Shown here: piece after piece, positions 1 through 64,000 of the stretch
How positions within the stretch are numbered: the stretch's first letter is position 1
How the letters are laid out: each line of letters opens with the position of its first letter
DNA from: a virus
Lineage: Duplodnaviria; Caudoviricetes
Virus record (IMG/VR): IMGVR_UViG_3300023283_000076
Coordinates: 32,001-96,000 of that record
DNA length: 64,000 nt
Strand: one strand, 5' to 3'
The notes under the pieces: generated by a model
What the model was told of the DNA's origin: nothing
Seen by the model: the letters and a program-made list of their open reading frames with translations, nothing else
Database searches by the model: none
Program-made: the position numbers and the translations under genes

Positions 1-323
1 AAACATGCGTTGATATGATCCGTTGACATGTCTTTAATCGTCACAAATTTTAATGGTTGATCTCCATTAGGACCATATGTTCCCCATTTAACATGTTCAC
101 GAACTTTCCCATGAGGATCATCAATGGTTAACGACAATTCGTTATAATCAGGAGCATCAGGTGTCCATCCTCTACGAAGATAAGCTGTTCCACCATCCAC
201 CATATATTCATAACCATTTTGGTCAGTATATGCTACATAATCATGGCGATGACGAGACTCAAGAATGGTCCCATCAGGTGTTTGAATTGCATTGTATACA
301 ATATTTTTCAATATTCTCACCAT
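1..323 (-). CDS. Hypothetical phage protein, partial; paralog of 39082..39660
   Basis: Manual translation MVRILKNIVYNAIQTPDGTILESRHRHDY matches the right-arm ORF. Confidence 0.85.
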   Translation of the reverse strand, partial: MVRILKNIVYNAIQTPDGTILESRHRHDYVAYTDQNGYEYMVDGGTAYLRRGWTPDAPDYNELSLTIDDPHGKVREHVKWGTYGPNGDQPLKFVTIKDMSTDHINAC

Positions 324-344
324 TTATCTAAAATAAATATTTGA

Positions 345-625
345 GTGTGCTATCACGCCAAAGGGATGGTAATGGTAGGGTATGACTTTTACCAATCCTA
401 CTCATGACATGCCTCGGTCAATTCCAAGGTTCTTACTGTCCCAACTCGGTACCTCCCCCACCCAACTCCCTACACAACATGAAGATGATCGGTCTTCAGA
501 AGTTGTTTCGGTTTCAATGCGCTATTGATGGTACCGTTTACGCATTTACATTACGTCAGCAAGGGGCATCGGTCCCACTCTTTAAAGGATGGCTGCTTCT
601 AAGCCCACCTTCTCAAAATATTCTC
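345..625 (-). ncRNA. Candidate ~280 nt structured ncRNA, left arm only
   Basis: GC-rich, follows a sigma70-like promoter, several hairpins, no credible ORF on -. Confidence 0.45.
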
Positions 626-631
626 AATTAC

Positions 632-659
632 ATTATACAATGTTTCTCTGACTTGTCAA
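632..659 (-). promoter_or_regulatory. Sigma70-like promoter TTGACA-N16-TATAAT
   Basis: Reverse complement of attata(632-637)...tgtcaa(654-659). Confidence 0.7.
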
Positions 660-685
660 GACAATTTCCAGATTAAAATAATATA

Positions 686-1108
686 TCAAAAATTTATGAG
701 ATTGTCAACGAATTTCATACGAATTCCATAATAAATTAAAGCATTACGCCATTGTTGATTGATGAATTCTCTTCCATGCAACCACTCTGATACTGCCACA
801 AGAACATCCATCAAAGAATATAATTCAAAAACTTTATTATATCTTCCAAGCCCTTCCCAATGATTAGATGAAAAGTAATATTTGATATGCAGGTATGATT
901 TTGCTTCGGTATTCAAATCATATAGAATTGCATTATCCTCGTGATCCCATTGACATGTCACTGGTATACCGAAAGCATACATAATTTCATTAATAAAGGC
1001 AGTTATGTCATTTTCCATAGATTCAAGGGTTATTTGATGTAACTCTTTTTCGTTATATGGAAATTTGAAAATACGACTTACCATTTTTTTACTCATTTTT
1101 TTACTCAT
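686..1108 (-). CDS. Hypothetical protein; right-arm copy truncated (38613..38738)
   Basis: ORF track; N-terminus matches the right-arm remnant. Confidence 0.75.
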   Translation of the reverse strand: MSKKMSKKMVSRIFKFPYNEKELHQITLESMENDITAFINEIMYAFGIPVTCQWDHEDNAILYDLNTEAKSYLHIKYYFSSNHWEGLGRYNKVFELYSLMDVLVAVSEWLHGREFINQQWRNALIYYGIRMKFVDNLINF

Positions 1109-1487
1109 TTTTAATAAGTGTTAAATATAGTTTATTCTTCTATGAAAACTTTGTACCCAAGAACAGGCCATCCGTAACACATATCTACCATGTGAAAGAG
1201 TATATCCTATATCGGAAAAAGTGTCAAGCCCTTTCTTTATTAATATTTTCTAAAAATATTTTTATACTATCATTGTGTTTCTGTACGGCAGCAACACCAA
1301 TTCCAATAGAAATTATCCACCCCCAAGATCATCGGGGTTTTCCAAAATTGTAAAACATTCATGCTCCATTAAAAAAAGTTTAAGGTAAAGTAAGCGGAAT
1401 TGCCTACATGTTTATATTAACAAATACTTCAAGGTCTGTCACCTTAATATACATTGAGTATTATCAAATTGAACAAGTGTCTTTAAT

Positions 1488-1566
1488 TGGTGGGTCCGGT
1501 TGGATTTGAACCAACAGTCTCGATCCTTATGAGGGATGTGTTTTGACCTGATTAAACTACGGACCC
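1488..1566 (-). tRNA. tRNA with CAU anticodon (Ile2 or Met)
   Basis: GGGTCCG/CGGACCC acceptor, loop CTCATAA, T-loop TTCAAAT, encoded CCA; 27-43 mismatch. Confidence 0.85.
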
Positions 1567-1941
1567 CAAATTGGTGACCTAGTGTTTATAAGATTTCGTT
1601 TAATACTCAGACAACCAAATCCTTTCTTGTAAACTAGTACCGTGGTCCTAGACCGCTATCCATTTTCACGTATTTTTACGCTAGGTACATTTTTCGTTTA
1701 ATTTCAGTTTGTAGCAGACATTGGCGTTCCTTCTTTACAAACCTCTATTGAACTTATAATCATTCTACACCATTTAGAAACTTTGTCAAGATATTATTCT
1801 CGATTTTCATAATTACATTTTCTTAACATATATTAATTACTATCATACCAATACTTTTCTACTTTTCCCGAATTTTATTGAAGCATTTTTCTAATGGTTC
1901 TCGATTCATTACAGGAGAACCTTTGTTTCTGATAAAACCAT

Positions 1942-2367
1942 CTATGCTACTTCATTCTCTTCGTTTGAAAAAGAATCAATAAAATTCTTGAACTCTTCTA
2001 TTGAACCAGAGAAAAACAAATCTTCATATTCCCCATCAACTGTAATGATAGGATCACCATACCCCATACCTTTAATAGGATAATTAATGGTATAATTAAA
2101 TTCCTGACTATCCTCTGGGCCAGTTATATACAATCCACCAGCACCATACTTATTATCTGCAATGAACTGTGCAGCTAGACATCCAACACCATTAGCATAT
2201 CGTACTCCATCATTACCATTACAGGGAATACCATTTACCATAGTAATGCTATTCAAAAAATTAAAAATTTCTTTACCAACAACTTCCGGGTATCCATCAT
2301 ACTGCCTGTATATTGCTACTAGGGTTTCACCATCTTTTTGAAATTTTGTCAAGCTTCGTGTGCCCAT
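1942..2367 (-). CDS. Conserved phage hypothetical protein; paralog of 35988..36395
   Basis: MGTRSLT...YRQYDGYP motif, near-identical to the right-arm copy. Confidence 0.85.
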   Translation of the reverse strand: MGTRSLTKFQKDGETLVAIYRQYDGYPEVVGKEIFNFLNSITMVNGIPCNGNDGVRYANGVGCLAAQFIADNKYGAGGLYITGPEDSQEFNYTINYPIKGMGYGDPIITVDGEYEDLFFSGSIEEFKNFIDSFSNEENEVA

Positions 2368-2750
2368 CTAATCTCATCAGGCGCAGTAAGCCTGAGATCA
2401 GCAAGATTTACAACCGTCTGATCCAATTCTCTCCATTCTCTAGAATCGGACGGCTGAGGCATGGCAATCGTAGCCTCAAACATACGATGCTCGTTAGAGC
2501 CTTTAATGCCAGTATTGAGACGAGTTCTGAGAATACTATTGGCGACTTTCTTGTTAAAATTATCTTGATTCGAACAGATTGCGCGGGCCACACGAACATG
2601 GAGATTGCGGCCGGTTTCGTCAGGGTCTACTACATATCCATAACTGACACAATCACTACGATCATGAATAATATGAATTCGCTTTCCGTCGCGAGTTAGA
2701 CGTCTAGGATTTTCAATCTTGTTCATTTGTTCACTCCTTTGTATGTTCAA
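2349..2750 (-). CDS. Hypothetical protein; paralog of 35130..35519 (start probably MNKIENP)
   Basis: ORF track; paralog on the right arm. Confidence 0.8.
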   Translation of the reverse strand: MNIQRSEQMNKIENPRRLTRDGKRIHIIHDRSDCVSYGYVVDPDETGRNLHVRVARAICSNQDNFNKKVANSILRTRLNTGIKGSNEHRMFEATIAMPQPSDSREWRELDQTVVNLADLRLTAPDEIRWAHEA

Positions 2751-2778
2751 TAGATATTATCAAAATTAGTTACTGATG

Positions 2779-2891
2779 TCAAACTTTTTCAAACCATTGC
2801 AGTTCTAACCCATCCAATTTCTTAAGCTGGCCATCATTATAATATTCAATTTCATTATTGTCAATTAAGAATTTTCAGGTAATTCGGTCAT
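2779..2891 (-). pseudogene. Relic of the 21-aa repeat protein gene (C-terminus only)
   Basis: Encodes IEYYNDGQLKKLDGLELQWFEKV*, like the C-terminus of 17528..18655; flanked by a ~60 bp direct repeat. Confidence 0.6.
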
Positions 2892-2944
2892 TTGATCGTT
2901 CCTTTTGTGTGTTCAGCAGATATTATCAAAATTAGTTACTGATG

Positions 2945-3220
2945 TCAATTACTATCCACCACTTCTCTTATGTTAAATAACATACGGTAAAACATGATAG
3001 CTGTAATAAATCCGGTTGCAGTTAGTTTTACATATTCTTCTCCTAGATAAAAATTAACACCCAAACCGATGCCTATCAGAAACAATACATAGAAATATAT
3101 TACTAAAGCCCCGCTGGATGCGGTTTTTTCAAATGCCGCCGATACAACATACAACAAGAACCCTAGCACCGACATTCCTATTATTGCTATAATGCTATGC
3201 TGTCCGATGAATTCTATCAT
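2945..3220 (-). CDS. Small membrane protein; paralog of 34803..35078
   Basis: Hydrophobic segments; AFEK..S...L.IYF shared. Confidence 0.7.
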   Translation of the reverse strand: MIEFIGQHSIIAIIGMSVLGFLLYVVSAAFEKTASSGALVIYFYVLFLIGIGLGVNFYLGEEYVKLTATGFITAIMFYRMLFNIREVVDSN

Positions 3221-3815
3221 AACGATCCTTTACCATTCTGTATATCATTTTATGAATACCCGGATTCACTTTCAATACCTCCGGGACGATGCTGTGTCGT
3301 ATTTGATTACGCATATAATTACAATCATTATTCGATGGATCATTAATATATTCTACCTCATGTGTATTAGCATAGTCAACGATTGCTTGCTTTTTAGTTA
3401 ACAAAAATGGCCGAATCACATTTGCTCGGTTATATTGAATTGTTTTAGGCTTTCCGTTAAATGTAGAAAATAACCATGTTTCCAAACAATCATCTAAATG
3501 ATGAGCAGTAACAATCGGAATATTGAAGCTTTCCAAAAATGTATAACGTAAATTTCTCCATGTCTCTTCTTTATTATTCGATACATGAAAATCATATTTA
3601 CCATCTACATTTGTACAAAACTCTAATCCTCTATACATAGATTGTTCTTTTACGAATTCTAATGCATAGGGAGAATGTTCAGTACCATGATTCACATGCA
3701 CCACAATAATATCTCTTTTTCCCTTGAGCAAGAAATCTAGAGCAACCATAGAATCGATTCCACCTGATACAGCCACTCCAATTTTCTGAGGAACTTTCCC
3801 AAGTAAGTTAATCAT
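3195..3815 (-). CDS. tilS: tRNA(Ile)-lysidine synthetase, PP-loop domain only
   Basis: SGGIDS PP-loop, HVNHG, TAHHLDD, RPFL, DPSN, RNQIRH motifs. Confidence 0.9.
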   Translation of the reverse strand: MINLLGKVPQKIGVAVSGGIDSMVALDFLLKGKRDIIVVHVNHGTEHSPYALEFVKEQSMYRGLEFCTNVDGKYDFHVSNNKEETWRNLRYTFLESFNIPIVTAHHLDDCLETWLFSTFNGKPKTIQYNRANVIRPFLLTKKQAIVDYANTHEVEYINDPSNNDCNYMRNQIRHSIVPEVLKVNPGIHKMIYRMVKDRYDRIHRTA

Positions 3816-4087
3816 CCGAAAATTTTAAACATAATTTCCATAAACGAAAACATAATAATGATTGCATTCATGAGCCCTACGATAATTGCAAGGGAAATAA
3901 ATATAAATGATACTATCATATATGATGGCAATAATATTAATGTAAATATACCAGTATAATCCATAATCAACTCTGGTATCGTACTAATCGCTATTTTCAA
4001 TATCGAAGGTATTACAAAAATTAACCCAAATACCAATACGAAGGGTGAATACGGATTATTTGCTATATCGTATATTAGTTGTACCAT
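3812..4087 (-). CDS. Small membrane protein; syntenic with 33936..34211
   Basis: Hydrophobic ORF overlapping the tilS start. Confidence 0.65.
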   Translation of the reverse strand: MVQLIYDIANNPYSPFVLVFGLIFVIPSILKIAISTIPELIMDYTGIFTLILLPSYMIVSFIFISLAIIVGLMNAIIIMFSFMEIMFKIFG

Positions 4088-4105
4088 AATCGTATAATAT
4101 CATTG

Positions 4106-4366
4106 TCAATTATTTCTAATAGAATGTTCGGCGATCCACTCTACAAGAGTTTCAAGTTCCACCAAATCATTGGATGTACCAAACAACATGTTACCGGATG
4201 CAGACGTAATTTCATGAATATTACCGTTCTGGCCAATAAAAGTCAACGCCTGAGATAATTCAGAAACACCATCGTTATATTTGATAATGCTAGTAGTTAG
4301 CATACCCAGTTTACCTATCTGAGTTGTCTTCTTCTCAATGCTATAATCCATTTTTTTTGCTTTCAT
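4106..4366 (-). CDS. Hypothetical protein; paralog of 33619..33876
   Basis: Shared Q.GKLG.LTT.I..YNDG.SEL.Q.LTF. Confidence 0.8.
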   Translation of the reverse strand: MKAKKMDYSIEKKTTQIGKLGMLTTSIIKYNDGVSELSQALTFIGQNGNIHEITSASGNMLFGTSNDLVELETLVEWIAEHSIRNN

Positions 4367-4404
4367 AGTGTGAACTCCTTTGTGGTGATGTATTATATCA
4401 GAGA

Positions 4405-4923
4405 TTATGCTTTTTTAAAATATTCTCTGAATTCAATAATATGATCTTGAGGCACTTGTTTAATTTTATACAGTCCCATGGGACCAGTGATATCTTTTTT
4501 TAAAATCTTCATAATATTATATGCGTATACCCCGGTCCACAATGGCCCATGTCCGGGATCCTTTATTTTATTTCCATTATAATGGAACTGCTTAGCACAT
4601 TCTACTATACCATGTGAAATCTCATGAATGATAGTCGAAGGGTAAATATGCTTGGCCGAAACATTTATTGCAGCACATTTATGGCTTATTGACCAAGCTT
4701 CACCTAGATTATCCCATTCATATTCTGGAAATATAGGTGTAATATATATACCCCAATGTTGTTCGAGACATCTTATTATACATAACGCCTCAGAAACATT
4801 GATGGTTTTCTCTTTATTAAACCAGCCTCCTTCGAAATTATTGACTTTAGCTACTTGCCAATCTTTGTTTGCTTTCAAATGTTTTAATGGAGCATTAAAT
4901 GCTGCAACCAAATTTTTATGCAT
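4405..4923 (-). CDS. Putative HExxH zinc-dependent protein; paralog of 33060..33578
   Basis: IIHEISHG plus DPGHG..W motif. Confidence 0.7.
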   Translation of the reverse strand: MHKNLVAAFNAPLKHLKANKDWQVAKVNNFEGGWFNKEKTINVSEALCIIRCLEQHWGIYITPIFPEYEWDNLGEAWSISHKCAAINVSAKHIYPSTIIHEISHGIVECAKQFHYNGNKIKDPGHGPLWTGVYAYNIMKILKKDITGPMGLYKIKQVPQDHIIEFREYFKKA

Positions 4924-5103
4924 ATTCTATCATATGTATTCTAACTTGTACAATACTATGATAATACCAATTTGTCAAGTTTTTACATTTGCACTTCTTC
5001 TTCAAAAAGAATCTGGTTGCATCTCTGGCAAGACACCCTGCAAATATCTCCATCATACGTTGCAATTAATTGACTATAAACATTGTTGCTATGGCCAAAC
5101 AAT

Positions 5104-5568
5104 TTACAAATTATCTTGGAAAACATTCAAAATATCCTCATTAGGCTCCTCTGCTTTGGTACTATTAATTTTTTGTTTAATTTCTTTATCAGTCAAATTA
5201 AATATATGTCTAATCAATTGGTTCCGAACATCGCCGGGTGTAATATTTTCATTTGTGTCTATATTAAACATGAAATCCACGTTAGACATATTAATTCCTT
5301 TAGGATTTTTTTTTCAATTGGACTTCTGAGATCTGAGATCTGAGATTCTGTTATTACGCTGAATAAACATTTCCTCAAAAGTTCTCGTGTCAGAAAAAAT
5401 AGTTCTCCAGAGTGCATTATATTCAGGACCTAGGCGTTTAACCATTCTTTGGAGAATGTCCATGTAATTGTATATATTATAATTCAATTCAGCATCTGTG
5501 AAAGATACTTGTTTAAGATATTTCATTTTAAAATCTCGTCTATTCATTATGGGGTAATCATACCACAA
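5104..5568 (-). pseudogene. Split copy of 32551..33009 (in-frame TGA between two same-frame ORFs)
   Basis: 5314..5568 and 5104..5289 together match the single right-arm ORF; (TCTGAGA)x3 and T9 tracts at the break. Confidence 0.75.
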
Positions 5569-5594
5569 CTCTTTAATGATGTCAAATGATGAAA

Positions 5595-5668
5595 TGGTGT
5601 CTCCTGACGGTTACGATCCGCCTACTACAACTTGTAAGGATGCCATGATTCCATTTCACCAAGGAGAC
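5595..5668 (-). tRNA. tRNA-Val(UAC)
   Basis: GTCTCCT/AGGAGAC acceptor, loop CTTACAA, atypical T-loop ATCGTAA, CCA. Confidence 0.8.
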
Positions 5669-5690
5669 CGTTACAAGCGAATTTCTAATC

Positions 5691-5768
5691 TGGTGCCGAT
5701 GGAGAGATTCGAACTCCCGCGCTTTCGCTTACAAGGCGACTGCTCTGGCCAAACTGAGCTACATCGGC
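5691..5768 (-). tRNA. tRNA-Thr(UGU)
   Basis: GCCGATG/CATCGGC acceptor, loop CTTGTAA, TTCGAAT, CCA. Confidence 0.93.
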
Positions 5769-5940
5769 ATATCCCTTATTTATTAACTCTGTATATCTTT
5801 GTCTTCTAGACGGTTTATGACCATAGCACGAGTATGTTCGCATATACCGTGTTTGATACTCGACCAACTAACAACATTAACCACTCTAGGTAGCATATTT
5901 GTTAAGTGTGTATAAAGAATACTACAGTTTTACCGATTTG

Positions 5941-6108
5941 TCAATCATCCCAATCTGTTTCATAACGTCGATTATACTCTTCTTCAATTTCATATTCTAA
6001 CTCTTCAATCTTATCTTCTAATTCTTCAATAGATTCTTCGTCGTTATCTCTACGTGCATTAGCTAACTGCTTAGTTAATTCGACAAGACGTTGTTCAAGT
6101 TTGTTCAT
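5941..6108 (-). CDS. Small acidic coiled-coil protein; paralog of 32004..32171
   Basis: MNKLEQRL...RRYETDWDD, near-identical in both arms. Confidence 0.8.
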   Translation of the reverse strand: MNKLEQRLVELTKQLANARRDNDEESIEELEDKIEELEYEIEEEYNRRYETDWDD

Positions 6109-6151
6109 AATGCTATTTAATAATTCCTTATTGTTAAATATGTCAAAAAAT

Positions 6152-6198
6152 GGACAGTATGGTATAAGCCAAAAGAAGGCATACACTACATACTGTCC
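6152..6198 (-). other. Conserved hairpin downstream of rIIB
   Basis: GGACAGTATG/CATACTGTCC stem; compensatory change in the right-arm copy 31901-31959. Confidence 0.7.
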
Positions 6199-6213
6199 AC
6201 TGTTTTGGTTACC

Positions 6214-7218
6214 TTACTTAACCCAAGCCCATGTATCACCGTTGCGAATCTTACGAATTGTAGCTTCATCTACATTATACACATCTGCAATTCGTACAAT
6301 CGGCCATATACCCTCTGCCAGCAACTGTCTAATCCCCCTAACCTTATGTTCGTTCAGTTTACTTCGAGTTACACGAGAGTTTGGGGTTTCAACGTTGGGC
6401 TTTGGTTCACCCTCTGCGCCCTCCAAGTCTGTAAATTGATCGTCATCATCCAAATCACCATCAACATCACCATATTCGTCAGTATAAAACGAAGGTGTCA
6501 GCGTTTCATCGTTATAGAACTGATCTGAAATATCATCTACAACTTCATAAGCGCAAACACGCATCTTGGCATTATTATAATCTTTGGGAACCGCTACTAC
6601 ATCCTTTGGATGAACCTTGACAAGGAGAACTTTGTTCCCCGGTCCACTACCGAAACAAGGAAGATAACTACGGGAACATACATGCAATCCATAGGAACAG
6701 GTACGTTCAGAATCTTCGTCTACCTTGTTACGTGGAATTTCAACCTTAGTTCCTACTACATTACTAATAGTACCGCTATGAATATCGGTAAAGTCATTAC
6801 GAACTTTCTTGTATGCAAGGAAATGTCCATCGTTAGTAAAAGGCAAATCACATGCTTCCAAAAATTGCCTATACAATTCATTAACAACACGATAACTGTT
6901 GTCCATTAGATTATCCATGACCCGAAGCAACGGCTTGTAGGGATACCCATTAGCCCACAGAAAATGCAATCTATTAACAATTACATTATAGATTTCATCA
7001 CCATTGAAATACAGATTGTAACCATCAAAAGTAATACGTCCAGCGGATTCACTTTCAATGTTTGCCTTTGCATTCAGCAAACGGTCAAGACTATATTCAT
7101 CACCATTAGTGATCGCATCCATCACTGCATCAAACTGATCGGTTGAACGCGGAATTGTGTGAGCCTTACCATTCAAAACTACACACAAATTTTGTTCCGT
7201 CAAATTCCAAGCTAACAT
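6214..7218 (-). CDS. rIIB: RIIB-like lysis inhibition protein with C-terminal HTH
   Basis: YKKVR.DF.DIHSG, D...TCSYGLHVCS, KVHPKDVVAVP.DY...KMRVC.YEV; adjacent to rIIA. Confidence 0.88.
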   Translation of the reverse strand: MLAWNLTEQNLCVVLNGKAHTIPRSTDQFDAVMDAITNGDEYSLDRLLNAKANIESESAGRITFDGYNLYFNGDEIYNVIVNRLHFLWANGYPYKPLLRVMDNLMDNSYRVVNELYRQFLEACDLPFTNDGHFLAYKKVRNDFTDIHSGTISNVVGTKVEIPRNKVDEDSERTCSYGLHVCSRSYLPCFGSGPGNKVLLVKVHPKDVVAVPKDYNNAKMRVCAYEVVDDISDQFYNDETLTPSFYTDEYGDVDGDLDDDDQFTDLEGAEGEPKPNVETPNSRVTRSKLNEHKVRGIRQLLAEGIWPIVRIADVYNVDEATIRKIRNGDTWAWVK

Positions 7219-7277
7219 TTTATAAATCTCCTATTTATTTAACGAGTATATAGTATAACCTATAATTTAAGGAATTG

Positions 7278-9731
7278 TCAAGCAATTTCATCAATAATTT
7301 CCTTTGCAATCCTGACCGGATCAATCAGAATAGTATCAGAATTGAAACAATCAATAATTTTGCAATGATTCCCAATTCTACCTTCAACAAACAGATTTAG
7401 AAAAGTCTTTCTATTAGCTGGATTCTTGAGCATTTTTACAATTATCTTATGATTCTCCACCATAGAAAGAATAGGGATATTCAAACCCTTTAATTCCTTT
7501 TCAAGCTGTTCCATTGAAGTGGCAGAATTTAGGATGTTTTGAACATTCTGTTGAAGATTCAAAACATCATGCGTACCCAAATATGCCATTACATTCTTAA
7601 ACCTTTCCGGGTGCATCGAGCCTAGAAAATTTGACTTTTCTTTACCTGAATTATTTTTTTCATATTCAGCTTTCGATACAAAAACATCATCCAACCCAAC
7701 CAGTGTAATGTCCCGTTCAATCTTGATACTTTCAAGAATGTTAAACATCATTCTGTTCATGTTGAAGTGCATATGTATTCTATTTTCATACGCTTCAACA
7801 ATAGCATCATTAATACTGCTTCGGGCGGTCTTAATGATTTCATCCTTGTGAGTTTCAAAGTAATCCTTAACAGATACAAAATTGTTTGGATTCTTTTTCA
7901 ATGCACGTTTCATATCTTTTTCTGAAATACCGATACATGCATAATCATCAGACTTTTTAATTGCAACATAATTAAATATCAAATGTAGAATTTCAAATGG
8001 CAATCCAGTATCACCAATCTTATTGTTGTACGTATTGAAACATACAAGAGTCTTACCATTATAATCTTCGACGGTTTCTTCAAATTCTTGATCGCAACCG
8101 TAACTATACAATGTATTACTACTATTATTAAAAATTTGACTGTTCAGCCAGAACCAAGAACGCCTCTTACCACCAGTAATACTATGACCAGTAGACTTGG
8201 TATTACGTGACGGCATAGGAAGGCTAGATATTTTTGTAATATCTCCCGCAGCACCATCTAGAAACTTAATGAAGCTATTATACTTATCCTTCGGCAAATC
8301 AATAATTACAAATTTTCTACCAGACTCGACATCATTGAACGTTCTTGTAACATACGCATAATTTTCATCCTTGTAATAAACAGGATTATTCCCGAGAATG
8401 CGATTCAACACATTAAACGCAAATGGGGAATTTTCATAGTCAGGAGTGCCATTGGCCCTATTTGAATTAGACCATGAATAGTGTGATTCTTTCTTAGGCT
8501 TACCATTGATACAAGAATAATCAGATACTTCCAATTCCTTAAATTTTCTAGGAAGTTTCAAATTTAACAAATTGTTCCTATTAATATAAAACGGATTGTA
8601 CTTTTGATTGAATCGTTCCCTCGGCAGAAGCGATACCATGAACTCCGGCAAATCATTATACAAATTGTAAAACTCACCTTTTGAAGTAGCAAAAGCATCA
8701 TCGAGTTTATGCTTGATAGAACCAAACATTTTATTCCTAACATTATCTAGTGCAACGCAAATATTATGCATCGTTTCTTGAGTGTACGAGATACCTTCAC
8801 GACTGGCCGTAACTTCTACGGTACCAATAGGCATATCCATATATGCACCATAAATATTAAACCTACCGCATGTTCTACGGTTGAACGATTCAAGAAACTG
8901 AATGAAACGCTCGCCCTCATGTTGTGGGTTTCGAGCATAATATGGCAGATTCTTAGAACTTCCGGTTTTACTAATATGAGTAGTGTAATAGTCACGTATT
9001 AAATCAAAGTCTACTGGATATGCTACCGGACCCTGCTTGATAAAGAATCCATGCATAACATCATCATTTGATTGAAAGTACACGAACTCATCAATCTTAG
9101 CAATTTCCTTTTCAATCGTCGGCCATTCTACGTTAGCTTCCGGCTTTACCGGAAAGAAACGAAGCTGCTTTACCAAAGAATTTTTAAATTCATGGAAATC
9201 CTTTGGATCAATAGTTACTGTTACTTCAAGACCGTTAGGTTCATCAGTTTCTTCACCTTCATTGAACATGCTAATCTGTGGTAATCCCTCTTCAAGATAA
9301 GCATTATATACACGCTTCACACCCTTATGAATAGAAGTCACCATGAATGAATCAGTGTATGAAAACGGAGTCTTAGAACCGAGACCGAATGCGCCTACAG
9401 CATCATTGGCCTGATCCTTAGTAGAACCAAAGTACGTGGTATAGATACCTTCAACATCCTCATGGCTTAACCCCGGACCAAAATCACGAACCGAAAAGGT
9501 AGGATCAAAAGCATCCGGAAGCTTAACCTTAAAAGGCTTTTCAGGACACCCGGCTTCAACGTGAGCATCAAAAGCATTGCAGCTAATCTCACGAATGATA
9601 GAACCAATCTTATCCTTATAAAGAGTATCAGACAAGACACGAGCCACCTTAGCGTTCATATCCATCTTGAATTTTGCAACTTCTTTAAATCCTACGCCTG
9701 TAGCCTTATGGGTACTGATATTGAGCTTCAC
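7278..9731 (-). CDS. rIIA: RIIA-like protein (GHKL/Hsp90-like ATPase N-domain)
   Basis: IREISCNAFDAH, VRDFGPGLS, GAFGLGSKTPFSY, SREG.SY. Confidence 0.9.
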   Translation of the reverse strand: MKLNISTHKATGVGFKEVAKFKMDMNAKVARVLSDTLYKDKIGSIIREISCNAFDAHVEAGCPEKPFKVKLPDAFDPTFSVRDFGPGLSHEDVEGIYTTYFGSTKDQANDAVGAFGLGSKTPFSYTDSFMVTSIHKGVKRVYNAYLEEGLPQISMFNEGEETDEPNGLEVTVTIDPKDFHEFKNSLVKQLRFFPVKPEANVEWPTIEKEIAKIDEFVYFQSNDDVMHGFFIKQGPVAYPVDFDLIRDYYTTHISKTGSSKNLPYYARNPQHEGERFIQFLESFNRRTCGRFNIYGAYMDMPIGTVEVTASREGISYTQETMHNICVALDNVRNKMFGSIKHKLDDAFATSKGEFYNLYNDLPEFMVSLLPRERFNQKYNPFYINRNNLLNLKLPRKFKELEVSDYSCINGKPKKESHYSWSNSNRANGTPDYENSPFAFNVLNRILGNNPVYYKDENYAYVTRTFNDVESGRKFVIIDLPKDKYNSFIKFLDGAAGDITKISSLPMPSRNTKSTGHSITGGKRRSWFWLNSQIFNNSSNTLYSYGCDQEFEETVEDYNGKTLVCFNTYNNKIGDTGLPFEILHLIFNYVAIKKSDDYACIGISEKDMKRALKKNPNNFVSVKDYFETHKDEIIKTARSSINDAIVEAYENRIHMHFNMNRMMFNILESIKIERDITLVGLDDVFVSKAEYEKNNSGKEKSNFLGSMHPERFKNVMAYLGTHDVLNLQQNVQNILNSATSMEQLEKELKGLNIPILSMVENHKIIVKMLKNPANRKTFLNLFVEGRIGNHCKIIDCFNSDTILIDPVRIAKEIIDEIA

Positions 9732-9850
9732 TTGTTAAATCTCCTATGTTTGTTAAGTGAACAGTCTACCAAAAAATTTAGTGATTTGCAATAGAAATTT
9801 TTAATTCATTTCCTTATTCACGAACCGCCATCGTACCATGGAACCCCATT

Positions 9851-10213
9851 CTAGTCAAGAGTCAACCCATGCCAATACTTAACACTAAGATTACGGGTAC
9901 TTTTTATTTTGTTATTCTTATCTACATACACATTTTTATAGTTTATTTCATCTAATTGTGCCTTTAATTTATTCAATGATTTTCCTGAAACAATATTGAT
10001 ATATGGATTAACGATATCGACAGACACATAAAAATTTTCTTTTGTGTCATAGCGTGCATATTCCAAACTCGCACAATCTCCATTTGATGACCGTGGATGG
10101 TATAACAAAACCATTCCGCTATCCTCATCTTCAATAAGCATAATGGCCTCTATTATTTCACCGATGTCACGTACTCCGAATTCACTAGTGACCTTATATT
10201 TAACAATATTCAT
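9851..10213 (-). CDS. Hypothetical protein; paralog of 27415..27759
   Basis: Shared LLYHPR.SNGDCASLEYA.YD. Confidence 0.8.
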   Translation of the reverse strand: MNIVKYKVTSEFGVRDIGEIIEAIMLIEDEDSGMVLLYHPRSSNGDCASLEYARYDTKENFYVSVDIVNPYINIVSGKSLNKLKAQLDEINYKNVYVDKNNKIKSTRNLSVKYWHGLTLD

Positions 10214-10378
10214 TGTTCAACACCTACTTCCATTGTTTCCAAAATGACATCCCCGAAACTTGGAGACACTGTTATTTCTTCATAGTAGCTATCAAAACGA
10301 TTCAATGTGTAACCACCAGTAGAAAACATATCGAGATCCTCTTTAACCATATATTTGATATTACTCAAAATATCATGT

Positions 10379-11154
10379 TTAAGCTACCTTTACATTCATA
10401 GAAATATTAAACCCTGTATTAGGGTCACGAACAAATCCTGACGTATCTTGTATAGCGTCAGCCTTTGCGGACAACGCTACAATGTGCCCACCATCAGGAT
10501 CAAGAAACCGTGCGTCAAATTCATCACCGTCAATGACAGGATACCCACCCCATGTTTTAGGCTTCGGATCATTACGCTTTAGTCGCATGACTACAGCAAG
10601 ATTGTAACCTTGCTTCAAGGCTTCGATAGCTTGAGCATCATTATCTTCGGCCAAGCTATACGTTAAATGATAATTAGGCATAGCCAATGCCATCTTTCTA
10701 TTCAGAATTTTTGTATAATCATAAAACTGGATTCCCGGAAATGCCCGCATGATATTACGATAATTAACACCCTGACGAACAACACGGATTTTTTCAAACG
10801 GAATATCACTGGTGCCGTTGAGACGAATTGCCGGTATCATTTTTCACGGTGGGCTTTACGCTCCAATGATTCAGCGTTCTGTACCAATTGTACCATGAAG
10901 CTGTCACGCTCTTCAAAAAACCACTTGGTCTTACGAATACGTGCCTTTTGTACATCATTAAAGCGACCATGCCCGGAAGTATACAAACATGCTTTCTTAC
11001 AACCTTCCGTAGCATTTGCGCATGTATTATAACCACTAATGTCATTCGGGGCGAGATACAAGATACCAGTCAATATACCCTTTTTAAGACTTTTGATCGT
11101 TTTGGCATCTGCACCTACGCTCAACAGGTTTTTCGACTTGTAACCAGTATGCAA
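10379..11154 (-). pseudogene. GP88-like phage protein split by a 1-nt deletion
   Basis: 10837..11154 plus 10379..10840 equal intact 26336..27112; GAAAAGATG became GAAAAATGA. Confidence 0.75.
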
Positions 11155-11225
11155 TTAAATTCTCCTAATTTGTTGGAAATAAAGTATATCTGATGTTTGC
11201 TTAACTGTCAATAGATTCTTTAATT

Positions 11226-11417
11226 TTACTTTAGACGCGGCAAAATTCTTTTTTCGATATGATCTGCGATTTCTGAAAATGACATTCCACCGTCATTCAT
11301 CTTTATCAGCGTAATTTTTGTATTTTCGGATAGTACATCATAACTAAGAATCTCTTGTTGTTCACCCCACTCAGGTTTATATTGAGGCTTATCCTGTGTA
11401 TCTTTCAAAACACCCAA
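11226..11417 (-). pseudogene. 5'-deleted remnant of 25940..26263
   Basis: Only the C-terminal part CCLGVLK.TQDKP...EKRILPR remains. Confidence 0.65.
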
Positions 11418-11477
11418 ACAACAAAAATATGCACAAGGATCTGTTCATAAACATCATTATTATACACAAAAACTCTA

Positions 11478-11838
11478 TCAAATCTCCTCAAAATAAACAT
11501 ACAATCCATTTCGGTTAATAGATAATACAATAAAACAATGCTCTTTTGTCAAATGAATAGAAAGATCATAGATTTCTACTTCGGTATCTACTTCCCATCC
11601 ATTTTCACATAATACATTGAATAAGATATCCAATCTTTTAATTAAATTCTTAATGGTTCGATTGTTGGAAAGATAAGTGTCTGACTCTATAAATGAAAAT
11701 CCATCACCGGGATAGGATTTTTCATTATTGCTTGTATAATTTGAAACAAATCTTTCATCCATACCTGTGATATTTGTAATGAATGTTTTAACTTCGTTTG
11801 CAAGTTCGGTTTTTCGTTTACTGTGTGTATTATTCATG
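11478..11838 (-). CDS. Hypothetical protein; paralog of 25261..25602
   Basis: Shared LFNVLCENGWEVDTE..HLTK.HCF. Confidence 0.75.
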
Positions 11839-11876
11839 ATAGTAAGAATACCATAGATTGAGGTTAAAGTAAATAA

Positions 11877-12075
11877 CAGCATGAGATTATTGCTACAAAT
11901 TGATCGCCTTTCGTCGCCGTACCCATAATTTTCCTATTATGGTTAACTCCTTATCCAGATAAACCAAGTGCAAAACACTTGCGAATACCTATCGATCAAG
12001 CAGTGCCATCTTGTAAAGTTGGAAGCTTTCACCTTCTGGAGCAAATGACTGATTCGATTACTCACTATCCAACTT
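11877..12075 (-). ncRNA. Two adjacent structured RNA domains (A 12016-12075, C 11877-12014) without the GOLLD-like insert
   Basis: Homologous to 24282-24361 and 25100-25238, with compensatory stems. Confidence 0.65.
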
Positions 12076-12142
12076 GGAAACCATCCTAACGCTTTATTTA
12101 TTCTTTGTCAACACTCTTTTCAATTTTTTCTCTCAATACATA

Positions 12143-12415
12143 CTATTCTTGTATTTCATCATCTAAATGTAAAGCCCATACAATATCAACAAATTGTTCT
12201 TCTGTCAAATCAGTCGGATCACCATAATATTCTTCTAACTTTACATGCATCAAATTACCCTGACCAACACGCCCTGTAAAAATACGACCAATGTCGACAA
12301 TTCGGTAAACCGTATTAGTCAAGCTATCATAGGCATAATCATCAACACTAGGCAAGCCATTACCACGTTCTTCAATTACGCCACTTATAATATCAGTCAT
12401 GTTTAATTTCTCCAT
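12143..12415 (-). CDS. Hypothetical protein; paralog of 23956..24213
   Basis: MTDIISGVIEERGNGLPSVDDYAY shared. Confidence 0.8.
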   Translation of the reverse strand: MEKLNMTDIISGVIEERGNGLPSVDDYAYDSLTNTVYRIVDIGRIFTGRVGQGNLMHVKLEEYYGDPTDLTEEQFVDIVWALHLDDEIQE

Positions 12416-12671
12416 TAAATACAGCTACAGCACAGTGAAAACCATCAGGGCCAAACCATTCTGTTGGCTCATTTTCTTCATGTTGTTTCTCTGGAGCATA
12501 CAAACCACCACAATGTCCAGCAGTCCTAGCAGTCTCATATAAACTTTCTTCAAGACCGACCTTACCGCTGTTAACTAAATCATACGCTTCACTCAAATTA
12601 GACACGACACCAAGAAATGATTCGCAGCATCCATCTGGCGCTTCATATACATTATATCCTACAATATCCAT
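12393..12671 (-). CDS. Hypothetical protein; only a C-terminal scrap on the right arm (~23920-23977)
   Basis: GFHCAVAVFNG..HD tail present on both arms. Confidence 0.7.
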   Translation of the reverse strand: MDIVGYNVYEAPDGCCESFLGVVSNLSEAYDLVNSGKVGLEESLYETARTAGHCGGLYAPEKQHEENEPTEWFGPDGFHCAVAVFNGEIKHD

Positions 12672-12754
12672 GTCATAAAATCCTTAGTTATAAGTGTTGA
12701 TAATTCCCTATGGGAAACGTCTATTATATATAATTAAAAAAAATATGTTAAACA

Positions 12755-12868
12755 CTAAGTATCATCAACTTCACGATAAGAATAACGATCATCCTTGCTT
12801 ATTTTAACATAACTCCATACAGTAACTGCAATCAATAACAACGCAATAAATCCAAATATGTAAATCAT
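12755..12868 (-). CDS. 37-aa single-TM protein; paralog of 23794..23907
   Basis: MIYIFGF..LLL.AVTVW, manual translation. Confidence 0.65.
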   Translation of the reverse strand: MIYIFGFIALLLIAVTVWSYVKISKDDRYSYREVDDT

Positions 12869-13644
12869 TTCTTCTTCCTCTTTGTCGGATATTTTCTGAA
12901 AGACCAATCATCAAATCCCTTGGCCTTAGACATGTCTTTATCAGATATATCTACCATATCAGGCTCAGACGGCGCAAACACCGATCCCATGTACATAGAC
13001 AATTCCTGATAAGCAGTATATGGATCAAATATAGCAGCAAATCCAAAATCTTGCAAGACCGGATTCCTCGTGATTCTTACCCGATTACTATACCTGATTG
13101 GCCTCAAATGAAAAATAGGACAATTAAGATGCAAAAAAATATCATTGGCATTTCCCCTTATTAAATCCTTTACCTCACCTACCACAATACGATCCTGCTC
13201 TTTCTTATCCATTTTTTTAAACAAACTATTTTTCTTATCAATTACCCGAAATACTTCACTTCTATAATCCATAAAATAACTAATCGAATACATTACAAAA
13301 AATCTACCACAAAATCCGATTACATCAACTTCACTAGAAATGACATTAACGTTCCTCTTGGAATATTGTTCAAAAATATTTTTTAAAATACGTCCGTTAT
13401 TATGTAAATTTCTGGCATTTTTATTACGAGGCCTATAACCATATCCGAAATATTCAGGATTCAATTTTTTTTCAAAAAATAAAGACTCTCCATCCCGTTC
13501 TACTGTAATATACGAATTACCAAAATCTACAGTAGATACAATAGATTTATCAAAAGCACCTTCACGTTTGAAAATCAACGTGGGATCATAACCTGACCCC
13601 ATCGCCGAATCATAATAATCTGAATATTTTGAAATTATTTTCAT
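12865..13644 (-). CDS. Conserved phage hypothetical protein; paralog of 23015..23797
   Basis: M.IISKYSDYYDS...IGFCG...DPYTAYQELSMY...KGF.DWSF.K.P. Confidence 0.85.
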   Translation of the reverse strand: MKIISKYSDYYDSAMGSGYDPTLIFKREGAFDKSIVSTVDFGNSYITVERDGESLFFEKKLNPEYFGYGYRPRNKNARNLHNNGRILKNIFEQYSKRNVNVISSEVDVIGFCGRFFVMYSISYFMDYRSEVFRVIDKKNSLFKKMDKKEQDRIVVGEVKDLIRGNANDIFLHLNCPIFHLRPIRYSNRVRITRNPVLQDFGFAAIFDPYTAYQELSMYMGSVFAPSEPDMVDISDKDMSKAKGFDDWSFRKYPTKRKKK

Positions 13645-13653
13645 CTCTATTCC

Positions 13654-13794
13654 CTATTTTGAACGCGCTCGCGAATCATCAATATGCTTCTTGAGCTTAC
13701 CCTTGATTCCTAATGCGAACCGGGACAATTTAGTCAATCCGATGACTACCAATATTCCAATTGTAGCATACAACGGCACAAAATACAAAACCAT
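13654..13794 (-). pseudogene. C-terminal remnant (46 aa) of the membrane protein 21250..21729
   Basis: VLYFVPLYATIGILVVIGLTKLSRF..GKL..HIDD aligns to the end of 21250..21729. Confidence 0.6.
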
Positions 13795-13803
13795 ATCTTA
13801 AGA

Positions 13804-13832
13804 CCTTTATCATATTTTTATGATGTTGTCAA
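13804..13832 (-). promoter_or_regulatory. TTGACA-N17-TAAAGG promoter-like motif
   Basis: One of 9 copies of the motif. Confidence 0.65.
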
Positions 13833-13896
13833 CCCTTGATCTAACACTTTTTGTATGCTATGCTATGGTAGCAAATACCATATCCCATACGCTAAA

Positions 13897-14071
13897 TGAG
13901 AATCATTATCATTTGCAATAGCGTTCGTATATGATAAAAATGTTTGACAATTTTTTGAAACTATGATACGATGAAAGTAATATGCAAAAAATCTGAATGC
14001 GAACGATTATCATTTCCAACCCTACTTGAGAATGGTTCGTATTCTCACAAGCGTGATGAGAATGATTCTCG
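13897..14071. promoter_or_regulatory. Fur-box-like sites
   Basis: TGAGAATcATTATCA (13897), TGCGAACgATTATCA (13998), TGAGAATgATTCTCG (14057) vs TGATAATnATTATCA. Confidence 0.6.
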
Positions 14072-14487
14072 TTTGTACCCTCATTACCATCCTCAATACC
14101 CTTTCCTACACTTGAAAAATATAAAATACTCTATCCATCATCCAAAAACATAGGGGGCCAAGCTATAAAATTGATTAGTCCCCTAGGGCAAAATCAATAC
14201 CCTTCAAAAAAAGTGTAATAAAAACAATTAGTTATGGTAACAAGGGTCTCAGTGAATTTTTTTAAATTTTTTGACGATAGGGGCCATGCCAAAAAGAGTT
14301 TTACAAGGATCTCCTAATATAGATAAAAAATAGAGTAAAAACAACACTTTAATGCAGGGTTTTTAAAAATTAATAATATAGTGTTTATAGGTTTTTCAGA
14401 ATGATATTATAATGATATCACGATAATATTTATATAATATGATTTTTACAGTTCACATAATAGTATATGTTATTGAAATATATTGAA

Positions 14488-14513
14488 AACCCCTAACGCA
14501 CGCGTTAGGGGTT
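14488..14513. repeat. 26-bp palindrome at the inner end of the left arm
   Basis: AACCCCTAACGC-AC-GCGTTAGGGGTT. Confidence 0.9.
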
Positions 14514-14602
14514 ATGATATATATGCTGATAGTGTTACGCTTAACGAAATATTTAATGGTTTGAAGGTATCTAATAAATATAAAATACTGTATACATAAT
14601 TA

Positions 14603-15150
14603 ATGAGAATTCAAACCATTCTTTCATTATATGAAGCCCTCAAACCTTCTCAATACAGAGATATTGTAAAAAATTGGGATAAGACATATTTGGAAAAGGT
14701 ATTTAAAAATTCTCCGCATAAGAAGGATAGGAATGCTTATAGGTTATACATTCCTATTTCGGCTACTGATAATATTGTTATAGAGCCCAATCCTAGGATT
14801 AAAGATTATTTGGATAGTAATGATTTTGAAATAGGAGATTATGTTAAGGGTTATGTTAAAAAGAAATCAGATGGTAGAACCATGAAAATCGGAAAAGTGT
14901 TGCCTGATGAACTAAAACAAGTATTTGTTAATGATCCTAAAAGGCGAGCATCCAAACATGAAACTATGGTGGTAATATCCCGGCATCCGTATGATATAGC
15001 TGGAATGAGTACTGACCGGGGGGTGGACTAGTTCCCAAAATTTAGTTAATGGATCGTACTGTAGATTTGTTCCTAACGATATTAAAGCGGGGACTATTAT
15101 TACATATGAGACAAATAATTTTAAAATATACATTTTTATTTTACCTATAT
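14603..15150 (+). pseudogene. Phage hypothetical protein frameshifted at a G6 run
   Basis: ORF 14603..15031 ends GMSTDRGVD; shifted frame continues RGWTSSQNLVNGSYCRF..DIKAGTII and soon stops. Confidence 0.55.
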
Positions 15151-15570
15151 ATTAAAAATAAAAGTATACTAAGAATTAAAAAATATGATAGCAAAAACAC
15201 ATAAATTAAAATGATGAATAAAAGAATACCAGTCCTAACGCCAGATATTTCTGAGTTATCTAGATCTACGGAGAATTTTATAATATTTTTAATCATTTAT
15301 ATACACTTCAATTTATTTTGACTATTATAACACAAGTCTAATGAAGTTTCTACGTTTATTCATTTCTCGAATGATACGATTCAAATAGGTATTCGATTTT
15401 TTTTCAAGGATTCTTACTTTTCGTGAATCGTCTTTATACATTATTTGATATACGGTTAGAAATATTTGGATCTTTTAAATCATACGAAATGTTTAGCGTA
15501 TAGTTTTTTGGCATTTACGGGAACAATATGTCCATCATCGTCATAAACAATAAAACTTTCATTGTTAAAA

Positions 15571-16213
15571 TTAATCGTTTTCATAAATTAAACCTCCAAC
15601 AACCCTAGAAATGTTTTCATAGGTAGGTTTAATATCATGATAAACATCATTTCTGATGATAAAACATCCATTCTTTATACGATTAGATAGATTCATCCAA
15701 TTTTCACCGATTGAATGTAACATTTCGTGAATATCATCAGTATTTTTATTATGTAATTCTTTGTGTAAAAAGAACTTCCTAGCAAACATTTGTAGACTGT
15801 TTCTTTTCCAATCCCTAGCTCTCCATAGAAAAGCATTACAAACGTCTTCACGAGGAACTGAGAAAGCCCTAGAGTCAAATACAGCCATCTATATCTCTTT
15901 CTTTAAGAATTTGATTGAAATATGCTGTCATGTATGCTGCACTTAGTGAAACCTGTTTTGAATGATTGTAATTAAACCACCCCTGTGTTTCATGCGTTTC
16001 ATAATCAGTAAGTAAAAATGTGACTTCATCCGACTGAATAAATGCGGCCTTGAAACCTTGCATTTGTTTTGAAACCATAAGAGCACTCGTGTCCATTGCA
16101 TCCATGAGTCTTCGCAAATGGATATTTACCCGAATAAACGTCTCCCGTAAGTGTAGTATCAACCATCTGTAATAATTCTCCGTTAAATAATAATAACATA
16201 AATCATTAAACAA
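15571..16213 (-). pseudogene. thg1: tRNA-His guanylyltransferase (Thg1)-like, split and N-terminally degraded
   Basis: AFIQSDEVTFLL, QGWF...K.VS.SA..MT..FN, AVFDSRAFSVP..DV.N.F.WR..D..RNSLQM; catalytic RLDG motif not found. Confidence 0.8.
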
Positions 16214-16323
16214 TTCAAGCCATTAACAGTTAAATAATTCGTTAAAATAATAAATCAATAGAAATCCGACTTTTGCATTCTTAGAATCAAAGATTAATAT
16301 AGTTTCCTTGAATATGAATTATT

Positions 16324-17523
16324 TTAATTATATTCCGTTGCATTTTTTCTGTTCAAATAATCATCAGAAATAGATTTTAAAATCAATCGACCAATAGTAG
16401 TATCAGGAATTTCATATTCAAGAGGTTTAATTACAGCACCTTCCCGAATGTGAGTTCCTGTGATCGAATCCTTTCCATCAGTATATTGCCCTATTGTGCC
16501 ATAAAAAATTGGCCCACGATAAAGCTCTGGAACAGTTTCAATTCCAAATCCTTCCATAACTTTAAGCATGTTTTTGTATGGAAGATATTTACCCTTTCCG
16601 GGTTCGCCTATATAAACATCAAATACTCTGAAATTGGTTTCATTCAACCCATAATCTAAATCTTGAACAGCTTTTCCATATATTTCGCCAATGATATATA
16701 TCGGCTTATTTACTGACGCATCTTCTTTGAGACTTTCCGCTACTTCATAAATATCAAACCGCTCATGAAATTTCTTGAAGGCTTTCATATACAAATTGTT
16801 TGTATTAGCTTCATTATCCTTGAAAGCTAACCCCTTTGAAGAAAGTCCCTTTGAAGTTACAATACAATTAGTATACGGAATTTCTTCGTGAACAGGGTGC
16901 TCTTGCACTCGCTCTCCATTAACATAATAATAATTAGGCCATACACCAAAACAACACCATGTGCCATGAAGCTTTTCTGTAATAACACATTGAATACCTA
17001 AAACCTCTAATGCTTGCTCATATTGAGGATGATTCTTGATATTTTCAATATCATACTTCAAAGTCTTACCAGAAAGATTACAAACCTCACCACTCATCTG
17101 TGTAGGAATTTCAGGTTCCCATTTTACAATATATAAAAATTGAGAAACATCTGTCCCAATATCTTCTTCACCTACAGACATGGCTTCTTCCATACCATAT
17201 TCATTACACAAAATACCATCAACAATAGGATATAATAACCCTAAACTCGTCTCTCCACGAAGCTTAACAGCCTTTACACGATTACCTCTAGAACCAGCTA
17301 GTTTACCAATGCCCTTCTCTACATCCCATAAGTTCATGTCTTCTAAAATGTATCGAGGAACAAGAGTTTGCTCAGGAATGTATACAACAAGATCACCTTC
17401 ATTAAATTGACCCTTTTTAACAATACATTGATATCCCAATACATCAGCAAACTCTAATGCATCTGCATTAGGATGTGGACGAATCCTTTCGATTTTTTCA
17501 ATTGTCGCTTTTCTATCTGCCAT
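16324..17523 (-). CDS. RNA ligase, DRB0094/Rnl2-like family
   Basis: HPNADALE N-domain; TEKLHGT (motif I), GEIYG, FRVFDV, EGAVIK, LILKSIS..YL. Confidence 0.88.
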   Translation of the reverse strand: MADRKATIEKIERIRPHPNADALEFADVLGYQCIVKKGQFNEGDLVVYIPEQTLVPRYILEDMNLWDVEKGIGKLAGSRGNRVKAVKLRGETSLGLLYPIVDGILCNEYGMEEAMSVGEEDIGTDVSQFLYIVKWEPEIPTQMSGEVCNLSGKTLKYDIENIKNHPQYEQALEVLGIQCVITEKLHGTWCCFGVWPNYYYVNGERVQEHPVHEEIPYTNCIVTSKGLSSKGLAFKDNEANTNNLYMKAFKKFHERFDIYEVAESLKEDASVNKPIYIIGEIYGKAVQDLDYGLNETNFRVFDVYIGEPGKGKYLPYKNMLKVMEGFGIETVPELYRGPIFYGTIGQYTDGKDSITGTHIREGAVIKPLEYEIPDTTIGRLILKSISDDYLNRKNATEYN

Positions 17524-17527
17524 ATAG

Positions 17528-18655
17528 TTAACTCGCTTTTTCAAACCATGGTATTTCTAATTCGTTAAATCTCTTAAGCTGTCCGTCATCATAATATTCA
17601 ATTTTATTTTTATATTCATATCCATCAGAATCTTTACGATGAATCAAATTATTATTCGAATCAAATTCTTTCCAATATTCATATCCATCAGAACTTTTAC
17701 AATGAATCAAATTATTATTCGAATCATATTCTTTCCAATATTCAACTTCATCGGAACTTTTATAATGAATCAAATTATTATTCGAATCATATTCTTGCCA
17801 ATATTGAAATCCATTAGAATTCTTATAATGAATTACATTATTATTGGAATCAAATTCTTGCCAATATTCATATCCATCAGAATTCTTATAATGAATCAAA
17901 CTATTATTGGAATCATATTTTTTCCAATATTCAACTTCACCAGAATTCTTATAATGAATCAAATTATTATTCGAATCAAATTCTTGCCAATATTCATGCC
18001 CATCAGAGTGGTTATAATGAATTAAATTATTATTGGAATCATATTTTCTCCAAGATTCTATACCATCAGAATTCTTAAAATGAATTAAATTATTATTGGA
18101 ATCATATTTTCTCCAAGATTCTATACCATCAGAATTCTTAAAATGAATTACATTATTATTCGAATCAAATTCTTGCCAATATTGAAATCCATCAGAATCT
18201 TTATGATGAGTCAAATTATTATTCGAATCAAATTCTTGCCAATATTCATGCCCATCAGAATCTTTACGATGAATCAAATTATTATTCGAATCAAATTCTT
18301 TCCAATATTCATATCCATCAGAACTTTTACAATGAATCAAATTATTATTCGAATCATATTCTTTCCAATATTGAAATCCATTAGAATTCTTATAATGAAT
18401 CAAATTATTATTGGAATCATATTTTTTCCAAGATTCTATACCATCAGAATTCTGATAATAAATCAAATTATTATTCGAATCAAATTCAATGCTATCTTTA
18501 TTATTCTTTAACCACCTGACATAATCTTTATGATCACCGTTAACTTGATCTAATAACTCAAGCGGAAATCCAATAAGATTATTATTTTTTACAAATTCAA
18601 CAGCACTAGTACATGCATCGCGTTCATTTAAAAATTTTTCAGTTAATGTATTCAT
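17528..18655 (-). CDS. Tandem 21-aa repeat protein (beta-repeat, YD/MORN-like)
   Basis: ~14-15 repeats of (E/K)(Y/F)DSNNNLIH(Y/R/F)K(N/D)SDG.EYW.; 63-bp DNA period. Confidence 0.85.
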   Translation of the reverse strand: MNTLTEKFLNERDACTSAVEFVKNNNLIGFPLELLDQVNGDHKDYVRWLKNNKDSIEFDSNNNLIYYQNSDGIESWKKYDSNNNLIHYKNSNGFQYWKEYDSNNNLIHCKSSDGYEYWKEFDSNNNLIHRKDSDGHEYWQEFDSNNNLTHHKDSDGFQYWQEFDSNNNVIHFKNSDGIESWRKYDSNNNLIHFKNSDGIESWRKYDSNNNLIHYNHSDGHEYWQEFDSNNNLIHYKNSGEVEYWKKYDSNNSLIHYKNSDGYEYWQEFDSNNNVIHYKNSNGFQYWQEYDSNNNLIHYKSSDEVEYWKEYDSNNNLIHCKSSDGYEYWKEFDSNNNLIHRKDSDGYEYKNKIEYYDDGQLKRFNELEIPWFEKAS

Positions 18656-18771
18656 TTGTTTACTCCATGGGGTTTCAATCAGTGAATTTTAAAGTAGGGC
18701 AAATACCACTCTTAACAGCTTTCATCTTTTCAATAATTATGTTATCAGAATCACTAATAATACCAGAAAGT

Positions 18772-18972
18772 CTATATTTTCTGAACAAAAATATACCATA
18801 TCCAGTCGCTATGGCTATCCATAACAAATATCCGATGACTAAAGATGTCAAAATACCTCCAGACCAAGAAAAGTGTTCCCATGTAATAATATAGAAATGG
18901 TGACATCAACGAAAATATACCCAGTCCTATCATGGATATTATCCATGATACGAAAAAAATTATGAATACCAC
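18772..18972 (-). CDS. Small membrane protein
   Basis: Hydrophobic ORF co-oriented with neighbours. Confidence 0.5.
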   Translation of the reverse strand: MVFIIFFVSWIISMIGLGIFSLMSPFLYYYMGTLFLVWRYFDIFSHRIFVMDSHSDWIWYIFVQKI

Positions 18973-19175
18973 CGACCATATAAATTACCAGAAAAATGTA
19001 CATACATTTTTAGCAGGATTTTTAAAAATAAGATTAGTTATTCTATATGTCTTGCTCTTTTTACTTATACTTAATTCTTTCACCAGTTTTTCTCCTAAGT
19101 TTTAACCAGTATTACATATATCATACATTAAGTCAAGAAGCTTCTAAACTTCTTCTATAAAATTAATATAAAAAC

Positions 19176-19427
19176 CTAACATAATCCTTCTTCTTCCTTT
19201 CCTTCTTCTTCTTTGATAATATTAGATATAAATATCTGTACTAAATAATTACCCGCATCAATATGAGTCTTGAATCCCTTTACACGACCATAACCCCCAT
19301 AAATCGATAACGCATCCCATCCACTATCATATTCAAAAATAGACCCCAAAAGTATATCTCCATAATAAAACATATATCCATCATCTGAATAATATACGAA
19401 ATTATAGTCCGATTCCTCAGTTTTCAT
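19176..19427 (-). CDS. Hypothetical protein
   Basis: ORF track; overlaps the stop of the upstream gene. Confidence 0.65.
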   Translation of the reverse strand: MKTEESDYNFVYYSDDGYMFYYGDILLGSIFEYDSGWDALSIYGGYGRVKGFKTHIDAGNYLVQIFISNIIKEEEGKEEEGLC

Positions 19428-19630
19428 AATAAATCCTCTTTATATGAATAATCTTCTCTTAAAGCATCTGTAATAGAAATCACTATACATCCGTGTTCAA
19501 TTTTAAACATCATGGAAGACGTAATAAGTAATCTACTTATACCATAATCATCATCATGAAGCAAAACCTCTACATCGCCGTGTTCGGCTTTTAGCCTTTC
19601 TAAATTTTTAATTAATTCACTTATAATCAT
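19424..19630 (-). CDS. Hypothetical phage protein
   Basis: MIISELIKNLERLKAEHGDVEV, common phage small-protein start; RBS GGAA. Confidence 0.7.
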   Translation of the reverse strand: MIISELIKNLERLKAEHGDVEVLLHDDDYGISRLLITSSMMFKIEHGCIVISITDALREDYSYKEDLL

Positions 19631-19817
19631 ATTTTAATTTCCTTTCAATTTTTGCCATTCTTTTATTCCTGATTTCTATTCGTCAATATACTACAGAATG
19701 GAATCAATGTCAATTCAATCCTTAAAAACATAAATGATCCTAAATTATATAATAAAAAATGTACCAGAATATAACATTAAATAATTCGTTAAGCTCATCA
19801 TAACCTACATATATACC

Positions 19818-19847
19818 AAAACCCCTAACGCACGCGTTAGAGGTTTT
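19818..19847. repeat. 30-bp palindrome at the inner end of the right arm
   Basis: AAAACCCCTAACGC-AC-GCGTTAGAGGTTTT. Confidence 0.9.
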
Positions 19848-20276
19848 TAATATATTTCAATAACATACATTATTATGTGAACTGTAAAAATTATATTATA
19901 TAAATATTATCGCAATATCATATTGATAACATTCCGAAAACCCTATAAACACTATATTTTCAATTTTAAAAAAATACTACATAAAGTATTGTTTTTAAAC
20001 ACTTTTTTATGATGATTGGGTGGAAAATGTAAAAATATATTTGGCATGGCCCGCAAAATATAAAAATATCAAAAAAATTCTCTCAGACCCTCTTTACCAT
20101 AAGTAACTGTTTTTATTACATTTTTTTATAATGTTATTAAGTTTTTCCCTAGGGGACTAATCAATTTTTACCTTGGCCCCCTATGTAATATAGATGATTT
20201 TTATAAAACAGTTTAAAATAGTAAAAACAATTGTAAGTATTGTTGATACAGTTTGGGATGGTAATGAGGGTAAAAA

Positions 20277-20482
20277 TGAGAATCATCCTCATCGGCGTAT
20301 TGCAAATGATTATCATTCTCATCACGCTCATGAGAATAAGAATCATTCTCAAATAGCGTCATAAATGATAATCATTCTCATTTAAGATTTTAGATATATT
20401 ACTTCCATCGTATCACATTTTTAAAAAGTTGTCAAGCATTTTCATCATATGCGAACGCTATTACAAATGATAACAATTCTCA
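20277..20482. promoter_or_regulatory. Array of five Fur-box-like sites
   Basis: 7-1-7 matches at 20277, 20307, 20337, 20366 (TGATAATcATTCTCA), 20468. Confidence 0.65.
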
Positions 20483-20546
20483 TTTAGCGTAGGACATAAT
20501 GATATTCTCTACCATATTATATCACAAAAAAAGTTTAAATCAAGGG

Positions 20547-20575
20547 TTGACATTGTATATATTATATGGTAAAGG
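20547..20575 (+). promoter_or_regulatory. TTGACA-N17-TAAAGG promoter-like motif
   Basis: Upstream of the first right-arm operon. Confidence 0.65.
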
Positions 20576-20590
20576 TACTAAAGTAGGAAT

Positions 20591-21250
20591 TTGTATTTTT
20601 CCATGTTGATATTGTGTACAAGTATTTTTTATGTTATACTGAGGGTTCAAATTATATTGGAGAATATAAAAATGATTAACAAGATATATAATATTGTTAG
20701 TATGGAAATGGATAACTCTAGGGTACGTTTTAACTACACTTCTAAGGTTACTATTGCGATATGGTTGACTCTAACTGTAGAGGTGTTTATTCATGTTGCA
20801 AGTGCGTTTCTATTTTTAGAAGTAAATAATGATGGCCACATTTATAGTGATGTTACTTTTAATCAATTTGCATTTTTATTAAATATTTTCCCATACCTGT
20901 TACTTTGTTTATGCAGTTTGATTGTTTTAATTGATAAGATTATTGGCGTATTAACTTCATTTATTACTGAGGATGATTATGTAGAAGAGCATTTCCTTTC
21001 TAGCCGGATTATTGGTGTTCCTTCTTATGAAATTGAAAATATTTTATTTTTACAAACGATATATATGGTATTATATATTACCGTGATGCCAATATTGTTT
21101 TTAGTTGTATTTCCGTCATGGATTCCACTTGTTGTAATAGTAGGCGTTATTGTTGGTGTAATGTATCTGGCGAGATTTTCATATCGTTTGAGTAAGCGAT
21201 TAAGGACACATATTAATGATCCTAATGCACATACAAAGGAGAATGCATAA
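20591..21250 (+). CDS. Multi-pass membrane protein (start probably ATG 20672)
   Basis: Several TM segments; C-terminal RF...RL.THINDPNAH. Confidence 0.75.
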   Translation: MYFSMLILCTSIFYVILRVQIILENIKMINKIYNIVSMEMDNSRVRFNYTSKVTIAIWLTLTVEVFIHVASAFLFLEVNNDGHIYSDVTFNQFAFLLNIFPYLLLCLCSLIVLIDKIIGVLTSFITEDDYVEEHFLSSRIIGVPSYEIENILFLQTIYMVLYITVMPILFLVVFPSWIPLVVIVGVIVGVMYLARFSYRLSKRLRTHINDPNAHTKENA

Positions 21251-21729
21251 TGTTTAATAAGATACTTAAAATATTTAACGATGATATTTCGTTTTTACAA
21301 TTTATAGCAGCAGTGACTGGTCCGGCTTCAGGTATAGCCATGGCCATGTTAATAGATCTTGATAAAAGTTCCAGTTCTGTAATTGTTACATCTGTTCCAA
21401 TGTTTTGGTTTATGCTGCTAGCTCTAATTACAGCTATTGTTAAGATTGGAGCTATGTATGTAGAATATGCTACCAGAGGTGAGTATACTATTCCTTCTGA
21501 CTGGATGTTATTTGATGATAAAGGTTTGTTGCATAGTTTGACTCTTTATTGGTATATACTCGTATTGACCACATATACTCTTATAGTCTTGTATTATACA
21601 CCATTATCTATTACAATTGGAATATTGTTAATTATAGGATTGACTGCGTTATCGAGATTCGTGTTTGGAATCATGGGTAAACTCGATACTCATGTTAATG
21701 ATGCTGATGCACATTTGAAGAAAAAATAA
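21250..21729 (+). CDS. Multi-pass membrane protein, paralog of the previous gene
   Basis: TM segments; C-terminal SRF...KLDTHVNDADAH. Confidence 0.8.
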   Translation: MFNKILKIFNDDISFLQFIAAVTGPASGIAMAMLIDLDKSSSSVIVTSVPMFWFMLLALITAIVKIGAMYVEYATRGEYTIPSDWMLFDDKGLLHSLTLYWYILVLTTYTLIVLYYTPLSITIGILLIIGLTALSRFVFGIMGKLDTHVNDADAHLKKK

Positions 21730-21833
21730 ACAAGGATATTTAAGAATGTTTTATATAATTGAATATTTCTATTGTTGTATGGATGTTGCAATAAAGTCTT
21801 GTATTTTTAGTCATGTATTCAAAGGAATAAAGA

Positions 21834-22979
21834 ATGAAATATTTTAGATTATCATATATAGTATTATTGTCATGTTTATTATTGTATAGTGAGGATGTTA
21901 TTGTTAAAGAATTATCTGTTAATGACGTTAGCATCATTGAACTATCGAATATATCTGAAGATAATTTAAAAGATATTGAGATAACTGTTTTTGGTCGATC
22001 ATTTACATTAGAACTCTCTAAAAACGTTGAATTGTTTTCCACATTGGTTTCTAATAATGGTGATGATTTATTTTTACGTGGAACGGTATCAGGTATTTCT
22101 AATTCTTGGGTTCGGTTGAATAGAATTGATGGAGATTTCAGTGGTGGATTCTTTGATGGTCAAGAACTCTATTTAATTGATCACAGTATGGGACTGACTA
22201 ATAATTCACTTAATGATAATACTATTGTATACAGATTATCTGATTTAAATATTCCATTTCATATTGATGATGGTGGTATTGAAAATATTTCTGTTAATGA
22301 TACAGAAAAAGATTATAAAACATTTATTGGACATTTACGTGAATTTGTTAAAATTCAAGAAACTGCTGTATTAGCATTACCTTTAACGATTGTCAGTGAT
22401 GTTGAATTTAATGATATTCATGGTGATAATGCTACATCTATAATAGCAGGTAGAATTAATTTAATTGATGGTATTTACACTAATCAATTAGGAGTTGGGC
22501 TTATATTTTATCATCATGAAATATTATCAGATAATGGTCCATTGATATCGAATGATGCATTACAATTATTAAGAACGTTTAGGACTTTTATGGATACTGG
22601 TATTGGGCAAGATATCCCCTTTGAAGGTATAGCTCATTTAGTTACTGGTAAGAATTTTGATGGTAGCACTATTGGTACTGCATTCATGGATGTTCTTTGT
22701 AGCAGTTTTGCTGGATACGGTGTTAATCAAGATTTTTCTAATGATACTACCAGTGCATTGATATTGGCACATGAGATCGGTCATAATTTTAGTGCTCCAC
22801 ATGATGGACAACCGAATTCTGCATGTGAAGATGAAACATTTAGGGGAATCATGAGTGCTAGTATTAATGGATCGCAACAGTTTAGTGATTGTAGTCTTGA
22901 TCGAATGGCGCAAGCAGTTTCTTCTGCAAATTGTTTAGTAGAACGTGGAGAAGTTATTTTTTCTGATGGTTTTGAATAA
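21834..22979 (+). CDS. Secreted reprolysin-like (M12B) zinc metalloprotease
   Basis: Signal-peptide-like N-terminus; HEIGHNFSAPHD; GIMS Met-turn; C-terminal IFSDGFE. Confidence 0.85.
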   Translation: MKYFRLSYIVLLSCLLLYSEDVIVKELSVNDVSIIELSNISEDNLKDIEITVFGRSFTLELSKNVELFSTLVSNNGDDLFLRGTVSGISNSWVRLNRIDGDFSGGFFDGQELYLIDHSMGLTNNSLNDNTIVYRLSDLNIPFHIDDGGIENISVNDTEKDYKTFIGHLREFVKIQETAVLALPLTIVSDVEFNDIHGDNATSIIAGRINLIDGIYTNQLGVGLIFYHHEILSDNGPLISNDALQLLRTFRTFMDTGIGQDIPFEGIAHLVTGKNFDGSTIGTAFMDVLCSSFAGYGVNQDFSNDTTSALILAHEIGHNFSAPHDGQPNSACEDETFRGIMSASINGSQQFSDCSLDRMAQAVSSANCLVERGEVIFSDGFE

Positions 22980-23014
22980 TTGACATTTATAAAAAGCTAT
23001 GATAGAGTAAATGA

Positions 23015-23797
23015 ATGAGAATAATTTCAAAATATTCAGATTATTATGATTCGGTGATGGGATCAGGTTATGACCCTTCATTGATTTTCAAACGTAAAGG
23101 CGCTTTTGATGATCCTATTGATTCATATGTGAATTTTGATGATTCATTTGGATATAGAGCCACGGTAGATCATACTGATCAGGCTCGCTATCTTGGAACA
23201 AAGTTGAATCCTGAATATTTTGGATATGTTTATCTAGGTAATCGAAGTAAAAAACTTCATAATAATAGAATCATTTTAGAGAAGGCTTTCAGAGCACATT
23301 CCAAGAGAAATGTTACTATTATTGATAGTGTTTTTTACGTAATAGGTTTCTGTGGTAAGACATATGTGATTTATGAAATTGATTATAGCATAGACAATAA
23401 TCGATCATGTTTTCGAATAGTGAATAAAAAGAATAAATTATTTCAAAAAGTGGATAAGAAAAAACGGGACATGATTGTAGTAGGTGAAATTCCTGATTTG
23501 ATACGGGGAAATGTTCATGACATTTTTCTTTATCTTAATTGCCCTATTTTTCTTTTAGAGATGGTTAAATATAATAACAGAGTTAAAATAATTCGTAACC
23601 CGATCTTGAAAGATTTAGGATTTGCTGCTATACTTGATCCATATACTGCTTATCAGGAATTGTCTATGTACATGGGATCGGTGTTTGCACCATCTGAGCC
23701 TGATATGGTAGATATATCTGATAAAGACTTATCTGAGTCCAAGGGATTCAATGATTGGTCTTTTAAAAAGTATCCAACAAAAAGGAAGAGTAAATGA
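23015..23797 (+). CDS. Conserved phage hypothetical protein; paralog of 12865..13644
   Basis: ORF track; paralog. Confidence 0.85.
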   Translation: MRIISKYSDYYDSVMGSGYDPSLIFKRKGAFDDPIDSYVNFDDSFGYRATVDHTDQARYLGTKLNPEYFGYVYLGNRSKKLHNNRIILEKAFRAHSKRNVTIIDSVFYVIGFCGKTYVIYEIDYSIDNNRSCFRIVNKKNKLFQKVDKKKRDMIVVGEIPDLIRGNVHDIFLYLNCPIFLLEMVKYNNRVKIIRNPILKDLGFAAILDPYTAYQELSMYMGSVFAPSEPDMVDISDKDLSESKGFNDWSFKKYPTKRKSK

Positions 23798-23907
23798 TTT
23801 ATATATTTGGATTTGTTTCATTGTTATTGGTTGCAGTCACCGTATGGTGTTTTGCCAAAGTATGCAAAACTGATCGATATTCATATCGTGAAGTTGATGA
23901 CAATTAG
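23794..23907 (+). CDS. 37-aa single-TM protein; paralog of 12755..12868
   Basis: Manual translation MIYIFGFVSLLLVAVTVW. Confidence 0.65.
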   Translation: MIYIFGFVSLLLVAVTVWCFAKVCKTDRYSYREVDDN

Positions 23908-23955
23908 CGCTTAACATTGGTTCTAATGGTTTTCACTGTGCTGTAGCTGTATTTA

Positions 23956-24213
23956 ATGGAAGAATGGAACATGACTGATATTATAAGTGGCGTAATCGAA
24001 GAACGTGGTAATGGTTTGCCTAGTGTTGATGATTATGCCTATCACAGCTTGACTAACACGGTCTACCGAATTGTTAACACTGGTTGTATTGTTACAGGAC
24101 GTGTTGGGCAGGGTAATTTAATGCATGTAAAACTAGAAGAATATGGTGATCCGTTTGATTTGACAGATGAACAATTTGATGATATTGTATGGGCTTTACA
24201 TTTAGAAGAATAG
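23956..24213 (+). CDS. Hypothetical protein; paralog of 12143..12415
   Basis: ORF track; paralog. Confidence 0.8.
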   Translation: MEEWNMTDIISGVIEERGNGLPSVDDYAYHSLTNTVYRIVNTGCIVTGRVGQGNLMHVKLEEYGDPFDLTDEQFDDIVWALHLEE

Positions 24214-24245
24214 TAAGTATTGACAGAAAAAAGTTGAAAAAAGTG

Positions 24246-24274
24246 TTGACAAAGAATAAATAAAGCGTTAGAAT
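24246..24274 (+). promoter_or_regulatory. Sigma70-like promoter of the ncRNA cluster
   Basis: TTGACA-N17-TAGAAT; left-arm copy has TAGGAT. Confidence 0.75.
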
Positions 24275-24281
24275 GGTTTCC

Positions 24282-24361
24282 AAGTTGGAGACAGAGAGTA
24301 ACTGAACCATATGATCCATAGTCATTTTCTCCGGTTGCTCTAGCGTAAATGTCTCCAACTT
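24282..24361 (+). ncRNA. Stem-closed small RNA domain A
   Basis: 11-bp AAGTTGGAGAC/GTCTCCAACTT closing stem at the predicted TSS. Confidence 0.55.
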
Positions 24362-24362
24362 T

Positions 24363-25099
24363 TAATTAAGAAAAAAGAAGTACAGTTTTGGGCATGACCG
24401 TGATAGCTCATTGAAAGATGGGTAACGGGAAAGGTGCTACCCACCTTCCCGCCTAGAGAAATTTAGGTTGAGTCATGCAAGCCGAGACTCTGGAAAATTC
24501 GTCCATAATAATTCAGGCGGATTTCAGACGAAACGGGATGGTAGGTTAGACCGAGGCCAACTGGTAAGGTCGTTCTAAGGTGACGCTTAGTACCTACATG
24601 TCAACATCTTGAGCGTTGGAGAGTCAAAGGGTAGTTATTTGGTGTGAGTCTTAGCGGATAAATGCTGAATAGCAATGTTAACGGTGAGCTAAACCTTATC
24701 GTGAAACATGGTCGAAAGTAATCTTAGCGGATGAAACGGCAAACGGTGTTGTCATATTTCGTACCTCAAAAGGGTATGAAGTGATGGAGACGGCACATCG
24801 TTAGGTAGTTTGCAGTCTTTGTAGCTCAATAGGTAGAGCTACCGCCTTATAAGCGGTTTGTTGTAGGTTCAAGTCCTACCAAAGACCCATAATAGATAAC
24901 TGGGTTTAAAATGCAAAAGTCCGTCTCGGTAAAAGGTGAGCAAGGTAGTTAAGTCTACACTGCGAAAGCAGAATGTAGAATCTTTGAGGGCCGCAAGCTT
25001 GATAAGATTTGGTTAGAAGCGCACGTCGAGGGCCGTACAACCTTCGGGGGAAGCTGAAAGCCGAGTAGCCTTTTATGACAGCGCAAACGCTAGCGCTTT
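24363..25099 (+). ncRNA. Large ornate ncRNA, GOLLD-like, with embedded tRNA
   Basis: ~740 nt, GC-richer, ORF-free, many hairpins (e.g. CTGC-GAAA-GCAG; TACC-TCAAAA-GGGTA), GAGTAGC near 3' end, internal tRNA; family by resemblance only. Confidence 0.55.
24815..24889 (+). tRNA. tRNA-Ile(UAU)
   Basis: GTCTTTG/CAAAGAC acceptor, ACCGC-CTTATAA-GCGGT, GTAGG-TTCAAGT-CCTAC. Confidence 0.9.
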
Positions 25100-25238
25100 A
25101 CAAGACAGCACTACTTGATCGATAGATATTCGCAAGTGTTTTGCGCTTGGTTTATCTGGATAAGAAGTTAACTTTAGGTTTGCAGCCTGAAGGTACGGCG
25201 ACGAAAGGCGATCAATTTGTAGCAATAATCTCATGCTG
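25100..25238 (+). ncRNA. Structured RNA domain C, conserved in both arms
   Basis: TTGATCG/CGATCAA core stem; inner hairpin differs in sequence between arms but still pairs. Confidence 0.7.
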
Positions 25239-25260
25239 CTATTTACTTTAACCTCAACAT

Positions 25261-25602
25261 ATGGTACTCTTAGTCATGGATAATTTACTCGATAGACAAA
25301 AGAATGATCTTGCAAACGAAATTACAACATTCATTACAAATATTACAGGAGTAGCTGTAGAACCTAATCCGAATGAAGGATTTGAATTTGTAGAGTACAG
25401 GAATTTTATTCCTAACAAACGATCAATTAATAATTCAATTAAAGAATTCAATATTCTATTTAATGTGCTATGTGAAAACGGATGGGAAGTAGATACTGAA
25501 ATAGAAGATTTTGATCTCGCTATCCATTTAACTAAAGCTCATTGTTTTGTTACTTTATCTATTTGTCGAAATGGATTACATGTTTTTTTTGAAGAGATTT
25601 GA
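25261..25602 (+). CDS. Hypothetical protein; paralog of 11478..11838
   Basis: ORF track; paralog. Confidence 0.75.
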   Translation: MVLLVMDNLLDRQKNDLANEITTFITNITGVAVEPNPNEGFEFVEYRNFIPNKRSINNSIKEFNILFNVLCENGWEVDTEIEDFDLAIHLTKAHCFVTLSICRNGLHVFFEEI

Positions 25603-25907
25603 TCATGAGTAATCAGGTAATTATTGATATTCGTCATTTCAGTGATGATATTATTATCTTGGCTGAAGATAATTATGGTAAAACGTTTCTTTCATTTACA
25701 CCAGACACCTACAAAAAATTTTCTAATGTAGAAGAACTTTTGTATGAAGTTGCGACCACACCCGAAATGGATGGATCGTTTTATATAGACCTTGAGGATT
25801 TTTCGGTCGTATGTGAATTATGTAACAGTGTAGAAGTGCATGGGTTTTATCCGCCGTCAGATGAACGTCACGATGAAGTTTTCGTGTATAATAATGACGA
25901 TGACTAA
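25599..25907 (+). CDS. Acidic hypothetical protein (deleted on the left arm)
   Basis: ORF track; coupled to the upstream stop. Confidence 0.7.
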   Translation: MIMSNQVIIDIRHFSDDIIILAEDNYGKTFLSFTPDTYKKFSNVEELLYEVATTPEMDGSFYIDLEDFSVVCELCNSVEVHGFYPPSDERHDEVFVYNNDDD

Positions 25908-25939
25908 TAGGTCTATTTAGAAGAAATCTAAAGGATAGT

Positions 25940-26263
25940 ATGATGAACAACTTAAAACTTACTAAAGATGAATGTAAGCAATGGATTGAGGATTTGCGCT
26001 CTGGTGAATATAAACAGTGCAAGGGCAAATTGAAAACTGCAAATCAACATGGTGTATATTTTTGTTGTTTGGGTGTTTTGAAAGAGACACAGGATAAGCC
26101 TCGACATAAAGCTGTGGGGGGGGGTGAACAACAAGAGATTCTTAGTTATGATGTATTATCCAAAAACACACAACATACTCTGATAAAGATGAATGACGGT
26201 GGAATATCATTTTCAGAAATCTCAGATCATATCGAAAAAAGAATTTTGCCGCGTCGAAAATAA
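25940..26263 (+). CDS. Conserved phage hypothetical protein
   Basis: W...LRSGEYKQ.KG.L...FCCLGVL...MND.G.SFSEI.D.IE; contains a G9 run. Confidence 0.8.
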   Translation: MMNNLKLTKDECKQWIEDLRSGEYKQCKGKLKTANQHGVYFCCLGVLKETQDKPRHKAVGGGEQQEILSYDVLSKNTQHTLIKMNDGGISFSEISDHIEKRILPRRK

Positions 26264-26335
26264 AATTAAAGAACCTATTGACAGTTAAGCAAACTTCGGA
26301 TATACTTTATTTCCAACAAAATTAGGAGAATTTAA

Positions 26336-27112
26336 TTGTATACTGGTTACAAGTCGAAAAATCTGTTGAGCGTAGGTGCAGATTCCAAAACGATCAAGAG
26401 TCTTAAGAAGGGTATCTTGACTGGTATTTTGTATCTCGCCCCGAATGACATTAGTGGTCATAATACATGTTCTAACGCCACAACGGGATGTAAGAAAGCA
26501 TGTTTGTATACTTCCGGGCATGGTCGCTTTAATAATGTACAAAAGGCACGTATTCGTAAGACTAAATGGTTTTTTGAAGAACGTGAAACCTTCATGGCAC
26601 AATTAGTAAAGAATGCTGAATCATTGGAGCGCAAGGCTTACCGTGAAAAGATGATACCGGCTATTCGTCTTAATGGTACAAGTGATATTCCGTTTGAAAA
26701 AATCCGTGTTGTTCGTCAGGGTGTTAATTATCGTAATATCATGCGAGCGTTTCCGGGTATTAGGTTTTACGACTATAGTAAAATCCTAGGACGTAAGATG
26801 GCTTTGGCAATGCCTAATTATCATTTAACGTTCAGTCTAGCTGAGGATAATGATACTCAAGCTGTTAAAGCATTGGGACAGGGTTATAATGTTGCTACTG
26901 TCATGCGTTTAAAGCGTAATGATCCAAAGCCTAAAACATGGGGTGGTTATCCTGTTATTGACGGTGATGAATTTGATGCACGTTTTCTTGATCCTGATGG
27001 TGGTCATATTGTAGCCCTATTTGCAAAGGCTGATGCTATACATGATACGTCAGGATTTGTTCGTGATCCTAATACAGGGTTTAATATTCCTATGAATGTA
27101 AAGGTGGCTTAA
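26336..27112 (+). CDS. GP88-like phage protein (Cys-rich)
   Basis: ILYLAP...C..AT.GC.KACL.TSG.G, IRLNGTSDI, FYDY.K, YHLTFS, DGD..D.RFLD. Confidence 0.75.
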   Translation: MYTGYKSKNLLSVGADSKTIKSLKKGILTGILYLAPNDISGHNTCSNATTGCKKACLYTSGHGRFNNVQKARIRKTKWFFEERETFMAQLVKNAESLERKAYREKMIPAIRLNGTSDIPFEKIRVVRQGVNYRNIMRAFPGIRFYDYSKILGRKMALAMPNYHLTFSLAEDNDTQAVKALGQGYNVATVMRLKRNDPKPKTWGGYPVIDGDEFDARFLDPDGGHIVALFAKADAIHDTSGFVRDPNTGFNIPMNVKVA

Positions 27113-27415
27113 ATGCAAACATCTAAAAGAGTACAAGTGCAGTATGACCAACTTAAATTGATTAATGCTGCAAAATATCTGGCCAAGTACAATAATATTG
27201 GCACTAAGAATCAAAACCGATCAGTAGATGATTGGTATCAAGATATTTTGAATAATATCAAACGTGCTGCTAAAGAAAAATTTGATATATTTTCTACAGG
27301 TGGTTACACATTGAATCTTGAAATTGATTCTTTTGATAGCTACCATGTAGATATAACAGTTTCTCCAAGTTTCGGAGATATTATTTTGAAAAGTACTGAG
27401 GTGTATATTCAATAA
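27113..27415 (+). CDS. Hypothetical protein (left copy 5'-deleted, ~10210-10378)
   Basis: ORF track; remnant on the left arm. Confidence 0.75.
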   Translation: MQTSKRVQVQYDQLKLINAAKYLAKYNNIGTKNQNRSVDDWYQDILNNIKRAAKEKFDIFSTGGYTLNLEIDSFDSYHVDITVSPSFGDIILKSTEVYIQ

Positions 27416-27759
27416 TGAATATTGTTAAATATAAGGTTACTGGTGAATTCGGGACATATAACATTGGTGAAGTTGTAGAATCAATTAAACTTATAGAAAC
27501 AGATAGTGGATTGGCTTTGTTATATCATCCAAGGGGTTCAAATGGAGATTGTGCAAGTTTGGAATATGCACAATATGATACCAAAGAAAATCTTTATGTA
27601 TCTGTTGATATCGTTGCTCAATACATCAATATTAATTCAGGAAAATTTTTGAATGAATTAAAAGCAAAATTAGATGAAATAAATTATCGGGACGTGTATT
27701 TAGATAAGAATAATAAAATACAAAAAGCAAATCAAAGTAAAGACAGCCTAAATGAATAA
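27415..27759 (+). CDS. Hypothetical protein; paralog of 9851..10213
   Basis: ORF track; paralog. Confidence 0.8.
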   Translation: MNIVKYKVTGEFGTYNIGEVVESIKLIETDSGLALLYHPRGSNGDCASLEYAQYDTKENLYVSVDIVAQYININSGKFLNELKAKLDEINYRDVYLDKNNKIQKANQSKDSLNE

Positions 27760-28006
27760 TGTAAACATGCATTATGTGAATATTATCATGCAGTATCTAT
27801 ATGATCGTGCTGCCACAGAAATGAAGTCGGTAACTCCCCGAGTAGTTTGGGGAGTGAATACTTTAGAAGAAAATGTAGATATCATTATAAAAGAATATGG
27901 ATTAGACTATCGTGAGGCATTTGACTTTGACGAATTTATGGACTCTGCTAGTTTTGTTGATCATAGCTTCGAAGATTTATTTGATTTAAAATATATTGAA
28001 AATTAG
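27752..28006 (+). CDS. Hypothetical protein, right arm only
   Basis: ORF track; overlaps the upstream stop. Confidence 0.6.
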   Translation: MNNVNMHYVNIIMQYLYDRAATEMKSVTPRVVWGVNTLEENVDIIIKEYGLDYREAFDFDEFMDSASFVDHSFEDLFDLKYIEN

Positions 28007-28033
28007 GTTAATTTAATTTTTCCTATTTTAGAG

Positions 28034-28106
28034 CCTTTATCATAGATCCTACTCTCGTGTCAACCCATTTTTGTAAATAATAAATTAATTGCAAAAATGG
28101 GTTGAC
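28034..28106. promoter_or_regulatory. Back-to-back promoter pair: TAAAGG-type on -, rIIA promoter on +
   Basis: 15-bp perfect inverted repeat GTCAACCCATTTTTG/CAAAAATGGGTTGAC carrying both -35 boxes. Confidence 0.7.
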
Positions 28107-28228
28107 TATAACGGGATGCCATGGTATGATAGCGGCTCGTGAATAGGGAAATGAATTAGAAATTTCTCTTGTAAATCGCTAAAAATTTTGGTAGACTATT
28201 CACTCAACAAATATAGGAGATTTAACCA

Positions 28229-30697
28229 GTGAAGCTCAATACCAGTAACTATAAGGCTACAGGCGCAGGATTTAAAGAAGTCGCAAAATTCAAGATGGAC
28301 ATGAACGCTAAGGCGGCTCGTGTTTTGTCTGATACTCTTTACAAGGATAAAATTGGTTCTATCATCCGTGAGATTAGCTGCAATGCTTTTGATGCTCACA
28401 TTGAAGCTGGGTGCCCTGAAAAGCCTTTTAAGGTTAAGCTGCCGGATGCTTTTGATCCTACCTTTTCGGTTCGTGATTTTGGACCGGGTTTGAGCCATGA
28501 GGACGTTGAAGGTATCTATACCACGTACTTTGGTTCTACTAAGGATCAGGCTAATGATGCTGTAGGCGCATTCGGGCTTGGTTCTAAGACTCCGTTTTCA
28601 TACACTGATTCATTCATGGTAACTTCCATTCATAAGGGTGTGAAGCGTGTATATAATGCTTATCTTGAAGAAGGGTTGCCACAGATTAGTATGTTCGGCG
28701 AAGGTGTAGAAACTGATGAGCCTAATGGTCTTGAAGTAACAGTAACTATTGATCCAAAGGATTTTCATGAATTTAAAAATTCATTGGTAAAGCAGCTTCG
28801 TTTCTTTCCAGTAAAGCCGGAAGCTAGTGTAGAATGGCCGACGATTGAAAAGGTAATTGCTAAGATTGATGGATTCATGTACTTTCAGTCAAGTAATGAT
28901 ATTATGCGTGGGTTCTTTATCAAGCAGGGTCCGGTAGCATATCCAGTAGATTTTGATTTGATTCGTGATTATTACACTACCCATATTAGTAAAACCGGAA
29001 GTTCTAAGAATCTGCCATATTATACTCGAAACCCGAAAAATGAAGGTGAACGTTTTATTCAGTTTCTTGAATCGTTCAATCGTCATTCATACGGTAGGTC
29101 TAATAATCATGGTGCATATATGGATATGCCCATTGGTACAGTAGAAGTTACTGCCAGCCGTGAAGGTATCTCTTACACTCAAGAAACGATGCATAACATT
29201 TGTGTTGCATTAGATAACGTTCGGAATAAAATGTTTGATTCTATCAAGCATGAGCTTGATGATGCTTTTGCTACTTCAAAAGGTGAGTTTTATAATTTGT
29301 ATAAGGATTTGCCGGAGTTCATGGTATCGTTTCTGCCGAAGGAACGGTTCAATCAAAAGTATAGCCCGTTTTATATTGATAAGAATAATACTTTTACTTT
29401 GAAACTTCCTAGAAAGTTTAAGGAGTTGGAAGTATCTACTTACAATACCATTAATAGTACGCCTAAGAAAGAAGCGCATTATTCATGGTCTAATTCAAAC
29501 AATCCTAATGGCAATGCTGACTATGAAAACTCTCCATTTGCGCTTAATGTATTGACGCACGTTCTTGGCGGTACTTCGGTTGGAGGTACTTCGGTTTACT
29601 ACAAGGATGAAAGTTATGCATTTGCTACAAGAGCGTATAATGATGCCGATACTAGAAAAATTGTAATCATTGAATTGCCAGAGGATAAGTACGATAGCTT
29701 TATTAAGTTTTTAGATGGTGCTGTGAAAAATATTACAAAGATATCTAGCCTTCCTATGCCGTCACGTAATACTAACTCTAGTAGTCATAGTATTACTGGT
29801 GGTCAGAAACGTTCTTGGTTCTGGTTGAACAGCCAAATTTTTAATAGTAGCAGTTTAACTAACACTTTGTATAGTTATGGTTGCGATCAAGAATTTGAAG
29901 AAACCATCGAAGATTATAATGGTAAGACTCTTGTATGTTTCAATACATTCAATAATAAGATTAGAGACACTGAGTTGCCATTTGAGATTCTACATTTGAT
30001 ATTTAATTATGTTACACTTAAAAAGTCTGATGATTATGCATGTATCGGCATTGCAGAAAAAGATATGAAACGTGCATTGAAAAATAATCCAAACAATTTT
30101 GTATCTGTCAAGGATTACTTTGAAACTCATAAGAGTGAAATCATTAAGGCAGTCCGAGACGGTATTAATGAAACTATTGTTGAAGAGTATGAAAACAGAA
30201 TGCGTAGGCATTTCGACGTAAACAGAATATTTAATACTCTTATGAATATCAAGATTGATCGAAGTATTACATTGGTTGGTCTGGATGATATTTTCTTATC
30301 GAAAGATGAGTATGAAGATAAGTCAGGTAGAGCGAAGCCAAGTCTCTTAGGTTCGATGCGCCCGAATAGTTTTAGGGACGCAATGACATATTTGGGTACG
30401 CATGATGTTTTAGACCGTCAACGGGATGCGCAAAAAATCCTAAATACTCTTGCCTCAATGGAACAAGTTGAAAAGGAATTAAAGGGTTTGAATGTTCCTA
30501 TTGTTTCTATGGTCGATAACCATAAGAAAATCGTAAAAATGTTTAAGAATCCAGTTAATAGAAAGAATTTTCTAAATCTGGTTATTGAAGGTAATATTGG
30601 AAATAGTTGCAGAATCTCTGACTATTGTTTTGATCCGAATACTATTCTGGTTGATCCGGTCAAGATTGCAAAAGAAATTATTGACGAAATTGCTTGA
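28229..30697 (+). CDS. rIIA: RIIA-like protein, second copy
   Basis: Same GHKL motifs as 7278..9731. Confidence 0.9.
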   Translation: MKLNTSNYKATGAGFKEVAKFKMDMNAKAARVLSDTLYKDKIGSIIREISCNAFDAHIEAGCPEKPFKVKLPDAFDPTFSVRDFGPGLSHEDVEGIYTTYFGSTKDQANDAVGAFGLGSKTPFSYTDSFMVTSIHKGVKRVYNAYLEEGLPQISMFGEGVETDEPNGLEVTVTIDPKDFHEFKNSLVKQLRFFPVKPEASVEWPTIEKVIAKIDGFMYFQSSNDIMRGFFIKQGPVAYPVDFDLIRDYYTTHISKTGSSKNLPYYTRNPKNEGERFIQFLESFNRHSYGRSNNHGAYMDMPIGTVEVTASREGISYTQETMHNICVALDNVRNKMFDSIKHELDDAFATSKGEFYNLYKDLPEFMVSFLPKERFNQKYSPFYIDKNNTFTLKLPRKFKELEVSTYNTINSTPKKEAHYSWSNSNNPNGNADYENSPFALNVLTHVLGGTSVGGTSVYYKDESYAFATRAYNDADTRKIVIIELPEDKYDSFIKFLDGAVKNITKISSLPMPSRNTNSSSHSITGGQKRSWFWLNSQIFNSSSLTNTLYSYGCDQEFEETIEDYNGKTLVCFNTFNNKIRDTELPFEILHLIFNYVTLKKSDDYACIGIAEKDMKRALKNNPNNFVSVKDYFETHKSEIIKAVRDGINETIVEEYENRMRRHFDVNRIFNTLMNIKIDRSITLVGLDDIFLSKDEYEDKSGRAKPSLLGSMRPNSFRDAMTYLGTHDVLDRQRDAQKILNTLASMEQVEKELKGLNVPIVSMVDNHKKIVKMFKNPVNRKNFLNLVIEGNIGNSCRISDYCFDPNTILVDPVKIAKEIIDEIA

Positions 30698-30756
30698 CAA
30701 TTGATTAAACGATAGGTTATACTATATACTCGTTAAACAAATAGGAGATTTATAAA

Positions 30757-31881
<1,125 letters not shown>

Positions 31882-31900
31882 CCAAGTCTAGCAAAAAATG

Positions 31901-31959
31901 GTGGTCAGTATGTAGTGTATGCTTTTTCTATTCCTTCTGGCGTATACCATACTGACCGC
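31901..31959 (+). other. Conserved hairpin downstream of rIIB
   Basis: GGTCAGTATG/CATACTGACC stem. Confidence 0.7.
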
Positions 31960-32003
31960 TTTTAAATTGACATATTTAACAATAGGAATTATTAGATACC
32001 ATT

Positions 32004-32171
32004 ATGAACAAACTTGAACAGCGTCTTATTGAATTAACTAAACAGTTATCTAATGCACGTAGAGATAATGATGAAGAATCTATTGAAGAATTAGAAGATG
32101 AGATTGATGAATTAGAATATGAAATTGAAGAAGAATATAATCGACGTTATGAAACAGATTGGGATGATTGA
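32004..32171 (+). CDS. Small acidic coiled-coil protein; paralog of 5941..6108
   Basis: Manual translation MNKLEQRLIELTKQLSNARRDND. Confidence 0.8.
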   Translation: MNKLEQRLIELTKQLSNARRDNDEESIEELEDEIDELEYEIEEEYNRRYETDWDD

Positions 32172-32347
32172 TAATTTTGTAATGGAGAAATAAACTAAAC
32201 TGGAAACTGGGCTAGTTAAAAAGCCCCTGATATGGCTCATCAATATTAAGGTAAATTAGAAATGTGATCGGTATATTTTAGTTCGCAAATCTATAAATAG
32301 AGCTATGTGCTGGTAGAGGTTGGAAAAGACATAAATGAAAAACTTAC

Positions 32348-32421
32348 GCCGGTATAGTTAAATGGTATAACGAGGGATTTGTAACCCCTAATTTGCAGTT
32401 CGATTCTGTGTACCGGCACCA
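32348..32421 (+). tRNA. tRNA-Thr(UGU)
   Basis: GCCGGTA/TACCGGC acceptor, loop TTTGTAA, TTCGATT, CCA. Confidence 0.85.
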
Positions 32422-32430
32422 GATTACAAA

Positions 32431-32504
32431 GTCTCCTTGGTGAAATGGAATCACGGCATCCTTACAAGTTGCAGTAGGCGGATCGTAACCGTCAGGAGAC
32501 ACCA
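32431..32504 (+). tRNA. tRNA-Val(UAC)
   Basis: Near-identical to 5595-5668. Confidence 0.8.
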
Positions 32505-32550
32505 GCTATCATTTGACACTCTCTTAAAATTGTGATATAATTAATTCATA

Positions 32551-33009
32551 ATGAATAGGAAAAAGTTAAAAATGAAAAACCCCAAAACTATGCAAGAATA
32601 TTTTAAACAGTCGTCCTTTACTGATGCCGAATTAAATTATATATACAATTTCATGGATACTCTTCAGAGAATGGTCAAAAGTCTAGGTATCGAATACAAT
32701 GCAGTCTGGAGAACCATTTTTTCTGATATGCGACTGTTTGAAGAAATGATGTTTAAGCGTTTCAATATGATTTCGAATTATAGTAATTCAATTGAAGATA
32801 GCCCTGAAGGGGTTGATAGTTTTTCAGTACCTTTTATTTTCAATGTAAATGTAAACGATAATACTATGCCTGATCACGTTCGTAATGAACTGTTCAGATA
32901 CATATGGAATTTGACTGATGAAGAAATAGCTACAAAAATTTCTATTCCTGAAACAGAAGAAGATGAACCGGATGAAGATATTTTGAATGTTTTCCAAGAC
33001 AATTTATAA
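32551..33009 (+). CDS. Hypothetical protein (intact copy of 5104..5568)
   Basis: ORF track; paralog. Confidence 0.8.
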   Translation: MNRKKLKMKNPKTMQEYFKQSSFTDAELNYIYNFMDTLQRMVKSLGIEYNAVWRTIFSDMRLFEEMMFKRFNMISNYSNSIEDSPEGVDSFSVPFIFNVNVNDNTMPDHVRNELFRYIWNLTDEEIATKISIPETEEDEPDEDILNVFQDNL

Positions 33010-33059
33010 ATTATGTGGTCATGATAGCATGGCTATGATCAGAACATACATATTGGAAC

Positions 33060-33578
33060 ATGGATAAAAAATTAATTTCATCTCTTAATATGCCTTCTAA
33101 ACATCTTAAGGCACTTCGAGATTGGCAAGCTACGAAAGTTAATACTTTTGAAGGTAAATGGTTCACAAAAGAACGTAAGATAAAAATTCCAACTGCCCTA
33201 GATATTATTAACAGATTAGAAAACCATTGGAATATATATGTTTCACCAATATTTCCAGAATATAAATGGCATAATTTTGGAGAAGCATGGCCGGTGAGTT
33301 ACAGATGTGTTGCAATAAATGTATCAGCAAAAGAATTATTCGCGTCGACCGTTATTCATGAAGTAAGTCATGGAATTGTGGAATGTGCAAAAACTTTTCA
33401 TAAAAATGGAAGAAAATTAAAAGATCCCGGCCATGGTGCTATATGGTGTGGGGTATATGCATATAATACAATGTTAATTACAAATAAAGATATCACAGGT
33501 CCTTTGGCCCTACATAATATTAAGCAGGTTAATCAAGATGACATATTAAAATTTCGAGACTATTTCAAAAATACCTGA
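33060..33578 (+). CDS. Putative HExxH zinc-dependent protein; paralog of 4405..4923
   Basis: VIHEVSHG...DPGHG..W. Confidence 0.7.
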   Translation: MDKKLISSLNMPSKHLKALRDWQATKVNTFEGKWFTKERKIKIPTALDIINRLENHWNIYVSPIFPEYKWHNFGEAWPVSYRCVAINVSAKELFASTVIHEVSHGIVECAKTFHKNGRKLKDPGHGAIWCGVYAYNTMLITNKDITGPLALHNIKQVNQDDILKFRDYFKNT

Positions 33579-33618
33579 AGTATGATACACTACCTAAACA
33601 CACAAAGGGATATTAGAT

Positions 33619-33876
33619 ATGAAACAAAATACAGATTATTCACCGACCACCAGAGTAACCCAGTTAGGAAAATTGGGTACTCTTACAACTACTATTAGAA
33701 ATTATAATGATGGAACATCTGAACTCCATCAGACACTTACCTTTCTAGATCAAAATCAAAATGTGCACGAAGTTGTATCTTCGACAGGCGACTTGATTTT
33801 TGGAAGTTTGAAAGATCTAAAAGAAGTAGAGGAGTTAACCGGGTGGATCTCTGGAAATTCAATTAGAGATGCTTGA
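33619..33876 (+). CDS. Hypothetical protein; paralog of 4106..4366
   Basis: ORF track; paralog. Confidence 0.8.
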   Translation: MKQNTDYSPTTRVTQLGKLGTLTTTIRNYNDGTSELHQTLTFLDQNQNVHEVVSSTGDLIFGSLKDLKEVEELTGWISGNSIRDA

Positions 33877-33935
33877 CATTTATAATTTTATTTGATATTA
33901 TTAATGAAACATAAATCATAAGGATGTAAGAATTC

Positions 33936-34211
33936 ATGGATATTTATGGCATTATCCTAAGTATGGACCCGATGGAAAGATATATGTATGGGGTATCTGG
34001 GTTAGTATTTTTGATTCCGGGTGTAATTCCTTTTTTGCTTGCCAAGGTTCCTGATTTTGTATTTGATCGTTTGTTCTTCTTGTCACCGTTTTTAATCATA
34101 TATGTTCCAGTGTGTGTGTTTGTTATTGCCATTGGAGTTATATGTGGTATTATTTCTGGGATTGCTTTTACTTTTACTGGCATGAATATTATTCTTAACC
34201 TTAGCGGATGA
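33936..34211 (+). CDS. Small membrane protein
   Basis: Hydrophobic; syntenic with 3812..4087. Confidence 0.65.
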   Translation: MDIYGIILSMDPMERYMYGVSGLVFLIPGVIPFLLAKVPDFVFDRLFFLSPFLIIYVPVCVFVIAIGVICGIISGIAFTFTGMNIILNLSG

Positions 34212-34819
34212 TTACTCTACTTGGAAAAATTCCCGAAAAGATTGGAATTGCAGTATCTGGCGGAATTGATTCTATGGTTGCTTTGGACTTCATTCAAAGA
34301 AGTTATCGAGATATCACGGTTGTTCATATTAACCATGGTACAGATCATGCTCCCGATGCTCTAGAGTTCGTTAAAGAGCAATCTGAACGTAGAAAACTGA
34401 AGTTTTGGACAAATAAGGAAGATCAATATAAATTCAGCGTGGCTAATAATAAAGAAGAAGCATGGAGAAATTTAAGGTATTCTCACTTTGAAAAATTTGA
34501 TATTCCTATTGTTACTGCCCATCATTTGGACGATTGTCTTGAGACATGGTTATTTTCTACATTCAATGGAAAACCCAAAACAATTCCATATAAACGGGGA
34601 AATGTAATTCGACCATTTTTGTTAACTAAAAGACAATCAATTGTTAACTATGCTAGCAAACATGGTGTAGAATACATTAATGATCCATCGAATAATGATT
34701 GTAATTATATGCGTAATCAGATTCGACATAAAATTGTTCCAGAAGTATTGAAAGTTAACCCGGGTATTCATAAAATTGTGCATCGTATAATAAAGGATAG
34801 ATATGACAGAACTATATAA
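34208..34819 (+). CDS. tilS: tRNA(Ile)-lysidine synthetase, second copy
   Basis: SGGIDS, HINHG, TAHHLDD, RPFL, RNQIRH. Confidence 0.9.
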   Translation: MITLLGKIPEKIGIAVSGGIDSMVALDFIQRSYRDITVVHINHGTDHAPDALEFVKEQSERRKLKFWTNKEDQYKFSVANNKEEAWRNLRYSHFEKFDIPIVTAHHLDDCLETWLFSTFNGKPKTIPYKRGNVIRPFLLTKRQSIVNYASKHGVEYINDPSNNDCNYMRNQIRHKIVPEVLKVNPGIHKIVHRIIKDRYDRTI

Positions 34820-35078
34820 TATCTTTCAAATTGTTATTGTATTAGTGGTTGGATATGTTATTGTATCTGCAGCGATAGCCTTTGAAAAAACAGTTTCTGA
34901 TCGTATACTAGCATTAATATATTTTTTATCAATGTTGGCAGGAATAGGACTTGCTCTAAAATTTTATTTAGAAAACAATCCTATGTTTTATTTGGCATTT
35001 TTTTTGATATTAATAATGTTTTATAATTTATATAAACTTATAATTGAAGCTATTGTTAAAAACTTTAGTGACAATTAA
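34803..35078 (+). CDS. Small membrane protein; paralog of 2945..3220
   Basis: Hydrophobic ORF. Confidence 0.7.
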   Translation: MTELYNIFQIVIVLVVGYVIVSAAIAFEKTVSDRILALIYFLSMLAGIGLALKFYLENNPMFYLAFFLILIMFYNLYKLIIEAIVKNFSDN

Positions 35079-35129
35079 GCTTGACTTCAGCATAGTTTTT
35101 TGATAGTATAATTAATACATTAAACAGGA

Positions 35130-35519
35130 GTGAAACAAATGAATGACAAAACAAACCCGAATCTAGTAACTCGTAATGGTCAACGAATCCATGTGATTCA
35201 TGATCGTGATAACCGTGCTAGTTATGGATATGTTCTACAACCGTCTGAAGATGGTCAAAATGTTCATGTTCGAGTAGCACGGTCTGTTTGTTCTAAGCAA
35301 GATAGCTTCAACAAGAAAGTTGCTATTCGTGTAGTAAAGAACCGTCTTGATTCTGGTCCTAAAGGTTCCAATCAGCATCGTATGTTTGATTCTACGATTG
35401 CGGTTCCAGTACCATCTAATTCTAATGAATGGCGTGAGCTAGACCAGACTATTGTTAGCCTTGCTAATTTGAAGCTTACTGAACCTGAAAAGATTCGCCG
35501 TTGGCATTCCAGTGAATGA
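35130..35519 (+). CDS. Hypothetical protein; paralog of 2349..2750
   Basis: ORF track; paralog. Confidence 0.8.
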   Translation: MKQMNDKTNPNLVTRNGQRIHVIHDRDNRASYGYVLQPSEDGQNVHVRVARSVCSKQDSFNKKVAIRVVKNRLDSGPKGSNQHRMFDSTIAVPVPSNSNEWRELDQTIVSLANLKLTEPEKIRRWHSSE

Positions 35520-35976
35520 AGAAATAAAACCATGTCCATTCTGCGGTAAATCCGTAGATATGGACGACGGCGACACATTATATCCAATTGGAGTATATTG
35601 GAGAGAAAGTGAATATGTTCCGGATGAAAGACATTATGTAGGGCACAAAGAACACAACCCTGAAACGGATCATCCATGTTACGGCATGCATTGTCCAGAG
35701 TCATCAGGGGGATGTGGAGCCCAAATTACTGGAGACTCATTAGAAGAAACTATTGACAATTGGAACACCAGAGTATATACTTTAAACATGTCTCAAAACA
35801 ATGAAAATTCTACAAAGGTAACACTTCAAAATAAGTATGGCACGTATACTGTTGAAGTTCCTAATAGTGACTTGACTATTAATGAAATGATGTCGCAGGT
35901 TATAGCTCCAGTATTAAAGGCTGCAACATATCCATCACAACTCGTAAACCAATACATAAACCCAGATATTAAATAG
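35512..35976 (+). CDS. Lar-like restriction-alleviation zinc-finger protein
   Basis: IKPCPFCG...C....GGCGA.....EE.I..WNTR. Confidence 0.65.
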   Translation: MNEEIKPCPFCGKSVDMDDGDTLYPIGVYWRESEYVPDERHYVGHKEHNPETDHPCYGMHCPESSGGCGAQITGDSLEETIDNWNTRVYTLNMSQNNENSTKVTLQNKYGTYTVEVPNSDLTINEMMSQVIAPVLKAATYPSQLVNQYINPDIK

Positions 35977-35987
35977 GAGATAATCTC

Positions 35988-36395
35988 ATGGGTACACGAA
36001 GCGTAACAAAATTTCAAGAAGATGGTGAAACCCTAGTAGCAATATACAGGCAGTATGATGGATACCCGGAAGTTGTTGGTAAAGAAATTTTTAATTTTTT
36101 GAATAGTATTACTATGGTAAATGGTATTCCTTGTACTGGTAAAGATGGAGTACGATATGCTAATGGTGTTGGATGTCTAGCTGCACAATTCATCGCAGAT
36201 AATAAGTATGATGTTGGCGGATTGTATATAACTACTCCAGATAATACACAAAAATTTAATTACACCATTAATTATCCTATTAAAGGTATGGGATATGATG
36301 ATCCTATTATTACAGTTGATGGGGAATATGGAGATTTGTTTTTCTCTGGTTCATTAGAAGAGTTTAAGGAATTTATTGAAAATTTCCAAGATTAA
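35988..36395 (+). CDS. Conserved phage hypothetical protein; paralog of 1942..2367
   Basis: ORF track; paralog. Confidence 0.85.
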   Translation: MGTRSVTKFQEDGETLVAIYRQYDGYPEVVGKEIFNFLNSITMVNGIPCTGKDGVRYANGVGCLAAQFIADNKYDVGGLYITTPDNTQKFNYTINYPIKGMGYDDPIITVDGEYGDLFFSGSLEEFKEFIENFQD

Positions 36396-36404
36396 AAGTT
36401 TTTT

Positions 36405-36896
36405 ATGAATATATTCGACTTTAATGTTGGAGATTATGTAGTACTCGATTGTCCGAGTTATGACGGATTTGATCCTACAGATTTATATATGGTAAAAAAT
36501 GTTGAAAAATCTAGAATCATGATAGATAATTTAATTCGTGGGTTTCAATGGATAGGAGAAAATGGCCCGAAAGAATTGTCTCGCTGGCCTGAAGGTACAC
36601 AATTCAGAAAAGCATATAATCTAGAAATTGTGTTAGGGTTGATATACCATAGTAACGAACGTATATGTTTTTTTGATCATAAAATACCAGAACCTACGGC
36701 GAGTGATAAAGCAGTAGGTTTACTACTAGGTAAGTATATCGATGATGTGAAGAATTTTCCTTTGGATGATTATTTTCACAAAGCTTTTAGACAAATTGAT
36801 GTGATAAGAGAAAGTAGAATGGATGATATTGTTCATACTCTTTTGAATGATGCACCGTTGTTTTGGTATTATTTTGATAAATTCAAAGATGAATAA
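36405..36896 (+). CDS. Hypothetical protein, right arm only
   Basis: ORF track. Confidence 0.7.
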   Translation: MNIFDFNVGDYVVLDCPSYDGFDPTDLYMVKNVEKSRIMIDNLIRGFQWIGENGPKELSRWPEGTQFRKAYNLEIVLGLIYHSNERICFFDHKIPEPTASDKAVGLLLGKYIDDVKNFPLDDYFHKAFRQIDVIRESRMDDIVHTLLNDAPLFWYYFDKFKDE

Positions 36897-36955
36897 AATG
36901 AATGATTTAATTGAAGCATCAATTTACGTAGGAGAAATTTAAAATAAATACAATT

Positions 36956-37708
36956 TTGAAATCATTTGATAGTTACTATATTCAGGCGTTTGAAGATGGG
37001 TCATGGAATGAAGTTTATGACCCGCATGTAGCAACTGTTTTCATATCAGAAAAAGCGGCAGAGGATTTTGCAAACAACAAAACCGATTTTAGTGAATATA
37101 TTACACTAATTAGTGGTTCTGATAATATTTTTGCAGAATACAATATTTTTGATGAATGGGTAGCTAATGGAATGATTCGTCGTCATTTTGAAGCTATGAA
37201 TCCTACATATAATGTCATGTATGATCCTGAAAAGCATGATTGCATGGATGTTCTGAAATGGAATTATCAGTTTGCTATCAAGGGCGATGATATGATGATT
37301 CATCAAGAAGTTTATAATTCATGGTGTAGTAGAATATGGGACCATTTCAATTTTATAAATGACTTCAACTCATATTGTTCAGGAGATTATACAGAAAAAT
37401 TTGTGAGCTTCGAAATCAAGGTTGATAGGAACGCAAAACTCGAAGACTTCAAAAAAGAATTAGATTTGGTTCTTGACAATTTTGAATTCAATTATGTAGA
37501 TAAAGATGGTGGGTTGATTATCAGTATCTTTGAACATGATCTTTGTGAAACTCGTTCTATGGTTCTCATTATGAATGATCGTGAAAACGATGAATGGAGT
37601 ATTGAAAACGAAAGATGTGGCTCTGCTTCACCTGTAATAAATCGAGAATCATTAGAAAAATGTTTCAAAAAAATTCGGAAAAAATATTGGTATTATAGTT
37701 ATTCATAG
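36956..37708 (+). CDS. Hypothetical protein, right arm only
   Basis: 250-aa ORF. Confidence 0.75.
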   Translation: MKSFDSYYIQAFEDGSWNEVYDPHVATVFISEKAAEDFANNKTDFSEYITLISGSDNIFAEYNIFDEWVANGMIRRHFEAMNPTYNVMYDPEKHDCMDVLKWNYQFAIKGDDMMIHQEVYNSWCSRIWDHFNFINDFNSYCSGDYTEKFVSFEIKVDRNAKLEDFKKELDLVLDNFEFNYVDKDGGLIISIFEHDLCETRSMVLIMNDRENDEWSIENERCGSASPVINRESLEKCFKKIRKKYWYYSYS

Positions 37709-37728
37709 TAGATTGGAGAAATATAATC

Positions 37729-37911
37729 ATGAAAACATTTAACAGTATATCATTTCCTGCTTTTATTTTTTTTGCAGTTATGTGTGTTATTCCATGGGGA
37801 TTTATGGTACACTCTTATGGAGTACTATATCAACTCGGTGGGGTAATTGTTCAACTAGTAGGATTGATTGGGTTGATTGGGTTAATTAAAATGTTTAACA
37901 AAAAGGATTGA
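37729..37911 (+). CDS. Small two-TM protein
   Basis: RBS GGAG; hydrophobic. Confidence 0.65.
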   Translation: MKTFNSISFPAFIFFAVMCVIPWGFMVHSYGVLYQLGGVIVQLVGLIGLIGLIKMFNKKD

Positions 37912-37991
37912 AAAAGTATACCACTATTAATTAAAATAAAAATCAAGAATAATATCTTGACAAAGTTTCTAAATAGTGTATAATGTTTTAT

Positions 37992-38065
37992 GTTGAATAA
38001 CAAACGAGACCTGACATGATCTTTCAGGCTCTGGACACTTTCGGGAAGGGAGTTGTTGTTCAACA
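37992..38065 (+). ncRNA. Candidate stem-closed small RNA upstream of the CAU tRNA
   Basis: 12-bp GTTGAATAACAA/TTGTTGTTCAAC stem right after a TTGACA..TATAAT promoter. Confidence 0.45.
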
Positions 38066-38108
38066 ATTTTAAAGTGCATAAGCAAGGTGTTACGAACACG
38101 ATTTTTAA

Positions 38109-38185
38109 GGGTCCATAACTCAATTGGTTAGAGTAAACCACTCATAATGGTTAAGTTGCAGGTTCGAGTCCTGCTGGACCCACCA
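38109..38185 (+). tRNA. tRNA-Ile2(CAU), probable TilS substrate
   Basis: GGGTCCA/TGGACCC, AACCA-CTCATAA-TGGTT; C29:G41 and C5:G68 fit TilS determinants. Confidence 0.88.
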
Positions 38186-38322
38186 ATTAAAGGCACTAGT
38201 TCAATTTAATAATACTCAATGTATATAAGGTGACAGACCTTAAAGTATTTATTAATATAAACATGTAGGCAATTTCTCTTACTTTATCTTAAACTTTTTT
38301 AATAACATAAGGAGTTATTGAA

Positions 38323-38604
38323 ATGAATTTCGCAAATTTTAAAGATGCAAAGCATCCTAGTGCCAAAATGCGTAATGACGCGGTGGTGCATAAAGTGAAG
38401 GATTATGGATTTTCCGAAATCGGGGAAGAAAGAAGTTTTGGGATGTCATGTGCCATGGAAGTATTTCGTCTGTCGGAAAATTTCCTTCATCGTCAATATT
38501 ATCATCGTGATTGTGCTATCGAAGCATTGGAATCTGGTGATACTAATACTGCTCTAGAGCATTTGAAGAGTATTGGCGATAGTGGCCATGGAATAACAAT
38601 TTAG
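38323..38604 (+). CDS. Hypothetical protein
   Basis: RBS AAGGAG; ORF track. Confidence 0.75.
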   Translation: MNFANFKDAKHPSAKMRNDAVVHKVKDYGFSEIGEERSFGMSCAMEVFRLSENFLHRQYYHRDCAIEALESGDTNTALEHLKSIGDSGHGITI

Positions 38605-38612
38605 GAGTAAAA

Positions 38613-38738
38613 ATGCTAAGTCATATTTTCAAATTCCCATATAACGAAAAAGAGTTACGTCAAATAACCCTTGAATCTATGGAAAATGACATAACATCCT
38701 TTATTAATGATATTATGTATGCTTTGTTATTAAATTAA
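38613..38738 (+). pseudogene. 3'-truncated copy of 686..1108
   Basis: MLSHIFKFPYNEKELRQITLESMENDITSFINDIMYA then stop. Confidence 0.7.
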
Positions 38739-38799
38739 TTATTGACATTTACAATTCTCTGTGATATATTAGAAACTACACGCTAATTAGGATTTCTCT

Positions 38800-39078
38800 A
38801 TGAGATTTCTAAAGAATAAGAAACGTACCATCGAAGTATGGTTTTGGCATGGTGCGGTAAAGTTAAATAGGGCGCTAGTGCTCGAAATTCTTGCCTCTGA
38901 ATTACATAAATTGGAGTTGATGTATGAAGGGCCAGAACGTGACCAGAATGTACTAGGTATTCGATATTATGGGACAGTAGATGATTTTATAAATGCTCTT
39001 CCTAATCGTCCTGTAATGAAACTAAGCGATCCGGATATCATTTATACAACTCAATTTAGAAATTTCTCTCAAAGGTGA
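38800..39078 (+). CDS. Hypothetical protein
   Basis: Own promoter upstream; ORF track. Confidence 0.65.
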   Translation: MRFLKNKKRTIEVWFWHGAVKLNRALVLEILASELHKLELMYEGPERDQNVLGIRYYGTVDDFINALPNRPVMKLSDPDIIYTTQFRNFSQR

Positions 39079-39081
39079 ATA

Positions 39082-39660
39082 ATGGAATTTAAATTTATGC
39101 CAAACATACATAATATAGTTTATAACGCAATCCGTACCCCTGACGGGACCGTTCTTGAGTCTCGTCACCGTCATGATTATGTAGAATATACTGACGAAAA
39201 TGGTTATGAGTATATGGTGGACGGTGGTTTAGAGTATCTTCGTAGGGGATGGACACCTGATGCCCCTGATTATAAAGAATTGTCATTAGGTATTGATGAT
39301 CCTCATGGGAAAGTTCGTGAACATGCTAAATGGGGAACATATGGACCTAATGGAGATCAACCATTAAAATTTGTGACTATTAAAGAAATGTCAACAGATC
39401 ATATTAACGCATGTTTGGAAAATGTTCCTAGTATGTCTGATAAGATTCGTACTGTCATGGAAAATGAATTGACCATGAGAGAGCTTCCGCCAGTACCTAA
39501 AGGTATGATATACTTGGGTATGTCTGGTGATTTCAATCCTGTCCACGTCGATATTCGTGCATGTTTTTTGAAAGGTGATGAAGATTGGATGACATGGGAA
39601 AAAGATGTATTAGATGGTGATGGTTTTTCTTTACATTATGCCGGATATATTTCGAATTAA
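39082..39660 (+). CDS. Conserved phage hypothetical protein
   Basis: NAIRTPDGTVLESRHRHDY...VDGG.EYLRR; paralog at 1..323. Confidence 0.85.
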   Translation: MEFKFMPNIHNIVYNAIRTPDGTVLESRHRHDYVEYTDENGYEYMVDGGLEYLRRGWTPDAPDYKELSLGIDDPHGKVREHAKWGTYGPNGDQPLKFVTIKEMSTDHINACLENVPSMSDKIRTVMENELTMRELPPVPKGMIYLGMSGDFNPVHVDIRACFLKGDEDWMTWEKDVLDGDGFSLHYAGYISN

Positions 39661-39694
39661 TTTAATTAAAAAGAAAACGAATAGAGTATAGAAA

Positions 39695-40027
39695 ATGATA
39701 TAAGAAACAGCACTAGATACCGTTTACGTTGTAAGGAAAAATGCGGATATGACCGAAGGCAGAGGCCCTATGGTTATTGTTTGTATATTCTCTGATCGAA
39801 AGGATGCAGAAAACTATATTGATAATAAACTGGGAGTAATGGGACGGAAAGCAGAGTGATCAACGGTGAAATATGGTGATTGGGATGTAAAAGAATATCC
39901 TCTCTATCATAGTTTAGAATTATTGGAAAAAAATGAGAAAGATGAGATGGCAGCAGAAGCTCACACAAGTGCTCTCAAAAAACTCACCGACAGAGAAATT
40001 GAAGCCCTTAAAAAAATAGGAATATAA
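39695..40027 (+). pseudogene. Phage hypothetical protein with in-frame TAA (39701) and TGA (39857)
   Basis: Reads KNADMTEGRGPMV...GVMGRKAE*STVKYGDWDVKE in a single frame. Confidence 0.55.
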
Positions 40028-40030
40028 CCC

Positions 40031-40255
40031 ATGACATGTGAAAATAACACACGTAAAATGCCTAACGGTGAACTAACTGATAATGTATATGAATATCTAG
40101 ATAGTTGGCAAGAAATTTGCTCTGCTGTAGAAAAGAAAGGATTAACCGTAATCGGGTTTGATCCGGGGATAACAGTTCAAGACAAGGATCACCCTCACAT
40201 AACATGTGGTATGCCTCTTACTATTGTGAAAAAATTTCTTGACAATGGACATTAA
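40031..40255 (+). CDS. Hypothetical protein
   Basis: ORF track. Confidence 0.65.
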   Translation: MTCENNTRKMPNGELTDNVYEYLDSWQEICSAVEKKGLTVIGFDPGITVQDKDHPHITCGMPLTIVKKFLDNGH

Positions 40256-40273
40256 AAATGGTATAGTATCAAA

Positions 40274-40486
40274 ATGAAAGTAAAAATTAGACATATAGAT
40301 AAAACGGTTTCAACATTTTTCACTGAATGTAAATTTACAGAATTTTATTTGATGATAAATTTTATCAATGAAGTTGGTGGAATTTATTATACTGAAACTG
40401 CGGAGTATGAACCAATCGTAACATGGTATCTTTGTGTTGATAATAATGAGTGTTATGCTGAAATTATCGTAGGAGAACATGAATGA
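40274..40486 (+). CDS. Hypothetical protein
   Basis: ORF track. Confidence 0.6.
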   Translation: MKVKIRHIDKTVSTFFTECKFTEFYLMINFINEVGGIYYTETAEYEPIVTWYLCVDNNECYAEIIVGEHE

Positions 40487-40803
40487 TTAACAATGAATAC
40501 GAAACAGGACCAGGACCTCTTATGGTGCATATTACCTCAGAATATTATCAAACTCTTCTATGGGCTAGTGAGTCTATTCCAAAGCTGGTGGTAAATCTAG
40601 CAAAACGTGAACTTGAACTAGCTAATAAAAACCGTATTGATGAAAATGAATGGCCAGCGGGTCAAAGTTGGAAAGATTTAGGAAATTCAAGTAAACAAAT
40701 ATTCGTGCGTAGAGCATGTGAATCGGTTGAAATTGATCCAGAAAAATATATTAAGTTGATACGTGATCATACACCAGATCGTATTTTGAAAGAGATTGAT
40801 TGA
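40483..40803 (+). CDS. Hypothetical protein
   Basis: ORF track; coupled start/stop. Confidence 0.65.
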   Translation: MINNEYETGPGPLMVHITSEYYQTLLWASESIPKLVVNLAKRELELANKNRIDENEWPAGQSWKDLGNSSKQIFVRRACESVEIDPEKYIKLIRDHTPDRILKEID

Positions 40804-40864
40804 TGAATCATACATTAGAGTGTTGACACTTTTACTAAATAGTGGTATCATTATTTTATTAACT

Positions 40865-40941
40865 GCCCGAATAGCCCAATTGGCAGAGGCGTTTGACTTA
40901 GAATCAAAATGTTGGGGGTTCGACTCCCTCTTCGGGCACCA
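40865..40941 (+). tRNA. tRNA-Leu(UAG), short variable loop
   Basis: TTTGA-CTTAGAA-TCAAA; variable region ATGTT; CCA. Confidence 0.9.
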
Positions 40942-40948
40942 AATTTTT

Positions 40949-41025
40949 GCGGATGTGACGGAATTGGCATACGTGTCAGATTCAAAATCTGAATTTTGTG
41001 GGTTCGAGTCCCACCTTCCGCACCA
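40949..41025 (+). tRNA. tRNA-Leu(CAA), short variable loop
   Basis: TCAGA-TTCAAAA-TCTGA; variable region ATTTT; CCA. Confidence 0.9.
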
Positions 41026-41033
41026 ACATAAAC

Positions 41034-41111
41034 GGGCAGGTAGAGAATTGGAATATCGGCTGGACTTAAAATCCGGTGTCATTGTGGGTTCGAGTCCCAC
41101 CCTGCCCACCA
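41034..41111 (+). tRNA. tRNA-Leu(UAA), short variable loop
   Basis: CTGGA-CTTAAAA-TCCGG; CCA. Confidence 0.9.
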
Positions 41112-41180
41112 TTTCATAATATATGGAATTTAAATATATTAACTTTAACTCAAAATACTCATAGAAAAATTGAAACGTGC

Positions 41181-41402
41181 ATGGACGAAGCTTATACCAA
41201 GGTTATTGAGCTTCTTGCAGAAGAACTATGTGGAAAGCATGTAAGACTCTCAAATGGTGTTGCTATATTGGATGCGAATGGAGAGTATTACATAGATTCT
41301 ATTTCAGACTACAGCCCAAATGAAGAATCTGTTTATGTGGGTGTCCTTTCCAATGTTGATCCACAATTTTTTGATGAATTTGCATTAGTAGATGAAATAT
41401 AA
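41181..41402 (+). CDS. Acidic hypothetical protein
   Basis: MDEAYTKVIELL; the 5' extension in the ORF track overlaps a tRNA. Confidence 0.6.
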   Translation: MDEAYTKVIELLAEELCGKHVRLSNGVAILDANGEYYIDSISDYSPNEESVYVGVLSNVDPQFFDEFALVDEI

Positions 41403-41703
41403 TTAATATGGATTTAGTTATGTATCGTAATAATATAGATCCTATACCTAAAAGAGAAGAGGAAGAAGACTATGATTAGACGTATTATTTTAACATTTTT
41501 ACCTTGGTGTATACTTGTAACTATTGCATGTGTTATCGCAATCCAGATTAATGCAAGTTTATCTATTGCGATATTATTAGGCGGAATTTCAAGTACAATT
41601 GGCGTAGTTAGTGGAGTTTTAATATATGATAACATTGAGAAATGATTAATATAGAAGAAACTCTTGACAAAACTGCTAAATAGTGTTAATATTAATTGAA
41701 TAT

Positions 41704-41789
41704 GGGTGAGATGGGAGAATCGGTACTCCTGCCGGGCTGTAACCCCGGTGCCTTAGTGCATGTTGGTTCGAATCCAACCTCACCCACCA
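41704..41789 (+). tRNA. tRNA-Tyr(GUA)
   Basis: CCGGG-CTGTAAC-CCCGG, long variable arm, CCA. Confidence 0.93.
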
Positions 41790-41848
41790 GATGAAGAAAT
41801 ACTTGATTAAAGTTTTCAAAAGATGTAATATTAGATAAATAGAAACAT

Positions 41849-41925
<77 letters not shown>

Positions 41926-41931
41926 ATTTAC

Positions 41932-42007
41932 ACCCTTGTAGCTCAACTGGAAGAGCAAGAGATTTCTACTCTCTAGGTTGCGGGTTCGAGTCCTGCCGAG
42001 GGTGCCA
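41932..42007 (+). tRNA. tRNA-Arg(UCU)
   Basis: AGAGA-TTTCTAC-TCTCT; GCCA end. Confidence 0.93.
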
Positions 42008-42019
42008 GAATTTAAAAAT

Positions 42020-42103
42020 GGGTAAGTCTGGTACGGGTGAACCAAGCTGACTGTACATCAGTGTCCTCTGGACTTGGACGTTCGAGTCTCTCCCTACCCA
42101 CCA
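42020..42103 (+). tRNA. Atypical second tRNA-Tyr(GUA), possibly degenerate
   Basis: GCTGA-CTGTACA-TCAGT; C37, acceptor mismatch, poorly paired T-stem. Confidence 0.6.
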
Positions 42104-42280
42104 ATTGTTTTTATAAATAATGTTGCTTATATATTGAATATATGTTATCATAAATATAATAATGAATAATAGGTATCAATATAAAGCTAACTATTCTAAT
42201 AGAGTTTTACGATGGTTAAGAAATACTCCACGTAAAGAAATCTATGAATGGATTGAAGAGCAGAAGCGTAAGAAATATAA

Positions 42281-42406
42281 GGGTGTGTAGCTCAGCGGTT
42301 TAGAGCGTCCGACTGTGGAAGTTGTGGGATACGTAGATCAGGTTCAACTCCTGAAACTTCAAAGGTAATCGGATGGTCGTAGGTTCAAATCCTACCACGC
42401 CCTCCA
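42281..42406 (+). tRNA. tRNA with ~49-nt insertion in the anticodon loop (possibly Asn GUU after removal)
   Basis: Perfect acceptor, D, T arms and TCCGA/TCGGA anticodon stem enclosing 56 nt instead of 7. Confidence 0.85.
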
Positions 42407-42410
42407 ATTT

Positions 42411-42701
42411 TTGACCCCCCTTCATGTTTTAGTTTGCCATACCTATAAAATCGAGAATAGTAATGTTAGTAAACAAACCTTAAAATCTAGATATTTGAAA
42501 CACAGGGAAACTCTTGACATTACTTTCGAATGTGATATAATAGACTGTAAAATATCAAAATGGTATGGTAAAAAATTGAATCTTCAATTAGATCATATCA
42601 ATGGTATAAATAATGATAACAGGTTGAAAAATTTAAGATTACTTTGTCCTAATTGCCATAGTCTAACGGAGACATTTGCAGGGCGAAAGAAATTACAATA
42701 G
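42411..42701 (+). CDS. HNH endonuclease (probably N-terminally truncated)
   Basis: LQLDHINGINNDNRLKNLRLLCPNCHS. Confidence 0.8.
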   Translation: MTPLHVLVCHTYKIENSNVSKQTLKSRYLKHRETLDITFECDIIDCKISKWYGKKLNLQLDHINGINNDNRLKNLRLLCPNCHSLTETFAGRKKLQ

Positions 42702-42768
42702 GTACGAGCATAGATTGCCGACCAGATTTGGAATCTGGGAGAGAGATTTCGATTATCTTCGCACCCGC
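42700..42768 (+). tRNA. Degenerate short tRNA-like gene, UGG anticodon
   Basis: CCAGA-TTTGGAA-TCTGG, GAGAT-TTCGATT-ATCTT, reduced D-arm, mismatched acceptor, GCCA. Confidence 0.5.
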
Positions 42769-42786
42769 CAAATTAAAAATGTAATA

Positions 42787-42860
42787 GACAGGATGCCAGA
42801 GTGGTAATGGGCGTGGTTGCAACCCACGAGTCGAGGGTTCGATTCCCTCTCTTGTCTCCA
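42787..42860 (+). tRNA. tRNA-Cys(GCA)
   Basis: CGTGG-TTGCAAC-CCACG; U73; CCA. Confidence 0.92.
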
Positions 42861-42870
42861 AAGTTTCAAT

Positions 42871-42948
42871 GGTGAGTGTGGCGGAACTGGTAGACGCACC
42901 TGACTGTGAATCAGGCACTTGTGGGTTCGAGTCCCATCATTCACCCCA
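42871..42948 (+). tRNA. tRNA-His(GUG) with encoded G-1
   Basis: CCTGA-CTGTGAA-TCAGG; G-1:C73. Confidence 0.93.
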
Positions 42949-42954
42949 ATTTAA

Positions 42955-43027
42955 ACAAGACTGGTCCTCGCATGACTGTCCCGATAGTAAGAGCAAAGGT
43001 CGTTAATTGATTTGCCACCAGTCTTGT
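42955..43027 (+). repeat. 73-bp stem-closed element, copy 1 (copy 2 at 49582-49653)
   Basis: ACAAGACTGGT...ACCAGTCTTGT; two near-identical dispersed copies. Confidence 0.9.
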
Positions 43028-43043
43028 ATTTTCTTTAAACATA

Positions 43044-43118
43044 AAAATCATCCCGTTCGGGATGATTTTCTATTATTATCTGTTATTTTAATTGAATCAT
43101 CCCGAACGGGTTGATTTC
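43044..43118. terminator. Two related hairpins at the convergence of the + tRNA cluster and - genes
   Basis: AAAATCATCCCG-TT-CGGGATGATTTT and GAATCATCCCGAACGGGTTGATTTC. Confidence 0.65.
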
Positions 43119-43396
43119 ATGTTTATAATTTAATTACGCATTTCCTAGATAGTACTCTACTGGCGGCGCTTCTACACTAAAATCTGGTTCTTGCATTTTT
43201 TGCTGATTTTCTGCGCACTCATTAAACATTTTAATATGTTTTAATGCGCTGTCTAACGCATCTTTAGTTTTTTTCTTCATCAGTTAAAGGTTCACCATTA
43301 GAAGTACCTTTTCTAATATCAAGACTTTTGGACGCACCAGTAGTAGCCATAGCCATCCAATAATGTGCATAGAGTTCATGCATTTTCTTTTGATCT

Positions 43397-43687
43397 TCAA
43401 TTTTCATTAGTGTATCCTCTCATCCATTCTACGATACCTATAGCCCATTTCTTACCATAATCAATATGGCCATATGCATTACTTTCATATCGTTCAATTA
43501 TATTTAGGGTAGGTTCTTTTAGATTGTCTCTTTTAGCTATTTCACAAGCTTTTCTATAAACAGCAATCCGTTCACGTTTAATCCACTCATTAGAATGATA
43601 TTCTCTATGTTTTGCTACATCTTGAAAAGTATCATACAGTTCTGTAGTAATAGAATCATGTGTCGGTCTGAAAAAATCGTGTTTCAT
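43397..43687 (-). CDS. Hypothetical phage protein
   Basis: ORF track; A.GHIDY..KWA motif. Confidence 0.75.
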   Translation of the reverse strand: MKHDFFRPTHDSITTELYDTFQDVAKHREYHSNEWIKRERIAVYRKACEIAKRDNLKEPTLNIIERYESNAYGHIDYGKKWAIGIVEWMRGYTNEN

Positions 43688-43902
43688 TATTTATCTCGCT
43701 GTTGAGCTGGCATAATTGCATCACATACTGCATGAGATGCCCCATTTTCGCATGTGGAAATTGTGACTAAAACAATAATAACCATGATAGGAACTATAAT
43801 TATGAATATCATTGGAAGATATCCAAGACCAGTCATAATATTTCCTACAGTATTGTCCAGAAAACTTCCTAACTGCTTGATATTTTTAAAATTATCACCC
43901 AT
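43687..43902 (-). CDS. Small membrane protein
   Basis: One TM segment; RBS AGGA. Confidence 0.65.
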   Translation of the reverse strand: MGDNFKNIKQLGSFLDNTVGNIMTGLGYLPMIFIIIVPIMVIIVLVTISTCENGASHAVCDAIMPAQQRDK

Positions 43903-43973
43903 TTCATTTGTTTCCTGTATTTAATGATTAATTATAATAACATATATATTTGTGGATGTCAATTGGAGGAAGG

Positions 43974-44064
43974 TGGAGGAAGGTGGAGGAATCGAACCCC
44001 TATCGGCTCTTCACCGATACCCCGGATTTCAAGTCCGGTTGCCAGCCACTTAGCGGCACCTTCC
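43974..44064 (-). tRNA. tRNA-Ser(UGA) with 8/4 acceptor/T-stem fold
   Basis: GGAAGGTG/CACCTTCC 8 bp, GGGG/CCTC 4 bp, long variable arm; last 10 nt tandemly duplicated at 43964-43973. Confidence 0.88.
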
Positions 44065-44088
44065 AGTATATTGCGTTATTTATAATGA

Positions 44089-44165
44089 TGGTACGGGTGG
44101 TGGGATTCGAACCCACACTGTGCGGATTTTAAGTCCGATCTCTCTGCCAATTGGAGTACACCCGC
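44089..44165 (-). tRNA. tRNA-Leu(UAA), short variable loop
   Basis: TCGGA-CTTAAAA-TCCGC; variable region ACAGT; CCA. Confidence 0.9.
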
Positions 44166-44173
44166 TTAAAAAA

Positions 44174-44740
44174 TCAATTCGTATCGTCTTTTTTACCTTT
44201 TAATTCTGGATATTTCTTATACATTTTAGAAACAAAATCATTTATTTCTCTATCTTCCTCTTCATTATAAAGCGGGGCTATTTTATCATTAGTTTTTTGT
44301 TGAAATTCTGTAATAGTATCAATGATATTTAATGCATTAACATGAATATGTTTTTCGACCAGTATTCTATCATATAATTGATTAATTGTGGTATCTAAAT
44401 ATTTACTTTTGTTAAACATGGATATAAGTTTAATAAGCCCATATGCAGACACTAAAACTAATACCAATTGCAATAATGTATTATCGCTACCATTGGTAAA
44501 CATAAGAAATATAAAACTAGAAACAATAATATAAAATATTTCTTTTGTATGATAAAGAATTTTATGTTTGAAAATAAAATCAAATTGATTTTTATGTAAC
44601 ATTGTTTGAGAATGAACCTGAGACCATAAATTATTTTTAATTAACGTGAGTTCTCTATCATTCTTGAGTGCTTCGGAGTTTTCGTTATTCTTTAAATTAT
44701 TTTCAATTGTATTAATTAGTTTCTTAACTCTTTTATTCAT
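44174..44740 (-). CDS. Two-TM coiled-coil protein
   Basis: ORF track. Confidence 0.75.
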   Translation of the reverse strand: MNKRVKKLINTIENNLKNNENSEALKNDRELTLIKNNLWSQVHSQTMLHKNQFDFIFKHKILYHTKEIFYIIVSSFIFLMFTNGSDNTLLQLVLVLVSAYGLIKLISMFNKSKYLDTTINQLYDRILVEKHIHVNALNIIDTITEFQQKTNDKIAPLYNEEEDREINDFVSKMYKKYPELKGKKDDTN

Positions 44741-44920
44741 TTCAAAACTCTTGTTAAAATAGTGTGTATAAATTGTACCATAAAAATACGAAAAAGCTAA
44801 TAGTGCATAACACTAAACAGCATTCTGGTAAATATTTTTTCATATTAATCCTATTATAAACATTCTAATTATAATTTATAAATTACAATTAGAGCATCCA
44901 ACCTAATCAGTTATTTATTT

Positions 44921-45154
44921 CTACGGCGAAATTTTGTTTCCCATATTATCTAAGATATAAACATGAGGAACATTTGCCATTCTAACTTCATGTTTATAAA
45001 AATCCAACATTTGTATAGATTCAAACATATTTGCCTCATTAACAATTCGATCATCTGAAATAATACGTGATGGATCAAACGAAACATGTGTGCCATATGA
45101 ATGAAATGTATAAGTAGAACGATTTTGTGATCTCTTACGTACAACTCTTTTCAT
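44921..45154 (-). CDS. Hypothetical protein
   Basis: ORF track; RBS AAGGGA. Confidence 0.6.
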   Translation of the reverse strand: MKRVVRKRSQNRSTYTFHSYGTHVSFDPSRIISDDRIVNEANMFESIQMLDFYKHEVRMANVPHVYILDNMGNKISP

Positions 45155-45287
45155 GTGTATAGTTCCCTTCTTTTTATAATTTAAGTTAATAATTAAAGTA
45201 CGTAGTTAAGTATGTAATTAACTACTCGTTAAGTATATATGAATACGGGCATGTATGTCAAACCATTAACGTATGCGTTAGCAGTTT

Positions 45288-45701
45288 TTAGTGTTTGATC
45301 CATGCAAAGCCATTATGTGTAATACATATTACGATATGCTTGAACAACCGTAAAATTAAAACTCCTTCATCACAATCTTCAACAATAATTTCACTACTTG
45401 GTATTATAAGGAATTTTTCTTTGATTGTTTTCAATTGTACATTTTCCATAAAATCTGGTGTAAGAATCTTGATCATTTTCTTCAACGCTTTATCAGCATC
45501 TGGTCTTGGAAGAATTGTATCATATCCTGTTCCTACACATTCAGGACATTCCCATTCATCATAAGAGATATCTCCTATATCAGCATTGTCTATATATCCT
45601 AGACCCATACATTCAAGACACTTTTTAGAGTTCAATTTATTTTTTTCTTTATTGTATAGACTAGTGTCTTTTTTCATAAAACACTCCATTTGTAAATCCA
45701 T
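45288..45701 (-). CDS. Protein with DnaJ-type CxxCxGxG zinc finger
   Basis: CLECMGLG...CPECVGTG. Confidence 0.65.
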   Translation of the reverse strand: MDLQMECFMKKDTSLYNKEKNKLNSKKCLECMGLGYIDNADIGDISYDEWECPECVGTGYDTILPRPDADKALKKMIKILTPDFMENVQLKTIKEKFLIIPSSEIIVEDCDEGVLILRLFKHIVICITHNGFAWIKH

Positions 45702-45707
45702 TGCAAA

Positions 45708-45848
45708 TGATTATCATTCTCTAAAAATTAATATTTAATTTACGAATACGAATCATTCGCATTAACTTGATTTCATATTTCACCCTTTAGTATAACAGAA
45801 AAAAAAATTAAATCAAGGGTTGACATTGTATGTATTATATGGTAAAGG
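45708..45848 (+). promoter_or_regulatory. Two Fur-box-like sites plus a TAAAGG promoter, homologous to 20460-20590
   Basis: TGATTATcATTCTCT (45708), TACGAATcATTCGCA (45747), TTGACA-N17-TAAAGG (45820). Confidence 0.6.
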
Positions 45849-46073
45849 TATTAAAATAGGAATTAAAAAAAGACTTGCATTCTTTTGGTGGATATGATAT
45901 ATTACACATTCGCATTCAAAATATTGGAGTTTAATACATGGAACATCGTTAATGGAGAAATATTCTGAAATGGTGTTTACCGAACCCAAGTAAAATAATT
46001 GTATATTGGTATTGACAACCGTATAATGCTGGTGTATACTGAGCACTCTCAACAATTAAACAGGAGTTAACAC

Positions 46074-46820
46074 ATGAAATTTGTCGTATATGAATCGGAG
46101 TCTGGTTGCAAGTTTCGTTGTACTGAGGCACAGCAAGAGACTCTGAGAAAGCTGGAAACAATCGTTAAAGGCGGTATTGGTACCGTTCATGGTTATACGA
46201 TGAAATCTGGCCGTGTGAAACCCGAAAAGGCCGATATCCAGTTTCTTACTGCATTCTCTACTGAGCGTCTTTATAAGCGTCGAATTGCAGCACTCGAATC
46301 TATCAGTTATGATGACATTGCTGATAATCTTCCAGACAATCCGAAGTTGACGAAACTGACAGAAGATGAGCGCAGAGAAGTGTTCAATACTCGCCGCCAA
46401 AAGGAAATCGAGAGTTATCAGAAGTCTCTTGATGGTGACCGTAGTGATTCGCATCGTCAAGCGCATGATCGGTGTTATTGTAAGATTGGACAAGGTGTTA
46501 AGGTTCACTATCGTACCGAAAAAGATGCTGATGGTATTCGCCAGCCGATTATGGTTAACGGTTTGCCTGTTGTAGAATCTATCATGCTGACGATTCTTGA
46601 AATCAAGCGTAAGGTAATCGAACCGGGCGAGTATAAGAAGGTCAATTCTGGCGCTCCGGTGCTTATCTCTAATACGATTAAGTCTACCATGAATCTTCGA
46701 TCAGTCGGTCTTAAGACTCTTTCACTGAAAGAAGATAACTTCGACAGGCTTGTACTGGACAAGACGGAGTTTTTGCCTGAACAGGTTGAAACCATTCCGG
46801 CTGACTTGTTTATCCGATAA
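46074..46820 (+). CDS. Conserved phage hypothetical protein
   Basis: 248 aa; RBS AGGAG; own promoter. Confidence 0.85.
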   Translation: MKFVVYESESGCKFRCTEAQQETLRKLETIVKGGIGTVHGYTMKSGRVKPEKADIQFLTAFSTERLYKRRIAALESISYDDIADNLPDNPKLTKLTEDERREVFNTRRQKEIESYQKSLDGDRSDSHRQAHDRCYCKIGQGVKVHYRTEKDADGIRQPIMVNGLPVVESIMLTILEIKRKVIEPGEYKKVNSGAPVLISNTIKSTMNLRSVGLKTLSLKEDNFDRLVLDKTEFLPEQVETIPADLFIR

Positions 46821-46887
46821 AAGTTTGATATACTCCAAGGGTCAGTCGTTAATCGGCTGACCCATTTCTCAACACTTAGGAGAGCAA

Positions 46888-47193
46888 ATGAATAAACTTC
46901 AATTTAATACTGGTGGTGATGCATATGGTACGAGTTTGAGAGGATACGTCACGACTGTATTTGATCAACTCGTGGAAATTTTCGGGGAGCCTGAGCTTGG
47001 ACCCAATGCCGGTGATGATGACGACAAGGTTACGTGTGAATGGGTAATTACATTTGCCGATGGGGCAGTAGCTACTGTTTATGACTGGAAAACTGACGGC
47101 ACTCCAAAAACCTTGTATAATTGGCATATTGGTGGGATGAAAAACACTGACGTTGTAAATCGTATCAATGCATTGGTAAATAATTGTCTTTAA
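46888..47193 (+). CDS. Conserved phage hypothetical protein
   Basis: TSL.GY......LVE.FGEP...DKV..EW...ATVYDWK...WHIGG. Confidence 0.85.
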   Translation: MNKLQFNTGGDAYGTSLRGYVTTVFDQLVEIFGEPELGPNAGDDDDKVTCEWVITFADGAVATVYDWKTDGTPKTLYNWHIGGMKNTDVVNRINALVNNCL

Positions 47194-47216
47194 TTATAGA
47201 ACATGAGAATTGACAA

Positions 47217-47405
47217 ATGACAGAACGAAAAACATACATTTGTAATCATTGTGGTAGTGATGAAATACTCTTTGATGCATGGGTTGCATGGGATGTTGAA
47301 AATCAATGTATGAGCATCACTACAACAATGGATAAAGGGCATGTATGCGAGAATTGCAATGGTATATCTACTGATCCTATTGAAGTAAATTTAAAGGAAC
47401 TATGA
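47217..47405 (+). CDS. Small zinc-ribbon protein
   Basis: CNHCGS...DAW..WD...CENC. Confidence 0.75.
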   Translation: MTERKTYICNHCGSDEILFDAWVAWDVENQCMSITTTMDKGHVCENCNGISTDPIEVNLKEL

Positions 47406-47503
47406 TACTGGAACTCTTAAATGTACTCTCGGCAATTGCAGTAATCTTTGTTACAGGGATGATTGCAGGTGCTAAACTCATACTCAAATTGATGAAGAAA
47501 TAA

Positions 47504-47701
47504 ATGGAATTGAATCAATGTCAATATGGTGTTTTGGTTGAAAGCGAACATGGTGAAATTGGTATGATTGTTGGGATCACGAATAATGCAAAAAGCGCAG
47601 AGCTTTCTGTACGCAAGAAAAAAATTCATGCAATTCCAATAGTTCAATGGTCTTATGGAGAAACCAGCAGTATTCATTACGAAAACATCAAGAAACTCTA
47701 A
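47504..47701 (+). CDS. Small hypothetical protein
   Basis: ORF track. Confidence 0.55.
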   Translation: MELNQCQYGVLVESEHGEIGMIVGITNNAKSAELSVRKKKIHAIPIVQWSYGETSSIHYENIKKL

Positions 47702-47943
47702 TATTCTATTGAAAGGGGATAAGATAATTTTTATTCCTAACATAGAGCCTTTATCATATATTTTAAATAATGTCAAGAGTTTTTTTAGTTGACTTTTTGA
47801 GTATTCTATGATAATATTTTAAGAGTTTAAATAATGGAAACAATGAGGCAAAGTCATGTGTGTACATAAAGTCACGGTAAATTTAAATGTATTGAACCGT
47901 AAAAAAAGTTGACAATTGTTTCCCCATATGCGATACTACAGTT

Positions 47944-49344
47944 ATGAATGATAATATCCTAGTAGGAAAAGGCGAAGAGTCGCAAGTACATTTACTTGGA
48001 CAATATGCAAATCGTCATGGACTTGTTGCCGGTGCTACTGGTACTGGTAAAACTGTGACCCTGATGATGTTGGCCGAAGGGTTTTCCCGTATGGGTGTAC
48101 CTGTATTCATGGCTGACGTTAAGGGTGATATGGCAGGTTTGGCAATGCAAGGTAACGACAATCCAAAAATTCTCGAACGTGCTGAAAATATCGGTATTGA
48201 TAATTTTTCGTTTAATGGAAATCCTGTATCTTTCTGGGATTTATGGAACAATTCAGGCAATCCAATTAGAACGAGTGTCGAAAGTATCGGTGCCACCTTG
48301 ATGGCTAGAATGCTCGATGTTAGCGATGCTCAAGAAGGTGTATTAGATGTTGCATATCATTATGCAAGAGAACGTAATATTGCACTTAATACACTCAAAG
48401 ATTTTAGAGCTTTGCTGACGTACATGGCACAAAATAGAGAATTTATCAGCACCGAATATGGATTGATAAATTCAAATAGCATTGGAGCTATTCAGCGTCG
48501 ATTGCTCACACTGGAAAACGATGGAATCGATAATTTTTTTGGCACACCTGCATTAGAATTATCGGATTTTATGCGAAATCAAAATGGTAAGGGTATAATT
48601 AACATTCTTTCTGCCGAGAGTTTAATCTTGCGTCCTAGAATGTATTCTACCTTTTTGCTTTGGCTGCTATCAGAGTTGTTTGATAAGATGCCAGAGCTAG
48701 GTGATGTTGACAAACCTGAATTAGTATTTTTCTTTGACGAAGCCCACCTATTATTTGATGATTGTTCAGGTGCATTGCTTCGTAGAGTTGAACAAGTGGT
48801 GAGATTGATTCGTTCCAAGGGTGTAGGTGTATACTTTTGTTCGCAGAACCCTGATGATATTCCTGAGACTGTCCTAGGGCAGCTTGGAAATCGTGTTCAG
48901 CATGCTTTAAGGGCGTTCACGCCTAGAGACCAAAAGGCTGTTAGAGCGGCTGCTGAGACGTTTGTAGAGAATCCTAATTTTGATGTTGGTGATGTTATAA
49001 CCCGTCTAGGCGTTGGTGAAGCATTAACTTCAATGTTAGATGACAAAGGGATTCCGCAACCAGTTCAACGCACAATGATTTCTCCACCGCAATGTCGGCT
49101 TGGTACAATCAGCCATGAAGAGAGAATGCAAATTGTCGATAATGATTCATTGAAAAGAAAATATAGTAACGACAATAATGTAGACACTACTAATAAATAT
49201 GATCCACGGGATGACTTTGATGATACGATTGATTATTGGAACATTGAGCCATCAAAAAATATCAATCCTGAACCAGAGTCACCTGATAATTTTGTAACAC
49301 GGTTTATGAATGAATTTAGAAAAGCATTAATGTTTAAAAATTAA
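47944..49344 (+). CDS. HerA-like P-loop ATPase, DUF853/YjgR family
   Basis: ANRHGLVAGATGTGKT, DVKGD, FFFDEAHLLF, IRSKGVGVYF.SQNP.D.P..VL.QLGNRVQHALRAFTP. Confidence 0.9.
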   Translation: MNDNILVGKGEESQVHLLGQYANRHGLVAGATGTGKTVTLMMLAEGFSRMGVPVFMADVKGDMAGLAMQGNDNPKILERAENIGIDNFSFNGNPVSFWDLWNNSGNPIRTSVESIGATLMARMLDVSDAQEGVLDVAYHYARERNIALNTLKDFRALLTYMAQNREFISTEYGLINSNSIGAIQRRLLTLENDGIDNFFGTPALELSDFMRNQNGKGIINILSAESLILRPRMYSTFLLWLLSELFDKMPELGDVDKPELVFFFDEAHLLFDDCSGALLRRVEQVVRLIRSKGVGVYFCSQNPDDIPETVLGQLGNRVQHALRAFTPRDQKAVRAAAETFVENPNFDVGDVITRLGVGEALTSMLDDKGIPQPVQRTMISPPQCRLGTISHEERMQIVDNDSLKRKYSNDNNVDTTNKYDPRDDFDDTIDYWNIEPSKNINPEPESPDNFVTRFMNEFRKALMFKN

Positions 49345-49455
49345 TTAAAAACAAATGATCAGAAATATTGTCGAAAAAGTCTTGACAATCTTTGATAAAT
49401 AGATTAGACTGTAGTTGTGATGATAAATCACACATGTAAACAATACGATGAAAAA

Positions 49456-49558
49456 GCGGTGGACAAGAGTACATCGCGGGGCAACCCTACAGTATCGGCC
49501 ATGCTGATCCGGTGATGGTGACAAAGATACTGTGAGTCGGACGCCAAGCGACCGGCCC
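49456..49558 (+). ncRNA. Candidate ~100 nt structured RNA
   Basis: GC-rich; GGG-GCAA-CCC, TACAGTATC/GATACTGTG, GTCG/CGAC stems; upstream promoter. Confidence 0.45.
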
Positions 49559-49581
49559 AAAAAAATTCTCGTTAATAGAAA

Positions 49582-49653
49582 ACAAGACTGGTCCTCGCAT
49601 GACCGTCCCGATAGTAAGAGCAAAGGTCGTTAATTGATTGCCACCAGTCTTGT
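49582..49653 (+). repeat. 72-bp stem-closed element, copy 2
   Basis: Differs from copy 1 by one C/T change and one T indel. Confidence 0.9.
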
Positions 49654-49765
49654 ATTTTAAAAATGTCCTTTCTTGGGCGGTATATCAGCAACTATAAAAA
49701 GCGCGGGGATGGACAGCCCCTTAATAAATGATATATTAACCCTTTTTCTTTTCACCTATAGGAGA

Positions 49766-49795
49766 AAAGGCCCGATTCATTTGGGCCTTTTATTT
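49766..49795 (+). terminator. Intrinsic terminator
   Basis: AAAAGGCCC-gattcattt-GGGCCTTTT followed by T-rich tail. Confidence 0.75.
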
Positions 49796-49919
49796 TTCCT
49801 ACACTAGGACCTTTACCATAAAACTGAATGTATTGTCAAGGAAAATAATAATAAATATCCCTTGACCTTTGAACGAATATTCGGTATAGTGTTATACATA
49901 ATTTAAGAAAGGAGTTGCA

Positions 49920-50087
49920 ATGAACACGTACAAGAAGATTTCTCGTTATGGTCCGGGTGGCCGTAATTGCAATTGTTGTGGTCCTGCTCCTCGGCATCGT
50001 AAGACACATGATCGTATGGTTAAGCGTCGTGAGCGTCAGTATACTAAGAAAGAAGTAGAACAGGAAATGATGAACGTAAATCTCTAA
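49920..50087 (+). CDS. Small basic CxCC protein (55 aa)
   Basis: RBS AAGGAG; MNTYKKISRYGPGGRNCNCCGP; own promoter. Confidence 0.75.
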   Translation: MNTYKKISRYGPGGRNCNCCGPAPRHRKTHDRMVKRRERQYTKKEVEQEMMNVNL

Positions 50088-50200
50088 AACCCCCTTGACA
50101 TATATGTTTTTTAAGATACAATAGTAAGTATAAATAAAGTAGTTCCGAAGAAACCCTTAATATAAGTCGATTTGAAAGGCTTAAAACAAAAACTCATGAA

Positions 50201-50330
50201 GAACAAACTAGACGCAGAATTAGAAACTCTGCAACGAAACAGGGTCCGGAGGGAATGCCGGTAGAATGGTAGGATAGCGCCTATCACGTTGCCCCGCTAG
50301 GTAATTGCCAATCCCTAGCCTAGTTTGTTC
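50201..50330 (+). ncRNA. Candidate 130 nt stem-closed multi-hairpin RNA
   Basis: GAACAAACTAG/CTAGTTTGTTC closing stem; inner stems GCAGA/TCTGC, GCAACG/CGTTGC, GATAG/CTATC. Confidence 0.55.
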
Positions 50331-50343
50331 ATTTTTAATCTTT

Positions 50344-50420
50344 GGGTCTGTGGCGCAATTGGCTAGCGCAGTGGACTTTTAATCCATTGGTTGTGAGTTC
50401 GAGTCTCACCAGACCCACCA
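50344..50420 (+). tRNA. tRNA-Lys(UUU)
   Basis: GGGTCTG/CAGACCC, GTGGA-CTTTTAA-TCCAT, CCA. Confidence 0.95.
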
Positions 50421-50718
50421 ATTTTATTACATAGAAAGCCCATTGGAGAAAAAATGGACAGCCGAAAAGAAGGAATTACAGTAAAACAACACAGCGATGG
50501 GCAGAACAGGGTTTTGACATCGTGGGATATCATGGATATACTATGGGAAGTATATTTTTACTAATTAATGTATGGTATCTTCTTAGAAAGGTCCCGGATA
50601 ATGGAATTATGTATAGTGCATACCTTATGCGATGGGGTGATGATAATGTAGAAGCGATAGATGCAATTAAACCGAATTAACGCTTGACAGATGAAATGAG
50701 ATATGTATAATAGGTTGC

Positions 50719-51191
50719 AAGTGGTCGTTTCAGAGTAAAAGCCGTAATTCAATCGGGCTTTGTACTTTAGATTGAACTAGATATTGCTGGCTGTAGGGTA
50801 ATATCATCACGTATCTACAGGGCGAGGCTACCGTCTTAGCAGTCAACATATAGTCTCAGTCTCGCAGAGACTTTATAAAACCCAGTGAGCGCGAGATTAA
50901 CTGGAAAACAATAACTGGCAGGTTGGGAGAGCGACCCAATGCCCTTGGCGACAAGGTAGCGTAGTGTGACCAGATTATGTAGAGAACGTGCAAACCTTAT
51001 TCTAGATAAGTTAGGCTAGGAGACGAGAAACTTCGAAGAATCAAATTCAGGGCACATTGTAGCAGTCTGTGAAGCGTGGCCCGCGTGGAGACTGCTATTT
51101 CAATTTCAACGGTAAATGCTCTCACCGGAGAAAATATCCACCATCGAGGGTGGTGGGAGATGTAGGTACCAAATCCTACCGGTGCCCACCA
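50719..51191 (+). ncRNA. ~470 nt structured RNA with tmRNA-like features and a tRNA-like 3' end
   Basis: Own TTGACA/TATAAT promoter, many hairpins, pseudoknot then AATAACT-GGC, T-arm-like plus GTGCCC-A-CCA end. Confidence 0.5.
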
Positions 51192-51264
51192 TCTTTAAAA
51201 AATTCTTGACATTAAGATGACTTTGCATTATGATGTAAAATCATATCAATAAAGGATCATATAA

Positions 51265-51582
51265 ATGAAATCAATTGAAGAATGGAGCGCAACACGTTGG
51301 ATTTTTACCGCAATGGCATCTATCATTGCAATATCAGTATTTTTCTTTGTACTGGCATCTGCCGGATTGATCGGTGAAAAGGTGGTGGAGAGAGAAGTAT
51401 TTGAAAATAGTTTTCAATATAGTGAAGCACGAAAAACTGCCATCGCTACATATGAAGCACAGTTGGCTGAAATTGATTCCCAACTTCGAAGCACCAATCT
51501 TTCAGAACGTGAAAGAAGTAATCTACGCTCCCAAGCCGCCCGTCTAAGGGTTCTACTACAAACCGAAAGGAGAAAACAGTAA
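51265..51582 (+). CDS. Single-TM coiled-coil protein
   Basis: ORF track; N-terminal TM segment. Confidence 0.8.
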   Translation: MKSIEEWSATRWIFTAMASIIAISVFFFVLASAGLIGEKVVEREVFENSFQYSEARKTAIATYEAQLAEIDSQLRSTNLSERERSNLRSQAARLRVLLQTERRKQ

Positions 51583-51775
51583 TGAAAAATATTTTTAATG
51601 TGCTAGCCGCAGTAGTCGTCGTCTTTGTCATGGAATGGAGCGCAACACGTTGGATTTTTACCGCAATGGCATTTATCATTGCAATATCAGTATTTTTCTT
51701 TGTATTATCATCTGCCGGATTGATCGGTGAACCCGTCTAAGGGTTCTACTACAAACCGAAAGGAGAAAACAGTAA
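51582..51775 (+). repeat. Chimeric local duplication between two genes
   Basis: Start of the next gene + copy of 51280-51378 + copy of 51539-51581. Confidence 0.85.
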
Positions 51776-52341
51776 TGAAAAATATTTTTAATGTACTAGC
51801 CGCAGTATTCGTCGTCTTTGTCATGGCAGGCTGTCAAGATACGTCTACAACTGCCGAAAGTGAATCTGTCATGAAACAACAGAAGCAGATGCTTACTAGC
51901 CAGCCTATTCCATCATTCAACTGGTCATTGGAACGTGACCTTCTGATTCAGTTGTATAATATTCGTAATGAACGTGTCAGCACCCATAGTGTATGGCGCA
52001 GTAATCATGGAATGGTTGAAGGTGATTGTCCGTCTATTGGATATGGCATTCCCTATGATACTTCTTTGACCAACCCACAGCGAGCTACGGCCCAAGCTGC
52101 TGACAAACGATACACTTCTGAATCTCTAGCCACAATTGAACAAGCTGAACCTAATGGTATCTTCGCCAGTAAGAATACGGCAGCTACATGGGTATTCTGC
52201 GTGGGTAGTGCGGGGGCGTTGAATCCAGTATACGTCGAAACCAAGGTTACTGCATATCCGTATCCAGTTGAGGTTGATTATGAGACCAACAGGGTTACTC
52301 AAGCTGGTGAATCAAGTGTTAATGTGACAGTTAACCGCTAG
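51776..52341 (+). CDS. Phage lipoprotein
   Basis: MKNIFNVLAAVFVVFVMAGC lipobox-like; GYGIPY.T.LTNP, AEPNG.F motifs. Confidence 0.8.
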
Positions 52342-52370
52342 ATTAATTGAAAAGTAGTCAATATAATAAT

Positions 52371-52398
52371 GAAACAGGGGGCTCCCCTGTTTCTTTTT
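52371..52398 (+). terminator. Intrinsic terminator
   Basis: GAAACAGGGG-gct-CCCCTGTTTC-TTTTT. Confidence 0.85.
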
Positions 52399-52452
52399 CA
52401 ACAGAATGTAAGTTTCCCTTGACATTTACAAAAATAATGGTATATTGAAACC

Positions 52453-53226
52453 ATGACGACATTAATCAAAAACCGAGAAATGTACGATACTTTCATTGAA
52501 TTGCTTCCAGAGTTGGAGCGTGATGAAGTTTATTTTCTTTCATTGTCAGCACGTAACAAATACCTAACCGAAAATGAACGTGAAGCCTATTCTCTTGGTA
52601 AAACTGAAATGTTTTCACGACACATTGCACATGATAAGGAAGGCATTGAATATGCTATCAAGAAAATGGAAGCCGAACTGGAAGTAAAGACTACTCGTGG
52701 TGGGCATAGAATTCCAGAGAAAGCATTGGTAGTATACTTTAATATTCATCCTTCTTCAATGATCAAAGCGTATACTTCATTCAAACAACAAATGAACTCG
52801 CATTACGATGAAATTATTAAATCATTGATGAAGGGAACTAATCCACATTGCCATCCATTCTTAGGAATGTGTACTAAGTTGATGAGTCATATACAAAAAT
52901 GCTCTTCAAGAAAGGAATGGGTGGATATAGATATTGATGCACCTGCTGAAGAAACCGCATTGCGATACTCTGCGGCTATAGCTAATGCTTTATTCATGCA
53001 TTCTATCAATAATGTGAAAATCAAGACTCAGGGTGGCATTCATCTTTTGGTGAATCGGAACGATCTTAACACAAAGCCAATGGACGTTCCGTTACATAAA
53101 CTTATTGAAAACATGCATAAAGAACTCAAAGAGTTAAATGGTGAATGCAAATTTAACGATAACGCTATGGTGCCGTTACCGGGAACTAATCAAGCTGGTA
53201 AATTGGTAGAACTCTTGACAATTTAG
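52453..53226 (+). CDS. Conserved phage protein with AEP/prim-pol-like motifs
   Basis: VDIDID and KTQGGIHLLV resemble AEP motifs I and II; family assignment tentative. Confidence 0.5.
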   Translation: MTTLIKNREMYDTFIELLPELERDEVYFLSLSARNKYLTENEREAYSLGKTEMFSRHIAHDKEGIEYAIKKMEAELEVKTTRGGHRIPEKALVVYFNIHPSSMIKAYTSFKQQMNSHYDEIIKSLMKGTNPHCHPFLGMCTKLMSHIQKCSSRKEWVDIDIDAPAEETALRYSAAIANALFMHSINNVKIKTQGGIHLLVNRNDLNTKPMDVPLHKLIENMHKELKELNGECKFNDNAMVPLPGTNQAGKLVELLTI

Positions 53227-53273
53227 TTATGATTTGATATGATCTAATTTTACAAACAGGCATGGAAAAGTAA

Positions 53274-53741
53274 ATGAATCCCGGTACACATTATTCGATG
53301 GCATTTGATTTAAATCGTATGCAAACACTGTGTAATGAAGCTGCTTTTAAATTAAATGAATATCAAAAGGAAAATAAGTGTGACATTGTTTTCGTTTATT
53401 CTGGGATGTCTGGAATAGCTACAGCAACAGCATTGGCGCATTATCTATATTGTGGCTATGATATTGCTGCGCATATGATCTATGTACGTAAGGAAAATGA
53501 TATTAATCATAATGGATCAAATGTTGAATGGAGCGACAATGACCTAAAATATCATAAAGCTGTGGTCTTTTTTGTCGATGATCTTATTGAAAGTGGAGAT
53601 ACGTTTAATCATACACGAGATTATGCAAGTAAAGCAACGTTTATAAAAACAGAAAAACTTACTAATAAACATATAGGCGAAATTCTTATTGGATTTGATT
53701 TGAATTTTAATGTTCCTCAAAAACATACAATGATTGTTTAA
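53274..53741 (+). CDS. Type I phosphoribosyltransferase-like protein
   Basis: GMSG, YVRK, VFFVDDLIESGDT PRPP-binding loop. Confidence 0.75.
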   Translation: MNPGTHYSMAFDLNRMQTLCNEAAFKLNEYQKENKCDIVFVYSGMSGIATATALAHYLYCGYDIAAHMIYVRKENDINHNGSNVEWSDNDLKYHKAVVFFVDDLIESGDTFNHTRDYASKATFIKTEKLTNKHIGEILIGFDLNFNVPQKHTMIV

Positions 53742-53761
53742 TTATGGCTGAGGATAGATAG

Positions 53762-53971
53762 ATGTTTGATAAAAGAACTTTTTATGGTAATATTGTTACA
53801 GTACATGTTAGATCTAACAATATTGTTCATGTTAAACATAACATATATGATTACGAACATGAAATACCATTAAATGATGCCATCAATAATGGTAAAATTA
53901 TCAGTGAGGATAGAACCAAACAATATCATTTCTCTCTGCCCATAATAGAATGGTTGAAAAATTTTAAATAA
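53762..53971 (+). CDS. Hypothetical protein
   Basis: ORF track; RBS GAGG. Confidence 0.6.
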   Translation: MFDKRTFYGNIVTVHVRSNNIVHVKHNIYDYEHEIPLNDAINNGKIISEDRTKQYHFSLPIIEWLKNFK

Positions 53972-53982
53972 AGGAAAAATTC

Positions 53983-54195
53983 ATGAAAGAATATGGATAT
54001 ACACTGTATACAAATACAGGTAAAAAAATTAGAGGAACTGTCACGAGTAAGAATGAATCAATTGCAAATTCAACTGTGAAGGAAATTGAAAACTCTAGGC
54101 AAGATGTTGAGTTTGCTACAATTGATAGTCTTGATATGCCTTGTGATTATGATTGGGACGAAGAATGTAAGGCATGGCAGTCAAAAATGTTTTAA
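53983..54195 (+). CDS. Hypothetical protein
   Basis: ORF track; RBS AAGGA. Confidence 0.65.
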   Translation: MKEYGYTLYTNTGKKIRGTVTSKNESIANSTVKEIENSRQDVEFATIDSLDMPCDYDWDEECKAWQSKMF

Positions 54196-54258
54196 TATGC
54201 TCTTGACAATATTTTAAAATAAAGGTATAGTTATATAATCACATAATACAACATAGGA

Positions 54259-54945
54259 GTGATACATATGGAAACACAAACAATAGAAGTACTTAAAAAT
54301 CATGGTCTTGAAATTAACGAAGAAGTTGATTCTGAAAATTTGGCATCTCAGCTAGGTGAAATGGATGTATGTGATCTGTGGCCTATTGTCGAAGACTTTA
54401 CTGGTGATGAAACTATCGGAATTGATGGAAACGAACAGATACAAGGGCTGACTCTTAGTTATGCTTTGGTTGATGCCTTTGAAAATAATCTTGATCATAT
54501 TGGACAGGCAGAAATCGACGGTGCTCTCAAAAAGGCAACTGAAACTGTTAATAAGATGACAGAAGAAGAAACTGTCACCGATGAGAGTGCTGAGAGTGCT
54601 ACGCCCAAGATTAATAAAAAAGATATCGTAAGTGGTCTTGTTCAAGAAAATCCTACTGCATTAGCTGATGAAATTGTCGCAATGGCTGTCGAAGCTGATT
54701 CTACCATCAATGAATCGACTGCTAAACAATATTATTATAATGTTCGAAAAGAGTTGAATATGGCACCTGTAGGGAAACGAGGCCGTAAACCATCCGACAC
54801 ACTTGATCGTATTAAGAGTATGCTAGAAGGAAACCTCGATACGCCCAAGGCAGAAATGGTTGAATCTATTGTAGATAAACTTGGTCTTACCGAGGGCACT
54901 GCAGCAACATATTACTCAAAAGTCAAGAAACAACTGAAATCGTAA
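54259..54945 (+). CDS. Acidic protein with two C-terminal HTH-like repeats
   Basis: INESTAKQYYYNVRKEL and LTEGTAATYYSKVKKQL. Confidence 0.75.
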   Translation: MIHMETQTIEVLKNHGLEINEEVDSENLASQLGEMDVCDLWPIVEDFTGDETIGIDGNEQIQGLTLSYALVDAFENNLDHIGQAEIDGALKKATETVNKMTEEETVTDESAESATPKINKKDIVSGLVQENPTALADEIVAMAVEADSTINESTAKQYYYNVRKELNMAPVGKRGRKPSDTLDRIKSMLEGNLDTPKAEMVESIVDKLGLTEGTAATYYSKVKKQLKS

Positions 54946-55010
54946 ACAATTAACAAATAAAGGTGGGACCACGACAGTCCCACCTTTTAAATAATTAAAG
55001 GATATCATAT

Positions 55011-55208
55011 ATGAGAAAGAAGAATTTTCCAGAACGTAAGAAAGCTCGACGCCGTCAGGCTCTTGAACAAGTAAATGCACGTATTAAGCGTGGTGGTAAA
55101 GCTGCTAACTCTGATGAACGTGAAAGCAAGGGTATCACAGGAAATAAGGAAGCTCAACGTCTTGAACAGGCTAAGTATGAAAAAGCTCTACTAGAAAAAA
55201 GAGTTTGA
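55011..55208 (+). CDS. Small basic protein
   Basis: K/R-rich; RBS AAGGA. Confidence 0.7.
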   Translation: MRKKNFPERKKARRRQALEQVNARIKRGGKAANSDERESKGITGNKEAQRLEQAKYEKALLEKRV

Positions 55209-55393
55209 TGGAATCGTACTTAATAGAGTTGTGGAAGGAACTTGACCCATTGCGCAATATTTGGCTTTGGGTCGTTCTTGCTGGAATTCTTATATTTTTT
55301 TATTTGACGTTCAAGCTCTGGTTAGGTATAATTATCCTAATGGGAGCAATTACTGCTTATCGTAGATTTAACAAAAATCAACATAATCATTGA
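55205..55393 (+). CDS. Small membrane protein
   Basis: Hydrophobic ORF. Confidence 0.6.
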   Translation: MMESYLIELWKELDPLRNIWLWVVLAGILIFFYLTFKLWLGIIILMGAITAYRRFNKNQHNH

Positions 55394-55435
55394 TCTCGAT
55401 GTGTCCAAGAACTTATGGCTTGACAGCGTAGCTTA

Positions 55436-55666
55436 ATGACATTAAACTGCTGGAACTCTTTTAAGGAATCTCTCATGAACGAAATGCGAAAGATTGAAGT
55501 GTCCAAGGGAAAATACATTCTTTACAATGGTACTTTTTTTGTCAAATCATGCGGCGAACATATTGTATGGACTTCTGCAAGACAGGATGCATATGTGTTC
55601 GATTCAAACATTCAAGTAGAAGATTGCCTTGAAAAAATAAATAAATTTCTTCGTAATAGTACTTGA
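55436..55666 (+). CDS. Hypothetical protein (start probably MNEMRK)
   Basis: ORF track. Confidence 0.55.
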   Translation: MTLNCWNSFKESLMNEMRKIEVSKGKYILYNGTFFVKSCGEHIVWTSARQDAYVFDSNIQVEDCLEKINKFLRNST

Positions 55667-55750
55667 CAGACATGAATTTTTCTGTATAATGGTTCACATG
55701 GTCATCGGGACCAGACATTAACATTAACCCTTCAATCAGGAGAATATAAA

Positions 55751-55927
55751 ATGAGCAATCGTACTCGGGAATACACTCTAGAAGTCTATCGCAACAAGCG
55801 CTATCGTACCGTTCATGCTTCTCGCAAGATTTCACAATGTCTCAAGCGGGTGGAAAGCATGTATAATCGTTGCCGTATTCGCCTGAACGGGGAATCTGTA
55901 GTGCACCAGTTTGCTGCCCGTCAGTAA
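55751..55927 (+). CDS. Small basic protein MSNRTREYTLEVYRNKR
   Basis: RBS AGGAG, own promoter, downstream hairpin; manual translation. Confidence 0.65.
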   Translation: MSNRTREYTLEVYRNKRYRTVHASRKISQCLKRVESMYNRCRIRLNGESVVHQFAARQ

Positions 55928-56005
55928 TCCTCAACTCAAACGTGTGGGGAAGGAAATTCCTTCCTCATACTACCCAGTTTATAACATCTAATACGTGATA
56001 TATTA

Positions 56006-56197
56006 ATGTTTTCATTTCATAAAGGATCAAATTCCATGCAGACAAACTTTGATGTGTACCAAAATGGAAAACTAATTCACATTCTTCAATTTAACTATGA
56101 AGTAAGTCCACAAAAAATTCGTGAAGATATGCAAAATAGAGATGGATTTGAAGGTCCGCTTGTGATAGTTAAAAAACCTATGATTAAAACTAAATAA
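56006..56197 (+). CDS. Hypothetical protein
   Basis: ORF track. Confidence 0.55.
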   Translation: MFSFHKGSNSMQTNFDVYQNGKLIHILQFNYEVSPQKIREDMQNRDGFEGPLVIVKKPMIKTK

Positions 56198-56221
56198 ATA
56201 AGTTATTTAAAAGGAAGACAA

Positions 56222-56782
56222 GTGAATAATATATTGAGAGATATAATATTAACCAGTATGTATATATTTTTATGTCTATGGATGTGTGTTCATGTATTCA
56301 TGGAAATTACCGGAAACTATTATTCTCGGGAAGTTCCTTTAGAAATTGAGCTTAACCCGGAATCACTTTATGATGGAGAACATATTGATATCGCATCCCC
56401 TGAAATTCTGTGCCTAGCTAAAAACATATACCATGAAGCTCGCGGTGAAGGAATTAAAGGAATGAGTGCAGTAGCTGCCGTAACATTGAATAGGGTAAAT
56501 TCATATTATTATCCTGATAATATATGTGATGTAGTATATCAACCATTTCAATTTTCATGGGTTTATGAAAACATGAAAATTGATTATACTAACCCCATTA
56601 ATTTAACATCGTGGGAAACTTCAAAAAAAGTAGCATTGATGATATTGAATAATGGAATCCCTTCTGATATGATAGATGTTTTACATTACCATGCTGACCA
56701 TATTAAACCTGATTGGTCTGATAGTAAAATTGAACATAAAAGAATAGCGAATCACATTTTCTATACGAATGCAGGAACTTAA
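56222..56782 (+). CDS. SleB-like cell wall hydrolase (Hydrolase_2)
   Basis: CLAKNIYHEARGE...AVAAVTLNRV...ICDVVYQ..QFSW...HYHA....P.W...I.NHIFY. Confidence 0.9.
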   Translation: MNNILRDIILTSMYIFLCLWMCVHVFMEITGNYYSREVPLEIELNPESLYDGEHIDIASPEILCLAKNIYHEARGEGIKGMSAVAAVTLNRVNSYYYPDNICDVVYQPFQFSWVYENMKIDYTNPINLTSWETSKKVALMILNNGIPSDMIDVLHYHADHIKPDWSDSKIEHKRIANHIFYTNAGT

Positions 56783-57193
56783 TTATGGTCGATCTCAACA
56801 CTAGAATAATTTTCTTTGATATAGATTAGGAGTATAATACATGTTAACTGAACATCAACGTAATATGATTAATGAGCTTCGTGATTGTGGATGTGCTGTT
56901 ACTGTCTTCCAACCAGAAGAGATGAAAGGTGTTGACCCTGAATTGATTGAAGAAGGGCTAATAGTTGAGGGTAACACTATTATTGAAAAGCTGTCTCAAG
57001 AATAATGGGTAACTTCTTGTCTAAAAAGGAAAAATGGACACTTGTAATTCTTTATGTGATAGTAATCATAGAATTTGCGGCTGTTATATATGCAGTTTTC
57101 AATCAATGAAGAGAAATTAATTGTAAATGGGGGTTGCAATATCTGAATTTTTCTGTATAATAGATTTCACATTCATTGATAGGAGAGTATTTG

Positions 57194-57700
57194 ATGCATA
57201 CCATTCGTGAAGCACGTTAAGAAGTTGAAAAGTGCCTTGAGCGTGCAAAGGAACTCTTTGGTTTTAACGCGGACATAGACATTTCTTTTGACAAGCGTGG
57301 TCGTATTGCTGGAACAGCACATAACTTGCCTAATGGATATGCCTTGAAATTCAATCATCAATTGCTCGAAAACGAACATTGGAGAGAATTGATTGATGAA
57401 ACGATTCCCCATGAGGTCGCACATATTGTCTGCTACTTTAATCCTACTCTTGGTAAGAATCATAACCAAGGCTGGCGTAGAGTATGCAGAATGTTGGGTG
57501 GTCGTGGTGATCGTACTCATAATATGCCGCTCAAACGTGCTAGGGTAACTCGCAAGGCAATCTATGATATCAATGGTAAGACTACCCATATCGGTCTTAC
57601 TGTACATCGTAGAATCCAACAGGGAAGGTCTTATACCATGCGTGGTGCTGGCAAGATTCACCCTACTCACTTCACTGGAGAGATTGTAGAAGTAAAATAA
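57194..57700 (+). pseudogene. SprT-like zinc metalloprotein with in-frame TAA at codon 9
   Basis: RBS + ATG 57194; TAA 57218-57220; then GRIAGTA...TIPHEVAH...HNQGW. Confidence 0.7.
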
Positions 57701-57968
57701 GACTTGACAAAACCCTCGATGGTTGATACTATTACAACCATCGAGGATGTTTTAAGAGTGACTTTAACACTGGCCTTACATTTTAAGACGCTGCCAGTCA
57801 CCCTTTCCTCAGGAATATTGGATGAGTTGATGAATGGTGCGGATTCAATAGCAATCCAATCTTGGAATCACGAGGATCATTCAGTAAGTTAGAGTCACTC
57901 TTAAAGCATTATAAGACTGTAATAAGCAGACTAATAAACTGGATTCAACATAGATACGGGACATAAAA

Positions 57969-58259
57969 ATGAGAACTCTAGAACAAATCGAACAAGAATA
58001 TCGGAGAGTTAGTGATATTCTTTCATGGGAAGCTGTTACGGAAGAAAGTTTGTTAGAACTTCCCTTCCCAGACGATGTAAACTTCGTGCAGTTTACAGGC
58101 CGTATGAATAACAGATTCGTGCGAGGTCGTCTTACTCGGGATCGTTCCGGTACTGTTAGTGTTAACATCGATCATACCATGTTGGCATGTAATTTACATG
58201 ATGCAATCAGAGCACTACACACCGAAGCAGGTGAAGTGTATTTGGCAAACAATTCTTGA
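57969..58259 (+). CDS. Hypothetical protein
   Basis: ORF track. Confidence 0.7.
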   Translation: MRTLEQIEQEYRRVSDILSWEAVTEESLLELPFPDDVNFVQFTGRMNNRFVRGRLTRDRSGTVSVNIDHTMLACNLHDAIRALHTEAGEVYLANNS

Positions 58260-58282
58260 CAAATCTGGAATCTATTGTATAA

Positions 58283-58600
58283 TTGTTTCATCATTTAAAT
58301 AAAGGAACCATAATGTCAAAAGTATATCGATTCTATAGTGATCCCGGTCATGGATGGCTAGCAGTAAAAATTACTGATCTTGTGCGATTGGGCATTGTAG
58401 AAAAAATTACCAGTTTTTCATATATTCGTGGCAAGACTGCGTATCTTGAAGAGGATGCAGACTTATCCACCTTTGTTAAAGCATTAAAGGCCAATGGTGA
58501 AGAATTCTTAAATAAAGAGGGTTCATATAATGACTCTCGCAGTCATATTCGATCATATGATCAATATACACTACAAAAAGCATTGAATGCTATCAAATAA
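58283..58600 (+). CDS. Conserved phage hypothetical protein (start probably MSKVY)
   Basis: SDPGHGWL.V...S.FSY..G...YLEED.D. Confidence 0.85.
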   Translation: MFHHLNKGTIMSKVYRFYSDPGHGWLAVKITDLVRLGIVEKITSFSYIRGKTAYLEEDADLSTFVKALKANGEEFLNKEGSYNDSRSHIRSYDQYTLQKALNAIK

Positions 58601-58794
58601 AGGAATCTCCAATGAATACACATGATAATAATCAAGCTATCTATGAAGAGCTTAAGAAACGATTTCCTGAACTCTGGACTGATGAACCTCTTCCCGGTGC
58701 AGATGCTGTAGATCGTCTAGTTTGGTGGAAAAAACAGCTTGACAACATTGACGAAGAATGATAATATACAATTAAATCAAACGTAAGGAAACCC

Positions 58795-59307
58795 ATGGAA
58801 GATTTTACTCGTATTGTCTGTCCCGGTGAAGCTTTTGTGAATGATACCATTTTTAAAAAGGTAATTTGCAGAATTTCATATGCTAATGGAAAATTGACGA
58901 TTACTGGTGTACATGGCCCGAAACGTAATGGCGATGCGTTTGGATCATGTGGTCAGATTAACCTTGAAAAACTCGATTTTGATTCATTCGAGGATGGATG
59001 GACGCAAGAGCGTCTTAACATGTTTATCAGTATTTGGAAAAGATTTCACCTGAATGATGTAAATGCTGGTTCACCTGCTCAACAGTTTTATTTGCAGAAT
59101 AATCCTATTGAGGGTGGCCAGTTGAACCATTACGAAAGGGCATGTGAAGCATTGGAGTTAGCAAGGTTGAACCCTGACCCTTATTATATTCATAATGGTA
59201 AGCCTTACTTATATGGCTCTGCATGGATTTCAATGGATGTACCTGAATGGGCATTGAAATGGCTCCACGATCTCCCGGAGACTAACAGAAATTACGCTTG
59301 GGTTTAA
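58795..59307 (+). CDS. Conserved phage hypothetical protein
   Basis: GSCGQI...W.RFHLND..AG...Y.YGSAW....VP. Confidence 0.85.
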   Translation: MEDFTRIVCPGEAFVNDTIFKKVICRISYANGKLTITGVHGPKRNGDAFGSCGQINLEKLDFDSFEDGWTQERLNMFISIWKRFHLNDVNAGSPAQQFYLQNNPIEGGQLNHYERACEALELARLNPDPYYIHNGKPYLYGSAWISMDVPEWALKWLHDLPETNRNYAWV

Positions 59308-59315
59308 GATTCCCT

Positions 59316-59368
59316 GTCAGTGAATGGTCAGTGGAATGTAAGGGCACAAAACATCGTGCCCCTTTTTT
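59316..59368 (+). repeat. ~52-bp direct repeat ending in a terminator (copy at 60035-60086)
   Basis: GTCAGTGAATGGTCAGTGGAATGTAAGGGCAC..GTGCCC-T tract. Confidence 0.85.
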
Positions 59369-59528
59369 AATCGTATTCTAGGGCCTTTACTCCATCATAA
59401 TCCATTTGTCAAAAACTTTCGACGGAACTACATCACATAAAAAATTTACAATTATTTTCGGAAATCGGTTGACAGATTAATCATGATGCTGTATAATTGT
59501 ACTCACACTCACTGATAGAAAAAACAAC

Positions 59529-60029
59529 ATGCGAACAGTAAATCTTACATGTACACAATACTTCAATAATGCCGGTCAACTGTTCCTTACGGAATACAGG
59601 CTGAATGATCAACTTCATCGAGAAGATGGTCCGGCATATCAAGAATGGAATTATGCCGGTCAACTGATCCGTAAGGAATATTGGCTGAATGATCAACTTC
59701 ATCGAGAAGATGGTCCAGCAATCCAAAACTGGAATGATGCTGGTCAACTGATCCGTAAGGAATATTGGCTGAATGATCAACTTCATCGAGAAGATGGTCC
59801 AGCATATCAACAATGGAACGATGATGGTCAACTGTTCTTTGAAGCATACTGGTTGAATGATCAACTTCATCGAAAAGAGGGTCCAGCAATCAAAGGATGG
59901 AATGATGCTGATCAACTGATCCGTGAGGAATACTGGCTGAATGGAAAAATTGTTGACTCTTTGCCGGATTCATACGATAATAAAATCGTAGAGATTGATG
60001 GCAAGAAGTTTCGGCTTCAAAAGATTTAA
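59529..60029 (+). CDS. 22-aa repeat (MORN-variant) protein
   Basis: ~4.5 repeats of EYWLNDQLHREDGPA..W...GQL. Confidence 0.85.
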   Translation: MRTVNLTCTQYFNNAGQLFLTEYRLNDQLHREDGPAYQEWNYAGQLIRKEYWLNDQLHREDGPAIQNWNDAGQLIRKEYWLNDQLHREDGPAYQQWNDDGQLFFEAYWLNDQLHRKEGPAIKGWNDADQLIREEYWLNGKIVDSLPDSYDNKIVEIDGKKFRLQKI

Positions 60030-60034
60030 TCCTA

Positions 60035-60086
60035 GTCAGTGAATGGTCAGTGGAATGTAAGGGCACAGAGCATCGTGCCCTTTTTT
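60035..60086 (+). repeat. Second copy of the 59316-59368 repeat/terminator
   Basis: Direct reading. Confidence 0.85.
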
Positions 60087-60229
60087 ATTTTCTATTCTAC
60101 AACCTTTACCATATTATTCCCATACTGTCAAGTAAAAAATTAAAAAATAATTTCAAAAAACTATTGCATTTCTTAAATTGTTTAGTATAATTTCACTGCA
60201 CTTTCCAAAAACAGTTAAGGATATTCATA

Positions 60230-60760
60230 ATGGAACTGCTAGAATATTTTAAGGATTGCATGTCTGAGATTCACGAGAGAGTATCTAAGAGTATTGAACT
60301 AATTAACCATGGTGGTTGTGCTATCTTTGCTGTTGAACTTGTTAAGAGAATGCACAAATTGGGAATGAATCCAAGTATCAGAGTTTATGGAGAAGAAGAG
60401 GTAGACGTATCTTTAGCAGAACAGCACATTCTGGAATATGAAGAACCCATGGATGTTGAATCATGGAATGATAATGGTGTTGAATTTGTTCATATTGTGG
60501 TAGAATGGGCTGGATATCTATGGGACGCTGAGACTATAGAATCGATAGAAGATGCTTATGAATATGGTTGGCATGATTATCCTCTGCTCGCCGGTGAGAT
60601 ATCTTTTAATTCATTAAAAGAGATTGCATTGCAAAGAGACGGTTGGAATAGTACCTATAACAGATCACAAAACCCCATTCTGTATAACATTCTTGATGAT
60701 GTATTTGAACGTCTCGAAAATAATTTGGGGCAGGAACGGCAGGAACTGATTGCTGCTTGA
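60230..60760 (+). CDS. Acidic hypothetical protein
   Basis: INHGGC..FA...H.VVEW.G..WD.E. Confidence 0.8.
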   Translation: MELLEYFKDCMSEIHERVSKSIELINHGGCAIFAVELVKRMHKLGMNPSIRVYGEEEVDVSLAEQHILEYEEPMDVESWNDNGVEFVHIVVEWAGYLWDAETIESIEDAYEYGWHDYPLLAGEISFNSLKEIALQRDGWNSTYNRSQNPILYNILDDVFERLENNLGQERQELIAA

Positions 60761-60815
60761 CAAACATGAAAATATCTGTATAATAGTTCATATTGTTGAC
60801 AGTTAAGGAATATCA

Positions 60816-61082
60816 ATGAACACTCGTGAACTTATGGTTAATCTCGAACTCATTCATAACCTTCTTATAGAAGGTAACCATAAAGAAGCAGAGCACAAGC
60901 TTCGCAATCTTCGTGCTCAGTTCGCGGAAACTGAAACTGTGTTGAATGGTCATGATTGTCGGGACATTATTACAAAATACGATGCTGGTAAAATTTCATT
61001 TGTATGTTTTGTTCGTGCTGTCCGAAACCGTACTGACGTGAGTATTGCTGAACTCAAACAATTTTGTGAAAAGTTTCGTTAA
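60816..61082 (+). CDS. Hypothetical protein
   Basis: RBS AAGGA; own promoter. Confidence 0.75.
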   Translation: MNTRELMVNLELIHNLLIEGNHKEAEHKLRNLRAQFAETETVLNGHDCRDIITKYDAGKISFVCFVRAVRNRTDVSIAELKQFCEKFR

Positions 61083-61146
61083 ACAGCCGTTGAAGCCTTG
61101 ACAAGCATGAAAACATCTGTGTAATAGGTTACAAGATTTAAGGTTT

Positions 61147-61224
61147 CAACAAGGTTTGTAGTCGAAGCCCTTAGAGCCGTGAAACCGGAGCTAGATTGAA
61201 AACTGGTCAAAACAAACCTTGTTG
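61147..61224 (+). ncRNA. Candidate stem-closed small RNA
   Basis: 13-bp CAACAAGGTTTGT/ACAAACCTTGTTG stem after its own promoter, followed by a T tract. Confidence 0.5.
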
Positions 61225-61254
61225 CTTTTTTATTTAATTAAAAGGATATTAGTC

Positions 61255-61704
61255 ATGAACACAGTGTACCTGCTTGAAAGGGATATTCCCTATGAAGGAA
61301 ACACTATTAAATCTGTCCATAGCACTCTTTCAAAGGCTGTAGAAGCTCTTGCAGATATTGCAATGAGTGAAGGGCCAATGGGTTTTGCTTACACTGTGAA
61401 TTACCATATTTATTCTATGGAAACTGATGGTGAAGAAGAGAGCCATAATCATTTTTTTAGTGTTGGTGATAGTAACTTTTTTGTTCGAGGAGCAGATTCT
61501 GATGTAAAAAACTTCACCAATCTTACTCATAATGATATTGTCCATGCTATCAATACCAACATGGAACACCGTAAAGAATATCCACATACTACATTGAGCC
61601 TCTGCAACATTCTGTATTACATGGAGCAGTTCAATATAGATTATGATACTGCCTATCGGTGGTACGCTCAAGCTGATGAAAAATGGTGGAAAGAAAATTA
61701 TTAA
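61255..61704 (+). CDS. Hypothetical protein (MNTVYLLERD start)
   Basis: RBS AAGGA; ORF track. Confidence 0.75.
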   Translation: MNTVYLLERDIPYEGNTIKSVHSTLSKAVEALADIAMSEGPMGFAYTVNYHIYSMETDGEEESHNHFFSVGDSNFFVRGADSDVKNFTNLTHNDIVHAINTNMEHRKEYPHTTLSLCNILYYMEQFNIDYDTAYRWYAQADEKWWKENY

Positions 61705-61770
61705 ATCTGCTTGACAAACATGAAAACATTTGTATAATGGATTTCAATGTCCCCCAAACAGGAACAAAAA

Positions 61771-62092
61771 CATGAAAGCATTTTTGATTGATCCCCGAAA
61801 TGAAACCGTTACCGAAACAACGTATAACGGTAACATCGAAGATATCTACAATCAAATTGATGTACGAAATTTTGAAGTTGCAACAATCAACGATGAAGGG
61901 GATGGTGTATATGTCGATGGTGAGGGACTATTCTCAGATGAGCGTTTTGTGTTCACTGTAAGAGGGTATTCGGGACCACTTGTGAACCCGGCAATGGTTA
62001 TCGGTTGCAATCCTGAAACGGGTGAAAATCGTGAAGCGTCAGTGACACTAGAATGGCTTGAACGCAATGTAAATTTTATGGGCCGAGTGTAA
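61771..62092 (+). CDS. DUF3846-like phage protein (MKAFLIDP start, approximate)
   Basis: KAFLIDP...V.E...D.VYVD.EGL. Confidence 0.7.
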
Positions 62093-62201
62093 TAACTTAC
62101 TCGGATATTCTAAAGGAGACCTTAAAAATGCTTAGACGAAATAAAGATCCGCCCGCGAGGGTATAATTAGATGATTATTTTAAGATAATAAGAAAGATGA
62201 A

Positions 62202-62240
62202 AGAACCCGGTTCGTAGATGGCCGGGTTCTTTCTTTTTTA
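62202..62240 (+). terminator. Intrinsic terminator
   Basis: AAGAACCCGG-ttcgtagatgg-CCGGGTTCTT-T tract. Confidence 0.8.
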
Positions 62241-62368
62241 TCCTATTCTAAAACCTTTATCATATGTTCAACATTATGTCAAGATATTTCTTGTTTAATT
62301 TTCCATTGCATTTTCTTTGGTTTTCAGGTAGACTATAATTATTAAATTACATGTTAGGAGTCTAAAAA

Positions 62369-62701
62369 ATGTCTGAGAAACCTCGTCATACATGCATGAA
62401 GAGAATTCATGTTCGTCAGGCTATCGAAGAAACAATCATGGAATCCGATTTCCATACTCATGTTGTACTGACAACATCGTGGACTTGGACTGAAGTAATC
62501 GATGGTGTCGTCAAATATTTCAGAGAACGTCCTAGTATGCAAGAAGAATATTTTTATGACGTGATCGAAATTGCTACTGAAATTGTAGGTGAAGATAGAT
62601 TAACAGAACGTGCTGCGCCCTATGGTGACGCTGATACAGGTCAGGCCATTAGCTTTCCTGCTTTCATCGAAACTATTGCGGGAGATGTGTTTGACATTTG
62701 A
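62369..62701 (+). CDS. Acidic hypothetical protein
   Basis: RBS AGGAG. Confidence 0.75.
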   Translation: MSEKPRHTCMKRIHVRQAIEETIMESDFHTHVVLTTSWTWTEVIDGVVKYFRERPSMQEEYFYDVIEIATEIVGEDRLTERAAPYGDADTGQAISFPAFIETIAGDVFDI

Positions 62702-62734
62702 GATATAGTATACTATTGTTTTACACTTAACAGG

Positions 62735-63046
62735 ATGATTATTATGGCTTCTGCAATTCATTTCCATGGCACCGATTTTTTTCTTGATCCGTCAGAACTG
62801 GATGGTAACATTCTGCAAGATTTGAAGGATTGTGGCGGTCAAGGTGACGCTTCCAGTGCAGTTGACTATGTAATGGACAATTATCAAATTACTGGAAATG
62901 AGCAGGATTGTCAAAACTATCTCAAGGGATATGGTGCATGGGAAGATCATGAACTTCAAGATCATCATGAAAATCTGCGTCGTCTTGTATGGCTTGCAGG
63001 ATGCGACTTAGATGAACAAAACGAAATATATTTTTCAACCTATTAA
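62735..63046 (+). CDS. Acidic hypothetical phage protein
   Basis: L..YGAW...EL.DH.ENL.RL.WL. Confidence 0.8.
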   Translation: MIIMASAIHFHGTDFFLDPSELDGNILQDLKDCGGQGDASSAVDYVMDNYQITGNEQDCQNYLKGYGAWEDHELQDHHENLRRLVWLAGCDLDEQNEIYFSTY

Positions 63047-63065
63047 AATTCAATGGAGATATTAG

Positions 63066-63485
63066 ATGTTTACACTTCAAGATTGCTTCAATGCTGCATG
63101 GCACCATTTTATCGAAAATCAAAATCCTCCATCCGTAGTATCAAGGACATGGGATGATAATAGCTATATGCCAGCATACAATAATGGCACAAATAAATGT
63201 GCAATTGGTCTATTGACTGATGATCTTAAAGATTGGGATGGTAGCATTGAAGAATTATTTACTCCGGGTCCTGAAAACGAAAAATTTAAAAGTCTTGTAG
63301 AACAATTTGATGTTGATCTTTCATCCGAAGAGAGTATTGAATCATGGCAAGAAGCGCAAAATAAACTCCATGATTTTCATATTGACTTCGAGTCTGGAGA
63401 ATGGGTTTGTTCATTTGAAGAGCTTAAAGATAACTATATTCGATTTGCTCATGAACATGCTTTGGATATCCCAAATGAACATTAA
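63066..63485 (+). CDS. Acidic hypothetical phage protein
   Basis: KCAIG.L...Q..HD motif. Confidence 0.75.
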   Translation: MFTLQDCFNAAWHHFIENQNPPSVVSRTWDDNSYMPAYNNGTNKCAIGLLTDDLKDWDGSIEELFTPGPENEKFKSLVEQFDVDLSSEESIESWQEAQNKLHDFHIDFESGEWVCSFEELKDNYIRFAHEHALDIPNEH

Positions 63486-63861
63486 TAAGATTTATGAAAA
63501 TCTGTGCATTCGTGATTCCAGAAATCCGATGTATGATGAATTGAAGGATTCTTATGAACCATATGATATCATGCCTGAACCTAGAGCCGATTGTGCTTGT
63601 GACAATTGTTTCTATGGTAGAGACAGATTAGCACTTGAAATTATTCGACTGCGTATTAAATTGGGGTTGTATCATTAGATTATTTTTTGTAGAATATACG
63701 TATGTCATTGTGGGCGAACGAACACGGATGGATCAACCCGATTAACCATGTTTTAGTATTTACAAAAACAGAACGGGATACGTTGAATCTACCCATGGGT
63801 GAACACTGGCACCGTATTGTTGGTTAAGTGTCCATATACCCTCTATATACCCCCTAATATA

Positions 63862-63875
63862 TAACGCATGCGTTA
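63862..63875. repeat. Perfect palindrome TAACGCATGCGTTA
   Basis: Same core as 14494, 19826 and 45267. Confidence 0.75.
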
Positions 63876-64000
63876 GTAGTTAATGTATCATATTCTTTAC
63901 ACTATCTTACTTAATGTATAAAATGAGATACATTACCATCTAAAATCATTTTTAAATTTCTCTTGCATTGTTTGATTGATCATGCTATTATATATCCACG

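Follow-up and report, generated by a model that had tools for sequence, protein, structure and literature searches.

The 64-kb window analysed here, which is part of a 270-kb phage record, contains a direct repeat (42953-43032 and 49580-49658) that holds two copies of a compact element, and all features of the window that are given with coordinates below lie on the + strand. Copy 1 (42955-43027; 73 nt) and copy 2 (49582-49653; 72 nt) score 78.4 and 85.9 bits, respectively, with model R1, and differ by a single substitution (T at 42977, C at 49604) and by one additional T in copy 1. Copy 1 is the last RNA of a unit that begins with a sigma-70-type promoter-like site (42514-42541; 12/12, a consensus match only), continues with tRNA-Cys (42787-42860; ARAGORN, Rfam) and tRNA-His with its CCA encoded (42872-42948; ARAGORN, Rfam tRNA model at 58 bits), which ends 6 nt before the element, and closes with an intrinsic-terminator-like hairpin and U-tract (43044-43069). 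Upstream of copy 1, at 250 nt, is an HNH-endonuclease-like ORF, common to this and two other arrays. The unit of copy 2 comprises a promoter-like site (49382-49410; 10/12), a candidate structured RNA of ~105 nt that we call RNA-X (49456-49560; fold z = -2.95), the element itself and a terminator-like hairpin (49765-49791). RNA-X matches no Rfam family, and no cultured phage carries a homologue; a paralogue in the same record carries three substitutions, two of which fall in predicted stems and change G-C to G.U. A blastn comparison for possible mimicry of E. coli RNA found no similarity of RNA-X together with the element to any E. coli genome. The original prediction of two repeated elements of 72-73 bp, each directly behind an RNA gene (tRNA-His and the candidate RNA at 49456), is thus borne out, and the genome-wide copy search that it proposed recovered a third, somewhat diverged copy in the same record, outside the window.

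Each copy is closed by an 11-bp stem, P1 (42955-42965 with 43017-43027 in copy 1; 49582-49592 with 49643-49653 in copy 2), followed in copy 1 by a U-rich tract. A 7-nt junction, J1/2 (42966-42972; 49593-49599 in copy 2), which in alignment A1 has an invariant central CUC followed by two bases that are at least 90% conserved, leads into a 5-bp inner stem, P2 (42973-42977 with 42998-43002; 49600-49604 with 49625-49629 in copy 2). The T/C difference between the copies falls within P2, where it replaces U.G in copy 1 with C-G in copy 2. P2 is capped by a 20-nt loop, L2 (42978-42997; 49605-49624 in copy 2), in which GCAA (42993-42996) pairs with a downstream UUGC (43012-43015) as a pseudoknot (49620-49623 with 49638-49641 in copy 2); an A-rich linker of variable length, J3 (43003-43011), precedes the 3' strand of the pseudoknot, and an unpaired C (43016) separates it from P1. 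The order of the helices is therefore A-B-K-B'-K'-A' (closing stem, stem, loop helix). The closing stem, the inner stem that keeps pairing despite the C/T difference and the loop-to-downstream pseudoknot had all been proposed from the two copies, and all three hold.

A core of ~48 nt recurs with hardly a letter changed in phages of Rhodococcus and Sulfitobacter, such as Rhodococcus phage Francesca and Sulfitobacter phage pCB2047-A/C, and in some 40 contigs from uncultured viruses or metagenomes (35-59% G+C), and blast against 50,697 phage records places the element in Rhodococcus and Sulfitobacter phages only. Near-consensus core patterns have no match among 185,579 prokaryote species genomes. 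A search of viral DNA with looser patterns yielded a single further genuine member, L049; its other new loci, L050-L055 and L065, were set aside as chance matches in coding DNA. Searches of the window, a 101-nt query and four consensus-like members against Rfam 15 return no match for the element at the gathering threshold or at E up to 10, and it is not called as a tRNA or tmRNA at any locus, by ARAGORN or as an Rfam cloverleaf or tRNA-like domain. The letters of the core, as RNA or DNA, are absent from the relevant searchable literature; the sole sequence match, in an aptamer paper, is an unrelated primer, and keyword searches return only work on theta ribozymes and general surveys. The sequencing runs listed with the stretch are three DNA runs from one study, the third with 8% of the words, and include no RNA dataset. 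Judged by these sequence comparisons, the element is a motif new to Rfam that is conserved among unrelated phages.

The pattern of change among the homologues supports the fold. Across 35 of them, 98.7% of the cells pair and 144 cells have changes on both sides, a level reached by none of 500 shuffles, and RNAalifold recovers both nested stems independently. Compensatory changes are seen in P1 (11 of 12 aligned pairs covary), in P2 (G-C to A-U in six sequences, A-U to G-C in L037) and in the pseudoknot (A-U to G-C in at least three lineages, with one exception, L014). Covariation in homologues, which had been named as a check, is thus present in all three helices, and the element is a real structured RNA module as predicted. 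L2 is invariant in all homologues save one loop base, which covaries with its pseudoknot partner; this near-invariance is partly circular, as the homologues were gathered with exact patterns drawn from L2, whereas the junction, P2, the linker and the pseudoknot lay outside the pattern constraints. The core is unchanged across phages of Actinobacteria, Alphaproteobacteria and unknown hosts over the same range of G+C, while P1, whose length spans 5-24 bp and reaches 20-24 bp in three lineages, and all flanks differ. The linker J3 is the only place that tolerates a large structured insertion, of ~75 nt in L037. Finally, 53 cells hold G.U pairs that would be A.C mismatches if read on the opposite strand. 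These G.U pairs, combined with the constant strand of the element, show selection at the RNA level.

This bears directly on the reading of the element as a plain intrinsic terminator or as a DNA-level element (a mobile element or a recombination or nuclease site), which the covariation pattern has already largely refuted and which we regard as very improbable. The terminator-like character once suggested survives in part: P1 runs directly into a U-tract in all three copies of this phage and likewise in L009, L019, L028 and L040, yet many copies are directly followed by another tRNA, a terminator scan does not call the element, and an invariant "loop" of 50 nt would be without use there. The HNH-like ORFs of the three arrays could be counted for a DNA-level site. 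However, the suggestion of a tiny mobile element is not supported, with an invariant interior, "inverted repeats" at the termini that vary freely (the reverse of a MITE or a transposon) and only one to three copies per genome.

The genomic contexts are dominated by tRNA genes. Among 39 copies, 27 have same-strand tRNAs within 1.5 kb and 12 have no tRNA within that distance; in total, 138 neighbouring tRNAs lie on the strand of the element versus three on the opposite strand. Fourteen distinct copies begin 0-8 nt past the 3' end of a tRNA (13 copies) or of a tmRNA acceptor piece, in agreement with the expectation of an element on the tRNA strand and very often directly behind an RNA gene, and in about eight copies a tRNA 5' end lies 1-14 nt downstream of the base of P1. 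The copy of L027 takes up the loop that is excised from a permuted tmRNA, where it is bounded by the CCA of the acceptor piece and the 5' terminus of the coding part. Other copies lie within tRNA arrays, end a unit on its 3' side (as in this window) or come first in the transcript behind promoter-like sites (L009, L010, L029 and L044), and in Sulfitobacter phages the element occupies a tRNA-free intergenic region upstream of the terminase genes. Among the loci compared, no conserved protein gene adjoins it, and outside close relatives there are no conserved flanks and no second common RNA. An association with tRNA-Lys, in about five lineages, is not above expectation.

Such positions raise the possibility that the element acts in cis on processing or stability, as a very stable knot that protects neighbouring tRNAs from misfolding, marks cleavage sites for a host RNase (RNase III if P1 is long, or RNase P or E cutting at its base) or halts exonucleases at the ends of transcripts. 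The abutment to tRNA ends, the filling of the excised tmRNA loop and, in this phage, a location at the 3' end followed by a U-tract are in line with this, and the P1 stems of 20-24 bp in three lineages are long enough for RNase III; a triple-stranded rod, as predicted from the topology, would also resist nucleases. However, insulation or a block to nucleases does not call for ~35 bases held invariant across phyla, and host RNases differ between Actinobacteria and Proteobacteria whereas the core does not. Moreover, genomes with up to 35 tRNAs carry only one to three copies, and most spacers of the same arrays are without one. We consider such a cis-acting role rather unlikely.

A riboswitch-like cis regulator, in which a ligand-stabilized P1 would control termination at the U-tract or processing of the flanking tRNA, appears less probable again, and we would give it only a slim chance. 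The element does present a conserved aptamer-like core with covarying stems, its P1 closes a pseudoknotted pocket in a manner that resembles pseudoknot-type aptamers such as c-di-GMP-II, and the copies with a U-tract directly after P1 offer a possible point of control. Against this, the copies share no constant downstream gene and show no expression platform with alternative pairing, the neighbours are mostly tRNAs (in many copies immediately downstream), and copy 1 is served by a separate strong terminator 17 nt downstream. Other resemblances that were considered, namely the RNase P specificity domain (a common 8-mer), the sarcin-ricin loop, the pistol ribozyme linker and the T-box UGGN/NCCA pairing, are each contradicted by the covarying pseudoknot or by the remaining sequence.

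The question of a ribozyme requires a closer look. HDV-like ribozymes are defined by a nested double pseudoknot (P1-P2-P3-L3-P3'-P1'-P1.1-(P4)-J4/2) with a catalytic C-P2', and their cleavage site is the 5' base of P1, a stem of constant length (6-7 bp). The HDV/theta fold can be rejected here: the helices supported by covariation follow a different order, and a descriptor scan finds no solution in either copy versus a mean of 2.7 in shuffles. This agrees with the earlier failure to build such a fold; the letters resembling HDV L3 are indeed present (42965-42971), but the likeness to HDV ends with them. The suggested covariance-model search against ribozyme families yields no match at E up to 10, either to HDV, CPEB3 and other HDV-type Rfam models (101-nt query and four consensus-like members) or to the hammerhead, twister, twister-sister, pistol, hatchet, hairpin and glmS models. 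It could still be that the element represents a small self-cleaving ribozyme of a new class, which would cut transcripts carrying several tRNAs as a counterpart of the theta ribozymes, though we regard this as unlikely. A ~48-nt core, a pseudoknot and invariant junction bases are what small ribozymes typically show, and the 14 copies just past a CCA or tRNA 3' end, including the one in the permuted tmRNA loop, lie where such an end needs to be exposed. Theta ribozymes, which are minimal HDV-like ribozymes that adjoin phage tRNA genes and for which a role at tRNA 3' trailers has been proposed, provide a precedent for phage ribozymes at such sites (PMC10879173). However, cleavage at the 5' base of P1, the sole site that would be useful to an upstream tRNA, is geometrically unlikely because the length of P1 varies from 5 to 24 bp and its base thus lies at no fixed distance from the core, and a cut within the core would keep the tRNA tied to the remainder through P1. 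The copies far from any tRNA, and the several that come first after a promoter-like site, also speak against it, as does the want of any matching ribozyme model or HDV fold.

Our preferred explanation, which we hold tentatively and at somewhat less than an even chance, starts from the observed fold, conservation, strand, contexts and absence from cellular genomes, and proposes that the element encodes a compact small RNA, autonomous in its action, that is freed by tRNA-type processing and binds a partner common to distant bacteria. A P1 of free length and sequence encloses an H-type pseudoknot (P2 and the loop-to-3' helix), around whose stacked helices two invariant single-stranded segments, J1/2 and the first 15 nt of L2, would wrap to form a pocket. 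Phages would site the element where the host tRNA-processing machinery or simple termination excises the RNA, that is, between tRNA genes, in a permuted tmRNA loop, at the tail of a small RNA operon or downstream of a promoter of its own. We infer that the RNA is released as a discrete molecule and acts in trans through its invariant pocket on a partner, perhaps a small molecule, perhaps a host factor that is universally conserved; its role would then be that of an aptamer-like decoy or sponge and not that of a signal to its neighbours. The unfixed position in transcripts is in keeping with a module that depends on its own ends and not on what adjoins it, and the meeting of the P1 base with natural RNA ends (tRNA 3' and 5' ends, the tmRNA loop and U-tracts) argues for an autonomous RNA. 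Similarly, the lack of a conserved neighbouring protein gene at one to three copies per genome speaks for no local partner, and an insertion confined to J3 recalls aptamer and ribozyme families with variable peripheral regions. On the other side, a cis processing role would account equally well for how very closely the element adjoins tRNA ends and for its location in the tmRNA loop, and ~35 fixed bases exceed what most small aptamers need, which counts against an aptamer-like reading.

A more specific proposal, that the RNA has a biochemical activity of its own, is possible though doubtful. It may be an aptamer that soaks up a conserved small molecule, or the first member of a new ribozyme class. 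As an aptamer made in tRNA-like amounts, it could bind, for instance, one of the nucleotide second messengers used in anti-phage immunity, and would then be an RNA counterpart of the protein "sponges".

A ~48-nt core with some 35 bases fixed across phages of Actinobacteria, Alphaproteobacteria and low-G+C hosts shows a degree of conservation that is normally limited to ribozymes, riboswitch aptamers and RNAs docking on universal machinery. The motif is small enough to be synthesized and probed within a day, and two carrier host-phage pairs can be cultured, so that its function is directly accessible to experiment. Whatever that function proves to be, the few natural RNA folds to which a biochemical role can be assigned would be joined by a new class, and the role of the element would help explain the old puzzle of non-tRNA RNAs in phage tRNA clusters.

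Among known systems, the theta ribozymes share with the element a small, pseudoknotted phage RNA on the tRNA strand, a few nucleotides from tRNA 3' ends, and the short run of bases in its first junction that resembles HDV loop L3; they differ in their nested double pseudoknot, in contrast to the A-B-K-B'-K'-A' order, and the closing stem of the element has no fixed length. The permuted two-piece tmRNA (RF04321, RF01850) has an intervening segment that the element of L027 occupies exactly; the Rfam consensus of this segment is a short, AU-rich, unstructured loop, so that the element is an insertion and not a part of the tmRNA. As in the pseudoknot-type riboswitch aptamers closed by P1 (c-di-GMP-II, preQ1-III and SAM-II), a variable P1, an H-type pseudoknot, an A-rich third strand and invariant junction bases that would line a pocket are found together, whereas the element lies among tRNA genes and lacks an Rfam riboswitch match, an expression platform and a constant downstream gene. 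The tRNA cluster of phage T4 encodes small stable RNAs, species 1 and 2 (rnaC/rnaD), that are co-transcribed with the tRNAs and, to our knowledge, have no known function. Like these, the element is a structured non-tRNA RNA encoded in a phage tRNA cluster on the tRNA strand; it has no sequence similarity to them in the blast search of phage records, is half as large and, unlike them, is conserved over phages of different bacterial phyla.

The element is present twice in the window as a direct repeat (42953-43032 and 49580-49658), and its two plus-strand copies, copy 1 at 42955-43027 and copy 2 at 49582-49653, differ by a single substitution (T at 42977, C at 49604) and an additional T in copy 1. 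The 11-bp closing stem of the original prediction is found exactly where it had been placed, with 42955-42965 pairing with 43017-43027. The inner stem it described is also there, as five base pairs between 42973-42977 and 42998-43002 whose pairing survives the T/C difference as a change from C-G to U.G, as is the complementarity between the loop (GCAA, 42993-42996) and downstream sequence (UUGC, 43012-43015). An RNA gene, only a candidate one in the case of copy 2, had been claimed to precede each copy, and this too is borne out: a tRNA-His gene ends 6 nt upstream of copy 1, and upstream of copy 2 are a promoter-like site and a foldable stretch of ~105 nt that belongs to no known class. This candidate structured RNA, which we call RNA-X (49456-49560, plus strand), matched no Rfam family, and cultured phages yielded no homologue.

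A covariance model match revealed a third copy on the minus strand of the parent record, an uncultured virus of 270,653 bp, at record positions 16935-17004, outside the window (1501-1570 of locus L058). It has a one-base insertion in the otherwise invariant big loop and a six-U run 3' of the stem, and sits in an inverted, diverged duplicate of the entire copy-2 unit, consisting of RNA-X, the element, a conserved downstream stretch, and tRNA-Lys. The paralogous units are 93% identical across the 232 nt upstream of the element core. RNA-X differs between them by only three substitutions and no gap, making it better conserved than the adjacent genes, and the two substitutions in predicted stems each change G-C to G.U. 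Separately, we note that 49674-49760 (plus strand), 3' of copy 2, is >90% identical between the units; ahead of a terminator-like hairpin at 49765-49791, this segment carries a promoter-like site as well as a look-alike of a GGAG-type ribosome-binding site, and it may represent a further RNA or a small gene. The copy-2 unit is immediately preceded by a gene for a HerA-like DUF853 ATPase (47944-49344, plus strand; Pfam HerA_C, E = 4e-184), and a phage RNA ligase (phrog_968) is encoded at 16327-17544 (minus strand).

Other repeats were observed in the window. A large, diverged inverted duplication (6217-9731, minus strand, versus 28229-31878, plus strand) holds two rIIA/rIIB gene pairs, the rIIA copies being 81% identical as protein, and tRNA-Met/Val/Thr genes are mirrored at 1488, 5595, and 5691 (minus) and 32348, 32431, and 38109 (plus). 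Either a jumbo phage carries a genuine inverted duplication here, or the contig joins two related phages head to head. Interleaved direct repeats of 95-99 nt (96-98% identity, spacings of 353 and 193 nt) at 51280-51826 (plus strand) resemble small genes that have been duplicated; in one family, an ATG accompanies a ribosome-binding look-alike.

Covariation lends good support to the element as a genuine RNA family. Its helix order, A-B-K-B'-K'-A', is that of an H-type pseudoknot enclosed by the closing stem (P1). In an alignment of 35 copies, P1 varies freely in sequence and length, yet always pairs; six sequences have A-U in place of G-C at the second pair of the inner stem (P2), and four have G-C in place of A-U at the third pseudoknot pair. 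Overall, 98.7% of cells are paired and 144 carry changes on both sides, values that are biased for the outer P1 pairs, since this stem was trimmed to paired positions, and unbiased for the inner P1 pairs, P2, and the pseudoknot. None of 500 shuffles reached them, and the signal was lost when partners were shifted by 1-3 columns. RNAalifold recovers both nested stems without guidance. The alignment also contains 53 G.U cells, which would become mismatches on the opposite strand. The pseudoknot is mismatched in a single copy (locus L014). At locus L037, a divergent member retains all parts; its inner stem shows one more compensatory change, and its linker has gained a two-hairpin insertion of ~75 nt ahead of the 3' strand of the pseudoknot. 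Invariant positions comprise the centre of the 7-nt junction 3' of the closing stem, the loop equivalent to 42978-42997, two linker adenines, and the two G-C pairs topping the closing stem; the invariance of the big loop is in part a product of the sampling, as the search patterns were drawn from it, while no such constraint applied to the junction, the linker, or any of the three helices.

BLAST against 50,697 phage records found the core in the Rhodococcus phages Francesca and Dorin and in three Sulfitobacter phages (six records), and exact-pattern scans added 12 IMG/VR loci and 32 metagenome loci, for a total of ~40 distinct copies, in DNA whose G+C content ranges from 35 to 59%. Two pattern scans of one prokaryotic genome per species (185,579 species) gave zero matches; one phage-sized Sulfitobacter "plasmid" also carries the element. 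Copy number is 1-3 per genome, and flanks are unrelated between loci, close relatives excepted. The family is phage-specific.

tRNA genes within 1.5 kb of the element lie overwhelmingly on its own strand (138 versus 3). The closing stem begins at most 8 nt after a tRNA 3' end in 13 copies, and ends at most 14 nt before the next tRNA 5' end in about eight, a count that takes in two tRNAs with ~70-nt insertions called in full by Rfam only. In the Rhodococcus phages, the element is sandwiched by two tRNA-Lys genes, the second 1 nt downstream by ARAGORN and 4 nt by the record annotation. In L027, a metagenomic tRNA-array contig that is presumably phage, it forms the whole intervening loop of a permuted two-piece tmRNA gene (775-1131, minus strand; RF04321, 124.9 bits; RF01850, 101.9 bits), bounded by the acceptor piece's CCA on one side and the coding piece's leading G on the other. 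Such placement behind CCA ends, together with size and knot, would suit a new self-cleaving ribozyme. We nevertheless regard this as unlikely, as a closing stem of 5-24 bp means that the one cleavage position of use would lie at a variable distance from the core, and tRNA-free copies exist: 12 of 39 have no tRNA nearby, and in the Sulfitobacter phages the element lies within a 510-nt gene-free stretch upstream of the terminase genes. A cis-acting processing or stability element would account for the abutment to tRNA ends and for the long closing stems of some lineages, but leaves unexplained both ~35 fixed bases across phyla and a copy number of 1-3 in genomes with up to 35 tRNAs, and appears improbable.

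Good promoter-like sites lie 6-35 nt upstream of the element at four loci (L009, L010, L029, and L044), several copies, among them the three of the window's phage, have a U-tract after the stem, and no constant protein-gene neighbour was found across loci. The element takes first, middle, or last position in transcripts, with or without tRNAs, yet the base of P1 meets natural RNA ends, and for this reason we tentatively favour a self-contained small RNA. Fold, conservation, strand, and contexts are established; beyond them, we infer that tRNA-type processing or termination would free it as a discrete RNA, which may then act in trans, through its invariant pocket, on a partner shared by distant bacteria. 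Other readings fit more poorly: a riboswitch-like regulator seems quite improbable, and a terminator or DNA element has very little to recommend it.

Several tRNA-related features deserve mention in their own right. Inside the window's tRNA cluster, a 96-aa ORF weakly matching HNH endonucleases (42411-42701, plus strand), similar to ORFs in the tRNA arrays of loci L003 and L010/L042, is probably a homing endonuclease. The tools disagree on tRNA-Leu(CAA) (42281-42406, plus strand), with 123 nt called by Rfam and 96 nt by ARAGORN, a discrepancy suggestive of an insertion or a lengthened 5' part. Insertions of ~60-70 nt occur in tRNA genes of loci L022 (1334-1473) and L032 (1305-1444 and 1603-1733; all minus strand), which only the Rfam tRNA model matches end to end, ARAGORN calling a part of at most 75 nt in L022 and nothing in L032. 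These insertions may be introns, because those of L022 and the first L032 gene open with a common ~19-nt motif.

As for known relatives, no family in Rfam 15 matches the element even at E = 10 (101-nt query; consensus-like members), and the core sequence was not found in any paper of the literature searched. The resemblance to the HDV ribozyme raised in the original prediction is limited to HDV-like letters in the junction; the covariation-supported helices come in a different order, and a nested-double-pseudoknot descriptor has no solution in either window copy, so an HDV identity is rejected. The suggestion of a tiny mobile element also fails, a MITE being excluded by the conserved interior and free ends, the identity of tRNA was likewise rejected, and a plain terminator seems very unlikely. 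The family is uncatalogued and lies outside every family tested. We therefore consider it a new class among small structured phage RNAs, one that may prove to be a ribozyme or an aptamer, and not a novel type of system. Theta ribozymes, minimal HDV-like ribozymes beside phage tRNA genes (PMC10879173), occupy the same kind of genomic place, but have a different fold.

Follow-up and report, generated by a model that had tools for sequence, protein, structure and literature searches.

A putative non-coding RNA gene with a tRNA-shaped, CCA-ended tail in the tRNA-rich region of an uncultured jumbo phage

In vertebrates, the RNase P cut that generates the 3′ end of the long RNA MALAT1 also yields a small tRNA-like RNA, mascRNA, and a tRNA-like element of this type is likewise present in MEN-beta. 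Among phages, T4 encodes the stable RNAs C and D (species 1 and 2) within its tRNA cluster, the respective genes being rnaC (139 nt) and rnaD (119 nt), and neither RNA has an assigned role (PMC3014915). The tRNA regions of giant phages are packed with folded RNAs that are unexplained. Large non-coding RNAs of phages and prophages, ROOL and GOLLD, are often found beside tRNA genes, as is the RNA described here; unlike ROOL and GOLLD, the RNA of this study is smaller and confined to one lineage, with no Rfam model match at E<=10 for either of its two copies.

The locus was found in a 64,000-nt stretch of phage DNA (hereafter the window) and looks, from its sequence features, like a lineage-restricted non-coding RNA gene of ~330 nt plus a 142-nt tRNA-shaped tail that ends in CCA. 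An initial annotation of this DNA had proposed a rearranged tmRNA or, failing that, a large RNA of a new type with a tRNA-like RNA of ~143 nt behind it; this second option fits all of the results, with the module measuring 142 nt. The main value of the analysis at present is negative, in that no new tmRNA architecture is found here. The RNA is limited to one uncultured phage lineage. Unless otherwise stated, coordinates refer to the plus strand of the window.

Genomic setting and layout of the locus

The window comprises bases 32001-96000 of a 270,653-bp IMG/VR virus record (G000), for which completeness is estimated at 79%. The major capsid protein of this virus shares 65% identity with that of Xanthomonas phage XacN1 and 62-63% with those of Xoo-sp13 and Stenotrophomonas phages, and the source is, judged by such sequence relationships, an uncultured XacN1-like jumbo phage of ~270 kb. 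In XacN1 itself, the tRNA genes sit within 66-kb terminal repeats (PMC5852040). The RNA locus is placed in the tRNA-rich early region of the phage genome. The record also contains an inverted mirror, in which positions 1-46,500 match positions 51,800-102,700 (window 19,800-70,700) at 69-93% identity, tRNA sets included, and 63-bp tandem repeats occupy window 17,600-18,500 between the two arms. A second copy of the RNA is located in the mirrored arm. No RNA run is listed among the sequencing runs carrying the locus, and three Logan DNA runs contain only these two known RNA forms, with depths of the window form relative to the second form of ~37:33, 5:19-23 and 0:71; given the last of these, the second form occurs without the window form in some populations. 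Since the ratio of the forms varies between runs, the mirrored arms represent either a genuine inverted duplication that has since diverged or an assembly chimera in which two strains are joined.

A HerA-like (YjgR/DUF853) ATPase is encoded at 47944-49344 and shares 64-67% identity with proteins of Wenzhouxiangella and Arenimonas, which suggests acquisition of the gene from Xanthomonadales-like gammaproteobacteria and a host among the same group. One contig carrying yjgR (L004; CAKLQH020000003.1, 47,962-65,179) is filed as ‘Acinetobacter phage MD-2021a’, and yjgR is surrounded there by a full ribosomal-protein operon, guaA, metC and plsB; this contig is a bacterial chromosome rather than a phage. 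Between the ATPase gene and tRNA-Lys lies ~1 kb without long ORFs (49345-50340), which is 74.5% identical to the relative L031 over 714 nt and includes a number of sites resembling promoters or terminators. At E<=0.5 the interval matched no Rfam family, and it probably holds more RNAs that are as yet unassigned.

The RNA is preceded by a sigma-70 promoter (promoter 1; 50684-50711) that matches the consensus at 12 of 12 positions, with TTGACA and TATAAT separated by a 16-nt spacer, and from which the predicted transcript start is ~50718-50720. The transcript would begin with a 5′ RNA domain of ~331 nt without a credible ORF (50719-51049) and continue into the 142-nt tRNA-like module (51050-51191), which is anticodon-less and ends in CCA. 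A scan of the RNA stretch returned no ORF longer than 46 aa, and the protein collection holds no spurious ORF from the region. Promoter 2 (51206-51234; 11 of 12 positions) begins 15 nt past the CCA end and drives a gene pair at 51265-52341, of which P1 encodes a membrane anchor with a coiled coil (105 aa) and P2 a lipoprotein (204 aa). A terminator search of the plus strand found none ahead of P1-P2, the earliest strong one being at 52371-52393. The two genes also occur as an adjacent pair in the unrelated phage contigs L028, L029, L030 and L035, and have the look of a module for exclusion or of the spanin type.

Structure of the RNA and the tmRNA reading

The last 142 nt of the RNA fold far beyond chance (z -3.8, with none of 200 shuffles as good). 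In the predicted fold, an acceptor stem of 6 bp (51050-51055/51182-51187; G1-C72, G2-C71, G3-C70, C4-G69, A5-U68 and C6-G67) encloses a long hairpin of 40 nt in the position of the D-arm (51059-51098), an arm of 8 bp whose 10-nt loop occupies the anticodon position (51104-51133), an 8-bp extra arm (51138-51156) and a T-like arm of 5 bp (51162-51179), and is followed by an unpaired ACCA (51188-51191) as the encoded 3′ end. The T-loop, UACCAAAU, is of 8 nt and non-canonical (not of the GUUCRANYC type), having one base extra and being without U55. The module is called by neither ARAGORN nor RF00005, and lacks the 7-nt anticodon loop and the canonical D and T loops of a standard cloverleaf.

Several elements of the module recur in genuine tRNAs of the same phage. 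The T-stem GTAGG/CCTAC is identical in tRNA-Pro, tRNA-Ile(UAU), the tRNA at 42281-42406 and one tRNA-Met, the module carrying TACCAAAT where these four have the loop TTCAAAT, and the module end, TGCCCACCA, is identical to the end of the phage tRNA-Leu(UAA). When the RNA was compared by BLAST with the 48 phage tRNAs, the local similarity was too short for significance; derivation of the 3′ module from a tRNA is therefore likely but unproven. CCA is encoded in 44 of the 48 phage tRNA genes, and no gene for a CCA-adding enzyme, RNase P RNA or Ro60 (TROVE-domain) protein was found in the 79%-complete record, nor was the locus matched by Y RNA/YrlA (RF02553). When the genome was scanned for further closing stems that end in CCA, the output proved too noisy and was dropped.

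One explanation of this tRNA likeness is that the locus yields a single uncleaved RNA of ~473 nt, whose attached tRNA mimic would, for instance, be aminoacylated by a synthetase with no need of an anticodon, or act as bait for host nucleases or modification enzymes that target tRNAs. The acceptor end (GGGCA.../...UGCCC-A-CCA), which is the same as that of the phage tRNA-Leu(UAA), and the long extra arm, a feature shared with tRNAs for leucine and serine, are in keeping with such a mimic; the remodelling of the elbow (D-loop and T-loop) and the absence of the domain from the second copy argue against it, and we regard it as unlikely.

The fold energy of the first 331 nt is ordinary (z -0.6 versus shuffles), that of the whole RNA having a z of -1.9, and the evidence for constraint in the 5′ domain comes from comparison of the two copies. 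Across the core (50739-51109) these are 96% identical, with 16 substitutions in 371 nt, and inter-arm identity is 93-98% there, whereas most of the surrounding bins range over 71-92%; conservation is equally high in two further short stretches. An RNAalifold consensus of the two copies contained two double changes that keep pairing, three shifts between G-U and Watson-Crick pairs and nine changes at unpaired positions. No substitution breaks this consensus; as RNAalifold avoids such breaks by construction, the weight rests on the double changes only. Both of these convert an A-U pair to G-C. The first (50830 A>G together with 50957 U>C) falls in a candidate long-range helix between GCUACC (50827-50832) and GGUAGC (50955-50960), with 51077 as a possible alternative partner for 50830 in a structure-free count. 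The second (50999 A>G with 51007 U>C) falls in the hairpin CUUAU-UCUAG-AUAAG (50995-51011), in which 51008 A>G also converts a U-A pair to U-G.

When the 16 substitutions were placed randomly and the alignment refolded, the null P for at least two double changes was 0.037, and the structure-free count of double changes within potential helices of 5-6 pairs gave P = 0.02-0.03. At p about 0.02-0.04, the structural support from two sequences is modest; constraint on the 5′ domain at the RNA level is probable, and its candidate fold rests on two homologous sequences. Single-sequence MFE folds were contradicted by 7-8 of the 16 substitutions and were dropped. The segment GGTTGGGAGAGCG (50922-50934), similar to the canonical D-loop/D-stem of many bacterial tRNAs, could be a chance likeness or a further tRNA-derived piece of the 5′ domain.

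The sequence elements on which the tmRNA proposal had been built were all confirmed. They comprise the paired segments TCTCGC (50860-50865) with GCGAGA (50891-50896) and CCAGT (50882-50886) with ACTGG (50900-50904), the competing hairpin AGTCTC/GAGACT (50858-50872), a frame of 15 codons plus stop running from GGC to GCG TAG (50917-50964), and the 3′ end GTAGG-TACCAAAT-CCTAC-C-GGTGCCC-A-CCA, which terminates at 51191. The sole 5′ acceptor match, GGGCAC, was correctly noted to lie past the tag, its exact position being 51050-51055, and the G3:U70 pair is indeed missing, the corresponding pair being G3(51052)-C70(51185). Read from the sequence, the repeats AGUCUC/GAGACU/UCUCGC/GCGAGA and CCAGU/ACUGG (50852-50904) may form a pseudoknot or competing hairpins. 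This region is identical between the copies save 50882 C>A, which drops the end pair of CCAGT/ACTGG. The ‘tag’ frame, GRLGERPNALGDKVA followed by a stop, can be read as RNA helices and includes the GNRA hairpin CCUUG-GCGA-CAAGG (50943-50956). A 15-codon open frame and pairings of 5-6 bp are unremarkable by chance alone.

A non-canonical or rearranged tmRNA would have a charged tRNA-like end and a ribosome that resumes at 50917-50964 to tag stalled proteins, and the locus does present a tRNA-like stem ending in CCA, a potential pseudoknot with A-rich sequence after it, and an open frame of 15 codons that in the second copy would finish ...KAA and stop, like the usual tag ends. Against this, ARAGORN reported no tmRNA in either the window (19 tRNAs) or the whole 270-kb record (48 tRNAs), and cmsearch with RF00023 and the permuted models RF01849-RF01851 gave no match at the locus even at E<=10; searched on the whole genome, RF00023 matched ordinary tRNAs only, the locus not being among them. 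Rfam at gathering scores returned nothing at the locus, and at E<=10 over 50420-51300 it returned chance-level matches only, with no tmRNA, tRNA, RNase P, group I intron, ROOL, GOLLD or Y RNA. A weak Magnesium-II match on the minus strand (E 0.054) was taken as chance. A search of the record for an SmpB gene found none.

The architecture of the RNA is equally at odds with a tmRNA. Alanine identity is missing, as the third pair is G3-C70, and the T-loop UACCAAAU is non-canonical. The acceptor stem encloses 51050-51191 only. The supposed tag therefore stands 5′ of this 142-nt tRNA-like domain and is not enclosed by it, an arrangement that matches neither one-piece tmRNAs nor known permuted tmRNA genes. 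The tag frames of the two copies differ by one substitution (50957 T>C), which changes GUA (Val) to GCA (Ala) and has its partner change at 50830; as it is both non-synonymous and compensated within a helix, this single site would seem to act as a helix position and not as a codon. The second copy, moreover, is without any tRNA-like end. Having failed by ARAGORN, Rfam models, acceptor topology, identity pair and T-loop, the tmRNA reading is close to refuted, and we consider it highly improbable.

The second copy and the distribution of the RNA

The promoter and first 18 transcript nucleotides of the second copy are the same as those of the window copy. Thereafter the second copy has a 271-nt insert after CAGAGU (window 50736/50739) and an extra 12-nt insert after 51056, and it is without window 51110-51264, in place of which are 30 unrelated letters. 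This loss takes three arms, the 3′ acceptor strand, the CCA and promoter 2, and joins the RNA to the gene that follows, such that GAGGGUGGUGG, once part of an arm, stands directly before the P1 start codon. In this arm P1-P2 are broken by deletions of 32 nt and 160 nt, and the arm may therefore be decaying. An independent 58.7-kb JGI contig has 99.98% identity with the second-copy arm; as the tail has been lost from a copy that is nevertheless the same in an independent assembly, either the tail is dispensable there or the copy is dead. The 271-nt insert (L002 1885-2155, minus strand; record positions 15,693-15,963) includes a segment, AACGAUUACUU, that is able to pair with the RNA 5′ end, and had no match in Rfam, in the phage records or elsewhere in the genome.

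The joining of the second RNA to the P1 start codon, with GAGGGUGGUGG as the ribosome-binding site and no promoter 2, would suit a cis-acting 5′ leader that regulates P1-P2, as would the lack of a terminator ahead of these genes. In the window, however, P1-P2 are served by a separate promoter, promoter 2, and their leader resembles the one in the RNA-less contig L035, and no riboswitch or leader family was matched; regulation of this kind is improbable as the role of the RNA. A self-splicing intron or other mobile ribozyme situated between promoter and gene could account for the RNA being an insertion relative to L035 and for the further 271-nt insertion in the second copy, and the segment AUAUAGUC is similar to a group I core element. 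Opposing this are the absence from both copies of any match at E<=10 to a ribozyme model, those for group I and group II introns included, the lack of shared flanking exon sequence and of a homing-enzyme ORF, and the uniqueness of the 271-nt insert in the genome and phage database, and a mobile ribozyme is accordingly rated as very improbable.

Syntenic relatives indicate how the locus varies. In L035, of which P1 is 83% identical, the same upstream ORF end and promoter 1 are present and the RNA and promoter 2 are missing, such that promoter 1 leads directly into a leader resembling the window promoter-2 leader, followed by P1. In L034, which encodes a HerA-like protein of 69% identity, tRNA-Lys is followed by a P3 homologue without the RNA or P1-P2, whilst the contig of L031 breaks off at tRNA-Lys. 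Contig fragments of the capsid relatives do not span the RNA region. By these alignments, the RNA is a variable insert among related contigs.

Searches for homologues retrieved nothing beyond the two copies. Exact-pattern scans of viral contigs gave no match; of two such scans of JGI metagenome contigs, one was blank and the other gave the chance matches L044 and L045 only, and a scan of GTDB genome contigs gave the chance match L046 only. Neither copy had a blastn match among 50,697 phage records. Covariance models of the 3′ module (R1) and of the core at 50808-50990 (R2), searched against XacN1, Xoo-sp13, RAS14, RsoM2USA and all fetched loci, recovered their own two copies only. A synteny search of contigs bearing relatives of the HerA-like ATPase, P1, the 248-aa upstream protein, P3 or the small upstream ORF did not reveal the RNA. 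Within the sequence collections covered, the RNA is known from a single phage lineage only.

Such a distribution would also be expected of a decaying and functionless remnant, made up of a degenerate tRNA gene and spacer between two shuffled early-promoter cassettes. The absence of the RNA from syntenic relatives and its restriction to one lineage, the large indels of the second copy, the broken genes around it and the ordinary fold energy of the 5′ domain all favour this explanation. It is less easily reconciled with a core that is 96% identical while the arms mostly diverge by 8-30%, with the two compensatory changes, with an intact acceptor stem, exact ACCA end and strong 3′ fold, or with a promoter 1 of perfect consensus. 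Given that the second copy has no tail and that relatives are without the RNA, a non-functional remnant is a live alternative, albeit a rather unlikely one.

Proposed maturation and comparison with known systems

The absence of a terminator, the tRNA-shaped and CCA-ended module, and the location of the small RNAs of this phage within tRNA operons make the host tRNA machinery the simplest maturation model. We tentatively favour, at a little under an even chance, a stand-alone non-coding RNA gene cassette in which the tRNA-derived tail is a handle for host tRNA-maturation enzymes. In this model, host RNA polymerase would initiate at the consensus promoter 1 and, without a terminator, would continue into the downstream genes; the last 142 nt would adopt the fold of the tRNA-derived module, which has no anticodon and whose ACCA is encoded; RNase P would cleave at 51049/51050; and 3′ trimming would halt at the CCA. 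The products would be a 5′ RNA of ~331 nt, its 3′ end set by the cleavage, and a tRNA-like RNA of 142 nt that would be stable, both freed from the downstream mRNA. Transcription, the cleavage site, the stability of the products and any product function are features that we infer.

Counting against the handle model are the relatives L034 and L035, which are without the RNA at the syntenic site, and the second copy, which is without the tRNA-like tail. Two unpaired bases lie between the T-stem and the acceptor stem, and these, together with the remodelled T-loop, may weaken recognition by RNase P. As to function, our guess, held with low confidence, is a decoy that binds protein or tRNA enzymes. 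A bolder version of the handle model, which we consider decidedly unlikely, is that a large structured RNA matured via a built-in tRNA-derived handle constitutes a new kind of phage RNA gene, and that the released 142-nt CCA-ended mimic, having the acceptor end of tRNA-Leu(UAA), could undergo aminoacylation or could bind anticodon nucleases or tRNA enzymes of the host, and so act as a decoy or regulator during infection.

Compared with described systems, the RNA resembles tmRNA in its CCA end with a tRNA-like stem, its length of hundreds of nucleotides, its possible pseudoknots and its short open frame. It differs from tmRNA in having no G3:U70 pair, no canonical T-loop and no 5′-3′ closure of the whole RNA, and in that the one change in its frame looks to be of an RNA type and not of a coding type.

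By analogy, the nearest phage precedent is that of the T4 RNAs C and D, which are non-homologous. In its predicted fold, the T4 rnaC has a T-arm and is closed by a stem resembling an acceptor, and the module described here is likewise a non-tRNA RNA of ~120-140 nt in a phage tRNA region, with a T-arm and a closing stem. Unlike the T4 RNAs, it has a non-canonical T-loop and an encoded CCA, and is preceded by a 331-nt RNA under its own promoter. Model R1 scored 7.8 bits (E 5.5) against the T4 locus, and no homology with rnaC or rnaD was found by sequence or model.

The nearest mechanistic precedent, also by analogy, is MALAT1-mascRNA, in which a tRNA-like cloverleaf lies behind a long non-coding RNA and whose RNase P mechanism is the one proposed here. 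The two are non-homologous and belong to different domains of life, and CCA is encoded in the phage RNA, whereas it is added to mascRNA. Should the tRNA-derived tail prove to serve in excising and stabilising the larger RNA, the locus would represent a bacterial-virus counterpart of MALAT1-mascRNA, and would offer a simple rule for locating the ends of other phage RNAs.
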